Virus record (IMG/VR): IMGVR_UViG_3300020473_000010
Span: 186,001 to 250,000 of that record
Strand: one strand, 5' to 3'
DNA length: 64,000 nucleotides
Shown here: piece by piece, positions 1 through 64,000 of the stretch
Layout of the letters: every line of letters starts with the position of its first letter
Numbering within the stretch: position 1 is the first letter of the stretch
Translations under genes and position numbers: made by a program
The notes under the pieces: model-generated
What the model saw: the letters and a program-made list of their open reading frames with translations, nothing else
Databases searched by the model: none
Told to the model about the DNA's origin: nothing

Positions 1-1218
1 GCAGCGGTTTTTACCAAATATTCCAATAATTCCGTTTAATTTTGTAAAATCGACAGAATTATCTGATCCATAACCAAATGTATTGTCAAAAGTCATACGC
101 TGAACGGACCATGAATTTCCTTTTATTTCTGTACCGGAAGCTTTTGGCACAATATCATCCAATATTTTATCAACTTCTTCCCAAAATTCGTTAGATTCTG
201 TTTCTTCGCCGTAATATTCTCGCAAAAGATTCTTATGGGTTTCAGATTTAGATAAATTTTCTATTCTTACCTTGTTTGCAGTGGCTTCGTCTATTCCAAG
301 GTCATTAGAAGATTTTGGATCGATTTTAAAAACTACTTCATCTGCAGATTTTACTCTTCTTAATACTGTCGACAATTTTCTTTGTGTTTTTGGATCCAGT
401 TGTTTATAAGACCGGATCCGGAAACGGGATCCATCCGGCCATTTGTCACATTCCTTTACTGTCGCTTGGATATTTTCTAGAAAGTCAACAGTAACAAAGG
501 GATTATGATGTGTAACAGGGTAAAAATCAACAGACCAATCATTAACCCCACTAATATCCCAAAGTAAAAAGCCTTTTTCTCCAGATTCGCCATAATTTTG
601 CTGAATCGTCGATCCACAATACCAAATCCTCCCATCTGCATCAATCTGCTGTCTTTTGTGGATATCACCTAACATTGTAAAGTCAAATGTTTTAAATAAA
701 TCCATCTTACAATCACCGTCGAGCATCCAGTCAGTATCAGTATGAGAACCCCAGACAGCTCCGTGATAAAGGGCAATATTAATTTTTCCGGGAGTGGGCT
801 TAATTGATGACCACCCATCTAGATCAAACGGGCTGAAAACACACCAATTAATATTTTCTCCTTCTGGATCCGGATAAACGGCGGATTTTCTATAGAGGTG
901 TACATTTCTTAAATTTAATGCGCGCAAAATCGGTGAAATTGCGTCCTGGCGATCTGTATTAAGCACTAATCCATCATGATTTCCTAACATAACATGGACC
1001 GGTGCTATGGAAGACATTTCAGTAAACCACCAATTAAGACAGTCAATAAGTTCTGGGGATATCCCTTGAGTTTTTGAATGTACAATATCACCTGCGATGA
1101 CGAAACAATCTGGGTTTATATCTCGACACTGTTCGAACATGTCGGTAAATGAGCGTCTGTATTCTGCATGTCGAGTTAATCCTCTCCAATGCACGTCCGC
1201 AATGTGTACTATTTTCAT
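1..1218 (-). CDS. Mre11/SbcD (gp47-like) nuclease fused to the start of a Rad50/SbcC (gp46-like) ATPase; runs off the left edge
   Basis: Not in the ORF track; translated by hand from the ATG at 1218 (ATGA overlap with the primase stop). Metallophosphoesterase motifs MKIVHIADVHW, IAGDIVH, LGNHD, YHG, LGDIH and YCGSTIQQNYGE are present. The frame continues without a stop into SVQRMTFDNTFGYG...VDFTKLNGIIGIFGKNRC, the SbcC N-terminus with the start of Walker A. Confidence 0.9.
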   Translation of the reverse strand, partial: MKIVHIADVHWRGLTRHAEYRRSFTDMFEQCRDINPDCFVIAGDIVHSKTQGISPELIDCLNWWFTEMSSIAPVHVMLGNHDGLVLNTDRQDAISPILRALNLRNVHLYRKSAVYPDPEGENINWCVFSPFDLDGWSSIKPTPGKINIALYHGAVWGSHTDTDWMLDGDCKMDLFKTFDFTMLGDIHKRQQIDADGRIWYCGSTIQQNYGESGEKGFLLWDISGVNDWSVDFYPVTHHNPFVTVDFLENIQATVKECDKWPDGSRFRIRSYKQLDPKTQRKLSTVLRRVKSADEVVFKIDPKSSNDLGIDEATANKVRIENLSKSETHKNLLREYYGEETESNEFWEEVDKILDDIVPKASGTEIKGNSWSVQRMTFDNTFGYGSDNSVDFTKLNGIIGIFGKNRC

Positions 1219-2150
1219 AGTTCTTGTATCCTGTTTAATAGGTTGGAATTCTCATTCCATTTTACTGGCTTTGAGACCAAATGTACAACTTCTTTTGGGC
1301 TTAGGTCACCAACGTCACCTTCCGTTAAATTTAAATAAGAAACTTCTAGATTATAACTAGCCAAAAGATCAGCAATATTGTCTTGTTTTTTCTTGGCGTC
1401 CGGATCTAAACATAAAATAACCGGAGTATTATTGGCGGCTAATTCATAAAACAATAAAGAGTTTTCAGACAAAGAAGATCCAAGTAAACATGTTGAATTA
1501 AGATTGATACACTTGACTAAATCTAGGGGACCTTCAACAAGATATACCGGTTGAGTAAAATCTAGATCGATTTCGTTAAATATGATAGCGACCTTAGGGG
1601 CCTTTGCGTTAACGTATTTAATATAAGCGTCGGAATCGATAGCCCGGGCGACCCAATAATTAATATCTCCGGAAGAGTCAAAAGAAGGAATGATTAATCG
1701 GCGCCGGAGTTTCCAATCATCAGAATATCCGATACGGTATCTCCAAAGCATTTGATCTGTAATTCCCCGAGAGTGGGCGTATTTGCGGATCGCAATTGCG
1801 TCTGGATCATGGAGAGATTCCATGATAAGATTAAATCCTTCAGGTAATACGATAGGATCGAATTCGGGTATAGAAAGGGAATTGTTGTAGGTGAAGCCGG
1901 CTGGTTTGAAACGCTGCATGTATTCAGAAACCAAATTTGGTTTCTTCATCTGAATTAGCTTTGCGACATTTCTTCCTCTGATGTTGCATACCCAGCAGTG
2001 GTAGAGATCTGAGTCTAAACGGATACAGAGTTTTTTCTTACCGGGTTTGCCACATTTTGGACAGCGAACTGTTAATTCAACTTCATCGTTTTGGAGTTTT
2101 GATTCTCCAAATACATTTGTTAAAAATTTAATTTTATCTGCATACTTCAT
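1215..2150 (-). CDS. DNA primase (Zn-finger plus TOPRIM, DnaG/gp61-like)
   Basis: CPKC...CWVC zinc-binding domain; RLIIPSFD...YWVAR; TOPRIM motifs YLVEGPLD and LCLDPD. Confidence 0.9.
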   Translation of the reverse strand: MKYADKIKFLTNVFGESKLQNDEVELTVRCPKCGKPGKKKLCIRLDSDLYHCWVCNIRGRNVAKLIQMKKPNLVSEYMQRFKPAGFTYNNSLSIPEFDPIVLPEGFNLIMESLHDPDAIAIRKYAHSRGITDQMLWRYRIGYSDDWKLRRRLIIPSFDSSGDINYWVARAIDSDAYIKYVNAKAPKVAIIFNEIDLDFTQPVYLVEGPLDLVKCINLNSTCLLGSSLSENSLLFYELAANNTPVILCLDPDAKKKQDNIADLLASYNLEVSYLNLTEGDVGDLSPKEVVHLVSKPVKWNENSNLLNRIQEL

Positions 2151-2157
2151 GCATATA

Positions 2158-2721
2158 TTATACAGCTGAATTACTGTTTTTTACAAAACCTGCTTTCGTA
2201 ACAACCCAAGCATCTGCCATATCTCGAGATTCCGGAATTATAATTGTTTTCCCTTTTCTTGGCCCTGATTGTAAAATTTTTGTGGGCCAATTATAATTTA
2301 AATGATTGTTGACCCAATCAAACACTTGTTCTTTGACATCTTTTCCGGCTTTCTTTTTCGAGATGGTTTTGATGCCGCATAATTTTCTAGCTTCGCTAAC
2401 AGAGATTAGTTCAGGCTTAACAGATATCTCATCGAAACAGATATATTGAACTATCCCATTGAACGAAGCTAAACGTGTTATGGTTCGCGCAGAGGACATG
2501 CCAGACGCATATCTCTGGAGTGGCTCTTCAATATAGACTTCGGAGATATTGTATTCATGTTTTTTGTCTTGCAGCCAAATTCTAAATTGAGACCCTTTCG
2601 AAACTAAATCTTTTGTTTTCGAAAGAGAGATATAGCCTAAATCCAGAAGATTTCCTTCTAAATCTAGAATACAAAAACCGGTTGCAGATGTTGAAACATC
2701 TAATCCTAATATAGTCGACAT
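2158..2721 (-). CDS. RuvC-like Holliday junction resolvase
   Basis: ILGLDVSTSATG, VYIEEPL and DMADA acidic motifs of the RuvC/RNase H fold. Confidence 0.85.
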   Translation of the reverse strand: MSTILGLDVSTSATGFCILDLEGNLLDLGYISLSKTKDLVSKGSQFRIWLQDKKHEYNISEVYIEEPLQRYASGMSSARTITRLASFNGIVQYICFDEISVKPELISVSEARKLCGIKTISKKKAGKDVKEQVFDWVNNHLNYNWPTKILQSGPRKGKTIIIPESRDMADAWVVTKAGFVKNSNSAV

Positions 2722-5700
2722 TAATAATCCATTTTTATTCTTAGCAAATAAGAATCGTTATTTCTCTTGAGGAGGGGTTGAGAAAATTTGGCTTTTCCGA
2801 CAACGTTTAAATTTTCATCATGTAAATATACTTCGGAAATATATATAAATTCTTCCTCTAGAGATTCATGGTCGGCCCCTGAAGCTTTGATTGTATCAAT
2901 ATGAGATGGGTTACTTGAAGAATTAAAAAGACCAGTTCGTAAAGGTACATTGATTTCTTGCACATACATGTTTTTGTGGGCTTTAAAATTTATATCTAAA
3001 TCAAAAAGACCAACATAATATATGTGTGGTGATTGTAGCAATATTGTTCCGTGCTCATAAAATACTTGACCAATTTTGTTCCATTTAGCAATTGATCCTG
3101 AAGAATTACTTCTATATAAATTTCCTATGCCATCATCTTTTATGTTTATATAAACATCCGGATTTTCGCTAATTTTGGCTTTTATTTCTATTGATTCTGG
3201 TGATATTTGATCTCCATAAAATATCGTTGGAATATCTATGATTGTTTGTAATGGAGAAATTTGATCAAAATCATCAATATATGTATTATAATCATCCGGA
3301 GAATCAGGGATCATTGTATCATTAATTGCAAGATCTAGTGCATTTCCTTCTTCATCTTTAAAGTCACTAAAATTTGCAAATTCATCGGCAAATTGAAACT
3401 TCGTTTGGCGGCCATCTGTTTTGTCACCGAGCCCTAATAGGCTAATCATGGATTTATTATTAAAATATTTTCCTTGAGAACTTGATATAATTTCATACGA
3501 AGGAACAAAATTCCCATTATCACATGGAAAGATTAGATTATTTCTTCTAGTTGTTGAAGGGTAATTTTTCCAGGAGCCAGTAAGATCCATAATCGAAGGG
3601 GAAGACCGGTCTTTCCCAGCAACCAAGTTGCTCCAGAGTACCAGGCCGTTTGTAGTTACCCATGGGTTTGGCGCGGTGAGCTGGTGAGCATTCCCGGGAA
3701 TATCTGCAGAAATTTTAAGCGAACGACCAGTGCCCATATCTTCGACAGTAAAACCCTCAAGTGATGTTAATAAAGTAGTTAATCTTGAAAATCTTGTTGA
3801 ATGATTCGTTTGAACGTCCGATGTGCCAATTGTTGCTGAGTATTGATTTGTGCCAGTTTCGGTGAAATACTCATCAACCGTTGCTGTGGCATGGTTGAAG
3901 ACTACCTTGTATGTAATCCAATTGGAATAATCCATCTTGAGTTGAAAGGTGAATTCCTTTGTTGTTGCAAAAATGGAGTCAGTATTGCTTAGTGCTATTT
4001 CTATTGAAGCTGTTTCTTCAATATCAGATGTATTTGCTCCTTGACTATAATGTGTAGGCACCAAATCTGCAAAGAATCCCATATTATACAAATAGGGATA
4101 CTCACTATTCGCATAATCTTTACAGAAAGCTTGAACATTTATATTTGGTATTGACCCCATAAAAGCATGATTATTATTAAACGGAGCATTCATAATATTA
4201 GAAACTAAACTAGAAGTAACAAAAGGGGGAAAATCTGTAGGCGAAAGTAAACCAGGAGCTGAAGTAGCATTAGTGTCATTTTCGTTAAATCCCAATGTAG
4301 AATCCGGAGACTGAAACAGTACTGGCAGAATAGTACTCGGATATGAAACTCCATCTGCTGCTCTGTCTTCACTATATTCTAATACGTGATAAAAACTTAC
4401 CGGTGAAGGTTGGTCATATATTACCGGAAGATAAAATAATAATCCATCTGAACCTGTTAGGCTGCATGTATGAAAAGTTTTAATTAGTGTAGATGTTCTA
4501 GGATAATCCCAAATGCGTAATTCAGAAATTTCACATTGAAGCCCAAATTTTAAATTACCCTGCCCTTCTATTGTAGCAAGCCCTGTAGTTTGTGAAGAAG
4601 AAGGTATAATTCCATCTCTTCTAATGGAATCTTTAGCTAGTTTACCAAAACTTAAAAGACTGCTACTGCTATTAGTATCCCAAGCGCCTATTTGGAGATG
4701 CCACCCCTCGCTGGTTCCAAATGTTGATGTCCAGGCCGGGTTGAGCTGAGAGTAATACACTAAGGATTTATTTGATGATAATATATCTTTTTGATTATTA
4801 ATTAAAATCTCTAAATTTTTTCCATTAAAATTAGGTCCCCATCTGATTGCAACATGTGACCAAGTATCAACGGCAACAGTTAAGCTACTAGACCATTGAA
4901 AACTGGATTGGTAGCTGTGTGGAATGGTGTGGTATTGTGAAGCAGGTCCATGATAATATTTTATAAAAAACTGTGTTGGTTTACCATTTAAGTCTAATGA
5001 ATTATTGTCAGGACTAATAGTAATTCCATAACGGTTTTTCAAATGTATGATAGCCGATTCGCTCGTTTGCCTCTTTGAAGGTTTAATCCAAAATTCAAAC
5101 GTAAATCCTTTGTTTATATCTGGAGAATATTGTCCTTTTGGTTTTGTTGTGGTAATCGAATCCGGATCTGTTCTGTTTACGTATACCAAAGCAGAGTGTC
5201 GGCTTCCGAAGCTATTATCTCCTTCTTGGATAAAGTTTAAGCAATTATAATTTGAATAATAATTTCCGCTTTTATAATTCCCGAGTTGTCTAGCCGGCTC
5301 AATTTGATTTCTTGCTATTTGTTGTAAAATATTGGACCCTGAGGAAAAAGTATCATGACCGGCCTTTAATACTCTTATATCTTTTTTTGTGTTATTCCTT
5401 GGATGCATTGGCAAATCGGAATAACCCATATGAGCTTTATGGAGATTTAATTGAGTAATTCCAGGTTTTGAAATTTCGGGTGGCCAATTCTCTTGTGATT
5501 CATATGGATTAGCGCCATCGAGAAGGAGGGCTAAAGCAGCTTCGTAGTTCCCATCGTGAAAACCCCCAGTATTTGATTTAGCATCAATCAATTTTATTTT
5601 GTATCCGGAATCTCCGCTTTCATAAACTGCAAATGAGCCTAATTGGGGATAGGTCGATAATATATTAACTGTAGCTAATGAATTAGTAGATTCAGGATCT

Positions 5701-6356
5701 TTAGATGGAGTTAAGCTGGTAAGTCGGATTATATGGTCCAGATAAATAGCTGGATTATTTGGATCCGTAAATTCTCTCCAGGTATGAGTCCCGGTTTTGG
5801 TGTTGTTGGTCCATGTTTCTGCATCTGAAGTGCCATCATCAGCTTTACCAGCAATTCCTTTATTGATTGCTGAAATAACAGCATCGGCTATTAACCCCGC
5901 GTTGGCGTGAACGCTGGTATTGATAACATGGTTATAATCAGAGACAGTAGGCGTCCCTGAAGAATGAAAAGCGATTATTTTCTTTTGGTATGATAAATCA
6001 CCATTTTTTACTGCTGCTTGGACTGTAATCGTTGCATTATCTGCTGGAACTCCTGAGAAAATAAACCCTGCTGAATATGAATTTGCATTATCAACAAACC
6101 CTTGGCCTGAACCGAATGCCGGCTCATCACCAGCAAAAATTTCAATTCTTCTTTGTTCAAAAGATTGAGCGCTATAAGGGGTAGTTTGAGACAAAAGCAA
6201 TCTTGAATCAACATTATCTTTTTGTAGTTCTGATCTATTGGGGAAGATATAAACAGACCCTGTTAATCCGGAGCTTGATGAAGCCCAGTGACGGGATGTA
6301 TTTAATTGGACCTTTGAATTAACAATCCTCCCTGAGGAAACTTTAAAGATCGACAT
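2721..6356 (-). CDS. Large virion structural protein (1211 aa) with a LamG/concanavalin-like domain, two inserted modules and a conserved C-terminal domain
   Basis: LamG-like FTFEFWIKP/WSHVAIRW/ISELRIWD motifs. The C-terminus FNSSSNPS...YISEVYLHDENLNVVGKAKFSQPLLK...RIKMDY is paralogous to that of the adjacent 520-aa ORF. Confidence 0.65.
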   Translation of the reverse strand: MSIFKVSSGRIVNSKVQLNTSRHWASSSSGLTGSVYIFPNRSELQKDNVDSRLLLSQTTPYSAQSFEQRRIEIFAGDEPAFGSGQGFVDNANSYSAGFIFSGVPADNATITVQAAVKNGDLSYQKKIIAFHSSGTPTVSDYNHVINTSVHANAGLIADAVISAINKGIAGKADDGTSDAETWTNNTKTGTHTWREFTDPNNPAIYLDHIIRLTSLTPSKDPESTNSLATVNILSTYPQLGSFAVYESGDSGYKIKLIDAKSNTGGFHDGNYEAALALLLDGANPYESQENWPPEISKPGITQLNLHKAHMGYSDLPMHPRNNTKKDIRVLKAGHDTFSSGSNILQQIARNQIEPARQLGNYKSGNYYSNYNCLNFIQEGDNSFGSRHSALVYVNRTDPDSITTTKPKGQYSPDINKGFTFEFWIKPSKRQTSESAIIHLKNRYGITISPDNNSLDLNGKPTQFFIKYYHGPASQYHTIPHSYQSSFQWSSSLTVAVDTWSHVAIRWGPNFNGKNLEILINNQKDILSSNKSLVYYSQLNPAWTSTFGTSEGWHLQIGAWDTNSSSSLLSFGKLAKDSIRRDGIIPSSSQTTGLATIEGQGNLKFGLQCEISELRIWDYPRTSTLIKTFHTCSLTGSDGLLFYLPVIYDQPSPVSFYHVLEYSEDRAADGVSYPSTILPVLFQSPDSTLGFNENDTNATSAPGLLSPTDFPPFVTSSLVSNIMNAPFNNNHAFMGSIPNINVQAFCKDYANSEYPYLYNMGFFADLVPTHYSQGANTSDIEETASIEIALSNTDSIFATTKEFTFQLKMDYSNWITYKVVFNHATATVDEYFTETGTNQYSATIGTSDVQTNHSTRFSRLTTLLTSLEGFTVEDMGTGRSLKISADIPGNAHQLTAPNPWVTTNGLVLWSNLVAGKDRSSPSIMDLTGSWKNYPSTTRRNNLIFPCDNGNFVPSYEIISSSQGKYFNNKSMISLLGLGDKTDGRQTKFQFADEFANFSDFKDEEGNALDLAINDTMIPDSPDDYNTYIDDFDQISPLQTIIDIPTIFYGDQISPESIEIKAKISENPDVYINIKDDGIGNLYRSNSSGSIAKWNKIGQVFYEHGTILLQSPHIYYVGLFDLDINFKAHKNMYVQEINVPLRTGLFNSSSNPSHIDTIKASGADHESLEEEFIYISEVYLHDENLNVVGKAKFSQPLLKRNNDSYLLRIKMDY

Positions 6357-6368
6357 AAGCGAGTCTCC

Positions 6369-7931
6369 TTAAAAGTCTAGGCGAACCCTTATTGTAAGAT
6401 CGGTCTCATCATTTTTTTCAATTGGCCTATTGAGTTTTGCAACAGCACATAAGTTTTCGCTGCTGTCGTATAATCCGATTGTTGTTATGAACGTAAAAGT
6501 TCTCTGAGTAGCGGAGGTTGGATCAGTGATTGTACTGAATTGTCCTGTACTTGGTATCGTAAATGTTGGATTATTGCTATAGTTAAATTGAGCAGCTGGA
6601 GCACGACAAAAATAAATATTACTAGATATTTCGGTTTGATTCTGCCAGGCCATTGCAGTTAATGAACTCGACCCTAATCTAACGGTAGAAATATGGTCAA
6701 TAATATTATCAATACTGGCACTAACCACAAAATCTGGAATAAATTTAGCATATGGGTTTGAAAATTGACTACTTGTTCCAGCAGTTCCTTTTGTAGAACC
6801 CATAATAGTCCTACCTTTTGAAACAACTTTTCCATGAGGGAGTGCATGTCTTTGGGGTGGGGTGTTTGCAACTGTTTCTGTCACATCGGTCATTGCATCA
6901 ATTTGCCCTAGCATATGCTGATCAGACCAAAAAGCTTTTCTCATGTCAATAACAGCCATTCCAGCATTATAAAAAATTAATCCTATTGTTTTTGTAGTAT
7001 CGGCTGCTCGAACTAACCTAGCAACTTCTCCACAGGATGCTAGTCTCGTATTAGTACTTGCTCCTAAGTCTGCAACAATGAACGGAGGATGGGTTGCCGC
7101 GGCGGAATGTCCAAGTAAACTTACATTAGAACCGGTAAGATTTGGTAACCATTGTGTCATTAACGCTCTACTTCCCAAGGTTGTAAGTGTTGTTGTTAGG
7201 GCTGTACTTGCTTTTCCGTCATAATAGGTTACATGAGAAGCGGCATCATATGCAGTTCCGTAAGAATCAACAGGGTTAGTTCCATCGAATCCGGAAAAAC
7301 TGGCCGTTGGATAAAGCCTCATTGCGAATGTTTCTTTCCTAATACCATCTCTAACAAACAGTCTGCGAAGATTAATAAACAGAGCTTCGTGAATAACACC
7401 GTAAGTTGAATTTGGTGGTGTGGAATTAACATCTGCAGCATAAGTTGCTGCTGGGATTCCATTATATGGCCAATTGGCATCTGACAACATGAAAGGTGCG
7501 TCTGGGTCACCTAAGCAATGAGCAGCCATCTGTCTGTAATTTGAAACTTTTTCTCTCATCATTAAAGTATTTTGAGCAAACCCTAATTTCCCTGTATTAG
7601 CATCACGGGTAAAACCGGGAGCTTGAGAAACAATGTTATCATAGCCAGAAGACGAATCTCCGAATAAACTGTTATAAAATAACCCAACAGTCATTTCACA
7701 TATAGGGTTTGCAGTCTGTAAAGTAAAATCTTGATCATAAATTGTTTGATACAGGGAAGAAGTTACTCCCGGACCGATTCCACCGGTAACAAATACCTGG
7801 TATTGTCTTCTGGATACAGACGATGAAATATCTTCTTGGACTACATCAATTAATTGATTTAAATGACTTTCCGCGGCTTTGTATTCAGTCCCAAGATCAA
7901 AAGGTTTTGTTGAAATTGTATAAAGGCTCAT
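6369..7931 (-). CDS. Putative virion structural protein (520 aa)
   Basis: C-terminus FNYSNNPTF...FITTIGLYDSSENLCAVAKLNRPIEK...RVRLDF is shared with 2721..6356; lies in the structural gene block. Confidence 0.6.
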   Translation of the reverse strand: MSLYTISTKPFDLGTEYKAAESHLNQLIDVVQEDISSSVSRRQYQVFVTGGIGPGVTSSLYQTIYDQDFTLQTANPICEMTVGLFYNSLFGDSSSGYDNIVSQAPGFTRDANTGKLGFAQNTLMMREKVSNYRQMAAHCLGDPDAPFMLSDANWPYNGIPAATYAADVNSTPPNSTYGVIHEALFINLRRLFVRDGIRKETFAMRLYPTASFSGFDGTNPVDSYGTAYDAASHVTYYDGKASTALTTTLTTLGSRALMTQWLPNLTGSNVSLLGHSAAATHPPFIVADLGASTNTRLASCGEVARLVRAADTTKTIGLIFYNAGMAVIDMRKAFWSDQHMLGQIDAMTDVTETVANTPPQRHALPHGKVVSKGRTIMGSTKGTAGTSSQFSNPYAKFIPDFVVSASIDNIIDHISTVRLGSSSLTAMAWQNQTEISSNIYFCRAPAAQFNYSNNPTFTIPSTGQFSTITDPTSATQRTFTFITTIGLYDSSENLCAVAKLNRPIEKNDETDLTIRVRLDF

Positions 7932-7949
7932 ATTTTAGTTCCGATTAAA

Positions 7950-8591
7950 TTATTGTGTATACTGTACAGTGATATATGTTGTCTTCTGTGGGCCGAACTG
8001 GCTGCGAACAGTAACAGGTACTGTAACTTGGTTATTTTGTAAATATTGCGTTTTTGAAGCCCCGTTGGCATTAATCTCAAATATCCAATCAGAAACCGGG
8101 CTAGAATTATTCCAGGTTGCTGTTGATTCAATTGATCCACCTACTAAGCTTAAAAAATCTGAATTATACTGTATAACCACATCTCCCGGTGATGCAATAG
8201 ATCCGTTCTGATATTTTTGCCGGTCTGTTGGAGATGTCGATAAAGTTATTGTCGTTTGATTTGTTGAGGCTTGATTAATTGTAGACTCAGTTACAGAAAT
8301 TGTAAACGGAATAAACCCAGTATGAGAGGTAGAAACGTTGTTGCCAGTATACAGCGAGTGTTTTGCTGAATAAACACTGTTTGTTGACGCTTCAAAAATT
8401 GGTGTATTTTTTTCAATTTTTTCTTTGCCAATTACTCTACCATATTTTTGAATCAGGGTATAATCTACTTCATCATCGAAAAAAGCGAAAGAAGCTATAT
8501 TTAAATTTCCTTCCGATATTAATTCACGTCCTTTATCTGTTAAAACAGCATCAACTACTATATTGTTAGTACTGTGATCTAAAAATCCCAT
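7950..8591 (-). CDS. Putative virion structural protein (213 aa)
   Basis: N-terminus MGFLD...DAVLTDKGRELI...IASFAFFDDEVDY is paralogous to 19484..20434. Strong SD (AAGGAG) and an ATATTTAT motif lie upstream. Confidence 0.6.
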   Translation of the reverse strand: MGFLDHSTNNIVVDAVLTDKGRELISEGNLNIASFAFFDDEVDYTLIQKYGRVIGKEKIEKNTPIFEASTNSVYSAKHSLYTGNNVSTSHTGFIPFTISVTESTINQASTNQTTITLSTSPTDRQKYQNGSIASPGDVVIQYNSDFLSLVGGSIESTATWNNSSPVSDWIFEINANGASKTQYLQNNQVTVPVTVRSQFGPQKTTYITVQYTQ

Positions 8592-8613
8592 TTTTTGTTC
8601 TCCTTAACTTAAA

Positions 8614-8621
8614 ATAAATAT
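8614..8621 (-). promoter_or_regulatory. Putative late promoter motif ATATTTAT
   Basis: The same 8-mer lies 18-22 nt upstream of the start codons at 8591, 26149 and 48312. Confidence 0.5.
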
Positions 8622-8692
8622 ATCCTTCTTGAATAAATAAATAAAATTTCTTTATCATCGCCTACGAAATTTAATCCTTTATTTTTTAATAA

Positions 8693-10543
8693 CTATAATA
8701 TTTTGGATTGTACCTCTTGTTCGGACAGTATATTAATAGATATTTTTACAGAATCTTGAGCCGCAACATCGATTAATTGGACTACGTAATCTTCTGTTAG
8801 GCCTACCTTCTCCACAGAGGGAGAATCCGGATGATAATATATATCAATATTTTCAAAAGTACTAGATGTCATTGAATCTTTATATAAATTGTTTATCATA
8901 TATAAATTTGGATATTGTTTTGGTGCTCCCTGAGGCGAAACTTGTCGATTAACCAGCCTTCCTTTTACATTGTCAAACATTACTTCAATTTGTTCCGAGT
9001 AATTACTGGAATTTCCATGGGCATCTATAGCTATTAAGGCAAAATAATATAATCTATTAGGGCGGATGATTAAATCATACTGGTATTGTTTTTTATCATA
9101 TTCTGATATGTATTCAATTGCAATGTTTTCTGGAGGTAAATCAGCTTCTGGAATAAATTTTAAATGTTTTACCAAAGTATACGGGTCATCAAGGCTTTCG
9201 CGAACAAATATCTGAACTCCTCCTAAATCATCTTGAATTAACGCATTTCCTGCTGGTCCGGTTACTTCTCCAAAATTATATTTCCAGGTTAAAGAAATAA
9301 AGTTTTTATTTAGTTTAGCTTTTAGGTTTGACGGAGGTTGTGGAACAACCAATTCAGTAGTTGGGAGAGTGATTCTTTGGTATTTTTCAGAATATAATAT
9401 TGAAGCTCCTTTTACTTCGTTGTACCCGTATGTTAGGCCTAAATCACCTGCGCTCATAGCGGGAACCAAGCTGTAAATAACAAGAGCAGCTGAATGGATA
9501 AAAAATTGATATTCTGTTCCGTAAAGTATTTTGTTATCTTCAATAGTAGAAATATCTGTAAGACCTGATGGAGTAATGTAAGCCGACACAAATCTTAAAT
9601 CTGTTTCATTTAATTTTTCATATTTTAATATAAGATATCCTAAGAAATAAGTTCCAGTATCGTGTGTTTCAGGCCAAACACCTGGTTGCAAAGTATATGT
9701 ATTGAGAGCCCCTTTAGGAACATATAGGCTGCTCCAATTATTTATATTTTGGGGATCAGTCCATTTTGATAGTAGCTCAAACTCATCAGCATCTATTGTC
9801 CCCGGGGCATGCGTTGCCCTAGATTCTATTTGGGTGTTTTCGAAATCTTCCTGTATTTTTTTTAATTGATCATGATACGGACTGCTACCATTACTAATAC
9901 TCGCGCGAACTATTGAAGAACAAAAATCTGTAGCTAATGTATTCGTCATTGAAAGATCTGGTACTTCGTTAATACTTGATTTTATCGGCTGACCTGTACT
10001 GGGCTCAACAAGAGGCACCATATCTGGAGATGTCGATGCAGCTTCAACTATTGTTTCTGCCAAAGAATCTGTTGTTTCTGAAGAAATAACGTTTGAAATC
10101 TGAGCTTGAAAAATATCTATTTTTTCGGCAGCATATGAATTACTTTGGTGTAAAATTTGAAGTTCCTGATCAGAAGGATCAAAATCAAGTCTAATATAAC
10201 CGTTTTTTTGTATGTCATATTCAGATAATATATTAGATCCTATAACTATTTTTTGTTCTAATACATTATCCATCCAGTTTGTAAATTCAGTAAAATCGAT
10301 TTGTCCATCAAAATGATGGGCTTTGGGCGGCTGTATAGTAAATCTAATTGACCTTGCTCCGCCTATTAAATTGATTTCTCTTTCAGATTGATTACCTAAA
10401 TATGCAGCTGATTCATCCCACTTTTCTGTTGGTTCGAAATATCTATAAATAAACCGGCCTTCTGTCTCTCCCGGGATCGGTAATTCACATATAAAATATG
10501 CTTTAGAGGGAAACAAATCAGAAACTTCATATGCTAGTGGCAT
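8693..10543 (-). CDS. Putative structural protein with fibronectin type III-like domain(s) (616 aa)
   Basis: PQPPSNLKAKL...ISLTWK...YYFALIAIDAHGNSSNYS is an FN3-like pattern; GGAG SD upstream. Confidence 0.6.
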   Translation of the reverse strand: MPLAYEVSDLFPSKAYFICELPIPGETEGRFIYRYFEPTEKWDESAAYLGNQSEREINLIGGARSIRFTIQPPKAHHFDGQIDFTEFTNWMDNVLEQKIVIGSNILSEYDIQKNGYIRLDFDPSDQELQILHQSNSYAAEKIDIFQAQISNVISSETTDSLAETIVEAASTSPDMVPLVEPSTGQPIKSSINEVPDLSMTNTLATDFCSSIVRASISNGSSPYHDQLKKIQEDFENTQIESRATHAPGTIDADEFELLSKWTDPQNINNWSSLYVPKGALNTYTLQPGVWPETHDTGTYFLGYLILKYEKLNETDLRFVSAYITPSGLTDISTIEDNKILYGTEYQFFIHSAALVIYSLVPAMSAGDLGLTYGYNEVKGASILYSEKYQRITLPTTELVVPQPPSNLKAKLNKNFISLTWKYNFGEVTGPAGNALIQDDLGGVQIFVRESLDDPYTLVKHLKFIPEADLPPENIAIEYISEYDKKQYQYDLIIRPNRLYYFALIAIDAHGNSSNYSEQIEVMFDNVKGRLVNRQVSPQGAPKQYPNLYMINNLYKDSMTSSTFENIDIYYHPDSPSVEKVGLTEDYVVQLIDVAAQDSVKISINILSEQEVQSKIL

Positions 10544-10580
10544 TTTTTATACTCCAAAAATAAAATATTGTACATTATAT

Positions 10581-13500
10581 TTACGCAGGCGTTGACGACT
10601 GGCCACCTGCTGTTAATATATTATATGTAATTACACCTATTAGGTTTCCGTCATATTTTGGTTTTAACATAAGAATTGCAGAACGACTGTGAGACCTTGA
10701 AATTGGGATGCTAGTATCTTCTAAACCAGGATGCTGAGAGGAACCGAAAGGGTTTCCTATTCTAATTGTTGGGTATCCTACCCATAATTTGTAACCTGTG
10801 TCCCATGGGATAAATTTTGTTGTAAAAACTTCTGAGTTATCACTATCAAAATCCTGGTATCTAAAAGACGAGCTGGATTCTGAAACGATATATATCTCCC
10901 AATCTTCCGAATCTTTAAAATGTTCATATATATCGATAGCTTTGTATGTAGTACTGACACCGGTAGCCCCATTTAGATTGGGGAAAAAATAGAAAACCCA
11001 ATTATGGGTCCCTTCTAGAAAATGGAAAACCCTGTCAAAAACTTTTGGTGATGCAACTTTTCCTATAGCGGTATCTGGAATTATCATTGATGATAATGAA
11101 TAATCTGAATCAACTTCTATGATTGGTTTTCTTTCGTTAAAATCACCTTTAACCCACGGAAAGGTTGAATCATCATTTTCAACAGCCTCCGGAGAATACA
11201 CGTGGTTTTGTATTTCGTCATCTACTAAAAACGTTTCTTCCTCAAGTGTTAGTCCTCCATAATACTCATGATATGCTTTGCAAAGAAAATCCTGGATATG
11301 ATTATAGGCTATAAATTTTGCTAATTCTTCTGGAGTGCAGTCGTCTGCTGTTCCATCTAGCCACCCTATAAAAGCTTCATCTAAATATCCAAGGCCGGAT
11401 CCTCCTGGGGCATTACCGCTTGGGATTTGCGCAAATAATCCGGTATCAATATCATTTCGAACTAGTTCTATTAGTGAATCTGTTCCATCTATAGATCCAT
11501 CATAACTAAGTTTTTTAATTTCGTTATCATCAATTAAAGTAAATTTAATTTTTGGAATTAGTAATTTTTCCAAAACAGCATTAGAACTTGAAATTGCTTG
11601 GTCCCAAGCGTAGCTACCAGCGGTTGTTTGATCAGAAAATAAAGTGTCTGTTTTTTCTGTTAATTCGTTAGCAATTAGCGGGTTCCATAGTTGGTCTGGT
11701 AAATCATCTGGCATAATAAATAGACGAGTGTTGTATATTCTAGGAGATTTAATTAAATTTATAGGTTGTGGTGCTGTAATTTCATCAGTTATATCCCCAT
11801 AAGTAATTACATAAGGATTTGCTTGTCCTATCATTTTTGTTGGAATTCCAAGAGTGACGATCTTCCATGGGGAGCCGGTTCTACCTTGCCCTAAGGCAAC
11901 ATCCTTTGGGTTAACTAATTTATCTGCCCAGGTTCTTAAAATTAATGACCAATCAGAAGAAGTTATCTTAAAGTATTTTGAAGGAATATATGAAGGATAA
12001 ACTCCGACTTCGTTCATTAGGGCTTTTTTGGTTAATGTTATTTGATGGCGATCTAAATAAGAAGCATGCTGGACTGCATCTAACCCTTTAATTTCGAATA
12101 TTTTGTTCAAAGATTGAGCTAGGGCACCAATTACTGGGACATCCACTTTGAATTTTTCAAATTGGGTTCGAATATTTTCTAAATAAGACCTTAGCTGAAG
12201 CCCATTAGAAACTTGGCCACTCATAAAATTTGAACAGTAAGAACTACCAATAAGTTTCGGTTCGGCGGTTGAAAATTGAACGTCCGGATGAAATGAAATA
12301 ATCCTTCTATAAGAATTGATTTCTTGAGCTTCTTGTGCAAAATCAATATCACCAACGGAAAGCAAATATGATGCTTGAGAAAGCCCGTAATTAAAATAAC
12401 TTGTAGATTGGGCGTTTTCTGCCCCTTTGTATTTGCTTAATAATTCACCTGATTTGTTAAATACATCGGAAAAATAATCCTGAATGTCAAACCCGGCAGA
12501 AGAATCAGAAACTTCATATAGTAAAAAAGAATCGGATTTTTCTACAGACTTATTTACATTCATCCATGTTCTGCTTATTCTTTTAAAACACCACGGTGTT
12601 AGAGAGGTTTGGCAATATTCAGGAAGAGATTCTCCATTTGAGAAATATAATCCGCATCGTTGATGAACTGGTGCCCAAAGTGCCGAACATTCTCTTTTGT
12701 GTATTTCTACCCATGTATTGTAATTTGCGTATTGATTAATAGAGCGCCAACTATGTTGCCCTAAACAATTCGTGGATTTATTGAAGTCGTTAGGTGTAAC
12801 TCGAGGTTTGGTTCTATCCAAAGAAAAAGAACCATTTCCAGATAGGTTGATTTCAAATGCGGAATAGTCACCTTGGCTGTTAAACTCTTCTTTTGCAATT
12901 CTACATAAATAAGAAAGTACTTCACCATACCATGCATATCGTTGATCGCCTAACAAGGCTTCAAAATCGGCAATATTATCGCAGTTTTCGGTTAAGATTC
13001 CGTATTTTGAAGAGACGTCTTTGAATGTTTTAACAACATTTAAAGTAAATTCCTGTGCTAGTTTTCTAAGCAAGCTAACCGTTGTATAATATATTCTTGC
13101 CGGTGCAAAATTAGTTTGAATATTCCATTCATTAAACCCACATGCATGTCGGTCGTCAGAGTTTAAATTAGAATAATTCCAAAAATTTTGATACTCATCG
13201 TAGCTCTCCCCCGCGTCGGCATAGGATGGAAGTTTTTCATAATTGTCATAATCATAAACAATATAAAGAGGGTCGTTTTGGTTACTAGCGGGGCCTCCCA
13301 ACTTCCAAGCCGCATTCCGTCCCTGCCAAAGATACTGGTTGCAATCTTCTTCTTTATTATAAACCTCGCAGCTTAGATATGCAAGGTGATATGGTGAATA
13401 GAAAAACGCTAATTGGTGGGGATAATCAAAGTCAGTCTCCGTATAGGCTCGCTGGTACTTGTCGTTGGAGGTAAAGATAGTATCAGCTGATAATCGGGAT

Positions 13501-16500
13501 GAATTAACTGCTGCACCATAAAAATAATGGGTTTGATTAGGAGCATACATGGCCTGTTTCGATTGGTTAGCCCATGGGGCAACTAAATTTTTCCACGGGG
13601 AGCCAGTAGTCATTATCTTGGTTCCAAATTGGGTATTCATATCAATAAATTGGGATAATTGTGGATTAACATTATCATATCTCATTCCAGTCTTATCGTT
13701 ATCTTGAAAATATAAATCCGGACCAGCTAAATAATCTAGGAAAAAAGTTGTATTTGATTCTTCTTCAAATTCGCCTACAGCTCTTTGTGATGCATATGAT
13801 ATTCCCTGTGTAACACCGAAGATGTTACTCTCTGATGGCATATAATACCCTCCAGGAGAAGGAATATGGCTTTTCCACTTATTGGTTGGTCTTGTAAAAT
13901 CTAACTCACTAGCAAAAAATAATAATTTACTATTAATACAAAGCCCAGTTGTAATAAAGGCGTTTAAATTTCCAGTTTGGCCATACTCACCATGATGTGA
14001 CGAGATACTCTGCTGCATCTGGTCAGTATAGTTTGAGTCAGCCCAGTAATCTCCAAAATGGGTGACTCCTAGATGGGCGCATAGTGATGCTTCAGGTCCA
14101 GAAAGTCTCGAAAGGTTTCTCATGTTTCCTTTAGAAGGGCTCAAATCAATGTCGACATAGCCCCATGAATTTGATTGTTCACTTTCGCTCATTTGGTAAA
14201 CATCGATGCTGTGATCAGAAGAAACTCCTATATAATAGGGGATATCGCCTTCGATCCAGTTGAAGCCCTGTCTGAATCTTTGGTTAAACCATTCGGTCCA
14301 AAGCTTGGAATTGTTATTGGGAAACACATATCGGTTGTAGGCCCAGTACCAACTATCATGCCCAATTCCGTCTTCTATCATTTGTGCGTACGAATATCCC
14401 AGAGTAGCCGGTGTCAGCCACTTTGACTTTGGGCTGTTCATGTGTTCATAACTCTGATAATAATAATCTAACCAACCATTCCCTAGTGGTGTGTTAATCG
14501 ACATTGGCGATATTGCTATATTATTGTCATAGTTCTCTGTTTCGGATGTTAAGTATTTGATATACTGAGCGATATTATGCAGACATGGATAATATCCTCC
14601 AGCTACTTGTAATTGCATCCACTGCCTAACATAATCTAGCTTTCCAGTTTCTGTTGCAGATGAAGAAATATGATCATCTCCAAAAATTCTATTATGTTGC
14701 CCTAAAAATTTAATAAGAAACATAAAATCAACAGCTTTCCATTCACTGGATTTGATTGGCTCGTAAGCACTTGAAATATTTTCGTTACCAGTATCTAAAC
14801 CGTTATCCCGGAATTCCTTATTGTATGCTCTAGAAGTTGGAATAAGCCCCGGGGCGGAGGCCTGGTAGCTTGATTGATGCCTTATTTCTTGACGGTGTTG
14901 AAAGATCCTTCGGTCATTGGTCCATGCGTCCTCGTTAACACCAAAACCATCTTCATCAAAATCACTTAGAATGGTGGGATCTTCACCAACCATCCAATAG
15001 TATGAATCTTCCACCCAATTACCAAAATCGCCGGACCACATTTCTAAAATGTTGGATTGGTAGGTCATACTTTCGGCTTTGGTCGGCATGGTTGTGTCTT
15101 GAATATAACCTGTGTATTGTGAGGTACCTTTTACCGTATCGATGCAGGAATTTAAATTAGATTTATATGTATTAAGCCCTACGTTTGCTATATACATATC
15201 GTTTTCAACCAAATTAACAAAGGTCTTCAATGCGTCGTTTAATACCGAAACTGAATTTGCTTCTAGAATTTTTGCATTAGCCCTGTTTACATTCAGAGAA
15301 ACAACTTCATCCCATAATGATAAAAAATCATCTAATGGGGCAAAGTCCGCATCGTTCCCTTCTAAGATCATGCCAACATTTTTAGCAAAAAATTGAGTAA
15401 ATCCAGTTACTGTAGCCCCTGCTGTTTTTGACCCAAGAGTATTTACATAAAGCCCACCTGTTTTGTATCTTAATATATCCCCTATTTTTGACTCAACAAA
15501 ATTATCTAAGCTTGCTCCTGTTGCTAAGTCGCCTAAATCCTCCGTAATATTTGAAGTATCGCTTCTCTGTAAGGACAGCACTATAGTTGTCCATAATTTT
15601 TGACCAAGAGCGGCTGTAGAAATCTCTTCATCTCGTGAATTTATGGTTGGCATACCCTGAATATAGTCTTGCTGAACCGTGTGATGTGCAACCCAATTGG
15701 TAAGATTGGTCCATGCGGCTTGCGAATTGAATCTAGCAGGATCTATCGATGAAAGTGCCGGATATGAGGGAAGCCAACTACCAGCAGAGGATGAATCAAG
15801 CGTTCCTAATTCAAAGCTCGAGTTGGTAGGTTGAGAAACCGGTAACATCCCTACCCCTAGATCAATCAAGGCTTGGAGTGTTATAATTGCCGGATCTGTA
15901 ATATTGTACGGATTTGGAGCAGCAATAGCGCTGATAAAAGCATCCTTTTTTTCTAAAAGCTTTTCTGAATAATCTATAAAATCATTGATTAATTCTGTGT
16001 ACTCTTGAATTGTTTTTGAATATTTTTTTATTGTTTTTGCAGGAAAATTAGATATTTTTTCTATAGAACTATATAATTTGTTTAGTTTTATGGTCATGTT
16101 TATATCTAAAAGATCTTGGTCATATAACAGTTTTGATCGAGATATCATAACACAGCGGTTACCTGGTATACCGTTCTCTAAAAGCACTTCATCTGTAAAG
16201 TCGTTAACTGAAACTGGACGAAGAGCTGATGATGTTTTTATGTTTGATATAATTCCGGAAAAATCAATCTGATCAGGCTTGACGCCAGATGGGATTGAGC
16301 CTTCCGGGACAGCCCCTGTTCCAAAAACGGCGTCTTCAGCCAATATATCCCTTTTAAAAATGATGGAAGCTGTTTCGTTATTAAATTCAACCATAGCTTC
16401 ATGGCTCATGTGAACTTTAAAATAAAGAAGCGGTTCTTCCCAATGCCATTGAGGCACATCGAAATTTAAATCTAAATCTAAGTCAATTAATAATTGGTTA

Positions 16501-16610
16501 TATTCCGATGGAGAACTTAATAAATTTCTGACCAATATTTCAAATTGAGATGTATTGGTAATCAATTTAGAATTTGACGGGATATCATATGTTAAATTAA
16601 CTATTGCCAT
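10581..16610 (-). CDS. Very large hypothetical protein (2009 aa), probably virion-associated
   Basis: 6-kb uninterrupted ORF within the structural block, with a Trp/Tyr/Cys-rich central region. No family motif recognised. Confidence 0.55.
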   Translation of the reverse strand: MAIVNLTYDIPSNSKLITNTSQFEILVRNLLSSPSEYNQLLIDLDLDLNFDVPQWHWEEPLLYFKVHMSHEAMVEFNNETASIIFKRDILAEDAVFGTGAVPEGSIPSGVKPDQIDFSGIISNIKTSSALRPVSVNDFTDEVLLENGIPGNRCVMISRSKLLYDQDLLDINMTIKLNKLYSSIEKISNFPAKTIKKYSKTIQEYTELINDFIDYSEKLLEKKDAFISAIAAPNPYNITDPAIITLQALIDLGVGMLPVSQPTNSSFELGTLDSSSAGSWLPSYPALSSIDPARFNSQAAWTNLTNWVAHHTVQQDYIQGMPTINSRDEEISTAALGQKLWTTIVLSLQRSDTSNITEDLGDLATGASLDNFVESKIGDILRYKTGGLYVNTLGSKTAGATVTGFTQFFAKNVGMILEGNDADFAPLDDFLSLWDEVVSLNVNRANAKILEANSVSVLNDALKTFVNLVENDMYIANVGLNTYKSNLNSCIDTVKGTSQYTGYIQDTTMPTKAESMTYQSNILEMWSGDFGNWVEDSYYWMVGEDPTILSDFDEDGFGVNEDAWTNDRRIFQHRQEIRHQSSYQASAPGLIPTSRAYNKEFRDNGLDTGNENISSAYEPIKSSEWKAVDFMFLIKFLGQHNRIFGDDHISSSATETGKLDYVRQWMQLQVAGGYYPCLHNIAQYIKYLTSETENYDNNIAISPMSINTPLGNGWLDYYYQSYEHMNSPKSKWLTPATLGYSYAQMIEDGIGHDSWYWAYNRYVFPNNNSKLWTEWFNQRFRQGFNWIEGDIPYYIGVSSDHSIDVYQMSESEQSNSWGYVDIDLSPSKGNMRNLSRLSGPEASLCAHLGVTHFGDYWADSNYTDQMQQSISSHHGEYGQTGNLNAFITTGLCINSKLLFFASELDFTRPTNKWKSHIPSPGGYYMPSESNIFGVTQGISYASQRAVGEFEEESNTTFFLDYLAGPDLYFQDNDKTGMRYDNVNPQLSQFIDMNTQFGTKIMTTGSPWKNLVAPWANQSKQAMYAPNQTHYFYGAAVNSSRLSADTIFTSNDKYQRAYTETDFDYPHQLAFFYSPYHLAYLSCEVYNKEEDCNQYLWQGRNAAWKLGGPASNQNDPLYIVYDYDNYEKLPSYADAGESYDEYQNFWNYSNLNSDDRHACGFNEWNIQTNFAPARIYYTTVSLLRKLAQEFTLNVVKTFKDVSSKYGILTENCDNIADFEALLGDQRYAWYGEVLSYLCRIAKEEFNSQGDYSAFEINLSGNGSFSLDRTKPRVTPNDFNKSTNCLGQHSWRSINQYANYNTWVEIHKRECSALWAPVHQRCGLYFSNGESLPEYCQTSLTPWCFKRISRTWMNVNKSVEKSDSFLLYEVSDSSAGFDIQDYFSDVFNKSGELLSKYKGAENAQSTSYFNYGLSQASYLLSVGDIDFAQEAQEINSYRRIISFHPDVQFSTAEPKLIGSSYCSNFMSGQVSNGLQLRSYLENIRTQFEKFKVDVPVIGALAQSLNKIFEIKGLDAVQHASYLDRHQITLTKKALMNEVGVYPSYIPSKYFKITSSDWSLILRTWADKLVNPKDVALGQGRTGSPWKIVTLGIPTKMIGQANPYVITYGDITDEITAPQPINLIKSPRIYNTRLFIMPDDLPDQLWNPLIANELTEKTDTLFSDQTTAGSYAWDQAISSSNAVLEKLLIPKIKFTLIDDNEIKKLSYDGSIDGTDSLIELVRNDIDTGLFAQIPSGNAPGGSGLGYLDEAFIGWLDGTADDCTPEELAKFIAYNHIQDFLCKAYHEYYGGLTLEEETFLVDDEIQNHVYSPEAVENDDSTFPWVKGDFNERKPIIEVDSDYSLSSMIIPDTAIGKVASPKVFDRVFHFLEGTHNWVFYFFPNLNGATGVSTTYKAIDIYEHFKDSEDWEIYIVSESSSSFRYQDFDSDNSEVFTTKFIPWDTGYKLWVGYPTIRIGNPFGSSQHPGLEDTSIPISRSHSRSAILMLKPKYDGNLIGVITYNILTAGGQSSTPA

Positions 16611-16637
16611 TTTAGTTTCCTGTTTTTAATATCGAAA

Positions 16638-19484
16638 TTACCATGAAACCGATTGGTTGTCATCTTCTTCGCTCTCTTCATCGTCATCATCATTCTCATT
16701 ATTTGTGCTAGAATTATTATCGTCATTATCGTCATTGTCTTCGTCGTTATCACTGTATTGATCCGTTGAAGCCCCAACTAGATTTGCTGTTTCTGCTAAT
16801 TTACTAGTAAGTTGTTGATACCATTGTGAATTATTTAAAGCATCTACCATATCCTGATATTCTTCAGCTTCTTTTTGAGCTATTTCTTCATCGGACATCC
16901 AGCCCTCCGGAGTAGTATTTGGCATTGAATCTACATCATAAACCAACTCAGTAGGAATACCTACATGGAATTCTTTTGCTGCTATTACATAGTTTGTTGG
17001 CATATACCAATTGTCGACACTGGGATTACCTTCTGATTCTTTCCAACCAAAGATTTTTATTACATATTCTATTCTTGTGTCTGGCCAATATTCCGGGAGA
17101 CCATAAGAATTTGTGACATCTTCTTGGGATTCAAGCAAGTGTAAATAATGGTGCCAACGAAAGATGGTTGGTGAAAGCCAGTCTGCAATATATATGTCCT
17201 TTTCTGTAATTGCAAATTTTCCTATTAAAATTTCATTAGCTGGGATTTGCTGACCAAGTGAATGATGAAAACCACCGGAAGAAGAATTGTTAGGAGGGCA
17301 TCTCACAGTTACAATCCCATATGATCCTGTTTGTTTTAAATAATCTGAAAGATGGATATTCATTGTTACATACTTCATTAGAAACAATTTGTCGATTGTA
17401 ACTAACTCATATTCTCTTCTTTTAAATCCATCATCGTGTATTGCAACTCGAGGATTTACTGCGTCTCTCCCTGAACTTTTTCTTTGTTTTGGTTTCCATT
17501 TAATATCTAATCTACCATCAGTAATCCCGGAAACCATATAGAAATCTTTTACATTTTCAGTGACAATAATTTCGTCATCGTATGTTAAAGCTGGCGTATC
17601 TTCAAATTCTCTTATTAGATCAAAAGTATCTGAGCTCATAGCATAACGGTTTATATTCTGGAGGGCTGATTGTTGGTCTATTAAATCGGGTGCTTCCTCT
17701 CCGGCCATTACAGCTGGGTGATGTTCATACCATGGATATCTAATTCTTTTTACTTTACGGGGTATTAAACCTAGATGATCTACATGGAGTGGTAGAAAAT
17801 TAGGGTTTTCAACCCATGCTCCGTCGACGCCATACCGGTAACCAAATTCGGCCGCAAGTGAAACTTTTGAAAGCCGAAAATTAATTCTGCTCATTCCTGA
17901 GCCTCTAGTTGATACTCTTCGGTATTTTGTTCCTGCTAAAGTGTTTGTTGAAGAATTCCATGTTCCTTTTGCGCCATCAGGACCAAATTGTTCATATCCA
18001 CCGGTCAATTCTAGAAGTTGATATCCTCCAGAGGTATCAAGATATCCATTCAATAAAATTCTTTGATTGCTAATTAAAATTTCATCATGAAATTCTTTTA
18101 CATGCAAAAAATATAGTAACGTTGAATTATTAGCCCAAGTTGATTTTGTATCTTCCCAAAAGGGATATCCTTCTTCGTTTATTGCTGTTAAATCTAGCTG
18201 ATGAGGGCTTTTGGACGCAATAAAAAAATCATCTAGATTATTAAAGTCAATAGTAATAAATTGATCATCATCATTAACTATATTCATTTTTTGCATTAAA
18301 GGAGGGCCATAAATTCTTCTATCTAAGTGAGTTGTTTGAGAAAATGACTGTCTTTCATGTTCTTTACCAAACTTTAATTGGGTATTAATAAAATTTAATT
18401 GGTACCAACTGTAATCTGTCTGTATTGTTTCTTGATAATACTTTTGCCCTGGTATTGTTGATATTTTTTTAATTACTTGAAGGCCATTGGGTTCACAAAT
18501 TTCAATTTTATCTGGGATTGTATCTGTATCAAAATAAATATAAAAATTATGATATCCAGGAATCTGTGTAGATTTTGAATCTTTATACAGTTGCATATTG
18601 CTGTTAAACTCTGTCTCTACTCTCCAGTTATACGAATAAGGACTATCTTTATAGATAAACTGTTTTTGATGATCAAAATATCCGATTTCTTTATTGTGTT
18701 TATGGTTCGATAGAATATAAACTTGACCGCCCATGGGTTCAGTCCGGGCTGGAGAATATCTGTCGTTGAGAGAAACTGTAAATCTATTTCCGATATCATC
18801 TATGTTATAATAATTTCTGCAATACAAATTTGGTATTACGTCTGGTGAGTCATCAACATAATTTATGTGATGAAATGGATTTTCTACACTTACTGATAAT
18901 AATATATTTTGATCATCTCCATCCTTTGAATTCATATATGGAATATCTTTAAAATAATCTTCATCAAAAATATATAATTCTAAAAAATCATCGGTTTCAG
19001 CTACTCCACCAATACCTGTAGTGCCATCAACAATATTAAATGGGCCTAGGCCTTGCTCATCAATCCAAGTTTCGTACCACGGAGAAGGAATCCAGTATGT
19101 TTCGAAATTATATTGAGCTCTATTAAAATAATACTTGTCTAATTCAGATAATTCATCATAATGCTGATAAGACTGAGGTAATTGGTCATCAACGAATTCG
19201 GATGGCTGTTGCAATCCAGGGGCACTATTCCACGGTACCCTTTCTAGCAACCCGATATTTGAAGCATCGAAAACCTCTAATAAACCCATGGATTGTTCCG
19301 CGGAAAAGCTTAGGGCCTGAATCTCTCCGTTGTTTCTTACGGAATTTAAAAAATCCCTAGCATTGGATCCATCAACCGCATGGGGTTCTTCTATTACAAT
19401 TGTAGTATCTTTTTTTCCCGTTATTGCCAGAGACTTATTGTTTGGCAATTTTAATATTACTGATTTTCCAGCTGGAGTTGGCAT
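16638..19484 (-). CDS. Hypothetical protein (948 aa) with an acidic low-complexity C-terminal tail
   Basis: Long ORF, TAATG-coupled to the upstream gene; ends DNDEDNDDNDDNNSSTNNENDDDDEESEEDDNQSVSW. Confidence 0.55.
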   Translation of the reverse strand: MPTPAGKSVILKLPNNKSLAITGKKDTTIVIEEPHAVDGSNARDFLNSVRNNGEIQALSFSAEQSMGLLEVFDASNIGLLERVPWNSAPGLQQPSEFVDDQLPQSYQHYDELSELDKYYFNRAQYNFETYWIPSPWYETWIDEQGLGPFNIVDGTTGIGGVAETDDFLELYIFDEDYFKDIPYMNSKDGDDQNILLSVSVENPFHHINYVDDSPDVIPNLYCRNYYNIDDIGNRFTVSLNDRYSPARTEPMGGQVYILSNHKHNKEIGYFDHQKQFIYKDSPYSYNWRVETEFNSNMQLYKDSKSTQIPGYHNFYIYFDTDTIPDKIEICEPNGLQVIKKISTIPGQKYYQETIQTDYSWYQLNFINTQLKFGKEHERQSFSQTTHLDRRIYGPPLMQKMNIVNDDDQFITIDFNNLDDFFIASKSPHQLDLTAINEEGYPFWEDTKSTWANNSTLLYFLHVKEFHDEILISNQRILLNGYLDTSGGYQLLELTGGYEQFGPDGAKGTWNSSTNTLAGTKYRRVSTRGSGMSRINFRLSKVSLAAEFGYRYGVDGAWVENPNFLPLHVDHLGLIPRKVKRIRYPWYEHHPAVMAGEEAPDLIDQQSALQNINRYAMSSDTFDLIREFEDTPALTYDDEIIVTENVKDFYMVSGITDGRLDIKWKPKQRKSSGRDAVNPRVAIHDDGFKRREYELVTIDKLFLMKYVTMNIHLSDYLKQTGSYGIVTVRCPPNNSSSGGFHHSLGQQIPANEILIGKFAITEKDIYIADWLSPTIFRWHHYLHLLESQEDVTNSYGLPEYWPDTRIEYVIKIFGWKESEGNPSVDNWYMPTNYVIAAKEFHVGIPTELVYDVDSMPNTTPEGWMSDEEIAQKEAEEYQDMVDALNNSQWYQQLTSKLAETANLVGASTDQYSDNDEDNDDNDDNNSSTNNENDDDDEESEEDDNQSVSW

Positions 19485-20434
19485 TATTGTTCCTTCCTTT
19501 TGAAAACTATAGAAAATAATCTTAAAAATTTTGGTATATCACTCGAATCTCGAAGGATATGACCAGCATAAAAAACTCTTGCAAGAGGGTTCCCAGTAGA
19601 GTCAAAAAAATCTCCGGCATCGACGATTACAAGTTTTCGGATTTTTGATGACTCTATTTCGAAAACTTGACCTAATAGATTTACCGTTAACGAACTTTTG
19701 TTAATTGTTATATTTTGATGTTGGGCTTCTGATATTAATTCGGCTTCAAGTTCTTCAAAAGTTTGAGGAGGTTTAGATATATATTTAGCGTATACACCAA
19801 TTGAGTTTCCTAATTGATCGACTGGGGGCAAATAAGACATTGCTCTAGTATTTCGAAACCGTGAATCAATAATAACTGGATTAAGAATATTTTCATTTGT
19901 GATCGTACTTTCATCTGTATATACTCTATTAAATTCTATAGCTTTAGGCCATACTTTCATTTCTGAATTGTTGAAAAATTCATCTTTTGTTTTAACAATT
20001 TTTAGATTTTTAAAATTATTAATAGATGTATCTAATGATGAAAAAGTTCCGGAATAAATATCTTGAGACCCAGTAGCAATAGCAAAAGTTTCATTGGGAA
20101 GAGCATTCATAATCGTGCCTTCCCTAATTAAGATTTTAGGTTCAATTACTACCCCAGATTCATCTGTTGCAAATACAGAACTTCTGGCAAACATCCCAAT
20201 TTGGCCAAATTCTTCAATTTCCGGAATGATTGTATCTTGAGGGCCACCAAAAGCTTCTAGTTGAATTTCATTAGAAATATCTAAAAGTTGGACTCCATCT
20301 GTTTGATAATACGCTGTTTTGTCCGTAATGCTAGCATATTTTATCTCGAACGTTCTGTTTCGAATTTGTCTTCTACCATTTGGGGTAAGAATAACATCTA
20401 AAATACGCTGCTTTGGATCTAATATACCTGCCAT
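19484..20434 (-). CDS. Putative virion structural protein (316 aa)
   Basis: N-terminus MAGILD...DVILTPNGRRQI...IKYASITD is paralogous to 7950..8591. AAGGAG SD and an ATAATTAA motif lie upstream. Confidence 0.6.
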   Translation of the reverse strand: MAGILDPKQRILDVILTPNGRRQIRNRTFEIKYASITDKTAYYQTDGVQLLDISNEIQLEAFGGPQDTIIPEIEEFGQIGMFARSSVFATDESGVVIEPKILIREGTIMNALPNETFAIATGSQDIYSGTFSSLDTSINNFKNLKIVKTKDEFFNNSEMKVWPKAIEFNRVYTDESTITNENILNPVIIDSRFRNTRAMSYLPPVDQLGNSIGVYAKYISKPPQTFEELEAELISEAQHQNITINKSSLTVNLLGQVFEIESSKIRKLVIVDAGDFFDSTGNPLARVFYAGHILRDSSDIPKFLRLFSIVFKRKEQ

Positions 20435-20452
20435 AACTTAAAACTCCTTTAT

Positions 20453-20460
20453 TTAATTAT
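20453..20460 (-). promoter_or_regulatory. Putative late promoter variant ATAATTAA
   Basis: 18 nt upstream of the ATG at 20434. The same variant occurs at 20987-20994, upstream of the ATG at 20964. Confidence 0.35.
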
Positions 20461-20486
20461 GCAATTAGTAGATTTACCATAATATT

Positions 20487-20654
20487 TCAAGTAGGAGTTC
20501 CTTCTTCGGAGTTCCATTTATTCGATCTTTTTAAAATCTCTCTTTGTTTTCTTATATTGATAGGTCGTTCACCAACTTTTTTTCTTGTTTTGTAGGTTTT
20601 CTTTGAAGAATTTTTATTTAATACAGCGATTTCAATCGCTTTTTTTTTCCTCAT
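20487..20654 (-). CDS. Small basic ORF (55 aa), or the frameshifted C-terminal extension of 20632..20964
   Basis: Manual translation: MRKKKAIEIAVLNKNSSKKTYKTRKKVGERPINIRKQREILKRSNKWNSEEGTPT*. It fills the otherwise empty gap and overlaps the upstream gene across an A9 run. Confidence 0.55.
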   Translation of the reverse strand: MRKKKAIEIAVLNKNSSKKTYKTRKKVGERPINIRKQREILKRSNKWNSEEGTPT

Positions 20655-20964
20655 CCTCGAGGATTTTGATTTTCTCTAGGACTTCTTCTAAAGTTTTAAT
20701 CTGTATTCGATAATCTCCAACATCTTTTATTGTCCCTTGCGCTGTGTCTTCTATTAAATTTATAACAGCTTGCAGGCCTTGAACTAAAAACGCAATTCTT
20801 TCATCAACAGAGCCAGTGGCGTTTGCTTTTTCCACCATCGATTGAGCAAGTTTTGCGCAGTCTATAGCTAATTTTTCAACAACGACACATGCATCATTAG
20901 ATTCTATTAAGCTGCTGTTTAAATCATTGATTTCTTTTAACACCCCTTCTTGAATTATAGACAT
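20632..20964 (-). CDS. Hypothetical helical/coiled-coil protein (110 aa)
   Basis: Strong SD (AGGAGG) and amphipathic-helix-like sequence; ends EDEEKKSD* across the A9 run. Confidence 0.7.
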   Translation of the reverse strand: MSIIQEGVLKEINDLNSSLIESNDACVVVEKLAIDCAKLAQSMVEKANATGSVDERIAFLVQGLQAVINLIEDTAQGTIKDVGDYRIQIKTLEEVLEKIKILEDEEKKSD

Positions 20965-20999
20965 AAATCCTCCTAAATATATTTTCTTAATTATGATAC

Positions 21000-21032
21000 A
21001 AAAAAAGTCGTCCGTGTAAAAACACGGACGAC
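21000..21032 (-). terminator. Rho-independent terminator downstream of the paired fibre-like genes
   Basis: Perfect 11-bp stem GTCGTCCGTGT (21007-21017)/ACACGGACGAC (21022-21032) with a 4-nt loop, followed on the minus strand by T7 (21006-21000). Confidence 0.85.
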
Positions 21033-21059
21033 ATAAATATGTTTTTCAGCTAAAAAATC

Positions 21060-23513
21060 TTACGATTTTCTATAGATTATAGAAACATTATCATCCAAAT
21101 CGATATCAAAGTTGAAAACAACATGCTCAGCACTAGAAGCACCTTGACCATAGTCATAATCTAAATCTTGACCATCATGACCACCAGTAGATGAAGCAAA
21201 AGATACATCTGCAAGAGAGGAATTTCCAGCAGACCCATTTGCAGTTCTTAACGAGAGAGGACGATCATGTCCAGTATTTGAACTTCTAGCAGCACCCCAG
21301 TCATTGAACATGCTATCAAAAGCACCTCCACCACCGGTTGCCCAACATCCTTTTGCTTGAATTGTCATTCTTACTGCAGCACCGCCTTCGTTTGCTACTG
21401 AAGCTTTATAATCTGCATCCGGATCTCCCAAAAATGGGTCGATTTCTGCTGCAAGATTTTCTAAAGCAGCAAACTGTGTTGCTCCAATATCAACTGGATA
21501 TCCATTAATAATGTCATCACATTTAATATTTAATCTGTCACCGTTTGTGTTTGATGCATCAACACCGTATTGGCCGGATTTGACAAGAAACCTTCCAGCA
21601 CGAGACGTACGAGTTGCTGTCTGGTCAGTTCTGACCCATGTGGTATCAGCACCAGATGAATCAACACCAGCAAGACAGTCGCCATCAGCAATCTTTTGGG
21701 CGCCATCAGCGCGGAGTGCACACCATTCAATTCGCGTATCATTTGCGTCTGGCTGATTAGCTCCAAATTCTAATGTTTGTGCAACAGCAGCAGTTTGGTT
21801 AAAGTTACATAAGTGAAGATATCCATCATTACTTCCTTGGATCACGCTTCGAAAAGCTCTGTAAAGCCGTAACTCTACTAAGCCTACATCACTACCTCCG
21901 GTACCAAAGTTGCTTGCTGAACCTCCAACAAATTCTATAATATCGTTATCTTTGATTTTGTCAAAAATATTTTTATGATCGCCGTTGGCATATTCAATAA
22001 CACCGCAGAGGGACTCGACATCAAACAAAAGGTTACCGCCACCGGCGTTGTTTCCAATCGCTGAATTTGGAACAGTAATAGTTTCATTAACTACAAATCC
22101 TTTACCAGGCTGAATAACTGTTACAGTTGCAGACATTCCGTTGGCGGCTGTAACGATTTGATATTTGGCGCCGACACCAGAAGATTGAGTTGTTACACCG
22201 TTTTGACCAGCTTCGACGTTGTAAGTTTGAGACGCCGGCCAGGCATTACCGCCATTTGCTTGAATACTATCAACTGATTTACAGCCAGAGTTAGAAAACT
22301 TGGAACCAGCAACATTAAGAGCTGATCTTTTATTTGTTGCATCAGCTTTTGCAATTGAATTTGGTCGATCTACATATACAAAAGTTGCACTGTCAGTTGT
22401 TTTATCAACACCCTTAGCCGATATCTTAATGTGAGATCCAGGAGTGATCAAATAACCGCTAGCGGAGCCCCCGGTAAGTAATACTTGATGATCTGCTGTA
22501 GCAGCAGCAGCAGTTCTGAAAGGGAAATCTAAAGTGCCTTTTGCTGGAAGGCCAGTTGATGAAGGTCTTAATAAAATACCATTGTGGTATATATCCATAT
22601 ATTGACTGTTTGTTCCAGTGGTTTTGAAAGTGTCAGTACCAAGATTGCTTAATGCTGATAAATTCCATTCATCCTGCATATTTCCTTGAATTCTTACTTC
22701 TCGTCCAGCTGTAATTTTATCATTAGCAGCAATTTGAATAAAACGTTTTTGACGCGTTTCTTTAACATCTAACCACTGAAGCTGTAATTCGCGATTTGAA
22801 CCATCGATAGTATTATTTGCTTGGATTGCTAATACCATGCCGGCAGCAGCTGTAGTGGAATTAGCAGGCAATTTATATCGACAGTTTCTGTTTTCTGCGT
22901 CTGCTGTACCAAAGGAAAAAGCGGCATAGTTGTCTCCGTCAGCATCTTCAAACCTAAGATTAGTATCAGATTTTATCGCAATATCATTAGCACCTAATTT
23001 TTGTAATTTATCGACTTGTAAAATACCGTCTCCGCGCAGAACCAATTTATCAGCTGCAGCAGCAGCAGAAGCTAATTTTACTGTAAAAGTTGCAACAGCA
23101 TCTGCGACTTCGGTGATTTCATTTAAGGATTCTACTTTTATTTGTGCAAAGTTGCCGGCGGCTGCAGCTTCGGAATCTTCTGTTTTAAATTTAATTGTTC
23201 CAATATCGTCACCAGCCCCTATTGAAGTATCTAGATTCGAAAACTGTAGAGTAGCGCCTCCATCGACATTTATTTGAGTGTTTGCTTGGTCCATTTGTCC
23301 AGCATTCTGATTAAACCAGTCTGATTTACCGTTAATTCTAGAAAGAGCGCGACCATATTCTTGTAAAAGGTCATTTACGTCTTGGACGTCTATGGCTGCA
23401 ACTGATGTTGAATTTTGTAAAGCATTATCCACTTTTAGAGCTAATGGGTCTGTGGAATTATGTGCCCCAAGAGTTCCAGACAAGTGCTGTAGCCTAAATT
23501 GAGTTTTATACAT
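21060..23513 (-). CDS. Fibre/decoration-like virion protein (817 aa), paralog of 23620..25764
   Basis: Ala/Gly/Asp/Thr-rich. Shares KTQxRLQ, YGxAxSRIxGKxDWFxQxAGQ, NLDTS...GDDIG, KLASxAAAA and PGSHIK, and the C-terminal F.FD...DD...YR, with its neighbour. Confidence 0.65.
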   Translation of the reverse strand: MYKTQFRLQHLSGTLGAHNSTDPLALKVDNALQNSTSVAAIDVQDVNDLLQEYGRALSRINGKSDWFNQNAGQMDQANTQINVDGGATLQFSNLDTSIGAGDDIGTIKFKTEDSEAAAAGNFAQIKVESLNEITEVADAVATFTVKLASAAAAADKLVLRGDGILQVDKLQKLGANDIAIKSDTNLRFEDADGDNYAAFSFGTADAENRNCRYKLPANSTTAAAGMVLAIQANNTIDGSNRELQLQWLDVKETRQKRFIQIAANDKITAGREVRIQGNMQDEWNLSALSNLGTDTFKTTGTNSQYMDIYHNGILLRPSSTGLPAKGTLDFPFRTAAAATADHQVLLTGGSASGYLITPGSHIKISAKGVDKTTDSATFVYVDRPNSIAKADATNKRSALNVAGSKFSNSGCKSVDSIQANGGNAWPASQTYNVEAGQNGVTTQSSGVGAKYQIVTAANGMSATVTVIQPGKGFVVNETITVPNSAIGNNAGGGNLLFDVESLCGVIEYANGDHKNIFDKIKDNDIIEFVGGSASNFGTGGSDVGLVELRLYRAFRSVIQGSNDGYLHLCNFNQTAAVAQTLEFGANQPDANDTRIEWCALRADGAQKIADGDCLAGVDSSGADTTWVRTDQTATRTSRAGRFLVKSGQYGVDASNTNGDRLNIKCDDIINGYPVDIGATQFAALENLAAEIDPFLGDPDADYKASVANEGGAAVRMTIQAKGCWATGGGGAFDSMFNDWGAARSSNTGHDRPLSLRTANGSAGNSSLADVSFASSTGGHDGQDLDYDYGQGASSAEHVVFNFDIDLDDNVSIIYRKS

Positions 23514-23567
23514 ATTTTTTCTCCAAAATATTTTATAAGATTAAGATTATAACTTTCTCAAACATCC

Positions 23568-23606
23568 TTAGGAAAGGCCCGTACTTTGTACGGGCACAAA
23601 ACCTAA
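23568..23606 (-). promoter_or_regulatory. Intergenic RNA hairpin (possible weak terminator or processing/stability element)
   Basis: GCCCGTAC-TTT-GTACGGGC (23577-23595), with possible outer pairing TTAGG (23568-72)/CCTAA (23602-06). Only CTTT follows on the minus strand. Confidence 0.55.
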
Positions 23607-23619
23607 AGACGACTACGGT

Positions 23620-25764
23620 TTATTGTCTATAAACCACGCATAAGGTATCATCGATTTCAAGGTCAAAAGCAAAAACAATGTAAGAATTGCCTGATCCTCC
23701 AACACCATAATCACCATTCAGTGCAACGCCGCCAGCAACTACTGGGCCGAATGTACCACCAGTAAGTGCTACATCTGAGTTTGCATTTGCATCTCTTAAT
23801 GATATAGGATTTGCGAAAGAAGTAATAGCGCCATTATCCGGAGCAACACCTTGAAGATTTCTTTGTGAAGTGAATGTAAGATCGCTAGCAGTAGCAACTT
23901 TATATCTTCCAGCAGTAATTGTACAATCAGCGCGATTTCCATCGATTGCAGTTGCTGCAGAATGGAAAGTTTTGTCTGCGGTACCTGCCCAAAGGCCTGT
24001 TTTACCAAGAGCAACTGCCAAGGCATCCCAAGCATTCTTTTGTGTAATAGTATTTGAAGCCAACGTGATGTCTTGAGCATTACAGACATCAACAGCAATT
24101 GCGCCGATGATATCGTTGTGTACAACAGATAATTTCTTTGCATCATGAGATGAAACGTCGGTAGCTCCGGAGATAAGTTTATATCTCTCTGCGCCATCAT
24201 TAGCAGAACGCTGATTCGCAAGGGTTTGTGGATTAGCACTGGTACCGTAAGCTCCAGCAATACAATCACCGACCGCAAGTACATCACCTGTATGAATAGC
24301 ATAGGAAGTTAACTTGAAAGTGTGTCCACCTGTTCCTGCAGAAAGAGTGATAACAGCTTCGTCTTGGTCATCAATTTCACAAAGCTGGATTCGATCTGTA
24401 GCCGGCTTCGAGCGAATTCTGTATAGAGTGCCATTGACCAGCCCACCAGGCATGCCACTTGCAACCTGTTCAGCTAACAGAGTATCACCAACTCTTACTG
24501 CTGCCCAAAAGGTATTTGGAACGATGACTCGATCTTGGGCTGCGTCGATACCTGACGCCGCGTCAAGGTTTCCTGTTGTTCCTTCAGCGTCTGTAAATCC
24601 GGCGCCTGTTCTTCCAGCAGCTCCTGCCAAGATAGAAGAGTATCTATCAACAAAACAGAAAGTTTTATTTTCGTCATAAAGGGTTACCTTGATGTGAGAA
24701 CCAGGCACGACTGGATATACATCGCCGTCTCTGTTTTGAGCTGTTCCACCAATAGCTACTGTAGCATCTTGATCGGGGCAACGGATATCTAAAGTTCCTC
24801 GAGCGTGACTGGTGTTTGAAGGCTGAAGATATTGACCGTTAACATAAATATCTAATCTTTGTTGTTCACTATTGCCGGAGACCATAGAACCTGCAGCAAT
24901 ATCTGGAGTTAAAGCAAGGTTATAACCGGTGGCTCCATCTAAATCAAATTCAACACCAGCTCTGACGTCGTTTGAGGCGCTAATTGTTAGGAATTTTTTC
25001 TGTACTGGATCGGCTGCTGTAATCCAGTCTAATTGGACTGTTGTTAAAGGGTCACCAGAGTCAGTTGAACTAATACCTAAAAGCTGGTTTGCTGATGCTG
25101 TTGAACTGTCGGCTGGTAATTTTAAGATAACACTTTTTGTTGTGTTAGCAGAGTAATCCCAAGCAGCATAGTGAGAATCATCACTGTCATACATCCGAAG
25201 TAAAGTGTCTCCTTTTACAGATATATCACCAGTACTAGTTAATTCTTGTAATTTATCAATTTTTAATGTACCATCGTGGGTTAAGCGCAACTTTTCTGCG
25301 GCTGCTGCACCACTGGCCAATTTAATGCTCATTTCTGCTTTTGCATCCCCAACGGAGCCGATGGCGTTAGAAACTTGCTCTACATATAATTGAGCGAAAT
25401 CGGCAGCAGCGCCGGCTTCTGAATCAGCAGTTGTCCATTTAATAAGACCTATATCATCACCAGTATTCACGGAAGTGTCTAAGTTTCTTAAAGTGATTTG
25501 TGGAGCTGAAGCATTTCTAATATCTAAATTATGAGTAAATTGTCCTGCAGCTTGGGAGAACCAGTCTCCTTTTCCTGAGATACGAGAAATTGCATTACCA
25601 TATTGTTGTAATATTCCTGCCAAGTCGCCTACGTCGATTGCTTCAGCGGCAGCGGCAGCGGGGAGGGCACCATCTGTATTAGCTTTAATTGCATAATCGC
25701 GAGAGTCGCCACTAGCAGCTAAAGATCCAGTCACGGCCTGTAATCTAATTTGTGTTTTAGCCAT
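23620..25764 (-). CDS. Fibre/decoration-like virion protein (714 aa), paralog of 21060..23513
   Basis: Same shared motifs as its paralog, and a similar TTTTGGAGAA ribosome-binding context. Confidence 0.65.
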   Translation of the reverse strand: MAKTQIRLQAVTGSLAASGDSRDYAIKANTDGALPAAAAAEAIDVGDLAGILQQYGNAISRISGKGDWFSQAAGQFTHNLDIRNASAPQITLRNLDTSVNTGDDIGLIKWTTADSEAGAAADFAQLYVEQVSNAIGSVGDAKAEMSIKLASGAAAAEKLRLTHDGTLKIDKLQELTSTGDISVKGDTLLRMYDSDDSHYAAWDYSANTTKSVILKLPADSSTASANQLLGISSTDSGDPLTTVQLDWITAADPVQKKFLTISASNDVRAGVEFDLDGATGYNLALTPDIAAGSMVSGNSEQQRLDIYVNGQYLQPSNTSHARGTLDIRCPDQDATVAIGGTAQNRDGDVYPVVPGSHIKVTLYDENKTFCFVDRYSSILAGAAGRTGAGFTDAEGTTGNLDAASGIDAAQDRVIVPNTFWAAVRVGDTLLAEQVASGMPGGLVNGTLYRIRSKPATDRIQLCEIDDQDEAVITLSAGTGGHTFKLTSYAIHTGDVLAVGDCIAGAYGTSANPQTLANQRSANDGAERYKLISGATDVSSHDAKKLSVVHNDIIGAIAVDVCNAQDITLASNTITQKNAWDALAVALGKTGLWAGTADKTFHSAATAIDGNRADCTITAGRYKVATASDLTFTSQRNLQGVAPDNGAITSFANPISLRDANANSDVALTGGTFGPVVAGGVALNGDYGVGGSGNSYIVFAFDLEIDDTLCVVYRQ

Positions 25765-25878
25765 TTTTTATTCTCCAAAAAATGTTTAGTTTATTCTTGT
25801 TTGAGACGAAAACTCTATACTGTCCAAACGATCTTAATAATTTTAATTAAACCAAAAACATAAATTGGGATTTCAACT

Positions 25879-25886
25879 TTAAATAT
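25879..25886 (-). promoter_or_regulatory. Putative late promoter ATATTTAA upstream of the 714/817-aa pair
   Basis: Variant of the ATATTTAT motif in the intergenic region, about 115 nt before the ATG at 25764. Confidence 0.35.
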
Positions 25887-25921
25887 GCAGCTCAAGCTGA
25901 AAAACTAAAAAAAATAAAACT

Positions 25922-26149
25922 TTAATTTCTATATAAAATCTTCTTTAAATTTCTAACATGATTATCGTAAACTGCACATTCACTACCAGTAAATTCTATA
26001 GCGAACTGAGCACCTTTTCCGTCAGGATCCGCAAACTCAAACATAAATTGGCCATTAGAAGAACGAAACGCATTTAACAACTTTAGGCCTTTCATCATTA
26101 GAAAAGCTGCTATCGATAAGTCCGATGTTTTATAAACGTTATTTTTCAT
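25922..26149 (-). CDS. Small DUF5659-like protein (75 aa), possibly DNA-binding
   Basis: YKTSDLSIAAFLMMKG.KL...FMFEF.D resembles the DUF5659 pattern (from memory). GAGG SD and ATATTTAT lie upstream. Confidence 0.55.
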   Translation of the reverse strand: MKNNVYKTSDLSIAAFLMMKGLKLLNAFRSSNGQFMFEFADPDGKGAQFAIEFTGSECAVYDNHVRNLKKILYRN

Positions 26150-26169
26150 ATCTTTTATTTACCTCAAGT

Positions 26170-26177
26170 ATAAATAT
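26170..26177 (-). promoter_or_regulatory. Putative late promoter motif ATATTTAT
   Basis: 20 nt upstream of the ATG at 26149. Confidence 0.5.
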
Positions 26178-26243
26178 GTAGTTAGTTAAGAACATCTCAT
26201 TCTATTTGTCGCAATGAGGTTTCAAATTTAATATGGTGACAAT

Positions 26244-27323
26244 TTAAAATACTATAATTAAAATACTGTCACCTTTAGTAATGCTCGTATTAAAATCTAT
26301 TTCATTATCCGATACAAGTTGATAATCATAAGAAGATCCGGATCTTAAATGCTGTCCGTTTAATAAAACATCTATTCTTGAAGGGTCGTAATTAACTGTT
26401 GAGAAATCCAGAGGAGAACAAGAAAAATTATCTCCTGGAGCATAGGATGTAGATGCTTCAAAATAGGTTTTTACTCTATTTGTTTTAAATAGCACCGTGT
26501 CAGATCCAGCGTCTGTAGTAATAGAAATTCCAGATCCAGCTGAAAAAGTTAGAGTGTCTGTTGCAGAATCCGCAACTACGCTTGTTTGCCCAGTGACAGA
26601 CAAAGTTTTAAAAGCTTGGTTAACAGATCCACCACCTCCACCACCCCCGCTTAAGGAAGACAGGCTTTCGTTGAGCATCTTCCCAACATATAAAAACCCT
26701 CTTGCATGTGCAGGAATTTTTGTAGAATCATAATCTTGTAAAAATAAAACGCCGTTATAATAATCAATTGACCAATCAATTTCGTCTAACAGTGGTATTT
26801 CCGATCCAACCCCACCTGATCCGTCATCTCTGTATATTTTTAAAATATATGGATTAGGAGATTGCCCAGAAAAATTTGGTGGAACAATTTGAGCTGCCCC
26901 AATAGTTTCATATAAAACTTTATCATTATCAAAAACGCCGTTTCCTTCATTCGGGTTTGATGATAGAGTTGTATAATTTGATGGCAGTGCTAATTTATAA
27001 CAATGAGGGCCGGCATCCTGTGGTTTCTGTACTTTAGAATCGGAATCCCAGTCATTAGAATTATAAGTTGATCCGCTTATTTGCAAAACTTGAAATTGAA
27101 CATATTCTACTGTATTTGGGGTTGACCCGCCGGCGTTCTGAAGAGCCCACAAAGTTCTACTTGGGTTATCCGGTACATCTTCCCCAAAAATAGTTTGTGC
27201 ACCAATTGTAATATTTGAACCAATTGATTCTTCTGAATCGGATTTTACTATTGATGTGTTTGCTTTTCCAAATAATTTCTTTTGGGCAAATAATGTTGCT
27301 GATAAATTACTTTTTCCTGCCAT
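26244..27323 (-). CDS. Virion structural/fibre-associated protein (359 aa)
   Basis: WSIDYYNGVLFLQD motif, a poly-Gly linker, an AFKTLSVTGQ..VVADS..DTL module shared with the 1871-aa ORF, and a C-terminal IDVLLNGQ.L...DY domain. Confidence 0.6.
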   Translation of the reverse strand: MAGKSNLSATLFAQKKLFGKANTSIVKSDSEESIGSNITIGAQTIFGEDVPDNPSRTLWALQNAGGSTPNTVEYVQFQVLQISGSTYNSNDWDSDSKVQKPQDAGPHCYKLALPSNYTTLSSNPNEGNGVFDNDKVLYETIGAAQIVPPNFSGQSPNPYILKIYRDDGSGGVGSEIPLLDEIDWSIDYYNGVLFLQDYDSTKIPAHARGFLYVGKMLNESLSSLSGGGGGGGSVNQAFKTLSVTGQTSVVADSATDTLTFSAGSGISITTDAGSDTVLFKTNRVKTYFEASTSYAPGDNFSCSPLDFSTVNYDPSRIDVLLNGQHLRSGSSYDYQLVSDNEIDFNTSITKGDSILIIVF

Positions 27324-27334
27324 AATAAACCGCC

Positions 27335-30300
27335 TTAGCTATAAGCCACTGTTATCCCTGAAATATAGCCTGTCCAGTTTTCGTGTGCTATGATACTAAT
27401 TATGAAGTACTCGGGAGATGAAGCGGTTCCATTAACAGTTTGTCCATTAAAAGTACAAATATTTGAAGCGCCGGAAGGATCGATAGCAGCATCTAAAGAC
27501 CCATATAAACCGCCGTCGCCGTCGGTGATATTTCCATCGCCCTCAGAATCTTTTGCTACATCCATCCAACCGGTTTTTCCAGGGATTTTTGCCAATAAAT
27601 GAATATTTTTATTTGCACCTATAGTACCAGCATAGGAGCCTGTTTGACCAACCAGTGTTGCATCTCCAGCAATTGTTATTGTTACACGCGGGGTATCTGT
27701 TGTAGTGTTATTTTTAAACCTTCTTATATAGTGTCTTGTTGATCGGCCACCTAGATTGGTATAATTCACATTGCTTAAAGGAGATGTCATATTGGTTGCT
27801 CCTGAATTTTCAGATGTATCTCTAAAATCTCCATTAAAAGGCCCTTTTTTAGGAGAGATTAATTTTCCATTATAAATTAACAAACCTGTTGAATATGGAG
27901 CGTAGGATGTTGAATTCATTGTTATTTGAGAGTTCCATCCGTTTCCGGAAATAACAGAAGCTTGATTACCGTAGCTACCCGATTGCAATCTCTGGGTTTC
28001 TTGTACAAAATTTTCTGTTGTATTAATATTAGAAGAATCACTTCCGGAATATACTAAGAAACTATTTTTCGTTTGAGAGGAAAGAGTTCCATTTGATTTT
28101 AGTGGATGTTTTATAGTGGCTGATACTGCAGCATTATGGGCTGTTCCTCCTGCGATGGTTGAATTTGGGAGAGAGCTGGGTTTATTAAATGTTAAAGAAG
28201 CAATTACATTTAAAGTTTGGTTCTGAGGATTTGCAACAGTAGTATCTAAAAGAGGTAATGACATAGATGATGCGTTATTAAAACTATTTACTACACCTGA
28301 TCCTTGAGCATCAACCCGAGTGATATTAAAGTTTGAATCATTTGTAATTGAAATAGCGTTGGTTTTTGAAGAGCAAACATTTTCATAGCAGTTATCAACT
28401 GCAAACGCTAAAGTTCCTGTAGGGTTTGCAGAGAAATATTTTACTCCACTTTGGTAATAAGTTTCTGCAGATGAAAATGTAGAGAAAGTTGGAGATGAGG
28501 TTGATATATCGTTTGTCTGTCCTAAAGTATCATTAATCCATTCTATATAATTTGTTTCTCTATCTGCTTGCCCAGAGATGGAATGGACAACCCGAGCATA
28601 ATTCCATCCATTACGCTGATCGTCGGGGTGGATCTTATAAGAAGCGGTTCTGTACCAATATCTAAAATCTGGCAGATTATCACCATCTTTTCCGTTTAAC
28701 GCTCTTGTGATATTATGAAATCCTGTTCGGTTATTTGAACAAAGACTTTCAGTTTTGGAAATACCTAAAATTACTAAATCATCTAAATCTGCTGTTGCAA
28801 GGAGAGATCCATTAACATATAATTTTAAAACGCCTTCATTGCCTTGTCGAAAGGCTAATGCTGGGAAATTATTTCCTGATCCACTTTCGTGAGAATTTAC
28901 CTCACCATCGATTGTTACATTTCCTTTAAATATTGCCATTCTAAGATTGTTGGCGGAAGTGGCTGTTCCAAAAGTTCCGTTGATATCAACTACCGGAGAG
29001 AAACCGGCTGTGGTATCATGTTTTTCATAACCGGTAATTGTTTTAGACGCCCCAAAGGAAAGTCTTCCTTCTTTACCGTTAGTATCGTTGCAGTCAATTC
29101 TTTCAACTTTTGGAGCATGTGAAACCGCGGTTACTCCAACAGCCGGGAATGTAACCGTCATATCCTCGAGAAACCCAGTCCAACCAGCAGGTGCTTCAAC
29201 TGCAATCACTACTGAGTCGTTATGCGCGACTGTGGTTGTTCCAAAACTGAAATGATTAGTAGCACTAAAGTTTGAAGAGAGTGAGCCTATATAGCCACCA
29301 GAGCCATAAGAAGACGAATTATAAATAAATGGCTTTGCTAAATCCATCCAGTCCGTTGAACCTGGAATTCTAGCAGCAATTTTAATATTAGTATTTCCCA
29401 TGGCTGAATCTAAATTAACAAGGGATGTTCCGTTTGCAGTAATTGCTAAATGAAAATCTCGAACCGGGTTTGAGGATTCGTTTTTAAATGCCCGGAAAAA
29501 AGTTTTAGTACCAGAATTTAAAGAGCTATAATTTGGATTTCCAGAATAGGCATTTGCTAAAGAACCGCCGTCCGTAGTGTTTCGAAAATCTCCAGAATTT
29601 AAAGTATTAATTGCTGAAAATAATTTATCGTTATAAAATATTAGGCCGTCTGCTTGGTTTGCAGATCCGGATAAGTGTAAATTGTTATTCCAACCATTTG
29701 ATGCTATATCTCCTTGGGCTCCGTATGAAGCGCTAACTAGTCTTTTATTTTCCATCCTAAAAGATTCATACTGATCTGTAGAATTATTTGTTACATTATA
29801 GATTAAAAATCCAGTTGCTGAGGTAGAGCCGCCATTTGACAAGTTTTTTGACTCAAATGGGTGTGTAACATTGACAGCTGCGCTACACGTTCCTCCAAAC
29901 TGGCCAGATAAATTAATATCCATAGCCCGGTTAATATTGATTATTTTTGTGTGGGTTTCGCCAGAAGATAGTGAAGGTTTGGGAGATATTGAAGATATAG
30001 AACAATTTGTAGTTGTGAATGTTATATCATCATTATTATAAATGTATTTATAAGCATTTTCAACATTGACTTTATAATTTGCAGTAGCATCAGTTGCATA
30101 TCTTATACCAGAAATTGCTACATTGCCGGTTAAAGTTATATCTGTTATTTGGTTTGATGTTGCTGCAATCGCCTCTGCGTTCGAATCATTAACCCATTCT
30201 ATATAATTTGTTTCAATATCGGGCTGACCCGATATTGAATGAACGACCCGAGCATAATTCCAGCCATTACGTTGATCAGATGTCCCGATTTGGTATTTTC

Positions 30301-30805
30301 CAGTTCTGTGTTGGAATGGTGCAAAAGCTGAGCCATCAGGCTGAGTTCCATCGGCTTTTTGAGATAAAATAAAACCTGAATTATTAGAATTAAAATGATC
30401 CTTTCCAGTTGATCCGGGAGCATTCTGGCCTGTTGAGGCTTGGGTGAGGTCGACAGAATGTTTTAGAGCTCCGTTAACGTAAAGTTTTAAAGTTCCTTGT
30501 TCAGCGCTTCCAAAAGAATTTGCAACATAATTTGTGACCCCTGTATTATGTTGGTTTTTAATAACATCTTCATTTAAATCACCAGAGATAACTTGGGTAC
30601 CGTTATATATACCTTTTCTAATATTGTTGCCCGAGGTTGTAGGGGCATAAGAGCTATTAACATTAGCCGCAGGGGAGAAGCCGGCTGTTGTTGAATGAGA
30701 TATATAGGGATTGCCACTAGATGATTGATCATTTCCGGCACCGAAAGATAATAGTCCCGTAATTCCAGGGCTTGTATCACAGTCGATGTTATCTAATGGC
30801 GGAGC
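27335..30805 (-). repeat. Intragenic tandem duplication of a ~560-aa unit (copy 1 ~29147-30805, copy 2 27335-~29116)
   Basis: APPLDNIDC vs APKVERIDC starts are 1689 nt apart. Shared TTAGFSP, LKLYVNG, QRNGWNYARVVHSISGQ, IPG.T.WMD and WTG. Near-identical DNA at ~28590-28620 and ~30247-30277. Confidence 0.85.
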
Positions 30806-32950
30806 AGTACCTGGAGCAAATTGTAAAAGGACTTCATTAATTGCATCTAGGGCGTTGCTAATCGAAGTTCCGGAAGTCCACCCAGAAAATAAACCATCTG
30901 CCCAAGAACTGTCAGAAGGGGTACCAATATTGGCATTAACATTACCTGATATTGTTATAGAATCACTGGATGCATTAGTTGTAATAGAAATATTATCGCC
31001 AGCAACAAAATTTAAAGTATCTGAAGTTGAATCAGCAACTACATCTGCCTGACCGGAGACAGAGACTGTTTTAAATGCTTCCCCAGAAGTACTAGCTGCC
31101 AAAGTAATAGAACCATCGGCATTGTTGGTTACAGTCATATTACTTCCAGCTTGGAGGAAGTTGGTTGAACCGTCCGATAATTTCTGAATTGAACCTTTAA
31201 TTCCGGAAGCGCCTGGTACAGTAATGTTTCCTGTGAATGTAGCGCCAGAGAGATGAGGAATAATTGAATCATCTACAGTTAATTCGGTACTATCAATTTT
31301 TAAGCCCCCAGAGGCTTTAAGATCCAGACTAAATGTAGACCCTGTTAAATCGAGGCCGTCTCCAGGGGAATATGTTCCTTCTGTATTAACTAACGCTTTT
31401 AGTTGGGTTAGTGTTATTTTCTTGGTTAAATTACTATCGCTAGCATCTGAGATTGCTATAGAATCTGCTAAGTGTCCAGAGTTCGAATCAACTGGAAGGC
31501 TATCAACATTGATTCTAAGGTTGTTGTTGAAAGATTCAATCCCAGTACCGGCTATGTCTTCAGGGTTTATATCCAAAGTTACAGAAGATGTTGCTGACCC
31601 TAATGAAAAAGTACCTCCTCCAGACAATCCATCGCCTGCTGTAATTGTCACCTGGTTCGAACCTTGAGCAGCTTGACCTGTAGAAGAACCATAATCTATT
31701 TTTAATTTACCTGAATCTATAGTTAAACCTGAATTTGATTTCAAATCTAAAGAAAGAGTTGCAGAAGAAAGGGATATCCCGTCTCCTCCTGTTAAAACTG
31801 ATTCATTTGTTAGTTGGCTATTTGATGCCAAAACCAAATATTGAGCATTGGCTGGAGCAGATCCGACAGAAAGATCAGTAATTGATGCTTTTTTAAGACC
31901 GGTTGCTGAAGCATCATAAACCATCACATAATCATTATTCGCATCAAGGGTTGTAGTAGAAAGACTGTTGATATCAACATTCAAAACACCAGATGTTGAA
32001 GATATCCCTGTTGATGACGGTGTTCCCCTGATGGCATCGACAACATTAGATAATCCAATTTTTTTAGCTAATGATGATCCGTCGGATGCATCATCAATGA
32101 TGATAGTATCATCTGCTGGATTAATTGCCGCGGCGGTACCTAAATCAGAGGGTTTTAGGTATAAATGACCGTTATAGGATTGAATACCATAATTTGATGA
32201 ATTAGAAAGAGAAGTTTGCCATGCACTTAAATTATTTAAGGTTATTTTTTTTACTGTGTTACTATCGGATATATCTGCGATTGCTAAAATATCAGACTTA
32301 TCCAGAGAAGATAAATCACTACTTATACTCGCTATGTCAATCCCACCAGCTCCTCTAACATCTGATACAGTTACTTTTTTAAGTGCTGAAGCAGAAGTAT
32401 CATAAATCAGTATTTCATCATTTGTTGCTATTCCAGCTGATGTTGACGTACCAGTGATGTCAATCTCTAATTCTCCAGTAGAAGATTTTAAACCTCCTCC
32501 AGATTTTAAATCTAAACTTATTGTTTGAGCAGCAGAGCCATCAAAGGTGGTACCGCTTGTAAAATCAATCCCGTTTCCTGCTGTAAGGGCGCTGTTTGAA
32601 AATCCAGTAGCAGAGATTTTAATAGACCCATCATCATTATATGTTAACCCAATATTGCTTCCAGCTCGCAGATAATCTGTTCCATCGGTTAATTTTGTTA
32701 AAGATCCAGTAAATCCAGACAAAGCATAAACTATTGACCCTGTAATATCACCGGTTACTAGTAAATCAGATAAAAAATCTTTATCATCTAATCCTATTTG
32801 TACCCTATTGGGAAGAGTTACCGAAAGTATGTTTGCGTTCTTTTTGCTGCGCATTACAACCATATCGGTTTTTTTTAGATCTTCGCGGGGGACTAATTTA
32901 GACCGGATCTGAGGATGCACTCTTTGTTTTAAAGTCTTAAATCCTGACAT
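27335..32950 (-). CDS. Long tail-fibre-like protein (1871 aa) with fibre repeats and a ~560-aa tandem duplication
   Basis: Ser/Thr/Gly-rich. Repeated xGDGL...LSLDLKxxGGLxI and GSxxKLxDG motifs; two copies of DQRNGWNYARVVHSISGQxDxETNYIEWxND. Confidence 0.65.
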   Translation of the reverse strand: MSGFKTLKQRVHPQIRSKLVPREDLKKTDMVVMRSKKNANILSVTLPNRVQIGLDDKDFLSDLLVTGDITGSIVYALSGFTGSLTKLTDGTDYLRAGSNIGLTYNDDGSIKISATGFSNSALTAGNGIDFTSGTTFDGSAAQTISLDLKSGGGLKSSTGELEIDITGTSTSAGIATNDEILIYDTSASALKKVTVSDVRGAGGIDIASISSDLSSLDKSDILAIADISDSNTVKKITLNNLSAWQTSLSNSSNYGIQSYNGHLYLKPSDLGTAAAINPADDTIIIDDASDGSSLAKKIGLSNVVDAIRGTPSSTGISSTSGVLNVDINSLSTTTLDANNDYVMVYDASATGLKKASITDLSVGSAPANAQYLVLASNSQLTNESVLTGGDGISLSSATLSLDLKSNSGLTIDSGKLKIDYGSSTGQAAQGSNQVTITAGDGLSGGGTFSLGSATSSVTLDINPEDIAGTGIESFNNNLRINVDSLPVDSNSGHLADSIAISDASDSNLTKKITLTQLKALVNTEGTYSPGDGLDLTGSTFSLDLKASGGLKIDSTELTVDDSIIPHLSGATFTGNITVPGASGIKGSIQKLSDGSTNFLQAGSNMTVTNNADGSITLAASTSGEAFKTVSVSGQADVVADSTSDTLNFVAGDNISITTNASSDSITISGNVNANIGTPSDSSWADGLFSGWTSGTSISNALDAINEVLLQFAPGTAPPLDNIDCDTSPGITGLLSFGAGNDQSSSGNPYISHSTTAGFSPAANVNSSYAPTTSGNNIRKGIYNGTQVISGDLNEDVIKNQHNTGVTNYVANSFGSAEQGTLKLYVNGALKHSVDLTQASTGQNAPGSTGKDHFNSNNSGFILSQKADGTQPDGSAFAPFQHRTGKYQIGTSDQRNGWNYARVVHSISGQPDIETNYIEWVNDSNAEAIAATSNQITDITLTGNVAISGIRYATDATANYKVNVENAYKYIYNNDDITFTTTNCSISSISPKPSLSSGETHTKIININRAMDINLSGQFGGTCSAAVNVTHPFESKNLSNGGSTSATGFLIYNVTNNSTDQYESFRMENKRLVSASYGAQGDIASNGWNNNLHLSGSANQADGLIFYNDKLFSAINTLNSGDFRNTTDGGSLANAYSGNPNYSSLNSGTKTFFRAFKNESSNPVRDFHLAITANGTSLVNLDSAMGNTNIKIAARIPGSTDWMDLAKPFIYNSSSYGSGGYIGSLSSNFSATNHFSFGTTTVAHNDSVVIAVEAPAGWTGFLEDMTVTFPAVGVTAVSHAPKVERIDCNDTNGKEGRLSFGASKTITGYEKHDTTAGFSPVVDINGTFGTATSANNLRMAIFKGNVTIDGEVNSHESGSGNNFPALAFRQGNEGVLKLYVNGSLLATADLDDLVILGISKTESLCSNNRTGFHNITRALNGKDGDNLPDFRYWYRTASYKIHPDDQRNGWNYARVVHSISGQADRETNYIEWINDTLGQTNDISTSSPTFSTFSSAETYYQSGVKYFSANPTGTLAFAVDNCYENVCSSKTNAISITNDSNFNITRVDAQGSGVVNSFNNASSMSLPLLDTTVANPQNQTLNVIASLTFNKPSSLPNSTIAGGTAHNAAVSATIKHPLKSNGTLSSQTKNSFLVYSGSDSSNINTTENFVQETQRLQSGSYGNQASVISGNGWNSQITMNSTSYAPYSTGLLIYNGKLISPKKGPFNGDFRDTSENSGATNMTSPLSNVNYTNLGGRSTRHYIRRFKNNTTTDTPRVTITIAGDATLVGQTGSYAGTIGANKNIHLLAKIPGKTGWMDVAKDSEGDGNITDGDGGLYGSLDAAIDPSGASNICTFNGQTVNGTASSPEYFIISIIAHENWTGYISGITVAYS

Positions 32951-32967
32951 ATCTTATCCCTCCATGG

Positions 32968-35900
32968 CTAATCTTTGAGTTGTCCCATTCCCCATCCGCT
33001 CCCGCCTGGTCCGTTGTTGTTTCCGGGCCCAGTTGAAATCGTAATTGATGTATCTTCTGCAATATTAATAGTTCCGTGACCATCATCTTCTTCTTCTGGG
33101 TTATTGGTTATTAAAGTGTTTTGATGGTTCTCTTCTTCTATATATGGGATATCTGACTGGTTTTCGCCAGATGTATTAAAACGCATTGAGTCATCTCCAG
33201 TAATTTGTGTATCAATTTCAACATTGCTCCAAAACGATGCCTGAACTGGACTATCAACTTCTACTAACTCATCATTTTCATCTATATAAACTAATTTTGT
33301 GTCTTTTCTTTGCTCGAGCCGATCACACCAAAAACCAAAATGGTTTCTTCTATATACGGCGGATAACCTTAGCGGTTGAACACTACTAAATCCATATTTA
33401 GCCCCCCTGATATGATCGATATAGAAGTGGGTGTTTGTTGCATCATAACCAAATGTCCACCAATAATATGTGACTTTAACTTCCCAAGGGTGTCTTGGCA
33501 GGAGCAAAGATCTATGAACTTTCCTGATCCCTGTTCCAAAACCAAAGAGAATTTTAGTAGTATTAATATAGGCTGTATAACTGTCAATTTCGTTTAGTTG
33601 GGTATCCGAATGCTCACGAGTGAATGGAGCAGCGTATTTGAGGTCATTAACGCCAAGCGCTGGACTGGTATTGGCAGGAGGAGATGCGTCGTACCTTACT
33701 TGGTCATAATATCCATCTAGATAGAAGCCCTCTGTACCTCCGGGGTTGGATGGGACAGTTCTATATAGAACATAATCAACACCCGGCCGTGAATCTACTG
33801 AACCAAGAGTTTTTGGTGCCTCTAGATCTCGATACCGCTTAGAGTATGGCCATGTAAAAGGCCATATTTTATTGTGTTTATAATCGCCAGACTCCCAATC
33901 ACCAATAGTATAATAATCAACCGCTGCTAAGTCATTAATACTGGCGCCATCAGCCGGCCAGACTTTGAATAAATCATAATATATTGAATCTTCGTGGAAA
34001 TATTTGTTATCAGATAATTTTAAATTTCTTTTAAGAGCACCATATTTTCCAGAGCCATCAGAAGAAGCCTTTCCAACAGTTTTTCGGTTAAAATTAATTC
34101 CCTCACTGTTATATAAAGTTCCAGTCTGGTTATCAGAGAAAAAATCTGGTTGATGAGAGCCAGACATTAACTTATCATGGAAAGATCCACTAAAAGCCGT
34201 TCTATATTGAATATCCCATTGATCGTGCCAAAGATCTTTAAACGTGGTATTAATATTTTTAGTAAATTGAGGAGTTTGATTTAAATTATTAGGTTTTGGT
34301 TGAGCAGCCTTCATATAAGAGCCAAACATTCTAAATCTTACTTTACTTCCTAGTGGAAGTTCCACTCCGGAGGAAGACATGCTATATGGCATGCCAGAGG
34401 AAGGAGAAAGATGTAACGCAAATATTAATTTATCAGTTGGCAAAATTACCATCGGCATATTCTCTCTCTGGGGAGATTTTGAGAAAGATAAATTTTGAGG
34501 TGCTTGGCTGAATATTGGATTAGGATAAGAAATTGTTTTTTTACCTAAGTCTGTAGCAATAGGAGTACCCCAGGTAGCATTAGCTGGGTCATCCCGGCCT
34601 GAGACTGCACCAAAATCCCAGCTTAGACTTGTCTGCTTACGGCCGCCTGAGGTACCAACATAATCCATCCCAACATTTTTTAATTTATCATATTTACACG
34701 GCTCGAACCTAATACTAAAACTTTGATTTGAACAAACTATTGGGAAAGAAGTGTTATCAGGTTGAGCCTTAAACGAATTTGAATAATTGGCTTTTGTTAT
34801 CTTTGGGAGAATGGTATTTTCCCACACATTTCTTTGGTTAGTTTGCGCAGTTGTCGGAGGACTTGAAATAGTTGTCCATACTATTGCTTTTCCAATGGCT
34901 AAGATATCTCTATTTTTTGCCGGATCCGTAGTGGATGTTGTTGTTGTTGTAGAAACTTTAAGATTTGCGGCGGCAGCAGAAACTGATCCGTCCATATCAT
35001 AAAGGGGGATTTCAGAGGTAAACCCTAATGACTCTGGGTATTCTTTCATTAAAATTGCGGAGATATCCCATGTCATTATATCGGTGGAGAGTTGGTAGGA
35101 AGGGCTAGAATGAGATTGATCCCATGATTTGATAAAATTGTCGTGCCCATAAAGGTTTACACCTTCGAATTCTACAATTAGTTTTTCCAACAAAAAAGGC
35201 TCATGAATTAAATCAGATGCACTTATTGATTGTCCAGATGTTGAATTATATTTTTTATCCGAAGGAAAACCAAAAGAAGATACAATACCGCCTGGTGAAT
35301 TATAGAATTCGTCACCAAATGCTTGTTGGGCTGTTCCGTCCGGAGATATCATTACTGTAGTTCCGTTAGAGCCTGGACCAATTGAATGAAGAGTATCTAG
35401 ATAAGACTTGGCCGCGGCTGTATTTTGACCTGGCCAGGAATAATTTGTTTTATTGTTAAATTGGTTTCCAGTAAAACTATAATAAGCCATAAAACTCATA
35501 TTTTGGTTGGTATAATTAGATGTCCTATCATTAAACCCAAGAAGAGTCGCTTTTGAATTATTTAATTCTAAATATATTTGCTGTTTATCATCTAAAGACT
35601 GACTAGCAAATGGGAGAGCCGTTGAGATATAACTTGTTCCGGAAACGTAGAAAATGCTATCATTTTCTAGTACTCTGTTATCGTTAAATGGAGGGAGAGT
35701 TGGACGATCGACTCTATCATAAAATTCATCATATATAGAATATTCTTCTGGCAAATGTATTGATCCAGTTTGGTGGCTTCCGGACATTTTGTATGTGTTG
35801 ACAGTAATACTTCCGTCAGGATTGGTAAACTCTTTTACAACATCAAACGGTGCCTGATATTGAGGATGGGTAGGGTTTTTTCCTATAGGATCTTCTATAG

Positions 35901-37080
35901 GAACATCTAGATTTCCGTCTAGATAGAAATCATACAAGAAATTTGATAATAATGGGTCTTCTGAATTCAGTTTTGAAGGATAATTAACAGTTCCTTTAGT
36001 TGAATCGACATGCATTCGAGAGTCGTCCCAGAAAATTTTATGGTCGCCTTTTCTAGTGTGGTCGATTCCTCTGTGAAGTGTTGGAAAAAATCCTCTATCA
36101 TCCATTTCCCTATATTTAGCTCGAGCAGGAATATTTAAATATCCAGATTTTATTCCATGTGCTCCTCTTATTGACGCCTTATAAAGAAAAGCAATTTGTT
36201 CATCAGATAAATTTACAATCTGGGACCCTGCGAAAATAGCTAATTCAGAAAACTCCCCGTGGAAGAAAGCAGGTTCTCTTGCTCCGGAACTTATGTTTGC
36301 CTCACCATAGCCGTTGGCAAAAATAATGGCTGAATTTTCATTAGGGTTTCCAGTTCTTGTTCTGTAAGATGCAGGACTATATTCTGAAATAGCCTCTGTT
36401 TGCTGTGGTATACCATTTACAAATATTTTTGGATTGGCTGCAGAAAACTGGGCTGAAGTAAAGGTGTGGTTTGTAGAATCTAAAACAGAAGCTTGTACGG
36501 GGAGGTGGAAAATTATATGCTGCCATCCAAGAGAAAGCTTGTTTGCTAATGTAAAATTAAAAAACGAGGTAGTTCTTCCTAAGTATCGAAAACCTATTTG
36601 ACCGGCGGAATCTCCACCTCCGTTTCCAAATATCTCCCAATAAGGTTCTTTGAATCCAGATGTTGGATCATATGCCATGCATGTCATATAACTATTTCCA
36701 GCATTCGAAGCTGCGGGGTGGGACCCAGATTTAATATTTACCCAAAATGAGATTAATAAGCCGTTTCCTGGGGTTAAATCATGTTCGAGGAAACCTTTGC
36801 ACAAATTCGTACTCATGTCTATTGTAGTGGTTGGATAACTCCAGCCCTTGAGGGGAAATTTATCTGAAATTGGAGTATCTACAGTTATAGAATCACGAGC
36901 GGATGATATTAGCGTTCCTTGCTGGATTATGTTGGCAATATGAAAAAGATCATCCTCTTTTTTTGATGCTCGTAACCACAATTTTAAAGAATTTCTATAA
37001 TCATAAATCCCGGAAGAACGATAATATCGCTGATCCTTAAGAAGATTATATCTTTCTCTCTTTTTTGAATAAGTTGGCAT
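32968..37080 (-). CDS. Large virion protein with an N-terminal LamG-like domain (1370 aa)
   Basis: ISFWVN/WQHIIF/KIFVNG/GEFSELAIF form a LamG-like pattern; lies next to the baseplate genes. Confidence 0.55.
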   Translation of the reverse strand: MPTYSKKRERYNLLKDQRYYRSSGIYDYRNSLKLWLRASKKEDDLFHIANIIQQGTLISSARDSITVDTPISDKFPLKGWSYPTTTIDMSTNLCKGFLEHDLTPGNGLLISFWVNIKSGSHPAASNAGNSYMTCMAYDPTSGFKEPYWEIFGNGGGDSAGQIGFRYLGRTTSFFNFTLANKLSLGWQHIIFHLPVQASVLDSTNHTFTSAQFSAANPKIFVNGIPQQTEAISEYSPASYRTRTGNPNENSAIIFANGYGEANISSGAREPAFFHGEFSELAIFAGSQIVNLSDEQIAFLYKASIRGAHGIKSGYLNIPARAKYREMDDRGFFPTLHRGIDHTRKGDHKIFWDDSRMHVDSTKGTVNYPSKLNSEDPLLSNFLYDFYLDGNLDVPIEDPIGKNPTHPQYQAPFDVVKEFTNPDGSITVNTYKMSGSHQTGSIHLPEEYSIYDEFYDRVDRPTLPPFNDNRVLENDSIFYVSGTSYISTALPFASQSLDDKQQIYLELNNSKATLLGFNDRTSNYTNQNMSFMAYYSFTGNQFNNKTNYSWPGQNTAAAKSYLDTLHSIGPGSNGTTVMISPDGTAQQAFGDEFYNSPGGIVSSFGFPSDKKYNSTSGQSISASDLIHEPFLLEKLIVEFEGVNLYGHDNFIKSWDQSHSSPSYQLSTDIMTWDISAILMKEYPESLGFTSEIPLYDMDGSVSAAAANLKVSTTTTTSTTDPAKNRDILAIGKAIVWTTISSPPTTAQTNQRNVWENTILPKITKANYSNSFKAQPDNTSFPIVCSNQSFSIRFEPCKYDKLKNVGMDYVGTSGGRKQTSLSWDFGAVSGRDDPANATWGTPIATDLGKKTISYPNPIFSQAPQNLSFSKSPQRENMPMVILPTDKLIFALHLSPSSGMPYSMSSSGVELPLGSKVRFRMFGSYMKAAQPKPNNLNQTPQFTKNINTTFKDLWHDQWDIQYRTAFSGSFHDKLMSGSHQPDFFSDNQTGTLYNSEGINFNRKTVGKASSDGSGKYGALKRNLKLSDNKYFHEDSIYYDLFKVWPADGASINDLAAVDYYTIGDWESGDYKHNKIWPFTWPYSKRYRDLEAPKTLGSVDSRPGVDYVLYRTVPSNPGGTEGFYLDGYYDQVRYDASPPANTSPALGVNDLKYAAPFTREHSDTQLNEIDSYTAYINTTKILFGFGTGIRKVHRSLLLPRHPWEVKVTYYWWTFGYDATNTHFYIDHIRGAKYGFSSVQPLRLSAVYRRNHFGFWCDRLEQRKDTKLVYIDENDELVEVDSPVQASFWSNVEIDTQITGDDSMRFNTSGENQSDIPYIEEENHQNTLITNNPEEEDDGHGTINIAEDTSITISTGPGNNNGPGGSGWGMGQLKD

Positions 37081-37082
37081 TT

Positions 37083-40000
37083 TTACCTCAATAAATCCCT
37101 ATAATAATAATTATCCCATTGTTGACCAGCTTCATCAATCCAGCCGCATGCTTGTTCAACTGCATCATATGGCAAACTTGATAAATCACATCGTTTTATT
37201 GCAGCATGCAAATTTACATTATACTGGTTTGATGGTTGTAATCTATATTCAAACCCATCAACAGGGTCGATATAGGGGAAAGCAACATTATTATTTCTGG
37301 TGATTTTTTCAAATGTATCCATGGCGTTTACTTTAATTATTTTAAAAGCTAATTGAGCATTAAAATTAGGGAAATAAACAGAATAAATATCTCTTTGTGG
37401 GTTTTTTATTGTTATTTTAGCGTCTGCCATAGTTACATTATTTAACCATTTTTGTGTCCATATTGCGGGGGAATATGTTTCCCCATTTGCAGAATAAGTA
37501 ATCCCTTCATCGGCTGGTCTTGCTAGAATCTGAGTTTTAGAACCATGACCTATTATTAAAGGGTATTTTCGAAAAGCATCAGGTTTATCAAGGGATACAT
37601 CTGAAAGATCTAGTACTAATTCTTGATCTGATCTTACATTATAAGATCTTGGGTAGCCATCCCATGTATATTTTAAATCGTTTCTTTCTGAGTTGTACCA
37701 AGAAGGACCGGCAGGATTATTCCAACTAAAATAATATGTTATTTTTGCAGTTTTCAATGTTGTTAATGCGGAAATCATTTCATTATCTAGTTGAACAATA
37801 GCCCCTGTATCACGATCAAGAAATTCTTGATTAGCAAATGTATCAGGCTCAATCCACTCAGCTTCATCAAGATATGCTTCGACTTCCGAGTATCCAGTTC
37901 TGATTTGTCTTGTTAGTCTGTGAGGGGTATTTATATAGGTTACAGAAGCCAAATCAAGTGCAGCTCCACCACTTAAGGCGCTTAAAGTTATTCCATTGGA
38001 AGATACGGCTTTTACCTTGTAAGAGGTACCATGAACCAACACGGTTGTTCCGGAACCGTTTTTAATAGCGCCGAGCCCTAGATTTTCATATAAAACGATA
38101 TCACCTATACCAATTTGGTCTTGGAAATCAGTACCAATCGGGTCTATTTCGTCGGTTGTAAAACTGATGTTTGCTCCTGTAAACGTGGAAGTAATAGGCG
38201 TAGTATCATGATAATTCCAATTTTGATGAATGCCAAAATCCCCCTCAGATCCCAATACATTAAAAGGAAGGTAAAGTGGGTGATCTAGAAATCTTGGAGA
38301 ATCTAAATCTCTTTCACTGATTGTAGTATAATTTCTTATAGGCCTTGGGACACCAAGAGGGTTTTTTGTAATTATTCCAGTATATGCTGATAAGGGGTGC
38401 TGTTGTTTTGGAGAAAACGTTATGTTTTGAGTAATAATATCCCTTACATAGGACATTGGCCCAGTTATTCCTTGCCAAGCTAAATTGTGATCATATGTTG
38501 GTGTATTATATAAATCAAACCATGGCTCATCCGGAATAGACATATAATGTTCTTGGGCTTCCATATATTCAACCGTTGAAAATCCCCCCTGGAATAATAC
38601 AATGTCAGGTTCTCCAAGAGAGGCGTCTCCGACCCTTGATCTTCTACCTCCTAAGTCTTCGTAGATTTCTTTTTCTTCTTTGTAGACTGTATCCTTTCTA
38701 TGAAGACTGTGAAACCCATAAGACCATTTTGTTGAATCGTTACGAAATCTTTTCTTAACAAAATTTGTTGCCGGGGCTGCTGACGGTCCATTGATGTCCG
38801 GAAAATGGACTTCTTGCTCAATTTGTTGAGGTATTTGCAAAACCCAACCGTCATTGACGGCGGTGGTGATATTCACCCGATGATCGTGGTAGGTACTCCA
38901 TGCCGAAAGACCAGCCCAGTCTGGGTATATTATTGCGGGATCAATTCCCGCATTTGAGGCTTTCATAATATCAGCAATTGGATTTGTATCTTTATACCAC
39001 TGCGATTCAAGAAACGGTTGGCAATAAGGGTATGTTCCGGCCATCCTTCCAATAACAAATTTATCGTGAAAATATTCCGGTATATCCGCCAATTCTGCTG
39101 AAGAGCGATCAACTATTAAGTTATCATTGTTTTGGGTTTGAAGAGACGGCTCTGATAAAATACTCTTAAGAGGTAGTAACCCAAGGGGTTGGTTTGCTAG
39201 GTCAGGGGCTCTGTCGACATAATCCTTCGAAGCAATGAGATAAAAATCTGTAGCTCCTTTTGGGTTATATACTGGGTGAAAGGGGAATTGTCGGTGCTTT
39301 GATTCCCAATTATTAATATCTGATTCATTAAAATAAACCATTTTTAATTGACCGCCAGAAGGATTTCCAGAAGATGCACCTCTTTTTACTATTATGCCGA
39401 CATAGGCTCCAGGATATAATTCATCACCCCATTTTGGAGTTGGGGATGCTGCTTTATCAATTGTGTCGTAATATGCATCAGAATTATAAGATCCACTTAA
39501 AATTTTCCTTTCTGATTGAAAATACCTCTGTTGATGAACAACATTTCCGGCTTGAGTTTCATATCGATTAGTCCTCCTAAAAGTATCATACGGTATATTT
39601 TTATGATTTTCGCCATTCTCGAAAGCGGCAGTGGGGGCGGAAACATCCGTAATGTTAGAAAGGGAGAATGTAGTGTTTCCTAATTTTCCTCCAACGTCTT
39701 GTACTAAATTAACTTTGGAAGAGGCGCTTGTAGCTGATATTTTTATTGGATTTGTAGATGTTATCGCATCTGCGAAACGAGAGGCAATATCAGCGACGGT
39801 GCTAGCACCAGATAATCCTATGATTGCAGATTTATTATATCCTTTCGAAAAATTTGTTGATGTTAGACCAGAAACACTTGAAGTATTTAGGGTAGTATTT
39901 CCGGAAATTCCATTAGTTCCTTGCGTAAGCTTGATTGTAGTAGTTGTTGGTGATTCTGAGGTTATGTTAATATAACCTTGAGCTTGAGCAGATTGAAGAG

Positions 40001-40532
40001 CGTTTAAAATTCTTTCTGTAATTGCGGGGTTTCCGGAAGCACCATCTAAACCGATAATAACTTTTGAACCATCCAGTTTTCCATCGACAGTATCAACGGC
40101 TGATTTAAATATAAATTCTTTTGATATGTTGTTACTATCAATAATTGTAAATGTTGAGTTATTTGCTGGGGTTCCTCCGCCGATAGTTAGGGTTGCGGTG
40201 GCCGGCTGTGTAACCATGGTACCATCTACAGTAGTAGAAGTTTTATCAACATGAAACATCTGAGACGTACGCTCAGAGTCTGTTAAGACAAAATACTCAT
40301 CTGTTGCTTGTGAGGTGCCGGTAATATTTAAGACTTGACGCCCTGGAATTGATATCGATTTTGATACCGCTGTGACTTCTTCATATTCTATATAAGAATC
40401 ATGTCTTCCAATTACGTACGGTGTTGCGGTTCGATCCATAAACGGGAGTGATGACTGGGTATATTGATCAATTCCTGGTTGGGTATCATTTAACCTTCCG
40501 TATCTCTCCTGTCTTGATGTGTCTTTTGACAT
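37083..40532 (-). CDS. Large virion protein (1149 aa) carrying nested inserted modules
   Basis: TAATG-coupled to the gpI-like gene; contains two homologous Thr/Ser-rich modules, one inside the other (see findings). Confidence 0.55.
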   Translation of the reverse strand: MSKDTSRQERYGRLNDTQPGIDQYTQSSLPFMDRTATPYVIGRHDSYIEYEEVTAVSKSISIPGRQVLNITGTSQATDEYFVLTDSERTSQMFHVDKTSTTVDGTMVTQPATATLTIGGGTPANNSTFTIIDSNNISKEFIFKSAVDTVDGKLDGSKVIIGLDGASGNPAITERILNALQSAQAQGYINITSESPTTTTIKLTQGTNGISGNTTLNTSSVSGLTSTNFSKGYNKSAIIGLSGASTVADIASRFADAITSTNPIKISATSASSKVNLVQDVGGKLGNTTFSLSNITDVSAPTAAFENGENHKNIPYDTFRRTNRYETQAGNVVHQQRYFQSERKILSGSYNSDAYYDTIDKAASPTPKWGDELYPGAYVGIIVKRGASSGNPSGGQLKMVYFNESDINNWESKHRQFPFHPVYNPKGATDFYLIASKDYVDRAPDLANQPLGLLPLKSILSEPSLQTQNNDNLIVDRSSAELADIPEYFHDKFVIGRMAGTYPYCQPFLESQWYKDTNPIADIMKASNAGIDPAIIYPDWAGLSAWSTYHDHRVNITTAVNDGWVLQIPQQIEQEVHFPDINGPSAAPATNFVKKRFRNDSTKWSYGFHSLHRKDTVYKEEKEIYEDLGGRRSRVGDASLGEPDIVLFQGGFSTVEYMEAQEHYMSIPDEPWFDLYNTPTYDHNLAWQGITGPMSYVRDIITQNITFSPKQQHPLSAYTGIITKNPLGVPRPIRNYTTISERDLDSPRFLDHPLYLPFNVLGSEGDFGIHQNWNYHDTTPITSTFTGANISFTTDEIDPIGTDFQDQIGIGDIVLYENLGLGAIKNGSGTTVLVHGTSYKVKAVSSNGITLSALSGGAALDLASVTYINTPHRLTRQIRTGYSEVEAYLDEAEWIEPDTFANQEFLDRDTGAIVQLDNEMISALTTLKTAKITYYFSWNNPAGPSWYNSERNDLKYTWDGYPRSYNVRSDQELVLDLSDVSLDKPDAFRKYPLIIGHGSKTQILARPADEGITYSANGETYSPAIWTQKWLNNVTMADAKITIKNPQRDIYSVYFPNFNAQLAFKIIKVNAMDTFEKITRNNNVAFPYIDPVDGFEYRLQPSNQYNVNLHAAIKRCDLSSLPYDAVEQACGWIDEAGQQWDNYYYRDLLR

Positions 40533-43500
40533 TATAATACCTCGTTAGTAATAGTGCCTATAATATCAAGAGGCGGTAATTCTGCCGCTCTTCTATCGTA
40601 TATATCGACATGTACATCACCTTGTTTGTATTCATATTTGTGACGCTCTAAGAAATGGGATTCAATAACAAAATTTACTCCAAAGAATTGAACCGTGTTT
40701 GGCATCATTCTATCAATTAATGGTCCAAAGTTTAAAGAAAACCATTTAAAAAAATCATATAGAGATTTATAATTTATCTTATCAGTTAATCGATTAAAAT
40801 ATTTTTCTCTTAAATGTTCTAATTTAGGATAATTTACCGCATATTCGAGCTCCGGGGCGCCTAAATATTCGTTAAAGAGACCTAGATCGCTTATTATGTT
40901 TACCATATCTTCGTTAACTCGCTGTACAGAAGACATTTCAATTGAAAATCTTCGATCATCAACCGCCGAAAGTTCTGATGGATTATATAATGGTGCTTGA
41001 GCTAAATTGTTTTTATGGGCTTTAATTGGGTCTAAATAAGAATTAACTCTGATTTTATTAGTTGTAATAAATTGATCAAAATCCGGATTAATGATACTAA
41101 AATAAAACGGCTTTGAACTAATTACTTCCTGTCCATGAACACCGGGTGTAGCACCGCCGGCGGTGGCGCTCAATAAATTTTGGGAAATATCATCAATAGT
41201 TAGTTTTCCGGAACTAGGATTTGAACCTGTAATTTCTTGATAAAATTCATATTGCCCGCGAAGGCGTTCCCATCCACCCTGAGGGACGGACCCTTCGTAT
41301 CTTGTCGACAAGTTTGCTATATTAAACTCTTGAGGTGTTATAAAATTATAATTTGTTATTGGATCGTCTGCCCCTACAGAATATGGGTTTATGGCATGTT
41401 CTCGTCGTTCTACATCGGTTAGGCTCTTTGTCCAAAACCTTACTGCAGACAATTGTCCATCATATTGCTTTACTGAAGCTGATATTGCAGTTAGGCTATT
41501 AAGGTGAGACGTTGTATCAACATCATCTTTTCTTACCAGAAATCCATCATCATAATTTCCTGGTGTTTCTTGCCCAACTATAAAATATGGGCCATTTGGA
41601 GTATATAAAGAACTAAAAGCGCCTAAAACATTATCGGTTGAGGTGGCATAATAATAACTTGCAGAATGTGAAGCAAAAATACCATCAACTGTAGGCCTTG
41701 AGAGATGTAAATTAATTTTTGAATAATCTTTTCCTAATTCGTGGTCGACATTAACATACCATCTTGAGCCATCCCATATATTAACTCCCGGGATGGTTAA
41801 TTGGGCTGATACATCCGCTATAGGCACCAGTGAAGCCACATCGAAAGTTAAGGGATCACCGCCGGCGTTACCAATTTGAGAATCAGGTACTGACCAAGAT
41901 GAGTTAATTTGATAGCCTTTACCTCCATTTGTTACAGAGACCGTAGCAACACCACTAGAATCAATTGTAATACTGCAAACAGCATCTGTTCCATTTGCTG
42001 CAGTTACTCCGGAGATGCCATCAGTTACGGTGTATGTACCAGCTGGCCATTTGGTACCGGTATTGGTACTAATTGTATCTACGGTTGCAATAGCTCCGTT
42101 TATTGAGACCGAAGACGATAAAAATAATTGGACTTTTTGATCTAGATCAGCAAACTGTTTATCTTTTCTGCATGCTACTAAGTTAACATAGATTTCTTTC
42201 TTTCCAACACTGTTTTCCGATTCAATCCTCATTAATGATTGAGACAAAATGTTAGATTCCGGATCTAAATTATAATGACCTTCATAAGACCAGGAACCAG
42301 ATGTGAATTGTGTGAGAGTTGGCGCATCTGCTGGTTGTACTATAACAATATCTCCAGCTTCAAGCAATATTTTACTAGCACCAGGACCAGATGCGTTATC
42401 TGGGGCCCCGGGGCAATGGCGATAGGCTTTTAAATTCGAAGATTTAAAATAGTTAATATTTTTAAAATTTAAAAATTTATAATTTGAAGATTTTTTAACA
42501 CGGGAATCAGTAAGAGTTAATGTTTTGGATCCACCATATTCCCTCATACGGAAACCAGTTTCTATATCTAGACCAACAGCATTCATCAAACTTTTTATTG
42601 ATTTAATTGTGCCTTTTGACCTGAGTAGATAAGGAAACTGGATTAATAATTGGGCCCATAACTGGGTAATTGTTTGTTTCAGGGTTGAGGTGGTTCTTCC
42701 TTTTTCGAATTTTAAATTTTTCGTGTCGTGATATTGCGCCGGAGAAGCATCAGAAAACGGGTTTGGCAATTCAAATCCGTAAAACCTAGCAAGAAAAGGC
42801 ATAAATTGCAGTGGTATCGAATCTTCTGAATCATAATTTGCCAATCTTAAAGTTTTAAAAGTGTCTAGATAAATTTTTAATTCATCAAAATAATTTGCCC
42901 ATATAAGAAGAAACATTGTCAAAACTTGAGCTTGCGGTATTTTTCCGCCGGATGGAAAATTTGTTTTTGTATTGTAAACTTTTGCAATATCCCCATCTTC
43001 TGTTTCAAACCCTTCAAAAAACTGAGATTCTAAAAAATAGTGTTTTGGAACTAGTTTCGTAATTAAATTTGGATTATTAATATCATAACGACTAGCTGAA
43101 ATTAATAAATTTTCGTTTAGTGATATTACATCCGGGTGGGATGGAAACAAAATTGGGCTCATATTTTCGTTTTCGTTGACAACTGGTACCGAATAAGATC
43201 CACTTAATCGACATGGGGAATAATTTCCAGATGTTGAATTAATTTGCCCATGCAAACCGTTTCCGCTATAATCTAAAGTAATATTAGCATTTGAATAAGA
43301 TCCGGTTGCTTCATTAAATTTAAAATATAGATTTAATTCATCCTGGGCTGTTACTCCGTCATCAGCTATTTCTCTTAATTCAATAGGTGTATGGGATTTG
43401 CTCCAAATCTTGAAGTCATCCATGGAGCCAGTTAGTGTATCTGCTGGGGACCAGGTTTGGATTGAACCTCCGGAATCGACATAGCGAGCTGGCTTACTAA

Positions 43501-44380
43501 TATCTCCATAACCAATAAGAGCTTTCTTGTTTTTAACAGGTAATTTTTCAAACTCTACTTGATTGCTTGAAGAAACAATATCCGTAGAATTTAAAATAAG
43601 ATACAATTTTTCTGTATCCGTTCTGTCATACTGTATTGCAATATGGTTAAAAACACCTCGAAGGATTTGTTTTTCTACAACCAGTGACTTAAGATCGCTA
43701 GCAGACCCTGAAGATATTATTGCTACCATCTTATAGCTTTTATCTGATGAAGCTGTTGCATCTACCCCAATTGTAACGCCAGAATACCCATCTGTGGAGA
43801 TATGCTGAAACAATACTTGACGCTGAGTGGTACCTATTCCTGAGTTGGGAAAAGCATAATGGAAATCTATCTGAAAATGTTTTTCACTTACATCTTTTAT
43901 GATAGATGCTTCGTATTTTGAATTGCGTGACAATGCTGGGAAAAGATAACCTGTTCTGTCGTCAAATGTAATATAATTTTTATCAGCAGAATGAAAAGTG
44001 AAATACCCTACTTGTTTTGGGAACTTAGATAAAATATAAGCATCAAACCCAGTTAAATTATCCATATAATCCCAAACTTCTGGGGCTTTGCCATCAAAAG
44101 GGAAGCTGTTAATGATTTTATCAAATGCTAAATTTACTTTTGCTTCTGCACTATTAAAAAAGCAGTGATTAGCAAAGTTGCTCCAATCAGTAAATATTTG
44201 CTGGGTAGATTTAAGCCCAGTACCTGGTTGATCAGTTCGCCAGCTACTTAGAGATTCAGAAGTCAGAGGCTGTAATTTTTTATCTAGAAAAGAATTTGTA
44301 ATACCCCTAAATGCTTTTCCGGCATATTGAATATCCTCCCATTCTGATGTTCCAAATAAATAATTCTTTTTTCTTGTCAT
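40532..44380 (-). CDS. Baseplate wedge protein, P2 gpI/T4 gp7-like, with LamG domain(s) (1282 aa)
   Basis: IPLQFMPFLARFYG...PYLLRSKGTIKSIKSL is a gpI-type L..LA...KGT motif. LamG-like NHIAIQY and GSMDDFKIW. Lies downstream of the gp25- and gp6-like genes. Confidence 0.7.
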   Translation of the reverse strand: MTRKKNYLFGTSEWEDIQYAGKAFRGITNSFLDKKLQPLTSESLSSWRTDQPGTGLKSTQQIFTDWSNFANHCFFNSAEAKVNLAFDKIINSFPFDGKAPEVWDYMDNLTGFDAYILSKFPKQVGYFTFHSADKNYITFDDRTGYLFPALSRNSKYEASIIKDVSEKHFQIDFHYAFPNSGIGTTQRQVLFQHISTDGYSGVTIGVDATASSDKSYKMVAIISSGSASDLKSLVVEKQILRGVFNHIAIQYDRTDTEKLYLILNSTDIVSSSNQVEFEKLPVKNKKALIGYGDISKPARYVDSGGSIQTWSPADTLTGSMDDFKIWSKSHTPIELREIADDGVTAQDELNLYFKFNEATGSYSNANITLDYSGNGLHGQINSTSGNYSPCRLSGSYSVPVVNENENMSPILFPSHPDVISLNENLLISASRYDINNPNLITKLVPKHYFLESQFFEGFETEDGDIAKVYNTKTNFPSGGKIPQAQVLTMFLLIWANYFDELKIYLDTFKTLRLANYDSEDSIPLQFMPFLARFYGFELPNPFSDASPAQYHDTKNLKFEKGRTTSTLKQTITQLWAQLLIQFPYLLRSKGTIKSIKSLMNAVGLDIETGFRMREYGGSKTLTLTDSRVKKSSNYKFLNFKNINYFKSSNLKAYRHCPGAPDNASGPGASKILLEAGDIVIVQPADAPTLTQFTSGSWSYEGHYNLDPESNILSQSLMRIESENSVGKKEIYVNLVACRKDKQFADLDQKVQLFLSSSVSINGAIATVDTISTNTGTKWPAGTYTVTDGISGVTAANGTDAVCSITIDSSGVATVSVTNGGKGYQINSSWSVPDSQIGNAGGDPLTFDVASLVPIADVSAQLTIPGVNIWDGSRWYVNVDHELGKDYSKINLHLSRPTVDGIFASHSASYYYATSTDNVLGAFSSLYTPNGPYFIVGQETPGNYDDGFLVRKDDVDTTSHLNSLTAISASVKQYDGQLSAVRFWTKSLTDVERREHAINPYSVGADDPITNYNFITPQEFNIANLSTRYEGSVPQGGWERLRGQYEFYQEITGSNPSSGKLTIDDISQNLLSATAGGATPGVHGQEVISSKPFYFSIINPDFDQFITTNKIRVNSYLDPIKAHKNNLAQAPLYNPSELSAVDDRRFSIEMSSVQRVNEDMVNIISDLGLFNEYLGAPELEYAVNYPKLEHLREKYFNRLTDKINYKSLYDFFKWFSLNFGPLIDRMMPNTVQFFGVNFVIESHFLERHKYEYKQGDVHVDIYDRRAAELPPLDIIGTITNEVL

Positions 44381-45945
44381 TTTACTCTAAACCTTGTATG
44401 TGTTTCATATAAGGAAGTAGCTCCCCGATCATTTACTAATATGTTAATTGTATAAGCTTTACCGGTAGGAAGAAGATTAATTGGTAAATCAAACCACATT
44501 CCATTGGAATCTGAATTGATTCGGGTTGCATTAGTAGTATCTGATTTTATAAAATCTACTAAGGTTTCATTATTATCTGCATCTTTTATTTGGTAGTATG
44601 CTTCTTTTAAAGATATAGATTCTAGTTTTATTGGAGTTCTAGAAGGTTCGTCTGCTAAATTTCTATCTCTGACAAAAACCCTTACTCTAGAAGAATTACC
44701 TATAGTGTATTCTGATTTTAAATCCAAAATAGAGAATCTAAGATCTCTTCGGCTTTTGGATGTTGATCTTTTCGGTGCAGATATAATAATATCTCTTTCT
44801 AAGTATGTATGGGATTTGTGGGTGGCGTCTTTCCATCTTTCAGTCATTGTAATTGACCCGCTAATTGCCAAATGCTGCTTAAGTGTCAAAGAGTGGGAGG
44901 TCGTTGTTTGATCAAATTGACTTAAGGCAAAGGATGAAGAATATATTCCGGTTTTGTATATTCCATTAATTAGGGCTTGGCCGGCGTCGAACGACGCTGT
45001 AAATGAACCGGTTGCCAATGTTAATTCAAGACATGATGGACCGGTCAAGCTTTCGAGGGCAGATGAATCTGCTGTTTTTGATCCGGATACTAAATTTGTT
45101 AATTGGTTATAATCATATGAATAAAAATATAGAGATCCAGAAGCCCCAAATTCCAATATGTTGTGGTAATCGATTATTGAATCGTCCCATTCAGCTCTAA
45201 TTCTTGGTTTTTTATATGGGTTTCTTGTGTGGCGAGAAGCGAACCGCTTTACAAATCTAGATTTAGAATCCCATTCTTCTGAACCAGAATACGCCAATAG
45301 AAACCCTTCGTCTGGAAGGAATCCACACATAGAAGCGCTAGCAAGAGTTGTTATATCTATTTTTAAATTTTCTCTTCCAGTTTTGAAGTATTGTTCTCCC
45401 GTAAGGTTAATCATAGCTGCGGAGGGGGAGGTTTGATTGGTTAAACTTCCGGAAGAGATAACATCAATATTTGTTGATCCAAGAGATCCAGAAAGTTTGG
45501 CTCCAGGTAGTGTCCATAAAGCATTTGCACCGCTTGAGTAAGAAGAAGTGACCCAATTAACTCTATCCAAATCATTAAAATAAACCACATCTGAACCTAA
45601 GCCTTCATCAAAACTTTTTGAAAGTGGATATACACATATAGTAAAATCTTCCGGGGCGACCTGTGTTCCTTGAACATCGAATAATTCTAGATAAATTTTA
45701 AGAGATGGATCATTAAATAAAACTTTATCTTTCATCGAAGCTGATAAATCCGAGAGTTCAAATTTAATTAATCCTCTAGATAGCTCAATTGGCTCATCTT
45801 CTCCTTCGATAGATGTTTCATTATACAACTTGAATAAATCAATCGTACTAGCTCGCCCAACGTTTGCATCTGTTGCCCGAGTTTTAGAGTCAATAATTTT
45901 ATTTGTAATATAAGCATCGCTGCTTGCTGTAATTTGTAAAATCAT
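44377..45945 (-). CDS. Baseplate-associated protein with a DNRLRE/disaggregatase-related-like domain (522 aa)
   Basis: DAYI...NVG...SRGLIKFELSDL...YPLSKSFDEG...NW...W..PG pattern. Confidence 0.55.
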   Translation of the reverse strand: MILQITASSDAYITNKIIDSKTRATDANVGRASTIDLFKLYNETSIEGEDEPIELSRGLIKFELSDLSASMKDKVLFNDPSLKIYLELFDVQGTQVAPEDFTICVYPLSKSFDEGLGSDVVYFNDLDRVNWVTSSYSSGANALWTLPGAKLSGSLGSTNIDVISSGSLTNQTSPSAAMINLTGEQYFKTGRENLKIDITTLASASMCGFLPDEGFLLAYSGSEEWDSKSRFVKRFASRHTRNPYKKPRIRAEWDDSIIDYHNILEFGASGSLYFYSYDYNQLTNLVSGSKTADSSALESLTGPSCLELTLATGSFTASFDAGQALINGIYKTGIYSSSFALSQFDQTTTSHSLTLKQHLAISGSITMTERWKDATHKSHTYLERDIIISAPKRSTSKSRRDLRFSILDLKSEYTIGNSSRVRVFVRDRNLADEPSRTPIKLESISLKEAYYQIKDADNNETLVDFIKSDTTNATRINSDSNGMWFDLPINLLPTGKAYTINILVNDRGATSLYETHTRFRVK

Positions 45946-45957
45946 ATTTGATGTCCT

Positions 45958-47787
45958 TTATTGGGCATTGATAATAATATCATGATCTGGAAATCTACAC
46001 TCAAAAATATCTCCTGGTTCGGCAAAATAAATTCCTTTAGCCTTAATAGAAGCCATATCTACGAATTCTGAAGAATATGATCTATCCAATATTTTCCCGT
46101 TAACATTTTCTAAACTTAAACTTACAAGAGAAAGAACTCCAGTAATCCCTATAATCGAATATACTAAATCCGATTCATTAATGGGTTGTCCAATTTGAAA
46201 ATTCTCTATAGCAACAACTTTCTTTAAATCTGATATTACATTCGAAATAACGTCTAATTTATTAGCATTGGGTGCTGTTACAATATCAGCCCGGATTCTA
46301 TAATTAAGTACTCTTGCATCTAATATGTCCAAAGCATCTCCTACTAATCTAAACTGGTTTAAATAAACAGAAAGATTGTCTTTTAAAGCATCGGGAGATA
46401 CTACTAGATTTCCAGAAGAATCTTTAGATACTATATATAAAACGCTGGCAAGGTTATTATTAGGGTTATCAGAAATTCCAGCCCTGAAAATCCTCCCAAA
46501 TTCATTTGGCAAAGTATATACGCGTGCCATTAAATCTTCTTTTGTTACAATTCTATTTTGCATTGACCTCGAAGAAGGAATGGCTTGCTTGATATCTGTA
46601 ATTGACTGTGGTGGGGCGCCACCAGAAGCTTCTAAAGGATTACTAACAACTATAGAGTTTTTCACAGCCGTCGCTGATGTTGGGTTTGCAGTATCTTTAA
46701 ATTTTATATTTAAAGATGAAACAGAATCAATTGATTCTGCTGAGACATTATGGTTAGCTCCTCCGCCATATCGATATGTGATTGTGAGAGTTGTATTAAT
46801 CGGAGCGATTCCTAAAGTTTTTGTTCTTAAAAGACTTGACGGATCAATGCTGAATTCACTAAATGTTTTTTTACCGTATAGTGGCAAAGCTAAATCTGAG
46901 GGGTCTGGGACTAATTCATCTTTAAGTGATTTTGCGTCGCCGGCACCAAATGAAAGTGTTGTAGATCTAGTCCTAATATCTGTTGTAACGGTATACCGGT
47001 AAGGTGCAGGAATAACTTCTAATCCAGAAATTTCACCATCCGGATCTTCTATTTTGTTAAAAACAGTGTCTTGACTAAGAGACTCAACTTCATAAAAATC
47101 ATTGCCTTCGGTATCGATAACCCTAATTATAGTTGAAACATTGGGGTATTTTAATTTAATCCTCCGGAATTTTTTAAAGTTCCCTACTGATATTTTTTCA
47201 GTAACAACTTCACCAGAGATACACCTTCCTGGTAGAATCATCGTATAAAGAGAGGGCGCTTCTCCGGGGCGCTGGAAGGGTATAGATGTTGCTAAATAAT
47301 CACCGGAGGGTTTTTTAGCAGAAAAATCTAGATCTTCTGTTAAAAAGAATTTTACACCTGCAGTTGAAATTAATACGGAATTTTCCATTATTACCGGTAA
47401 TAAATCCGGATCTGGCTCATAAAGGCCGTCGGCTTTCTGGATGGCTGGGGTTTCTATATAAAAATTAACCATAGAAACGGCTGGAGCTGCACCGACTATT
47501 TTTACGCCGGCATTAATTGCATGCATTTCAATATTATCTAGCTCGGTTGCTAATAATGGATTCACCTCATGAAATTGATGATCCATATAAAAACTTAAGT
47601 TATCGCCAATCATAGCTGCCATATCCAAAAACAACCCACCTAATGAAGCTTCTGAAAAATCTTGGATTTTTTCTGGAAAATATGTTTGAGCATACCGGTA
47701 CAATTCAGAGCGAAAACCATCAAAATCTCGTGCTAAATAATTTCTTTGTACTCGGTTTTTTATTTGTTTTTTGATTTCTTCAGACAT
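45958..47787 (-). CDS. Baseplate wedge subunit, T4 gp6/P2 gpJ-like
   Basis: NYLARDFDGFRSEL...DFSEASLG..FLDMAAMIGDNLSFYMD; SFGAG; TITYRYGGGANHNV; SGGAPPQS...QNRIVTKED. Confidence 0.88.
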   Translation of the reverse strand: MSEEIKKQIKNRVQRNYLARDFDGFRSELYRYAQTYFPEKIQDFSEASLGGLFLDMAAMIGDNLSFYMDHQFHEVNPLLATELDNIEMHAINAGVKIVGAAPAVSMVNFYIETPAIQKADGLYEPDPDLLPVIMENSVLISTAGVKFFLTEDLDFSAKKPSGDYLATSIPFQRPGEAPSLYTMILPGRCISGEVVTEKISVGNFKKFRRIKLKYPNVSTIIRVIDTEGNDFYEVESLSQDTVFNKIEDPDGEISGLEVIPAPYRYTVTTDIRTRSTTLSFGAGDAKSLKDELVPDPSDLALPLYGKKTFSEFSIDPSSLLRTKTLGIAPINTTLTITYRYGGGANHNVSAESIDSVSSLNIKFKDTANPTSATAVKNSIVVSNPLEASGGAPPQSITDIKQAIPSSRSMQNRIVTKEDLMARVYTLPNEFGRIFRAGISDNPNNNLASVLYIVSKDSSGNLVVSPDALKDNLSVYLNQFRLVGDALDILDARVLNYRIRADIVTAPNANKLDVISNVISDLKKVVAIENFQIGQPINESDLVYSIIGITGVLSLVSLSLENVNGKILDRSYSSEFVDMASIKAKGIYFAEPGDIFECRFPDHDIIINAQ

Positions 47788-47796
47788 TTTTAAAAA

Positions 47797-48312
47797 TTAT
47801 CCTCCCACATACAACATTATTTCTAAAGATCTAAGGGTATTATCTATTCTCGGAACTTTATATGTAATTTTAAGACCAACTTTTCCTACTTCTTTGTTTT
47901 CATTGCGATCAATAAACGATTGAAATGTTTCCAGATTGACATATGGCATATATTTTGCTGTAGCACGTTTGATTCTAGAAATTGCTTCTACTTCAAAATC
48001 TTCATCTCCAAACTCAAACACTAATTCGCCTAAATTAGCTCCAAAATCATATAGCCCTAAACGTTCTCCATGGTTAGTTTGAATAAGGTTTCTTAAATTA
48101 TCAGCTATTTGGGGACCGATTTTTGTGTTCATGGAAAATAGTGATGTCAAACCTAATTGCAATGGCGTCTTTATCCCTATAGGCAACTCTACAGGAGCTA
48201 TTAAATCCTGTTGTTCTTTTATACTTAAAGCTGTTTCACCAACACTTTTAAAACTATATACTTTTCTATTTCTTAAAGACTGCGCTTTAAAGCGCTGTTG
48301 AATATAACTCAT
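47797..48312 (-). CDS. Baseplate wedge protein, gp25/gpW-like
   Basis: QIADNLRNLIQTNHGERL...FGANL..LVFE...I.....KYMPYV is the gp25-family signature. Confidence 0.9.
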   Translation of the reverse strand: MSYIQQRFKAQSLRNRKVYSFKSVGETALSIKEQQDLIAPVELPIGIKTPLQLGLTSLFSMNTKIGPQIADNLRNLIQTNHGERLGLYDFGANLGELVFEFGDEDFEVEAISRIKRATAKYMPYVNLETFQSFIDRNENKEVGKVGLKITYKVPRIDNTLRSLEIMLYVGG

Positions 48313-48330
48313 GTTCCCAACTCCATACTC

Positions 48331-48338
48331 ATAAATAT
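48331..48338 (-). promoter_or_regulatory. Putative late promoter motif ATATTTAT
   Basis: 18 nt upstream of the ATG at 48312 of the gp25-like gene. Confidence 0.5.
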
Positions 48339-48354
48339 ATCGTTGAGAATAATC

Positions 48355-48627
48355 TTAAGTTAAATTACCTGTTCCAGTTCCCGATACAACGGTTGAAACT
48401 GGGCCACCTGAGTTACCACCGGTACCGCTTGCAGTTACTGACGTCATTACTGACGCTGAGGTAACATAAGCTTTGATTGCATCAGCAATTGCTAGAGCCA
48501 AAAGTGAATTAATCGAATCTGATGGTAAACCTTTCTTTACCGCGTTGTCTCGTGCATCTGCGAAAGCTTTTTCAATATCCGAAATTAGTTGTGGGTATGC
48601 TGCAGCTAATGACATATTATTCTCCAA
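48355..48627 (-). CDS. Small protein between spike and gp25 genes, possible spike-tip/baseplate accessory (probable start MSLAAAY at 48615)
   Basis: LALAIADAIKAYV...GGPV...GTGTG; occupies the position where PAAR/gp5.4-type genes usually sit. Confidence 0.45.
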   Translation of the reverse strand: MENNMSLAAAYPQLISDIEKAFADARDNAVKKGLPSDSINSLLALAIADAIKAYVTSASVMTSVTASGTGGNSGGPVSTVVSGTGTGNLT

Positions 48628-50107
48628 AAATTCTAGTTGATTTTAATTGAGGTATTTCTGATTTTCTAGAAGCGATTGCAGTTTTTAATGAAGCGGCCGC
48701 TTCTAGAATTTGTGGGGATGGGGCGCCGTACCCAGGTGTAATATGGGTATTCAAAGTGGTTGCAAAAGCATCTAAATCAGACAATATCGCTTTAAATAAA
48801 TCTTCTAATTGTTGATAAAGCACATAAGGTTGGGCTCCATTTTCTCCTGGTCCTCCACCTGCTCCAGAATCCGAGGTTGTTCTTCCTAAATAAATTTGGT
48901 TTCCGGCAATACTAATATTTCCCGATGGTTCTAGAAATATTGAAGCAGCATCATCTTTTGCTGATCCTTCTTTTAATATTCGTATACTTCCGTTAATTGA
49001 TTCTTCATCATCTTTTCGAGAGACTATACGTATATGATCAGACTTTATTACAATTGCTGCTTGATCTTCTATATTATCATATTTCCCTGTGAACGGGGAG
49101 GGGAATGATTCATTTAAAGAAAACTCTTTTTCAGGGGAGGATTTAGATGAAATATAAATCCTTGAAGCATCTTTATAGAAATCCGGGTCTCCTTCGTGAG
49201 GGTTTTGAGCAATGTTGTTTATCTGTCCATTTTTGTCTGCTTCTTGTTTTCCTAATTCGTTTTCTATTACGGATGGAGCTGTCCTATTAGGAGAAGAACC
49301 AGCCATTGCCGCAGTTGTTGCTGACGGTAAATCTCTAGCACGACCGGCTACTAAATCTATAGACCCGGAAAAGTCCAAGGGCTCTTCTTCAGCGTTTGTT
49401 GTAGAAAAAGAAGTATCAGATTTTGTCCACCCGCGGGCTTCTCCTAAGATTATTGCAGTGTTGTTTGATCCTTGAAGCACTAGATCACCCGGGCGCTTTG
49501 TTAAAGCAGGAACAGGTTCCATTCTAAAATTATTGGATTTACTATTTTCTATTATTGATTGATATGTTTCATCTTCTTTTAATGATTTACCAGAATCTGT
49601 TTCACTACTATCATTAAAAGAAGGAATAACAGGGCCAGTCATTCCAAGTTCAGATTTTTCTTTAGCATTTAACTCAGTAGGTGCAAGGAATTTTCTATCA
49701 GAATGGGTATAATTCACATCTTCTGAAATAGAATTTCCTGGTATTCGAGCTAACCAATAATAAATGTCTTCGTTTTCTTTAATAAGCCAAACATGTTCTC
49801 CAACCTTAATAGGGAGTTGTAAATGCTGAGGAAACAGTGGTGGACAAACAAGCATTTGACTTTTCCCATCTTCTACCAAGGTAACAAACAGAGTATTTCT
49901 TGACATATTTTGAAGATGGGATGGGTTTCTTACTTCTTCTCCAAAGGAGCTCGAGTCAAATGTTAATGGATTATATATAACTTCCCGTACAATTCCCCGA
50001 GTGAGAACTCCAGAAAGTTGCGAATCTTGGGCACTTTTTGATGCTGCGGCTCTTTGTGCTTGTCCTCGTTGTGACGATGGAATTGCAGATGCATCAATTG
50101 AAGACAT
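48617..50107 (-). CDS. Baseplate hub/central spike protein, gp5/gpV-like (496 aa)
   Basis: OB-fold-like LPIKVGEHVWL...YYW; PGDLVLQGSNNTAIILG; IVIKSDHIRIVSR beta repeats; apex-like LNTHITPGYGAPSP; lies upstream of gp25. Confidence 0.7.
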   Translation of the reverse strand: MSSIDASAIPSSQRGQAQRAAASKSAQDSQLSGVLTRGIVREVIYNPLTFDSSSFGEEVRNPSHLQNMSRNTLFVTLVEDGKSQMLVCPPLFPQHLQLPIKVGEHVWLIKENEDIYYWLARIPGNSISEDVNYTHSDRKFLAPTELNAKEKSELGMTGPVIPSFNDSSETDSGKSLKEDETYQSIIENSKSNNFRMEPVPALTKRPGDLVLQGSNNTAIILGEARGWTKSDTSFSTTNAEEEPLDFSGSIDLVAGRARDLPSATTAAMAGSSPNRTAPSVIENELGKQEADKNGQINNIAQNPHEGDPDFYKDASRIYISSKSSPEKEFSLNESFPSPFTGKYDNIEDQAAIVIKSDHIRIVSRKDDEESINGSIRILKEGSAKDDAASIFLEPSGNISIAGNQIYLGRTTSDSGAGGGPGENGAQPYVLYQQLEDLFKAILSDLDAFATTLNTHITPGYGAPSPQILEAAASLKTAIASRKSEIPQLKSTRIFGE

Positions 50108-50464
50108 TTACTTCTCCGATATTTGACTAAATAAGTCATCGGGATCTAATTTGGAATTTTTTTCTTCTTCAGATGCAATAAGATCGGCCAATTTTATTAA
50201 TTGGTCATTAGCTTTATTCATTCTTTCCAAGTATTTTGCCATAATAGAACCGAGTTGTACATGATCTGAAATACCTGCTGACATAGTTGTATATACATCG
50301 GTAAACATCATATATGCATTCATGCGATCAACGACTGCATTTTCATAGATCTCTTTCCACAGGTATTTCTTTTTCCCTTCTAAATTTTCTATAGAATTAA
50401 GCAATTCACCAAAGCTGTTAATTTTTTCTTTTAACTCTTCAGGGGACGTTGTTTTATTATTCAT
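50108..50464 (-). CDS. Helical phage protein (118 aa); possibly terminase small subunit-like
   Basis: All-helical pattern (EIYENA..DR...KYLERM.KANDQLIKL); sits beside the late sigma factor. Function is a guess. Confidence 0.35.
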   Translation of the reverse strand: MNNKTTSPEELKEKINSFGELLNSIENLEGKKKYLWKEIYENAVVDRMNAYMMFTDVYTTMSAGISDHVQLGSIMAKYLERMNKANDQLIKLADLIASEEEKNSKLDPDDLFSQISEK

Positions 50465-51186
50465 AATATATCAAACTCCTTATCTGGGCCGGCTATTTCT
50501 CTATATAGCTTTCTAATATTACTCATACAAACTGATAATTGTTTTGAATTTAGCCCACTTAATTCTCTTACATAAACAAATATTGCTCTTTTGTTTAAAA
50601 AATCTAAATCTTCAACGGTTTCGAAGATTGTTATAATTGCATCCATGCACCTTATTTCTGAGTCTGATCTTACCCTAGAGCGCATTACTTTTAACATGTT
50701 ATGAATTGTTTGCAAATTTTGGGCCTCTATAAGGTCTTGTGATGGGGACGGGACTGTATTTCCAGTAGAAGCTAAGACTGCTTCAGCATTCAAATTAGAC
50801 GAATCATCATCTATGAATACCATTCTATCTTTATGTTTTTTTACTTTTCTACTTTGGATAATTAGCCAATTTTTTGCAACAACATTAAAATAGGAAAATG
50901 CATTTTTTCCGCGGGTATGATCGAACTTATGAAGGGTTTCATATAAATTGATTACACAAGAGTGTTTTAAGCCTGGAACATCTGCGTGTTGTTTATGAAA
51001 ACCATAAATAAATATTAAATTTTCAGCAAGTTTATCTAAAGCTGGTTCAATTTCTGTTTTATATAGTTTGTTTCTTAATTCTTGACAGTCTGATTCACAA
51101 AAATCATGGATTGCCTGTTGGGTTGCCTTGGTGAAATATGGAGCACGACCCGAACGTGGTCTTTTTATTTTTTTACGGCCTTTCAT
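50461..51186 (-). CDS. Phage late-transcription sigma factor, T4 gp55-like
   Basis: YFT...AI..F...KLAENLI...KFDHTRGKNAFSYFNVVAKNWLI matches the sigma region-2 FD..K..NAFxYF signature. Confidence 0.8.
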   Translation of the reverse strand: MKGRKKIKRPRSGRAPYFTKATQQAIHDFCESDCQELRNKLYKTEIEPALDKLAENLIFIYGFHKQHADVPGLKHSCVINLYETLHKFDHTRGKNAFSYFNVVAKNWLIIQSRKVKKHKDRMVFIDDDSSNLNAEAVLASTGNTVPSPSQDLIEAQNLQTIHNMLKVMRSRVRSDSEIRCMDAIITIFETVEDLDFLNKRAIFVYVRELSGLNSKQLSVCMSNIRKLYREIAGPDKEFDIL

Positions 51187-51472
51187 CTATTTGGTTCTCC
51201 TCGTTTTCTATTTTTGCAATTTCGTTTGCGACTCTGAGAATTGAATCTCTTGAATCCTTAATGTCATTTATAACTTGCCTAATTTGTGGAGAATCATAAA
51301 ATATTGGGATTTCTAAAATTTTTGATACACTAGAATAGCGATCATCTAGAATATCTAAACTTGTTTCTAATGAATCTGTAATTTTTAATATTATATTTGC
51401 AAATTTATAATTATAATATAACGAAACTATTAACGCTATAGAAATTATCGCTAATAACCAATTTATTATCAT
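51173..51472 (-). CDS. Small membrane-anchored hypothetical protein (99 aa)
   Basis: N-terminal hydrophobic helix followed by a coiled-coil-like region. Confidence 0.6.
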   Translation of the reverse strand: MIINWLLAIISIALIVSLYYNYKFANIILKITDSLETSLDILDDRYSSVSKILEIPIFYDSPQIRQVINDIKDSRDSILRVANEIAKIENEENQIDERP

Positions 51473-52620
51473 GTATGATCTCTTAAAAATTTATCGTATA
51501 ATTCTGATATAGCTTCCTGGGAATATTTTTGCCTTATTACTTTTCCTAATTTACTAGACCAGGTTTCCGGGATGGATGTTCCTTTTTTATAAAATTTATA
51601 AATCCTTTCGGATAAATGCCTAAAATCAATCTCTGCCCAAGAGGAACCTTGGATCCAGATATTGTTATCAACTCTTGAATCTGGTATATTTTTTAAATTA
51701 TATGAAACGGACAACCATTTACCTTTGTTTAAAAACTCGCAATGAGCTGACCAGTTAGTCGCAATAACTGGCAAATTACAAGCTGCGGCTTCTAGCATGG
51801 GGAGACCAAACCCTTCTCCTCTTGTACCGGAAAGTAATGCTTTAACTTTTTTGTTTTTATATAATCCCGAGATTTCACTCTCCGATAAGGCACCGTGAAT
51901 TAAATATACTTTTGGATATTGACCGTCTCTTACTTGGTTAATTAAATTAGATAAATTTCTTCTAGTAATCCTCCTATCAATGGCGCAATTTCTTCCGGAA
52001 TTTGTTTTTATTATTAAACCAACTTCTTTGTTGTCTTTAAAAGTATTACAGAAAGTTGCTATTGTATTATACGTATTTTTCCTGTCATCTTCCTGAGATC
52101 CAGTTAATTGTCCTAAAAGTAAAAAATTAAAATCTGTTTTAATTTCCGGCATAGAAAAATCATTATCGTTTAAGCACTCTGAAATAAAACTTTCCGGAAT
52201 AACTGAAATATTTTCAGATTCGGCACCTGAATTAACTAATACTTTTTTCGAAAATTCAGATGGAACGATAACATGATCCATGTTTTTGCAATTTTCTATC
52301 CATCCTGGATTGCATTTTGTTGCTTCTACTACAGCCGTGACTCCAAAATTCCGCTCTGCAAGATTAGGATCCCACTCATTTGGTAGTTGGATTTGAAAAG
52401 AAATATTTGGTTTAATAATTGGAGGAGCTGATCTTTCCATTATTTCTCCAATTAGGCCATTTAGGTCATCCGGGTTGCAATACCACGGAGTAATTCCCCA
52501 TGGGGTAACTGAAACTGAAATCAAATATTTTTTTTCTAATGCCCATTTAAAAATCTGTCTGGCATGTACACCATAGCCAGACTGAGTTAAAAGCGGGCCT
52601 CGGATATGAATATGTTTCAT
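51469..52620 (-). CDS. Glycosyltransferase, GT4-like (GT-B)
   Basis: SGYGVHAR; IVPSEFSK; RKN; TRGEGFGLPMLEAAACNLPVIATNWSAH. Confidence 0.9.
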   Translation of the reverse strand: MKHIHIRGPLLTQSGYGVHARQIFKWALEKKYLISVSVTPWGITPWYCNPDDLNGLIGEIMERSAPPIIKPNISFQIQLPNEWDPNLAERNFGVTAVVEATKCNPGWIENCKNMDHVIVPSEFSKKVLVNSGAESENISVIPESFISECLNDNDFSMPEIKTDFNFLLLGQLTGSQEDDRKNTYNTIATFCNTFKDNKEVGLIIKTNSGRNCAIDRRITRRNLSNLINQVRDGQYPKVYLIHGALSESEISGLYKNKKVKALLSGTRGEGFGLPMLEAAACNLPVIATNWSAHCEFLNKGKWLSVSYNLKNIPDSRVDNNIWIQGSSWAEIDFRHLSERIYKFYKKGTSIPETWSSKLGKVIRQKYSQEAISELYDKFLRDHT

Positions 52621-53873
52621 TATATTTCCTCTATTGAGATACGCTTATATTTAGTTTTCCAAGATTCCAAAGTTTCTAACATGGTATTATGCCATGCATC
52701 AACTGTGTTTTGGTGGTTAAATTCAGATTCAACATAATTTTTTGCCTTTTGACCTAAGGCTTTTCGGCCTTCGGCGCCCAGTTTATACATATCCCAAATT
52801 TTTTCGCTAATGGTTTCAACCGATGTATAATCTTCATAAATGTATGGAACATTTTGAGAACCAACTAAAGTTTTTAGTTCTATTGGAAGAGCAAAACCAT
52901 TTTCAGTATTATCTCTATGGTCAATAACCTGCCTTGTTTGTCCTCCAGTTTTTGGTGCGATTATGGGAGTTCCTACTTGCATAGCTTCCAATGTGGATAA
53001 ACCGAACCCTTCTGCGTAACTTATATTAATTGTAAAATCAGCAATATTATGCAATGTATTAACTACATCGAAACCTATTCTTTTATTGGAGAACACAACA
53101 TTGTCAATTAACCCAAGCATTTCTATCATAGAAAACAAATTTGGGCCTTCTTTATCTAATGGGTCAGTATGCATTAATAAAGTGGCGTTTTTGTGACCTT
53201 CTTCTTTTTCTAATCTTTCTAGAAAGATCTTCCAAGCCCACAATAAATCGCCCGGGCGCTTTCTTCTTGCGTTTCTATTGATCCAAAACCCTAAAAAATG
53301 ATCTTTGCGATCGGGTCCTAGAATATTTAATTTTTCTGTTTTAATTTTATCTTCTGATAATTGGAAAAATGTTTTGCCAGGAAGGCTATGGGGAATAAAT
53401 TTTGTTTTTTCTGGGTAGTGTTTTACTACTTGTTCGTATGTATGGTAAGAATGACAATTAATTAGGTCTACAGAATCATAGTAACCATTATTAAATTCCG
53501 GGTAAGGGGCATTATCCCAAACATGCCAATATACGATTGGACATATTTGATGGATTTCATCTTCCATTTCAAAAATATGAATATAAAATCTTGGATCAGT
53601 GAAAAGGAAAATGATATCTGGTTTTTCTGTTGCTAAAACAACACGAATCATTTCTCTTGTTCCAAATCCATCAATTGGCTTTATAATAAAATCATCATTT
53701 ACTTTTGCGACGGTATAGTCGTCATGCTTCATAGCGGCGCCAAGTTGGCGCACTGTCCAACAGCCTTTTTCAATTAAACCGTTTATTAAATGTCTAGACT
53801 GTACTCCAACACCGCTGGTGCTTAGAGCGTGGTCGGAAATCATCACAATCTTCTTTTTACCATCCGTTTCCAC
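52620..53873 (-). CDS. Glycosyltransferase, GT4-like (GT-B)
   Basis: SDH....SGVG; NRNARRKR; SYAEGFGLSTLEAMQVGTPII. Confidence 0.9.
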   Translation of the reverse strand: METDGKKKIVMISDHALSTSGVGVQSRHLINGLIEKGCWTVRQLGAAMKHDDYTVAKVNDDFIIKPIDGFGTREMIRVVLATEKPDIIFLFTDPRFYIHIFEMEDEIHQICPIVYWHVWDNAPYPEFNNGYYDSVDLINCHSYHTYEQVVKHYPEKTKFIPHSLPGKTFFQLSEDKIKTEKLNILGPDRKDHFLGFWINRNARRKRPGDLLWAWKIFLERLEKEEGHKNATLLMHTDPLDKEGPNLFSMIEMLGLIDNVVFSNKRIGFDVVNTLHNIADFTINISYAEGFGLSTLEAMQVGTPIIAPKTGGQTRQVIDHRDNTENGFALPIELKTLVGSQNVPYIYEDYTSVETISEKIWDMYKLGAEGRKALGQKAKNYVESEFNHQNTVDAWHNTMLETLESWKTKYKRISIEEI

Positions 53874-54720
53874 TACAATGCTCCGTATTTTTAAATGAAC
53901 AGAATTTACAACTGTTATAATTTTTTAAAGTAAATCCCTTTTTTACGTTTTTAATCATGCTTTCAACTAATTTGTCGGTTTTTTCAAGAAATTTTGGCCC
54001 AGTAGAAACTTTAAAGATTTCACATGTAGAACCTAAAGGAGCTCCGCGTTTTAAGAAAACGAAAGCTGTTTTGATATCTTTTAAGTCAACCTGAGATTTT
54101 TCAGACCAATATTTTTTGTAGAGCCCAACCTGAGCCAAGGATGAAAATTCTTTTTTCTTTTGATAATACCATCCATTTTTACCGGTAGTTTTCCAATCTA
54201 AAATCCAAAAGTTTACTTTGTTTGAAGTTTTGGATTTTGGCGTCATTATAACGCAATCTATAAATCCTTTAAATTTTAAATCGAAATTATTTATAGGCTG
54301 ATATAAATCGTCTTCTGCTTTTAAAATTTCCCAACCTGGAAATGTTTCATCCATGAACTTTGGAAAGTCTGATAAAATATTTTTAGAAGATTGGATCCAA
54401 TCATTTAAATACTCGTGGGTATATTTAGATCCAATTGTAGCTCTTGATTCTGTAATTTTCTTAATATATTCGTGTGAATCGTATTGTTTAAGTTGCCACC
54501 TTTGAGTAATTTTTTTTCCTACATTTTCAATTGAAATATCATTTCCGTTTAAATATTTCTCTATTTCTTCATGGATGATTGTTCCAAAATCAGCGTATGG
54601 ATTATCTTCATATGTTTCTATTTTGTCAACATACATTAGCTTATGCCTATATGAACACTCTTTCCAGGCTTTTAGTTCGGAATAAGATATATGCGGTTTA
54701 CCGGTTGGAAAATTACTCAT
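53857..54720 (-). CDS. PD-(D/E)XK exonuclease (AddB/Cas4/RecB-like) with a probable Fe-S Cys staple
   Basis: HISYS...EC; GTIIH; KGFID; LDWKT; C-terminal CKFC.....C. Confidence 0.85.
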   Translation of the reverse strand: MSNFPTGKPHISYSELKAWKECSYRHKLMYVDKIETYEDNPYADFGTIIHEEIEKYLNGNDISIENVGKKITQRWQLKQYDSHEYIKKITESRATIGSKYTHEYLNDWIQSSKNILSDFPKFMDETFPGWEILKAEDDLYQPINNFDLKFKGFIDCVIMTPKSKTSNKVNFWILDWKTTGKNGWYYQKKKEFSSLAQVGLYKKYWSEKSQVDLKDIKTAFVFLKRGAPLGSTCEIFKVSTGPKFLEKTDKLVESMIKNVKKGFTLKNYNSCKFCSFKNTEHCSGNGW

Positions 54721-54766
54721 TTTTTGTATACCTCTCTAAATAAAGATACTCCTAAGTTTAAAGAAG

Positions 54767-55789
54767 TTAAATTTCGTTTTTTGTATAGACAGAAGGATCA
54801 ATATTATGGTATTTTCCTCTGGCAATTTTGGTTTGAATATCTAGATCGCTTTGATACATGTCTTTAACCAAATCTTTAATATCGTATTTTGGATACCATT
54901 TTAATTTAGTTTTGGCTTTTTCAGGATTACCTAAAAGCAAAGGGACTTCATGAGGCCTAAATAGTCTTTTATCTTGCTTTACATATTTTTCAATTGATAA
55001 GCCAGCGTGTTGGAAAACTAATTCTAAAAATGTTTTCACAGAATAGGTTTTTCCAGTTGCTAAAACATAATCATCCGGGGTATCTTGCTGAAGCATTAAC
55101 CACATTCCCTGAACATAATCTTGAGCATGACCCCAATCCCGTTTTGCTTCGAGGTTTCCTAGATACAATTCTTTTTGAAGCCCTAGTTTTATTCTTGCTG
55201 CTGCAATAGTGATCTTTCTAGTTACAAATGTTTCTCCGCGGCGGGGCGACTCATGATTAAACAAGATTCCGGAACAAGCAAAAAGATTATATGCTTCTCG
55301 ATAATGCCTAATCATATTATGGCAAAATAGCTTTGCACATGCGTAAGGAGATGCCGGCATAAATTTTGTATTTTCATCTTGTGGGTATACAGGGTTGTCA
55401 CCATACATTTCTGAGCTTGAAGCTTGATAAAATTTAGCTTTTGGACAACAGATTCTCCAAGCTTCAAGTAATTTTAGTGTTCCCATAGCAATAGAATCTA
55501 CAGTTTCAACAGGGACTTCAAAACTAACCCTAACATGGCTTTGTGCTGCTAAGTTATATATTTCATCTGGTTTATATTTTAAAAGAAGTCGATGCATCCA
55601 AGTAGAATCATGCATAGAACCATAATGTAAAATAAAATTAGAATCCTCAAATAGTCTATCGATTCGATCAGTTGAAATAATGCTTGTTCTTCGCTTTATT
55701 CCTATAACTTTGTATCCTTTAGAAATTAGCAAATCTGCTAAATAACTTCCGTCTTGACCAGTGATCCCTGTAATTAATGCTGTTTTCAT
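54767..55789 (-). CDS. gmd: GDP-mannose 4,6-dehydratase
   Basis: ALITGITGQDGSYLA, YNLAAQSHVRVSF, YQASSSEMYG, SPYACAK, NHESPRRGETFVTRKIT, RDWGHA. Confidence 0.97.
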   Translation of the reverse strand: MKTALITGITGQDGSYLADLLISKGYKVIGIKRRTSIISTDRIDRLFEDSNFILHYGSMHDSTWMHRLLLKYKPDEIYNLAAQSHVRVSFEVPVETVDSIAMGTLKLLEAWRICCPKAKFYQASSSEMYGDNPVYPQDENTKFMPASPYACAKLFCHNMIRHYREAYNLFACSGILFNHESPRRGETFVTRKITIAAARIKLGLQKELYLGNLEAKRDWGHAQDYVQGMWLMLQQDTPDDYVLATGKTYSVKTFLELVFQHAGLSIEKYVKQDKRLFRPHEVPLLLGNPEKAKTKLKWYPKYDIKDLVKDMYQSDLDIQTKIARGKYHNIDPSVYTKNEI

Positions 55790-55833
55790 ATTTTATTTGT
55801 AGTGAAAGGTTTGTTGAAGTTTTGCCAATTCTA

Positions 55834-55862
55834 ATTTTATCTAGTCTATACCATTTGTACAA
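55834..55862 (-). promoter_or_regulatory. Sigma70-like promoter upstream of gmd
   Basis: TTGTAC (55862-55857), a 17-nt spacer and TAAAAT (55839-55834), in a 75-nt intergenic gap. Confidence 0.45.
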
Positions 55863-55864
55863 GA

Positions 55865-57013
55865 TTATAAAATATCTAAAATTGCTTGACATATGAATTT
55901 AATGTCCGAAGGCTTAAGTTTTTGATGACAAGGAAGGTAAAGTCCAAAATCATGAACCTTATCAGCATTAGGCAGGCTACTGAAAGAACCATATTTTTCT
56001 ATCCAAAATGGATGGCGAGCTATAGATCCGCAAATTAAAGGTCGGCATTCAACATTTAATCGATTTAGTTCTTTGACAATTTGCTCTTTCTTTTTATGTA
56101 TTAGGCCGAACGCCAAAGGGGATGGATTACAACCGGTTGATTTCTGGGTCCACACGTGGTTATCTAGATAGTCTTGGTATATTTTTAGGTTTTCTCTTCT
56201 TTTTTCAATATTTTTCGAAAGGTTATTTAATTGACGGATGCCTAAAAATGCATTTAAATCTGTTGACCTTATATTAAAACCCGGTTTGATAAAGAAGTAT
56301 AAAGAATTAAAATCATCTATGTTGTATTTCTCCGCATATTGTTTCTGAGAATTTGGGTCTAAATCACGTACCCAGCCATGAGAACGTAATATTAGGCACA
56401 AATCTCTAATTTCGGGATCATTTGTACATACCATTCCACCTTCAATAGTTGACATATGATGCCCATAATAATAACTAAAGGAAGACATTAATCCATATGT
56501 ACCTACTTTTTGATCCTGATAGGTGGCACCATGGGCTTCACAACAGTCCTCTAGCAGTATTACATTGTTATCTTTACAAATCTCGAGAATGGCTGACATA
56601 TTGTTGGCCCATCCTAAAACATGAACCAATATCACAGCTGCCGGACGATGTTCTTGGACTAGAGAAGAAAAATGGTGAATATTTAATCCCAAATCATTAG
56701 GGTCACAATCGCAAAGTATAGGTTCGTATCCAAGCTGAATAAAAGGTGCAACAGTTGTTGCCCAACTTACGGCTGGTACTATTATTTTTTTATTCTTTAA
56801 CCTCCCGGATTCAAGCAAGGCTGAAGCCATTAATAAATTAGCGCTGGAACCGGAATTAACAAAACAAGAATATAAAACGTTTTGCCATTGCGACCAATTT
56901 TTTTCAAATTCTTGAGTAAGATGTCCTTTAGTCAGTTTCGGATCTTGGTATAGCCACTCTATTAATGCCATTCGGTCTTTTGTGCCAATTGTATCATCAA
57001 CTAGTTTTATCAT
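55865..57013 (-). CDS. PLP-dependent GDP-4-keto-6-deoxymannose 3-dehydratase-like enzyme (ColD-type, DegT family)
   Basis: VNSGSSANL, EDCCEAHGA, and SFSYYYGHHMSTIEGG with His where the Schiff-base Lys normally sits. Start re-set to MIKLVDD (ATGA overlap with the GT11 stop). Confidence 0.8.
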   Translation of the reverse strand: MIKLVDDTIGTKDRMALIEWLYQDPKLTKGHLTQEFEKNWSQWQNVLYSCFVNSGSSANLLMASALLESGRLKNKKIIVPAVSWATTVAPFIQLGYEPILCDCDPNDLGLNIHHFSSLVQEHRPAAVILVHVLGWANNMSAILEICKDNNVILLEDCCEAHGATYQDQKVGTYGLMSSFSYYYGHHMSTIEGGMVCTNDPEIRDLCLILRSHGWVRDLDPNSQKQYAEKYNIDDFNSLYFFIKPGFNIRSTDLNAFLGIRQLNNLSKNIEKRRENLKIYQDYLDNHVWTQKSTGCNPSPLAFGLIHKKKEQIVKELNRLNVECRPLICGSIARHPFWIEKYGSFSSLPNADKVHDFGLYLPCHQKLKPSDIKFICQAILDIL

Positions 57014-57783
57014 ACTCTCTCCCATCGGTCCGGAATTACATCTTGATCTGGTGTATCGTTTGCAAACCAAATTTTTGGAGCTATAATTTTACTATTAGAT
57101 TCCTCTCCAAGCCAAGCTGCCCACCAAGAAAAAGACGAATTAGCAATGATTTTGTTTTTAAACGAAGTCATGAAATAAAGATCTAAAACATCACTAATAG
57201 AATTCATATATAAGTGGTTATTCCCAAAATGCTCTCGGCACCATTGGACATCATCGCTAAAAAACACAAATTTAGCATTATTGAATTTCCGCATCGCCAA
57301 ATCGTAATAATTCGAATCTTCAGCTAAATTTTTATGTATGTCAGCCAATTTAATATAGTCGCCTCTTCTAACATGAACAGCAACCATATTTTCTTCGAGT
57401 TGAAAATTTCCATAGTAATAATTTAATTGCGATTTTACCCAATTAGTGGGGGCAAATAAATTTTTTATTTTTTCAGCATTATGAGCAAAATGTTTTTCAG
57501 ATTGAAAGTATCCTTGTAAAAACATATTTTCGGAATATGGAATTTTGTGATAGTTAAAATTGGGTTCAATATATAGTTTTCTTGCCCAACTTAATTCATT
57601 CATATATTTTATTTTTGAAAATACAGATGAAGCATATAATGTTCTTTCTTCATGAGAAGGACATGCTCCAATGACATTCAAGGGAAACACTGCTATATCG
57701 GCATTGTCGATTGCTAAAGATTCTACAGTAGCAATAATAAACATTTGATTACCTAACCGACCTCTTATTTCCGCAGATATCAT
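57010..57783 (-). CDS. Alpha-1,2-fucosyl/colitosyltransferase (GT11)
   Basis: GRLGNQMF, VHVRRGDY, FSDDVQWC and IANSSFSWWAAWL. Start re-set to MISAEI (ATGA overlap). Confidence 0.93.
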   Translation of the reverse strand: MISAEIRGRLGNQMFIIATVESLAIDNADIAVFPLNVIGACPSHEERTLYASSVFSKIKYMNELSWARKLYIEPNFNYHKIPYSENMFLQGYFQSEKHFAHNAEKIKNLFAPTNWVKSQLNYYYGNFQLEENMVAVHVRRGDYIKLADIHKNLAEDSNYYDLAMRKFNNAKFVFFSDDVQWCREHFGNNHLYMNSISDVLDLYFMTSFKNKIIANSSFSWWAAWLGEESNSKIIAPKIWFANDTPDQDVIPDRWERV

Positions 57784-58709
57784 AAGATACCCCTTATGTG
57801 GGGGTAACTTTCTATAAACCATTCACATGTTTTTTCAAGACCAGAACGTAAATTAGTATAGGATTTATTATATCCTAATTTTTTTAAAGCTTGAGTTGAT
57901 GAGGGCTTTCGGTGCTGGCCTATAGGTTTTGTTGTATCCCAAAAAATCATACCTGGGGGGAACTCAAATATTTCGCAGATTATACTTGCTACGTGTTTAA
58001 TTGAATATTCAACACAGTTTCCTATATTGATCGGAAGGGAACCATCATAATTTTCTAAAAGCCAGATTAGTGTTTCAGCAATATCAAGAGAATATGTAAA
58101 TTCCCTTAAAGATGAACCATCCCCCCATAAATTTACAATAGAATTATTTTGTTTTCCTTCCCATATTTTCCTTATCAAGGCTGGAATAACATGGCCATTT
58201 TCTAAGTGAAAATTGTCATTAAACCCATATATGTTATTTGGCACAGCTGTAATATATTTCAACCCGTATTGGCTCCGTAACGCGCGAGAATGAACTTCTA
58301 GCATACGTTTAGCATAAGCATACCCATAGTTGCTTTGGTGAGGTTCTCCGTTGTGTATCTGGTCTTCTGTAAGCGGGTATTTTACTTTGTCTGGATATAT
58401 ACATGTTGACAATAAAGAGACGACTTTTTGAATACCTTCTTCTTTTGCGGCATTTAATAAATTTGTATTAATTAAAATATTTTCATGGAAAAAATCAGCT
58501 ATGTAATCAGAATTTCCTTTAACGCCACCAACTTTAGCAGCTAAATGGATAACAGCATCCGGATTGTGGTCTACAAACATTTTGTGGGCATAATATAGTT
58601 TTGTTAAGTCATATTCACTTGATCCAACTAAAACTAAATTGTGGGATGTATTTAAATTTCGAAAAGCAGAACCTACCATCCCAGTTCCACCAGTAATTAA
58701 TATTTTCAT
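57780..58709 (-). CDS. fcl: GDP-L-fucose synthase / ColC-like epimerase-reductase
   Basis: ITGGTGMVGS, HLAAKVGG, STCIYP, YAYAKR, NIYG..DNF...HVIPALI, WGDGSSLREF. Confidence 0.9.
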   Translation of the reverse strand: MKILITGGTGMVGSAFRNLNTSHNLVLVGSSEYDLTKLYYAHKMFVDHNPDAVIHLAAKVGGVKGNSDYIADFFHENILINTNLLNAAKEEGIQKVVSLLSTCIYPDKVKYPLTEDQIHNGEPHQSNYGYAYAKRMLEVHSRALRSQYGLKYITAVPNNIYGFNDNFHLENGHVIPALIRKIWEGKQNNSIVNLWGDGSSLREFTYSLDIAETLIWLLENYDGSLPINIGNCVEYSIKHVASIICEIFEFPPGMIFWDTTKPIGQHRKPSSTQALKKLGYNKSYTNLRSGLEKTCEWFIESYPHIRGIL

Positions 58710-58711
58710 TT

Positions 58712-59353
58712 TTACCCCTTATTAAAATATATTTCATCACACCCGGTAGTACAAAATAAATTAAAGTTTTTAGATATCATGAAATCTTGTATTTCATTGC
58801 CATAATAATTGTTTTCAACGGTTATTACTTTGATAGTGTAATTTTCGAAATTAATACTTTTTAAGATTTCTAATTCGTTGCCTTCAATATCCAGAGAAAG
58901 GATATCGATATTTGAGGGACATAAAGAAAATAACTCTTTTACAGTAACTGTTTCTACATCAATCCATTCTGGGATATTTTTAATCAATCCCTGATGTTCT
59001 TCGAACAGGATTCTTTCAATGTGATTTGGATGATATTTTGATGGAATTCCTGCTAATCCTTGGCCCCAGGCTCCGGTTGGGAATGGTTGGAATTTAGTTT
59101 CGAAACTTAACTCGCTGTTGCTAACTACAGCTTTTTGAATTATTTCCCAATCCCGATTGGTTTTTAGTATGGGGATCTGAGAAGGGTTTGGTTCAATTAA
59201 TAAGCCATCCCAACCCAAGTCTTCAAAAAATTTAGAATTACTACAATGAATTCCATCCATAGCCCCAATATCTAGGAAAAATCCTTTGGTTTGAGATTTA
59301 AAAAATCTTTCAAATATAATTTCATCTTGCTGGTATTGGCTATAATATTTCAT
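58712..59353 (-). CDS. FkbM-family methyltransferase
   Basis: YSQYQQD, FFLDIGAMDG..SNS, LIEPNP, LSLDIEGNEL. Start re-set to MKYYSQ (ATGA overlap). Confidence 0.9.
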   Translation of the reverse strand: MKYYSQYQQDEIIFERFFKSQTKGFFLDIGAMDGIHCSNSKFFEDLGWDGLLIEPNPSQIPILKTNRDWEIIQKAVVSNSELSFETKFQPFPTGAWGQGLAGIPSKYHPNHIERILFEEHQGLIKNIPEWIDVETVTVKELFSLCPSNIDILSLDIEGNELEILKSINFENYTIKVITVENNYYGNEIQDFMISKNFNLFCTTGCDEIYFNKG

Positions 59354-60012
59354 GAATAATCCTTGAAACAACTAAAATTTCTTACATCCGGATATTTCCA
59401 TGAACCTCCACAATCTTCGTTGGTTTCTGGAAGAGAGAGGAAGAGCTTGATACCATATGCAGCTTGTTCCGGAGGCATATACATATTCCACCCAAGCATA
59501 TCGATATTATCATCATCATATTTTACTGTAATATCTCGACCTTCGTATCTTGCCTTTTTAAACCACTGGTATGCACTATAATCATTTGTTAAAATTATTC
59601 CACCTTTACCTATAGGCAATGTTTTCTTTATATGGAAAGATACACACTGATAAGTACCTTCTATATACATCCCTTTTGTAAACCTGGTTGCTCCATCGAT
59701 AATAGGGTATGGATCTAGACGATATGTACCAGACCATTCGATATTATTAAAATTTGGGTTGCAACCTGCGTGAATAATTGCCTGAGGTACTGAAACATAT
59801 GTCTTTGCCGGAATTGTTATTTTGCCTGAAGCATTTAAATATTTCATGCACAAAAATAAACCATTGGTGCAATTATCTACCGCTACAGCATATTTGGAAC
59901 CAGCATATTCGGCTATCATTTTTTCAAATATATCGACGATATCCCATGGGTCATTGATTTCATAGCCTAAAGGTTTAATAATTTTTATAATTTCTTCTAT
60001 AGAACAATACAT
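59350..60012 (-). CDS. Short DegT/DnrJ/EryC1/StrS-family PLP enzyme (220 aa)
   Basis: FEK.IAEY.G.KYAVAVDNCT.GL; SFHIKKTLPIGKGG with Lys retained; GWNMYM. Much shorter than a full-length DegT. Confidence 0.8.
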   Translation of the reverse strand: MYCSIEEIIKIIKPLGYEINDPWDIVDIFEKMIAEYAGSKYAVAVDNCTNGLFLCMKYLNASGKITIPAKTYVSVPQAIIHAGCNPNFNNIEWSGTYRLDPYPIIDGATRFTKGMYIEGTYQCVSFHIKKTLPIGKGGIILTNDYSAYQWFKKARYEGRDITVKYDDDNIDMLGWNMYMPPEQAAYGIKLFLSLPETNEDCGGSWKYPDVRNFSCFKDYS

Positions 60013-60686
60013 TAAATCTCCAACATTCTAGAATAATATTCGCCAATTATGAATTTTTGATTAGTGGTTGCTGTTTGTTTGTCATATAGTGGATTATAAC
60101 ATTTGTTTGGCAGAATTCTAAAATCTAAGCTAACTCGAGTTTTTTCTGTTAAATTAGTTTTGTTAAAATGCCGGCAGCGATTTCCGTTCCAAACCATAAA
60201 TTGTGATGGTACCATGTTTACTGGTTTGTAATCACCTAAATTAGGAACGCTTTCTATCCATATTGTGCTAGTATCGAACATTTCGGTTAGAGGTATTAGG
60301 ATATTAATTTCTCCCAGTGGGTGTTTATGGTGTTCATCTGAATCACAATGGATTGTTGTTACAGCTTTTGCTTTGGGGTATTGTATCCGAAACGAAGGTA
60401 AGGTTTGATATATTAGACTTTCTTCTTCTAAGAATAATGGGAAAATTTTATTCCTTATAAAGCTATGATAAACATATTCAAAATCTTTCCAGTTATTATT
60501 TAGTTTTTTATAAAAAATTTCATGAAAAATACTGTGAGTATCATTTCCTAATCCGGCTATACCATCATCGGCTGAATATAGACTTTGCAAATTTTCGTGT
60601 AATAATTCTAATTCGCTAACACCAAACAACTGTTTTAATAAAGCGGAAAAATTATATTGATTTTTATCGAAATAATAATGTTTCAT
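60012..60686 (-). CDS. 2OG-Fe(II) oxygenase-like protein (StrG-like)
   Basis: YQ..PSFRI; HCD (HxD); EIN..IPLT; H.N..N.T..TRVSLDFR (distal His and RxS). Confidence 0.75.
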   Translation of the reverse strand: MKHYYFDKNQYNFSALLKQLFGVSELELLHENLQSLYSADDGIAGLGNDTHSIFHEIFYKKLNNNWKDFEYVYHSFIRNKIFPLFLEEESLIYQTLPSFRIQYPKAKAVTTIHCDSDEHHKHPLGEINILIPLTEMFDTSTIWIESVPNLGDYKPVNMVPSQFMVWNGNRCRHFNKTNLTEKTRVSLDFRILPNKCYNPLYDKQTATTNQKFIIGEYYSRMLEI

Positions 60687-60689
60687 AAT

Positions 60690-61403
60690 TTATTTTTTTA
60701 CTAATAGAGGATCGAAAGTTTTTTTGATATCTTCTAAAAAGATATTTTTAAAAGCTGATCTTTGAGCAGTGACTAATTCTTTTTTGGTAATTTCCTCTAT
60801 GTTTAATGCCGCAGGATCATGAGGCGTTAATCTTTTCGTTAATTTTTTATTACAGTGTTTATAAATTTCATCGAATCTTTTAGGGTTCCATGGACGGTTT
60901 AAAAATTTTATGCAGCTTTGAAATGTTTGGGCACCATTGTCTCTTATTTCTTCATATTTTATGAAATGCAAATTAGTAATATTTGATTGGTTATTAAGAT
61001 AAAATTGCAAATGCTTATAATATTCCAACTTATATTTTTCGAAAGCTTCAGCAAGATCTATAGATTTTTGACCATCCCAATTTTCCGGAATATTGCCTTC
61101 ATATTTCATTATAGAGAAAATTGTATCAGCTGGATTTCTATAAAGATATATTGCGTTTTTTAACCCAAAAACAGGACCTTCAGATGGATGTGGTTTCGCG
61201 ATATAACGGTGGTGAATATGGAAACCCCATATATTTGATGGCCGGGGATTAAAAAATGACTGTACAATCGAGGGTTCATTTAAATAGGCTTCCATCAAAA
61301 TCCTAAACCAATGGCTTCCTGTACGAGGATATGATATCAATCTAGGAAAATCTAGGTTATCAAATATTTTTAGTTCTTCTTTTTTGTAGCTTATGTCAAA
61401 CAT
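60690..61403 (-). CDS. Sulfotransferase (PAPS-dependent)
   Basis: 5'-PSB-like SYPRTGSHW, 3'-PB YRNPADTIFS, and IKYEE. Confidence 0.85.
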   Translation of the reverse strand: MFDISYKKEELKIFDNLDFPRLISYPRTGSHWFRILMEAYLNEPSIVQSFFNPRPSNIWGFHIHHRYIAKPHPSEGPVFGLKNAIYLYRNPADTIFSIMKYEGNIPENWDGQKSIDLAEAFEKYKLEYYKHLQFYLNNQSNITNLHFIKYEEIRDNGAQTFQSCIKFLNRPWNPKRFDEIYKHCNKKLTKRLTPHDPAALNIEEITKKELVTAQRSAFKNIFLEDIKKTFDPLLVKK

Positions 61404-62003
61404 TTACCAGATCTCCCTTGTTACTTTTTTTGAAAGCATGTGGCCTTCAATTGTTTTTTCATCTAAACTCGAGAGATCAAGAAATGCATGGAGTGATTCA
61501 AATTGAGTATTATAAAACCCTTTTTTCCTTAAGTCTTCTTCTAATGGATATTTAGCTGAATTTAAATTATTTCTGCTTAAGAAATAACCTCCTTCTACAA
61601 TGTTGTTAGCTGCCCAATTTTGAATATTATACTTTAATTCCGGGGTTAGGGGAAATGAACCGATATCGTTGTGAATGAACGCGATTGGAAAATCAGGTAA
61701 TTTTAAAATATCTGAACAGTCTTGAACAATAACTCGTGGATGATTTGTAGGGTTAGCAATATCAAAACCAACGCATCTTTCATATCCAAAATGACCACAA
61801 AGCAAATCAAAACTAATACATCGATTTGTGCCCATTACAACTATAGAACCAAAATCCGGAATATCTCTAATTTTTGTTATTATATGATCAAAAATTTTAT
61901 ACGCATAATAGTTTTTTCCATAACCATGTACATCTTGATTATGGTTATGTTCATCTGTATTTGAGAACCAGAATTTTTCACTATAGTATTTTTTTTCAGA
62001 CAT
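61404..62003 (-). CDS. Hypothetical protein, possible class I SAM-methyltransferase fold
   Basis: VVMGT...VGFDI...FIHNDIG...VEGGYFL. Start re-set to MSEKKYY. Confidence 0.45.
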   Translation of the reverse strand: MSEKKYYSEKFWFSNTDEHNHNQDVHGYGKNYYAYKIFDHIITKIRDIPDFGSIVVMGTNRCISFDLLCGHFGYERCVGFDIANPTNHPRVIVQDCSDILKLPDFPIAFIHNDIGSFPLTPELKYNIQNWAANNIVEGGYFLSRNNLNSAKYPLEEDLRKKGFYNTQFESLHAFLDLSSLDEKTIEGHMLSKKVTREIW

Positions 62004-62883
62004 TTGGGTTTCTCTTTTTAATTGCCCGATAAATAAATTCATCAAAATCATAATACTGTAAAGCTTTTTGGTAATTAATTTGAAGAGAAGATGAAAACTT
62101 TTCGTATAAGTCGTTGTTTAAATTTGGAATAATATTCTCTAATTCCTCTATTGTGTTGAAAATTATTATTGAATCCGGGTCAAAAAATTCTTTAATATTT
62201 GGGGCGCCCCAATATACCGGGATTGTTCTACATGCAAAGCAGTCTAATATTTTTTCAGTAAAATAATTTTCAGCTCGGTTATTTTCTATCACTATTGAAA
62301 ATCTATAATCGTTTAAAGCATCTGATTTATATTCTAGGGGTTTTTTAGTTCCTCTACCATAACAATCAAAACCTTTAAGTTTTGCTGCAATTTCATGACG
62401 TAATTTATGACCAGCTATATCTTTTTTATCAGAAAAAATGTGAGAAATATTTTTTGTTTTAACAATAGATTTTTGATATATTGATTTTGTGTCGACAAAT
62501 AATCCATCGGCTGGAATAAATTCACATTTTTCAGGATAGGTTTCTAACAGGTATTTATCCCAGGTTAAAATTAGATCGAAATTACTAATGTTAGATTCTA
62601 AAACCCTATATATTTCTGGATCATATGCTCTGGGCTCCATGGTCCATGCAATTTTATAAAATTTCGAAGGAAACTGATCAGCATAGCCAAAAAGCTTGTC
62701 TGAAAATATTATTGTTTCATAATTGTCAATTAATTTTATTGCTTCCGGGTCTAGACAGAGAGAACCATCTTCAACAAAAGTTAATTTGTTGTATTTTATG
62801 TGTTTGGTTTTTCTACCTTTTTCCAGAGCATCTGCCCAACATTCCGCGTGGCTGATGTTTATATCACAAAAATTAACAATCAT
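61996..62883 (-). CDS. Alpha-1,3/4-fucosyltransferase-like (GT10)
   Basis: K..AL.DYRFSIVIEN....NYFTEKILDCF...TIPVYWG is the GT10 alpha-1,3 motif. Confidence 0.88.
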   Translation of the reverse strand: MIVNFCDINISHAECWADALEKGRKTKHIKYNKLTFVEDGSLCLDPEAIKLIDNYETIIFSDKLFGYADQFPSKFYKIAWTMEPRAYDPEIYRVLESNISNFDLILTWDKYLLETYPEKCEFIPADGLFVDTKSIYQKSIVKTKNISHIFSDKKDIAGHKLRHEIAAKLKGFDCYGRGTKKPLEYKSDALNDYRFSIVIENNRAENYFTEKILDCFACRTIPVYWGAPNIKEFFDPDSIIIFNTIEELENIIPNLNNDLYEKFSSSLQINYQKALQYYDFDEFIYRAIKKRNPNV

Positions 62884-64000
62884 TTAATAGCCCAATTTTC
62901 CCAAATAAATGGGAAAAAATAGGTAAGTTCATGGGTTTTCTCCAGATCACCTCTAATTTTTTCATATTTTTGGATTGAATCATCATCAATAGGGTGGAAT
63001 TGGACTTGTAGATTTTTAACTTTGTTAATATCACCAGATGATATCATTGCAGGAAGCACTTCATATTCTGATCCTTCAATATTCATTTTTAACAAATCGA
63101 TGGTGTTGAAATTTTCTAGTGCTTTTGTCACAGAAACAAGGCTTATATTTCCATTAGGATCATCGACAACCCGAGTTGCAAGATCATCTTCTATCATTTT
63201 TACTTTTCTTGTTGTTCCACCAATGCCCAAATTGTATACTTTAATGTTTGGTTTATCATTAAATTTTTCTTTTAGTAAATTTGAGAACTTTTCAAATGGT
63301 TCATAGACATGAATTTCGCAATTATATTTGTCATTAATTTGTTGGGCCCACTCTCCTTTAAATCCACCGACATCTATTACAGTAGAATCTGAATTTAAAT
63401 CATAGTTGAGCCTAAGTGTATTATCGCCATCCTTTTTTACCCATTCTTTGACAGCTGTTCCTTGAATTTCTTTAAGAAATTGAAGTGGGGTTTTTGGAGG
63501 AGGCCCTGGGAACCTTTCGTATTTTTTCCTTTTCCTTACTAGCATTTCAACACGATGCTGATCCTCTTGGCGGATTTGATCATCGCTAATAGGGTTAAAT
63601 CTGTTATAACAATAAACTATATTTGGAACAAAAAGAGTTCTTTCCCGAGACATTTCTAACATTGGCAGCATAAAAGCTACATCCCAACCTACGGAAAAAT
63701 ATTTTCCATCTTCATCTCTAAGATCTTCATCTTTGATTGCATGCCATAATTTTGACCTAAATGTCCTAAGGTGGCTTGTAACAAATTTGTACTCTCGAAA
63801 CGCGTTTTTCTGGATAACTTCCGGTGGGAGAGGAAAACAATTTGACATTCCACCAGTGGGGTGGTGAACGTGATTACCATAGGTTAGCATAGGATTATGC
63901 TTATCATAAACATCGGCGATTATGGCAAGAGAATAGTCTGTAAACAAGAAGTCATCTCCATCAATAACCATTAACACAGCTTCTGGATCGTCTTTTGTTT
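62880..64000 (-). CDS. GT2-like glycosyltransferase fused to an FkbM methyltransferase; 5' end lies beyond the window
   Basis: The frame is open to the window end (TKDDPEAVLMVIDGDDFL). GT-A DxD, SHLRTF and D.AFM.PMLEM motifs are followed by VIDVGGFKG, YEP and LLKMNIEGSEY. Confidence 0.85.
   Translation of the reverse strand, partial: TKDDPEAVLMVIDGDDFLFTDYSLAIIADVYDKHNPMLTYGNHVHHPTGGMSNCFPLPPEVIQKNAFREYKFVTSHLRTFRSKLWHAIKDEDLRDEDGKYFSVGWDVAFMLPMLEMSRERTLFVPNIVYCYNRFNPISDDQIRQEDQHRVEMLVRKRKKYERFPGPPPKTPLQFLKEIQGTAVKEWVKKDGDNTLRLNYDLNSDSTVIDVGGFKGEWAQQINDKYNCEIHVYEPFEKFSNLLKEKFNDKPNIKVYNLGIGGTTRKVKMIEDDLATRVVDDPNGNISLVSVTKALENFNTIDLLKMNIEGSEYEVLPAMISSGDINKVKNLQVQFHPIDDDSIQKYEKIRGDLEKTHELTYFFPFIWENWAIK

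What the first reader, a model, noticed from the sequence alone, without database searches (positions are those of the whole stretch)
41828..42095. Same ~90-aa module in the baseplate wedge protein and in a fibre-like protein 20 kb away
Seen: the gpI-like 1282-aa ORF contains TVDTISTNTGTKWPAGTYTVTDGISGVT...ATVSVTNGGKGYQINSSWSVPDSQIGNAGGDPLTFDVASL. The 817-aa ORF (~22008-22280) contains SVDSIQANGGNAWPASQTYNVEAGQNGVT...ATVTVIQPGKGFVVNETITVPNSAIGNNAGGGNLLFDVESL. They share VD.I..N.G..WPA, TY.V..G..GVT, ATV.V...GKG, VP.S.IGN.AGG..L.FDV.SL, while the host proteins are otherwise unrelated and the 714-aa paralog lacks the module. In the 817-aa protein it is bracketed by cysteines (SGC...LCG), possibly a disulfide staple. 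Inference: an in-frame mobile decoration domain moving between structural genes.
Basis: seen in the sequence. Interest (0 to 1): 0.72.

Follow-up and report, generated by a model that had tools for sequence, protein, structure and literature searches.

The report
Shuffled accessory domain in phage tail
Two unrelated tail proteins of an uncultured 289-kb marine phage each carry the same ~95-residue accessory domain, a widespread but uncurated plug-in module of marine phage virion proteins that entered them long ago and shows no sign of a recent hop between the two genes.

Summary
The 1282-aa baseplate-region protein (P0001, aa ~757-856) and the 817-aa fibre-like protein (P0002, aa ~405-504) share a module at 40% identity over 112 aa (E 3e-14; z 18.7 against shuffles). 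Nothing else in the two proteins matches, and the 714-aa paralog lacks it.

In P0001 it is an insertion. Of 120 orthologues, 118 have an ~8-residue hairpin loop at that site. Only the closest relative (P0004) carries the module, which is one change on the family tree.

The module belongs to a family with no Pfam model: 135 representative proteins among 1.84 billion, with 1-8 copies per protein. Carriers include sheath, baseplate-wedge, nozzle, gp15-like, hook-like and fibre proteins, notably of T4-like cyanophages. With the family alignment AlphaFold gives a confident small beta domain on a hairpin stem (pLDDT 94.8). No clear PDB match exists. There are weak, convergent hints of kinship with T4 sheath Domain I.

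The two copies are old: third-codon positions are saturated. They are not each other's nearest relatives, and no mobility machinery or target duplication is present.

So this is ancient domain shuffling among marine phage virion proteins, not an active element moving between these two genes. Function is inferred, not shown: probably a surface adhesion or docking domain.

The parts
40532..44380 (-). P0001, a 1282-aa baseplate-region structural protein and the host scaffold of module copy 1
   Evidence: ORF and translation. It lies three genes downstream of a gp25 homologue. At least 618 homologues were found; the top 120 all have E < 1e-171, come from contigs up to 298 kb, and carry Laminin_G_3 at about aa 155-335. 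An embedding lead points to Baseplate_wedge PF23786.
41813..42112 (-). Module copy 1 (P0001 aa 757-856), inserted in a beta-hairpin loop
   Evidence: The family HMM matches at E 1.3e-31. Alignment occupancy is 2% across 120 orthologues, and 118 have an ~8-aa loop instead. The AF2 model has pLDDT 94.8, and the flanking strands form a long hairpin stem.
21060..23513 (-). P0002, an 817-aa fibre-like protein and the host scaffold of module copy 2
   Evidence: ORF and translation. It is a paralog of P0003. The N-terminal ~75 aa are conserved in the variable large proteins at the same position in related contigs L002, L005 and L008.
22002..22301 (-). Module copy 2 (P0002 aa 405-504), bracketed by C411 and C503
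   Evidence: The family HMM matches at E 4.1e-27. The region has no counterpart in the collinear paralog P0003. The cysteines are not conserved in the family.
23620..25764 (-). P0003, the 714-aa tandem paralog of P0002 that lacks the module
   Evidence: It gives no HMM hit.
47797..48312 (-). gp25/gpW-like baseplate wedge protein, which anchors the region as a baseplate gene cluster
   Evidence: Pfam PF04965 at E 4.9e-6, 26.7 bits against a cut-off of 27.2. The same family is precomputed for the syntenic gene in L001.

Best explanation
The shared stretch is a ~95-residue, independently folding beta domain. Its family has no Pfam model and is spread through virion proteins of marine tailed phages. 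Its first and last strands lie side by side, so it can be spliced in frame into a surface beta-hairpin loop, or strung in tandem, without disturbing the host fold. In the lineage of this 289-kb uncultured phage it was inserted once into a hairpin loop of the large baseplate-region protein, before P0001 and P0004 diverged, and has been inherited vertically since. A second, distantly related copy sits in the variable middle of one of two tandem fibre-like paralogs. The likeliest route is illegitimate or short-homology recombination with other phage genomes (inferred). The likeliest role is a solvent-exposed accessory domain that adds weak binding to cell-surface polymers or docks other virion parts, as proposed for Ig-like domains and shown for T4 sheath Domain I (inferred). 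It is not an autonomous mobile element.
For: Shown: homology between the two copies is significant. There are only two copies in the genome. The module is absent from 118 of 120 P0001 orthologues at a precisely defined loop. P0001 and P0004 form a 100*-supported pair nested inside module-less clades, which gives one change on the tree. Module identity between P0001 and P0004 (54-57%) is close to scaffold identity (59-64%), as expected for co-inheritance. The family has 135 representative proteins of 59-2888 aa, with 1-8 copies each. None of the 133 other carriers shares a scaffold with P0001 or P0002. Carriers include Baseplate_wedge, sheath, nozzle, gp15, minor tail, flagellar hook/rod-like, CBM_5_12 and PA14 proteins. 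They also include cyanophage VrlC, baseplate wedge, neck and tail fibre genes. The AF2 model has pLDDT 94.8 and pTM 0.82, with a hairpin stem plus a small beta domain. Matching folds are almost all viral. The only invariant or near-invariant residues are Gly and Tyr, which points to fold determinants and not a catalytic site. Third-codon positions are saturated, and GC3 is near that of the host genes. Contigs carrying the nearest m1 relatives share nothing but the module with this genome. T4 Domain I is likewise an insertion that protrudes outward and binds the baseplate and retracted fibres (PMC3004832).
Against: No orthologue of P0002 that covers the module site could be found. At that site, insertion in P0002 cannot be told from loss in P0003. 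The P0002 copy falls in the same moderately supported subgroup (92/80) as the P0001 clade. Rejection of direct sisterhood is only marginal (AU p 0.049), and the 88-row test was uninformative. Surface exposure and any binding function are inferred, not shown. No full-length host model was made. The recombination mechanism leaves no trace at this age.
Confidence: 0.72

Rival explanations
1. Intragenomic copying: the module was duplicated from one of the two genes into the other within this phage lineage by ectopic recombination. The copies then diverged and were exported to other phages.
For: Both copies lie in one genome. In the 31-row tree they fall in the same subgroup of 9 rows (92/80). The AU test against sisterhood is only borderline (p 0.049).
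Against: The P0001 copy sits in a 98/89-supported clade with copies from four other proteins, and that clade excludes the P0002 copy. P0002 ranks about 15th among BLAST hits of the P0001 copy. Third-codon positions are saturated.
Confidence: 0.13
2. For the fibre locus only: the module is ancestral to the P0002/P0003 family and was deleted from P0003, rather than inserted into P0002.
For: No outgroup orthologue covering the site is available. The P0003 segment at the site is a ~40-aa replacement, not a clean junction.
Against: The fibre-like proteins at the same position in related contigs L002, L005 and L008 have no module. They share only the N-terminal ~75 aa with P0002/P0003, so this is weak evidence.
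Confidence: 0.2
3. An active in-frame mobile cassette (intein-like, homing-endonuclease-driven or recombinase-driven) that currently moves between structural genes.
For: The distribution is patchy and scaffold-independent. One 10-nt direct repeat (9 of 10 identical) flanks the P0001 copy at 41798-41807 and 42125-42134.
Against: By my estimate, a repeat of that kind is expected about four times by chance in 531 nt. The module has no endonuclease or splicing motifs and no Pfam hit. There is no Rfam element. No near-identical copies exist anywhere: the best identity is 61% at protein level. The insertion predates the P0001/P0004 split.
Confidence: 0.03
4. Chance or compositional similarity between Gly/Thr/Val-rich beta segments.
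For: Both stretches are Gly/Ala/Thr/Val-rich.
Against: z is 18.7 against composition-preserving shuffles. BLASTP with compositional adjustment gives E 3e-14. A family profile recovers both copies at E < 1e-26.
Confidence: 0.01

Closest known systems
Domain I of the T4 tail sheath protein gp18 (Pfam PF22639 Gp18_dom_I; PDB 3FO8/3FOA)
   Same: It is a ~90-residue beta domain (a six-stranded barrel plus a helix). It is itself an insertion, protrudes from the virion surface and is not needed for sheath contacts (PMC3004832). In marine T4-like sheath homologues P0168 and P0212 the module sits right after the segment aligned to T4 residues 4-97, which is where T4 has Domain I. The two share a ~23-residue hairpin motif (G..x.tV...G.GY.V.d.Iti): hhalign gives 65-67% probability. 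At least nine module-bearing proteins give partial PF22639 hits to profile positions ~4-59, mostly 4-40. A whole-domain superposition on T4 residues 99-188 gives rmsd 3.1 A over 75 residues.
Ig-like accessory domains of phage virion proteins (Big_2, I-set and FN3 domains; T4 Hoc). From my own knowledge: Fraser et al. 2006. See also PMC9230969 and PMC10385173.
   Same: They show the same evolutionary behaviour: small beta domains added in frame to many unrelated structural proteins, exchanged among phages, often in tandem, dispensable for assembly, and proposed to give weak adhesion to surface carbohydrates.
   Different: The sequence family is different. None of 88 modules hits an Ig-type Pfam family, apart from two weak Fn3_arc matches at E about 0.005. 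Here the module is inserted inside a hairpin loop of the host, not appended at an end.
Giant baseplate-region structural proteins of T4-like cyanophages (Kyanoviridae), such as the P-RSM4 'VrlC protein' and the S-CAM22 'baseplate wedge protein'
   Same: They carry true homologues of the module (37-46% identity, E down to 1e-10) in baseplate-proximal virion proteins. BFVD fold matches reach E 3e-6.
   Different: The host scaffolds are unrelated to P0001 and P0002. Only the module region of P0001 matches any of 50,697 phage records, and P0002 matches none.

Membership tests
Unnamed module family defined here (alignment A2, 88 sequences) | Significant full-length match to the family profile | tested here: met
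   The P0001 copy matches at E 1.3e-31 (profile positions 6-108) and the P0002 copy at E 4.1e-27 (positions 5-108). Both sequences are in the profile. Independent support: BLASTP of each copy finds dozens of family members at E 1e-10 to 1e-28.
Unnamed module family defined here (alignment A2) | Conserved fold-determining residues (invariant Gly of the G.GY turn; near-invariant Tyr and two Gly) | tested here: met
   G71, Y34, G48 and G88 (numbering of P0001:750-863) are present in both window copies.
Pfam PF22639 Gp18_dom_I | Profile match at or above the gathering cut-off (27 bits) | tested here: not met
   Neither module hits PF22639 at E <= 1. None of the 88 family members does at E <= 0.01. 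The whole genome gives no match at E <= 1. Only multi-copy carriers such as P0183 (32.3 bits) and P0208 (27.4 bits) reach the cut-off, by summing partial hits to profile positions 4-28.
Pfam PF22639 Gp18_dom_I | Six-stranded beta-barrel plus helix, superposable on T4 gp18 residues 98-188 | tested here: inconclusive
Pfam PF22639 Gp18_dom_I | Location as an insertion in the outer part of a contractile sheath protein | tested here: not met
   The window copies lie in a baseplate-region protein and a fibre-like protein, not in a sheath. Other family members (P0168, P0212, P0159) are in T4-like sheaths at the Domain I position.
Ig-like phage accessory domains (Big_2, I-set, fn3 and related) | Match to an Ig-type Pfam profile | tested here: not met
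   Neither window module has any Pfam hit. Among 88 members there are only two weak Fn3_arc hits, best E 0.0045.
Inteins / homing-type in-frame mobile elements | Splicing junction residues (Cys/Ser at the N-terminus, His-Asn plus Cys/Ser/Thr at the C-terminus) and/or an endonuclease domain | tested here: not met
   No Hint, intein or endonuclease Pfam hit was found. The sequence shows no His-Asn at the C-terminal junction of either copy. At ~95 aa the module is too small to hold an endonuclease.

The most novel reading that the evidence does not exclude
The module is a divergent relative of T4 sheath Domain I that works as a docking pad between virion parts. Its presence on both a baseplate-region protein and a fibre-like protein of one phage would then reflect a stowing or triggering contact between fibre and baseplate, as T4 Domain I holds retracted long tail fibres. 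On this reading the family would be a general 'virion Velcro' of marine phages, not a glycan adhesin.
Probability: 0.07. Interest if true: 0.6.

Novelty: new variant of a known kind. Interest (0 to 1): 0.38.

Why it matters
In-frame shuffling of small accessory domains among phage structural proteins is well known for Ig-like domains. This case adds a clean, dated example with a different domain family. That family has no Pfam model and no clear solved structure, yet it recurs in sheath, baseplate, nozzle, neck and fibre proteins of marine phages, including cultured T4-like cyanophages. Defining it would improve annotation of the many giant 'hypothetical structural proteins' of cyanophages and uncultured marine jumbo phages. 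The precisely mapped hairpin-loop site shows where such proteins tolerate added domains. If kinship with T4 sheath Domain I is confirmed, that classic domain would become one member of a much larger promiscuous family.

Tried and rejected
- Single-sequence AlphaFold of P0001:745-870 gave pLDDT 44 and was unusable. The alignment-based model replaced it.
- A profile search of PDB sequences gave only E >= 0.14.
- Internal duplication of the module (first half vs second half) is not supported: hhalign probability 1.9%.
- Global hhalign to T4 Domain I gave probability 1%.
- No orthologue of P0002 covering the module site was found:
  - phage records;
  - the 5.8-billion protein index, searched with P0002 and with the P0002+P0003 profile. 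This index did not even return the paralog, so the word filter was probably swamped by Ala-rich words;
  - IMG/VR;
  - JGI metagenomes, which returned only the same phage (L013) and a contig truncated at residue ~201 (L014).
- The contig carrying P0004 ends before the fibre genes.
- The 88-row AU test is uninformative, because the constrained search found a better tree than the quick free search. It was replaced by a careful 31-row analysis.
- Junction DNA shows only short imperfect repeats of a kind expected by chance.
- Rfam found nothing in 20-46 kb.
- Complex prediction of the two modules returned 'no answer' (score 0.00). This is evidence neither for nor against binding.
- PHROGs gave only weak hits of the P0001 module to two large structural-protein families, phrog_4527 and phrog_6005.
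- Pfam placed Laminin_G_3 at about aa 155-335 of orthologues, not at the insertion site. My impression from motifs that the site lies in a second LamG-like jelly roll remains unverified.

Full report
**Context**

The window is bases 186001-250000 of a single-contig IMG/VR virus record of 288,697 bp. GC is 36% and CheckV completeness is 96%. All large ORFs in the window are on the minus strand.

A gp25/gpW homologue lies at 47797-48312. It is followed by ORFs of 609, 522, 1282 (P0001), 1149, 1370, 1871 and 359 aa. Then come two tandem paralogs of 714 aa (P0003) and 817 aa (P0002). Almost none of these has a Pfam or PHROG match.

P0001 belongs to a very large family. At least 618 homologues were found, and the best 120 all have E < 1e-171. 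They come from metagenomic contigs of up to ~298 kb, many of them marine (Tara), and carry a Laminin_G_3 domain near aa 155-335. Against 50,697 deposited phage genomes, the only part of P0001 that matches anything is the module itself. P0002 matches nothing. The phage therefore belongs to an uncultured jumbo-phage lineage.

P0001 and P0002 share one significant local alignment: aa 747-854 against aa 394-505, 40% identity, E 3e-14. Nothing else in the two proteins matches. Against 2000 composition-preserving shuffles the Smith-Waterman score is 167, versus 36 +/- 7, z 18.7.

P0003 is collinear with P0002 over the N-terminal ~390 aa (40% identity) and the C-terminal ~210 aa. It is 103 aa shorter and lacks the module. 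Six-frame HMM scans find exactly two copies in the genome.

**In P0001 the module is an insertion**

Among the 120 best orthologues, only P0004 matches the module profile. P0004 is the closest relative: 59% identity overall and 64% over aligned scaffold columns.

In the family alignment, P0001 residues ~757-855 are occupied in 2% of rows. The other 118 proteins have about eight residues there, between two conserved strands: a ...L.L.v. strand before and a ...WDGsrWY.nV strand after.

A tree built without the module columns joins P0001 and P0004 with full support (100*). That pair is nested inside 99*- and 98*-supported clades of module-less proteins. The trait therefore changes once on the tree. 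Module identity between P0001 and P0004 (54-57%) is close to scaffold identity. This fits a single insertion before their split, followed by vertical inheritance.

**The module is a member of a widespread domain family with no Pfam model**

A profile of the two copies was searched against 1.84 billion representative proteins. It found 135 proteins at E <= 1e-3 and 27 at E <= 1e-10, with lengths from 59 to 2888 aa. Copy number per protein is 1 in 83 proteins, 2 in 34, 3 in 11, and up to 8 in tandem. None of the other 133 carriers shares a scaffold with P0001 or P0002.

None of 88 extracted modules hits a Pfam family convincingly. Of 70 carriers scanned whole, the scaffold domains found were:

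| Pfam family | Carriers |
|---|---|
| Baseplate_wedge | 4 |
| Phage sheath | 3 |
| Flagellar rod/hook-like | 2 |
| Phage nozzle | 1 |
| T4 gp15 | 1 |
| Minor tail | 1 |
| CBM_5_12 | 1 |
| PA14 | 1 |

In cultured phages the homologues are all in T4-like cyanophages. Examples are the 2488-aa 'VrlC protein' next to gp8 in P-RSM4 and a 6273-aa 'baseplate wedge protein' in S-CAM22. Other carriers there are annotated as neck or tail-fibre proteins.

**Fold**

With the 88-sequence alignment, AlphaFold gives pLDDT 94.8 and pTM 0.82. The model shows a long antiparallel hairpin formed by the flanks (model residues 2-19 and 95-113). This stem carries a small beta domain of four further strands and a short helical turn. 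The chain ends therefore lie together, which is the geometry needed for a plug-in domain.

The only invariant or near-invariant residues are one Tyr and three Gly. That points to fold determinants, not an active site.

**A lead towards T4 sheath Domain I**

Three weak signals converge.

- Sequence: the PDB profile search, hhalign (65-67% probability) and partial PF22639 hits in at least nine module-bearing proteins all align the module's G.GY hairpin with the start of T4 gp18 Domain I.
- Position: in marine T4-like sheath homologues P0168 and P0212 the module sits directly after the segment aligned to T4 residues 4-97. That is where T4 has Domain I. These proteins lack a PF22639 match.

There are counter-points. 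The window copies and the whole genome fail the PF22639 profile. The motif alignment and the structural alignment are out of register with each other. The global profile alignment fails. I therefore treat the module as working like Domain I, not as a member of that family.

T4 Domain I is itself an insertion. It protrudes outward, is not needed for subunit contacts, and binds the baseplate and retracted long tail fibres (PMC3004832). Extra sheath domains in general are thought to serve adhesion or stability (PMC9230969).

**Are the two copies related by a move between the two genes?**

The evidence says no, at least not recently or directly.

- Codon-aligned nucleotide identity is 52% and third-position identity is 33%, which is saturated. 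Module GC3 (0.28, 0.33) is near that of the host genes (0.24, 0.23).
- The best relatives of the P0001 copy are P0129 (an unrelated 1796-aa LamG protein on a Tara scaffold, 61%), P0128 (58%), P0004 (57%) and P0134 (50%). P0002 ranks about 15th, at 44%.
- The contigs carrying P0129, P0128 and P0134 share nothing but the module with this genome.
- In a careful 31-row tree the P0001 copy lies in a 98/89-supported clade with those four. The P0002 copy is a long branch outside it, though within the same 92/80 subgroup. Forcing the two together costs 10.6 log-likelihood units (AU p 0.049), which is only a marginal rejection.
- Junction DNA shows only short imperfect repeats of a kind expected by chance. 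There are no endonuclease, intein or RNA features.

**The fibre locus**

P0002 and P0003 share their first ~75 residues with the single, highly variable large protein (737-1188 aa) found at the same position in related contigs L002, L005 and L008. In my reading, those proteins contain fibre-type repeats. This is the usual pattern of a conserved anchor with a variable distal part, and it supports the label 'fibre-like'.

None of those proteins carries the module. No orthologue of P0002 covering the site could be retrieved. Insertion in P0002 and loss in P0003 therefore cannot be separated.

The two cysteines of P0002 are not a family feature. C411 replaces a conserved Ile/Val core position, and C503 is in a variable column. 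A disulfide is possible but unsupported.

**Verdict**

The finding is real and the module is a true insertion. What it documents is ancient domain shuffling of a promiscuous accessory domain among marine phage virion proteins, a known kind of event. It is not an active element hopping between these two genes.

The new elements are the domain family itself, which has no Pfam model, no solved structure and a possible tie to T4 sheath Domain I, and the precisely mapped hairpin-loop insertion in a large, uncultured jumbo-phage protein family. Function is inferred by analogy only: surface adhesion or docking. A complex prediction for the two modules returned no answer and is not used as evidence.

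Noticed in passing
window 21060-25764: Two tandem paralogous fibre-like genes (714 and 817 aa). Their first ~75 residues are conserved in the single, highly variable large protein (737-1188 aa) at the same position in related contigs L002, L005 and L008. This looks like a conserved anchor with an exchangeable receptor-binding distal part.
   Followed up: partly
window 40532-44380 and its protein family (P0004-P0122): P0001 belongs to a family of at least 618 proteins on metagenomic contigs up to ~298 kb. The family has no counterpart in 50,697 deposited phage genomes apart from the inserted module. This points to a large uncultured, mostly marine, jumbo-phage lineage. Some orthologues are 1600-1960 aa, so other insertions exist elsewhere in the scaffold.
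   Followed up: partly
window 51469-54720; L001 1-2849: Two GT1-family glycosyltransferase genes and a PDDEXK nuclease gene sit directly upstream of the baseplate genes. The arrangement is conserved in the contig that carries P0004.
   Followed up: no
G000:C1:157800-165729 (outside the window; L015, L016): Two very long open frames (1053 and 1534 aa) each match the phage sheath domain PF04984. These may be two giant sheath-like proteins with many extra domains. Neither carries the module.
   Followed up: no
window 10581-16610, 27335-32950, 32968-37080, 37083-40532: Four giant ORFs (2009, 1871, 1370 and 1149 aa) in the tail region have no Pfam match at all. The 1211-aa ORF at 2721-6356 has a Laminin_G_3 domain.
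   Followed up: no
proteins P0168, P0212, P0159: T4-like tail sheath homologues from metagenomes carry this module at the place where T4 gp18 has Domain I, and they lack a PF22639 match. The module appears to substitute for Domain I in some marine myophages.
   Followed up: partly
window 41798-41807 and 42125-42134: A 10-nt direct repeat (9 of 10 identical) flanks the P0001 module just outside its boundaries. Both copies encode a Gln-Leu in the two stem strands. I judged it chance or structural: by my estimate about four such repeats are expected in 531 nt.
   Followed up: partly
window 1-2150: A calcineurin-like phosphoesterase (ORF 1-1218, which runs off the window edge) and a DnaG-type primase-domain protein (1215-2150) lie at the low-coordinate edge of the window. 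They mark the end of the structural block.
   Followed up: no

What the first reader, a model, noticed from the sequence alone, without database searches (positions are those of the whole stretch)
51469..64000. Glycan build-and-decorate cluster directly upstream of the late sigma factor and baseplate genes: possible virion glycosylation
Seen: at least five glycosyltransferases (GT2, GT10, GT11, two GT4-like), two FkbM methyltransferase domains, a sulfotransferase, a 2OG-Fe(II) oxygenase and two PLP enzymes are co-oriented. The last GT overlaps the genes leading into the late sigma factor and spike. No flippase, polymerase or exporter is visible. GT11 plus GT10 is the enzyme pair that builds Lewis-type doubly fucosylated epitopes. 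The downstream structural proteins are very Ser/Thr/Asn-rich. Inference: a sulfated, methylated deoxysugar glycan is added in the cytoplasm to virion proteins. Host-surface conversion or DNA modification are alternatives.
Basis: partly seen in the sequence, partly recalled or inferred. Interest (0 to 1): 0.62.

Follow-up and report, generated by a model that had tools for sequence, protein, structure and literature searches.

The report
Hypervariable glycan island of marine jumbo phage
A 289-kb marine phage carries a 21-kb block of soluble sugar-building enzymes, wedged between a fibre-like gene and its baseplate genes, that most likely coats a phage component (probably virion proteins) with a methylated, sulfated deoxysugar glycan that differs from one related phage to the next.

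Summary
The window holds about 12.5 kb of a roughly 21-kb, 23-gene island (genome 237,469-258,694) with about 15 glycosyltransferase domains, two FkbM methyltransferases, two sulfotransferases, a 2OG oxygenase and a GDP-fucose/GDP-colitose pathway (GMD, ColD-type dehydratase, Fcl-like). No island protein has two or more predicted membrane-spanning segments. The genome, estimated 96% complete, has no priming transferase, flippase, polymerase or exporter.

Relatives give the new insight. In all informative loci among 80 related IMG/VR loci, an invariant core (a GT-B+GT-A fusion, a PD-(D/E)XK nuclease and two GT4 genes) lies between a giant fibre-like gene and the sigma-like and baseplate genes. 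It flanks an insertion hotspot holding 0 to about 26 kb of different sugar cargo. The nuclease-GT4-GT4 trio recurs in cultured Flavobacterium, Microcystis and Rhodothermus phages.

The phage also encodes a dCMP hydroxymethylase, so DNA glycosylation is a live rival. However, complete relatives keep the trio without that enzyme. A late-type promoter motif precedes one island operon. The acceptor remains unproven. Virion protein is my leading guess (about 0.4), ahead of host envelope and DNA.

The parts
47797..48312 (-). gp25-like baseplate wedge gene (context; first clearly structural gene downstream)
   Evidence: PF04965 E 4.9e-6, phrog_43
48331..48338 (-). ATATTTAT late-type promoter-like motif, 18 nt before the gp25-like start
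   Evidence: The motif is in 12 of 127 upstream regions against 2 for its reverse complement. It also precedes the tape measure and adaptor genes, and a one-base variant (ATATTTAA) precedes the sheath gene.
48617..50107 (-).
   Evidence: no Pfam or PHROG hit; present in 78 of 78 loci
50461..51186 (-). sigma-like protein (241 aa, pI 9.2); candidate gp55-type late sigma factor
   Evidence: phrog_234 E 8.8e-4; hhalign to T4 gp55 E 0.0096 with a shared LHxFD...AxxY block; no PDB profile hit
51173..51472 (-). 99-aa acidic ORF overlapping GT4a and the sigma gene; possible gp33-like co-activator (inference only)
   Evidence: pI 4.5; conserved in 78 of 78 loci
51469..52620 (-). GT4a, invariant core glycosyltransferase (GT-B, EX7E motif kept)
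   Evidence: PF00534 2e-11; 80 of 80 loci, median 47% identity; alignment A5
52620..53873 (-). GT4b, invariant core glycosyltransferase, the most conserved gene of the region
   Evidence: PF00534 1e-12; 469 IMG/VR relatives, best 80 at 59% identity or more; AF2 model pLDDT 82.7, top Foldseek hit chlorovirus B736L 3OY2 at 8.8e-17
53857..54720 (-). PD-(D/E)XK nuclease, invariant partner of the GT4 pair
   Evidence: PF12705 3e-19; 52 of 52 loci; the same trio occurs in phages immuto and Mel-JY01, and RM378 has the GT4b homologue preceded by a gene annotated 'similar to DNA polymerase I'
54740..54747 (-). one-mismatch copy (ATCTTTAT) of the late-type motif, 19 nt before the nuclease start; weak evidence
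   Evidence: one-mismatch copies are common by chance
54767..55789 (-). GDP-mannose 4,6-dehydratase; first gene of the variable cargo
   Evidence: TIGR01472 454.7 bits, above its 415 cut-off; GMD-like hits upstream of the nuclease in 42 of 52 relatives, median 64% identity overall; best cellular homologues are 62% or less and scattered over phyla
55865..57070 (-). ColD-type PMP-dependent GDP-4-keto-6-deoxymannose 3-dehydratase (not an aminotransferase)
   Evidence: PDB 2GMS/3GR9 ColD at 1.8e-62 against perosamine synthase at 1e-30; His-His in place of the catalytic Lys in the alignment
57010..57822 (-). GT11 (alpha-1,2-fucosyl/colitosyl-transferase family)
   Evidence: PF01531 8e-27
57780..58709 (-). 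GDP-L-fucose synthase-like epimerase/reductase (Fcl or ColC)
   Evidence: NF047922 253 bits, below its 500 cut-off
58712..59371 (-). FkbM-family methyltransferase
   Evidence: PF05050 7e-14
59350..60012 (-). 220-aa protein with only the N-terminal part of the DegT fold; conserved at this length in relatives, so not a fresh pseudogene
   Evidence: PF01041 6e-22 over profile positions 26-115; 59.5% identical 220-aa homologue in G001; 10 loci
60012..60686 (-). 2OG-Fe(II) oxygenase (carbohydrate-cluster type)
   Evidence: TIGR04324 2.4e-7, below cut-off; invariant H113-x-D115, H173, R184-x-S186
60690..61403 (-). sulfotransferase (PAPS-dependent family); the phage has no APS kinase
   Evidence: PF00685 2.5e-15; no PF01583 hit in the genome
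61404..62051 (-). 215-aa ORF of unknown function, conserved in a few relatives' islands
   Evidence: only phrog_22194, unknown function; homologues in G001 and 4 loci
61996..62883 (-). GT10-like (alpha-1,3-fucosyltransferase family) glycosyltransferase
   Evidence: PF00852 6.9e-10
62880..64000 (-). C-terminal 373 codons of a 458-aa GT2 + FkbM methyltransferase fusion. The gene, and the island, run on beyond the window to genome 258,694.
   Evidence: L004:880-2256: PF00535 1e-22 plus PF05050. The rest of the island is in L004 2243-10694.

Best explanation
The finding is the proximal 12.5 kb of a roughly 21-kb glycan-biosynthesis island in a 289-kb marine myovirus.

**Architecture (shown).** A large uncultured phage lineage shares an invariant gene order. 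A giant fibre-like gene comes first, then a 655-aa GT-B+GT-A fusion, a PD-(D/E)XK nuclease, GT4b and GT4a. These are followed by a small acidic ORF, the sigma-like gene and the baseplate genes. Between the fusion GT and the nuclease lies an insertion hotspot. In different relatives it holds nothing, or up to about 26 kb of differing nucleotide-sugar pathways, glycosyltransferases, methyltransferases and sulfotransferases.

**Cargo in this phage (partly shown, partly inferred).**
- Shown by homology: GMD, a ColD-type 3-dehydratase and an Fcl/ColC-like reductase.
- Inferred: these convert GDP-mannose into GDP-L-fucose and/or GDP-L-colitose.
- Inferred: GT11, GT10 and about ten further GT domains assemble an oligo- or polysaccharide.
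- Inferred: FkbM enzymes O-methylate it, a 2OG oxygenase modifies it, and two sulfotransferases sulfate it using host PAPS.

**Site of assembly.** All island enzymes are soluble, and the genome has no lipid-carrier priming enzyme, flippase, polymerase or exporter (shown). The glycan is therefore built in the cytoplasm on an acceptor available there (inferred).

**Acceptor (inferred, not shown).** I think phage virion protein is most likely. Candidates are the adjoining giant fibre-like protein or other tail or head surface proteins. The invariant GTs would lay a conserved linkage or core, and the variable cargo would give each phage its own outer glycan, like a serotype.
For: **Content and extent.**

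**Soluble enzymes, no export.**

**Not a chimera.**
- Contigs from two further marine samples tile the most foreign segment and both of its junctions with 0 differences.
- The phage GMD is closer to other phage copies (64-71%) than to any cellular one (62% or less).

**Conserved core and variable cargo.**
- Downstream synteny holds in 78 of 78 loci and the nuclease in 52 of 52; cargo genes are patchy.
- Minimal islands have the fusion GT directly next to the nuclease, preceded by a 1703-aa homologue of the fibre-like gene (L083, L093).
- G001 and G004 carry different sugar pathways: radical-SAM/B12 and UDPG-DH in one; NeuB, CMP-transferase, a GT9 heptosyltransferase, SIS and PfkB in the other.

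**The GT core behaves like a vertically inherited phage gene.** GT4b is 31% identical to its homologue in Flavobacterium phage immuto, the same divergence as baseplate gp6. The GT4b homologue lies beside a PD-(D/E)XK nuclease and a second GT in immuto and Mel-JY01, and recurs in RM378 (hosts Flavobacterium, Microcystis, Rhodothermus). This points to a conserved, probably phage-encoded acceptor.

**The fibre-like neighbour.** The N-terminal 100 aa are conserved and the rest is variable. It is the second most Ser/Thr/Asn-rich large protein.

**The fusion GT.** The N-terminal GT-B domain scores Z 19. The C-terminal GT-A domain is closest to the peptide S-glycosyltransferases SunS/ThuS (Foldseek 7.9e-9, Z 16.1). 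GT4b's top structural neighbour is a chlorovirus GT.

**Timing.**
- An orientation-specific ATATTTAT motif precedes the tape measure, adaptor and gp25 genes, and the GT34-to-sulfotransferase operon of the island. A one-base variant (ATATTTAA) precedes the sheath gene.
- The motif class found upstream of the DNA polymerase III alpha operon and other genes outside the structural module has no copy in the island.
Against: - No glycoprotein evidence of any kind exists.
- No structural protein has the extreme Ser/Thr tracts of known heavily O-glycosylated substrates.
- The minus-strand part of the island has no recognisable late motif.
- That part runs without a break into the sigma-like gene, which should be expressed before late genes.
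- In RM378 and Mel-JY01 the GT4 pair lies among replication genes.
- In T4, a DNA glucosyltransferase lies between a recombination nuclease and gene 55. That is an uncomfortable echo of this synteny.
- The phage has a dCMP hydroxymethylase, and every recognisable GT in the genome lies in the island.
- GT4-fold matches are the same templates hit by proven DNA arabinosyltransferases (PMC13326640), so the fold says nothing about the acceptor.
- The late motif is not conserved in distant relatives.
Confidence: 0.42

Rival explanations
1. Host-envelope remodelling. The island's enzymes act at the inner face of the host membrane on the host's own undecaprenyl-linked intermediates. The altered O-antigen, capsule or protein O-glycan is then exported by host flippases, transporters and ligases. 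The benefit could be blocking superinfection or stopping progeny from sticking to infected cells and debris.
For: - The enzyme families (GMD, ColD, Fcl, GT2, GT4, GT11, FkbM) are those of bacterial O-antigen and capsule loci.
- Peripheral GTs of such pathways also lack TM helices, so one search does not exclude this.
- Cargo varies between relatives as host serotype loci do.
- From my own knowledge: cyanophage LPS gene clusters, chlorovirus hyaluronan synthesis and prophage O-antigen conversion are precedents.
Against: - The phage encodes no priming transferase, flippase, polymerase, ligase or ABC exporter. Every membrane step would have to be borrowed and would have to accept a foreign glycan.
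- The GT core is conserved across phages of Bacteroidota, Cyanobacteria and Rhodothermus, whose envelope acceptors differ.
- The core evolves like a phage core gene, not like a patchy auxiliary gene.
- GMD is not a recent host capture.
- One island operon carries the structural-gene promoter motif.
Confidence: 0.27
2. DNA hypermodification. The phage replaces cytosine with 5-hydroxymethylcytosine, and some island GTs (first candidates: the GT4 pair beside the nuclease) glycosylate it. The cargo might then extend or decorate the DNA glycan to evade restriction.
For: - A thymidylate-synthase homologue at genome 118,643-119,524 matches T4 dCMP hydroxymethylase best (9e-21 against 3e-6 for ThyA). 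It keeps the catalytic Cys and the Asp that specifies cytosine, and it has Asp (not Asn) at the position that marks 5-hydroxycytosine synthases (criterion from PMC13326640).
- It sits with a dCMP deaminase, a dUTPase and an SDR.
- Relative G001 has a T4-like enzyme at 239 bits.
- All Pfam GT2/GT4 hits of the genome lie in the island.
- Proven DNA arabinosyltransferases are GT4-like and come as adjacent pairs (PMC13326640).
- DNA glycans of up to three sugars, including heptose and ulosonic acids, are known (bioRxiv 10.1101/2023.12.21.572611).
- T4 has a nuclease - a-gt - gene 55 arrangement.
Against: - The GT core does not track the hydroxymethylase. G017 (284 kb, CheckV 100%) has GT4b at 63% identity but no ThyA-family hit. 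Mel-JY01 has none, and immuto has a canonical ThyA at 284 bits.
- No Tet/JBP hit was found in any of these genomes, though the control for that search was silent.
- The hydroxymethylase lies about 120 kb from the island, whereas such pathways usually cluster.
- About 15 GT domains plus methylation and sulfation far exceed any known DNA glycan.
- The island has none of the promoter motifs that precede the polymerase operon.
- GT4b is acidic (pI 5.9).
- There is no sequence similarity to T4 a-gt.
Confidence: 0.12
3. The invariant GTs make a soluble small-molecule glycoside or storage/osmolyte sugar in the infected cell, and the cargo is unrelated metabolic baggage.
For: The nearest structural neighbours of GT4b and of the N-terminal domain of the fusion GT include enzymes with small-molecule acceptors: BshA, MshA, sucrose-phosphate synthase and tetrahydrobiopterin glucosyltransferase.
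Against: - Ranking within the GT4 fold does not predict the acceptor.
- Sugar cargo always nucleates next to this core, in immuto and Mel-JY01 as well, which argues for one shared product.
- Fifteen GT domains imply a polymer or a complex oligosaccharide.
Confidence: 0.08
4. The cluster is a mis-assembled host fragment.
For: GC content is slightly lower (0.31-0.35) than in the rest of the window, and the gene families look bacterial.
Against: - Phage genes flank the cluster on both sides of one contig.
- The same architecture occurs in dozens of independent contigs.
- Contigs from four marine runs cover the most foreign segment and its junctions with zero differences.
Confidence: 0.01

Closest known systems
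Giant-virus glycan machinery (chlorovirus PBCV-1 capsid glycans; Mimivirus/Megavirinae fibril glycan clusters)
   Same: - Virus-encoded, soluble, cytoplasmic GTs together with the virus's own nucleotide-sugar pathway (GMD plus reductase).
- Methyltransferase domains fused to GT domains.
- Clade-specific cargo.
- GT4b's best structural match is a chlorovirus GT (3OY2).
The biology of these systems is from my own knowledge.
   Different: - This is a tailed bacteriophage.
- It includes sulfotransferases and a colitose-type dehydratase.
- An invariant GT core flanks an insertion hotspot.
- No glycan has been observed.
Mycobacteriophage virion glycosylation (Freeman et al. 2023, cited in PMC12619734)
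   Same: Phage-encoded GTs thought to decorate capsid and tail proteins in the cytoplasm, with a methyltransferase present in some clusters.
   Different: Those systems have 2-4 GTs and use host sugars. Here there are about 15 GT domains with the phage's own deoxysugar pathway, sulfation and lineage-wide hypervariability. The acceptor is unknown.
Bacterial O-antigen/capsule loci with a GDP-colitose pathway (E. coli O55/O111 type)
   Same: GMD, a ColD-type dehydratase (215 bits to E. coli ColD), an Fcl/ColC-like reductase and a GT11-family transferase, plus GT2/GT4 enzymes. Conserved flanks enclose a variable centre.
   Different: No priming phosphoglycosyltransferase, Wzx/Wzy, ABC transporter or ligase anywhere in the genome.
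Phage DNA glycosylation pathways (T4 a-gt/b-gt; RB69/DLP3 arabinosylation; 5hmC glycan clusters of Pyle et al.)
   Same: A dCMP hydroxymethylase is present in the genome. The GTs are GT-B/GT4-like and occur as an adjacent pair. T4 shows a similar nuclease-GT-sigma neighbourhood.
   Different: The GTs are not next to the hydroxymethylase and are retained in relatives that lack it. The scale and chemistry (sulfate, methyl, about 15 GT domains) have no precedent for DNA.
'Moraphages' (PMC12619734), aquatic jumbo phages with four core GT orthogroups
   Same: Genome size, aquatic origin, several core glycosyltransferases, a core sigma factor and a glutamine-synthetase-like gene.
   Different: No HSP70/DnaK, which the paper reports in all moraphages. 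The published genomes could not be compared directly. The paper does not describe the island architecture.

Membership tests
GDP-L-colitose biosynthesis (GMD / ColD / ColC) | GDP-mannose 4,6-dehydratase | tested here: met
   TIGR01472 454.7 bits, above its 415 cut-off
GDP-L-colitose biosynthesis (GMD / ColD / ColC) | PMP-dependent 3-dehydratase with His replacing the aminotransferase Lys | tested here: met
   Best PDB hits are ColD 2GMS/3GR9 at 1.8e-62. The alignment shows GHH opposite ColD SHH.
GDP-L-colitose biosynthesis (GMD / ColD / ColC) | ColC-type epimerase/reductase as distinct from GDP-fucose synthase | tested here: inconclusive
   Fcl model scores 253 bits, below its 500 cut-off. No model separates ColC from Fcl.
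Wzx/Wzy- or ABC-dependent surface polysaccharide locus | Initiating phosphoglycosyltransferase | tested here: not met
   No PF02397 hit in the genome. No polytopic membrane protein that could be WecA-like.
Wzx/Wzy- or ABC-dependent surface polysaccharide locus | Flippase, polymerase, ligase or ABC-2 permease | tested here: not met
   The only ORFs with two or more hydrophobic segments of relevance are a weak PHO4-like match and the tape measure.
Phage DNA-glycosylation gene cluster | Enzyme that makes a hydroxylated or hydroxymethylated pyrimidine | tested here: met
   dCMP hydroxymethylase homologue with the catalytic Cys and both Asp residues kept
Phage DNA-glycosylation gene cluster | GT clustered with, and co-inherited with, that enzyme | tested here: not met
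   About 120 kb apart. G017, Mel-JY01 and immuto keep the GT core without a hydroxymethylase.
Virus-encoded virion glycosylation system | Soluble viral GTs encoded beside structural genes | tested here: met
Virus-encoded virion glycosylation system | Late expression | tested here: inconclusive
   The late-type motif precedes only the GT34 operon. The nuclease gene has a one-mismatch copy. The rest of the island has none.
Virus-encoded virion glycosylation system | Glycan covalently attached to virion proteins | not testable with these tools
   Needs virions
GtfA/GtfB-type serine-rich-repeat protein glycosylation | Adjacent GT4-like pair plus variable accessory GTs | tested here: met
   GT4a and GT4b are distant paralogues (hhalign 2.5e-7) with variable cargo.
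GtfA/GtfB-type serine-rich-repeat protein glycosylation | Substrate with long Ser-rich repeats | tested here: not met
   The richest 40-aa windows reach 50% Ser+Thr or less, and there are no repeats.
T4 gp55-type late sigma factor | Significant similarity to gp55 | tested here: inconclusive
   phrog_234 E 8.8e-4; hhalign E 0.0096, probability 4%; no PDB hit
Moraphage lineage (PMC12619734) | DnaK/heat-shock genes in all members | tested here: not met
   No PF00012 hit

The most novel reading that the evidence does not exclude
The nuclease-GT4b-GT4a(-fusion GT) module may be an ancient, vertically inherited virion-glycosylation system. It would be shared by a very large group of aquatic myoviruses, from Rhodothermus, Flavobacterium and Microcystis phages to marine jumbo phages. 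In the jumbo lineage it would have become an insertion hotspot where phages swap whole sugar pathways (fucose/colitose, nonulosonic acids, heptoses, sulfate, methyl). Each phage would then wear its own 'serotype' of cytoplasmically built glycan on its fibres. That would be a bacteriophage counterpart of the Mimivirus fibril glycocalyx.
Probability: 0.3. Interest if true: 0.8.

Novelty: new variant of a known kind. Interest (0 to 1): 0.62.

Why it matters
Virus-built glycans are well documented for giant eukaryotic viruses but only for a few mycobacteriophages among phages. This case offers three things.

- It shows a widespread ocean phage lineage (469 related stretches in IMG/VR) devoting up to about 7-9% of its genome to a glycan island that varies like a serotype locus around an invariant enzyme core.
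- If the glycan sits on virions, it would affect adsorption, grazing, aggregation and antibody or lectin recognition of abundant marine phages. It would also reveal soluble protein-glycosylating enzymes with unusual chemistry (colitose, O-methyl, sulfate).
- If the glycan sits on DNA or on the host envelope, that is equally informative for restriction evasion or superinfection exclusion.

Cultured phages (immuto, Mel-JY01, RM378) carry the same GT4b homologue in comparable contexts, so the question can be tested directly.

Tried and rejected
- Megablast of the cluster against GenBank phages found nothing.
- Sigma-70 promoter and intrinsic terminator scans of the island gave counts equal to shuffles and were uninformative.
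- A profile of the sigma-like protein against PDB sequences gave no real hit.
- hhalign of GT4a and GT4b against T4 alpha-glucosyltransferase showed no similarity.
- The ATATTTAT motif is not conserved upstream of gp25 or the GT genes in the 80 relatives. It is kept only in the closest relative, so timing cannot be generalised. Its plain count in the window is not above chance; only its placement and orientation are.
- No run on record as RNA holds the stretch, so there is no expression evidence.
- The closest cellular GMDs are scattered over many phyla, so they give no host inference.
- Moraphage membership could not be settled.
- Pfam found nothing in the giant structural proteins.
- Composition: there are no SRRP-like Ser tracts.
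- I did not run a complex prediction, because I do not claim a specific binding pair.
- I did not use the large protein searches, because the family scans and locus searches answered the questions.
- Only genetic code 11 was used. Read laying was given 6,000 letters.

Full report
**What the window is.** The window is bases 186,001-250,000 of a single 288,697-bp IMG/VR virus record, estimated 96% complete. Everything in the finding is on the minus strand. Downstream in the direction of transcription lies a myovirus structural module. It contains a gp25-like and a gp6-like baseplate wedge gene and a row of very large ORFs of 1,100-2,000 aa. Further along the genome are the tail sheath, tape measure, adaptor and major head genes. 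The nearest named phages are Microcystis phage Mel-JY01, Flavobacterium phage immuto and a 484-kb uncultured phage. All share about 30% identity in gp6.

**Checking the observation.**
- two GT4 genes, plus GT11 and GT10;
- a GT2 fused to an FkbM methyltransferase, and a second FkbM;
- a Sulfotransfer_1 protein;
- two DegT-family proteins;
- a 2OG-Fe(II) oxygenase.

The oxygenase's family match is weak, but its HxD...H...RxS triad is invariant in three homologues.

- A bona fide GDP-mannose 4,6-dehydratase, above the equivalog cut-off.
- A GDP-fucose-synthase-like reductase.
- A PD-(D/E)XK nuclease in the middle of the block.
- The cluster does not stop at the window edge.

Fetching the next 20 kb showed that the last ORF is a 458-aa GT2+FkbM fusion. 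After it come a GT47-like gene, a GT2 and a 655-aa GT. A divergently transcribed plus-strand operon follows, with GT34, GT32, GT47, two GT2 and a Sulfotransfer_4. The island ends at a 1,709-aa ORF. It therefore spans about 21 kb (genome 237,469-258,694) and 23 genes.

**The sugar pathway.** The full-length DegT protein is not an aminotransferase.
- Its best solved relatives are E. coli ColD (1.8e-62), far ahead of perosamine synthases (1e-30).
- It has His-His where aminotransferases have the catalytic Lys.
- With GMD and the Fcl/ColC-like reductase, this is the GDP-L-colitose route, possibly alongside GDP-L-fucose.

GT11 and GT10 are the families that transfer such sugars. The 'Lewis epitope' reading is therefore not supported as stated.

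The 220-aa DegT fragment is conserved at that length in relatives, so it is a real if enigmatic protein. There is no APS kinase, so the sulfotransferases depend on host PAPS.

**No membrane machinery.**
- A hydropathy scan of all 373 ORFs found no island protein with two or more membrane segments.
- The only polytopic candidates in the genome are a weak, below-cut-off PHO4-like (phosphate-transporter) match at the contig end and the tape measure.
- There is no Bac_transf priming enzyme.
- All Pfam GT2 and GT4 hits of the genome lie inside the island.

**Not an artefact.**
- Contigs from four marine metagenome runs, two of them samples that are not the likely source, cover the most foreign part of the island with zero differences. 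That part is the plus-strand operon together with both of its junctions.
- The GMD is closer to other phage copies (64-71%) than to any of 599 cellular homologues (62% or less, scattered over phyla).

**The main new result: a conserved core with variable cargo.** I searched IMG/VR first with gp6 and then with a GT4b alignment. GT4b has 469 related stretches, and the best 80 are all at least 59% identical.
- In every locus with enough flank, the order is the same. It runs nuclease, GT4b, GT4a, the 99-aa ORF, the sigma-like gene, the 118-aa ORF, the 496-aa ORF, gp25, gp6. This holds downstream in 78 of 78 loci, and the nuclease is present in 52 of 52.
- Upstream of the nuclease the content varies. 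GMD-like genes occur in 42 of 52 loci, Fcl in 33, ColD-like in 14, GT11 in 11, GT10 in 7 and sulfotransferase in 3.
- The 655-aa GT is the far boundary.
- In the smallest versions (L083, L093) the 655-aa GT sits directly next to the nuclease. In L083 it is preceded by a 1,703-aa homologue of the 1,709-aa ORF.
- Other relatives hold 6 to 26 kb of different cargo. G001 has radical-SAM/B12 enzymes, UDP-glucose dehydrogenase and Sulfotransfer_2. G004 has NeuB, a CMP-transferase, SIS and PfkB enzymes and a GT9 heptosyltransferase.

The island is thus an insertion hotspot between invariant glycosyltransferases.

The 1,709-aa neighbour shares only its first 100 residues with its counterparts. That is the usual pattern of a fibre with a conserved anchor and a variable distal part. 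It is also the second most Ser/Thr/Asn-rich large protein.

**The core enzymes.**
- GT4a and GT4b both keep the EX7E motif and are distant paralogues.
- The GT4b model (pLDDT 82.7) is closest to chlorovirus GT B736L, then to MshA, BshA, HepE and sucrose-phosphate synthase.
- The 655-aa protein (pLDDT 80.3) is a fusion. Its compact N-terminal GT-B domain scores Z about 19. Its C-terminal GT-A domain has the glycocin peptide S-glycosyltransferases SunS/ThuS as best matches. This is a hint, not proof, of a protein acceptor.

**Deeper ancestry.** GT4b homologues (23-32% identical) occur in cultured phages.
- In Flavobacterium phage immuto the order is nuclease, a small ORF, GT, GT. A small sugar cargo follows (GT2, two WecE-like genes, a methyltransferase and a mannosyltransferase).
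- In Microcystis phage Mel-JY01 the order is nuclease, GuaB, GT, a hypothetical ORF. A GT-A gene, a methyltransferase and another GT follow.
- In Rhodothermus phage RM378 the GT follows a gene annotated 'similar to DNA polymerase I', lies among replication genes and has no cargo.

GT4b has diverged about as much as baseplate gp6, so it behaves as a vertically inherited core gene. A conserved acceptor across hosts from three phyla is more easily a phage molecule than a host one.

**The DNA rival.** Far from the island, at 118.6-119.5 kb, is a thymidylate-synthase homologue whose best solved relative is T4 dCMP hydroxymethylase.
- It keeps the catalytic Cys and the cytosine-specifying Asp.
- It has Asp rather than Asn at the site that marks 5-hydroxycytosine synthases (PMC13326640).
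- G001 has a T4-like enzyme at 239 bits.

This phage therefore probably has 5hmC DNA, and some island GT might glycosylate it. Proven DNA arabinosyltransferases hit the same GT4 templates (PMC13326640). In T4 itself, a-gt lies between the 46/47 nuclease genes and gene 55.

Against this as the core function:
- G017 (284 kb, CheckV 100%) keeps GT4b at 63% identity but has no ThyA-family hit.
- Mel-JY01 has none, and immuto has a canonical ThyA.
- No Tet/JBP hit was found in any of these genomes, although that search's control was silent.
- Fifteen GT domains with methylation and sulfation are far beyond any known DNA glycan.

**Timing.** Two promoter-like motif classes emerged.
- ATATTTAT lies roughly 0-70 nt before starts (about 20-30 nt in most cases). 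It is in 12 of 127 upstream regions, against 2 for its reverse complement and a mean of 2.9 for same-composition permutations.
- It precedes the tape measure, adaptor, gp25 and fibre-module genes, and also the GT34-to-sulfotransferase operon. The sheath gene has a one-base variant (ATATTTAA).
- GTGTAGA-N14-GTTAAATTAYATATGT has 13 sites. These lie upstream of the DNA polymerase III alpha operon and other genes outside the structural module. None is in the island.
- The minus-strand part of the island has no clear promoter. It runs gap-free into the sigma-like gene, which by T4 logic should be made before late genes.

Timing therefore leans late for part of the island but is unresolved for the core.

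**The sigma identification.** It is weak (phrog_234 at 8.8e-4; hhalign to gp55 at E 0.0096).

**Verdict.** I regard the architecture and the enzymology as established. Cytoplasmic assembly without dedicated export is a strong inference. The acceptor is open. My estimates are virion protein about 0.4-0.45, host envelope about 0.27, DNA about 0.12 (perhaps for a subset of GTs in this subclade), and small molecule about 0.08. The moraphage paper (PMC12619734) noted four core GT orthogroups in a possibly related lineage but did not describe this island. Membership of that lineage is unsettled here.

Noticed in passing
outside the window: genome 115,000-123,200 (L005 6862-15165): A nucleotide-metabolism module. 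It holds a dCMP deaminase, a DHH phosphoesterase, a cupin-like ORF, a 331-aa SDR epimerase/dehydratase, a dUTPase, a DUF6378 protein, a divergent dCMP hydroxymethylase and a DnaE-type polymerase. It implies 5hmC DNA, and possibly a DNA-sugar pathway of its own (SDR plus cupin).
   Followed up: partly
whole genome; window examples at 8614, 21033, 26170 and 48331 (minus strand): Two promoter-like motif classes. ATATTTAT lies before structural genes. GTGTAGA-N14-GTTAAATTAYATATGT lies before genes in the 14-156 kb and 283-285 kb regions, outside the structural module and the island. All 10 ATATTTAT copies in the window are on the coding strand.
   Followed up: partly
T4 genome NC_000866 35.4-40.2 kb (L065): T4 has recombination nuclease 47/46, then a-gt, then gene 55 as neighbours. 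This echoes the nuclease - GT4 pair - sigma-like order here. No sequence similarity between the GTs was found.
   Followed up: yes
L004 16520-17842 (genome 264,520-265,842): A PIN + PhoH fusion protein lies just beyond the 1,709-aa fibre-like ORF.
   Followed up: no
genome 416-1354, 129,030-129,689 and 272,341-273,513: Auxiliary genes: a weak PHO4-like (phosphate-transporter) match at the contig end, a glutamine-synthetase-like gene, and a DUF444 (YeaH/SpoVR-associated) protein preceded by the late-type motif.
   Followed up: no
genome 171,934-173,898: The major head protein is 654 aa. The recognisable capsid fold occupies only the C-terminal 250 residues, leaving a roughly 390-aa N-terminal extension of unknown role. 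A nearby 106-aa ORF (169,981-170,301) starts with a Thr/Ser/Lys-rich tract.
   Followed up: no
genome about 68.7 kb, 77.9 kb and 288.6 kb: Intergenic sequences that look like tRNA genes (T-arm GGTTCGAATCC). They were not scanned with ARAGORN.
   Followed up: no
window 59350-60012: A 220-aa protein keeps only the N-terminal third of the DegT fold. It is conserved at that length at 54-60% identity in relatives, so it may be a repurposed domain rather than a pseudogene.
   Followed up: partly
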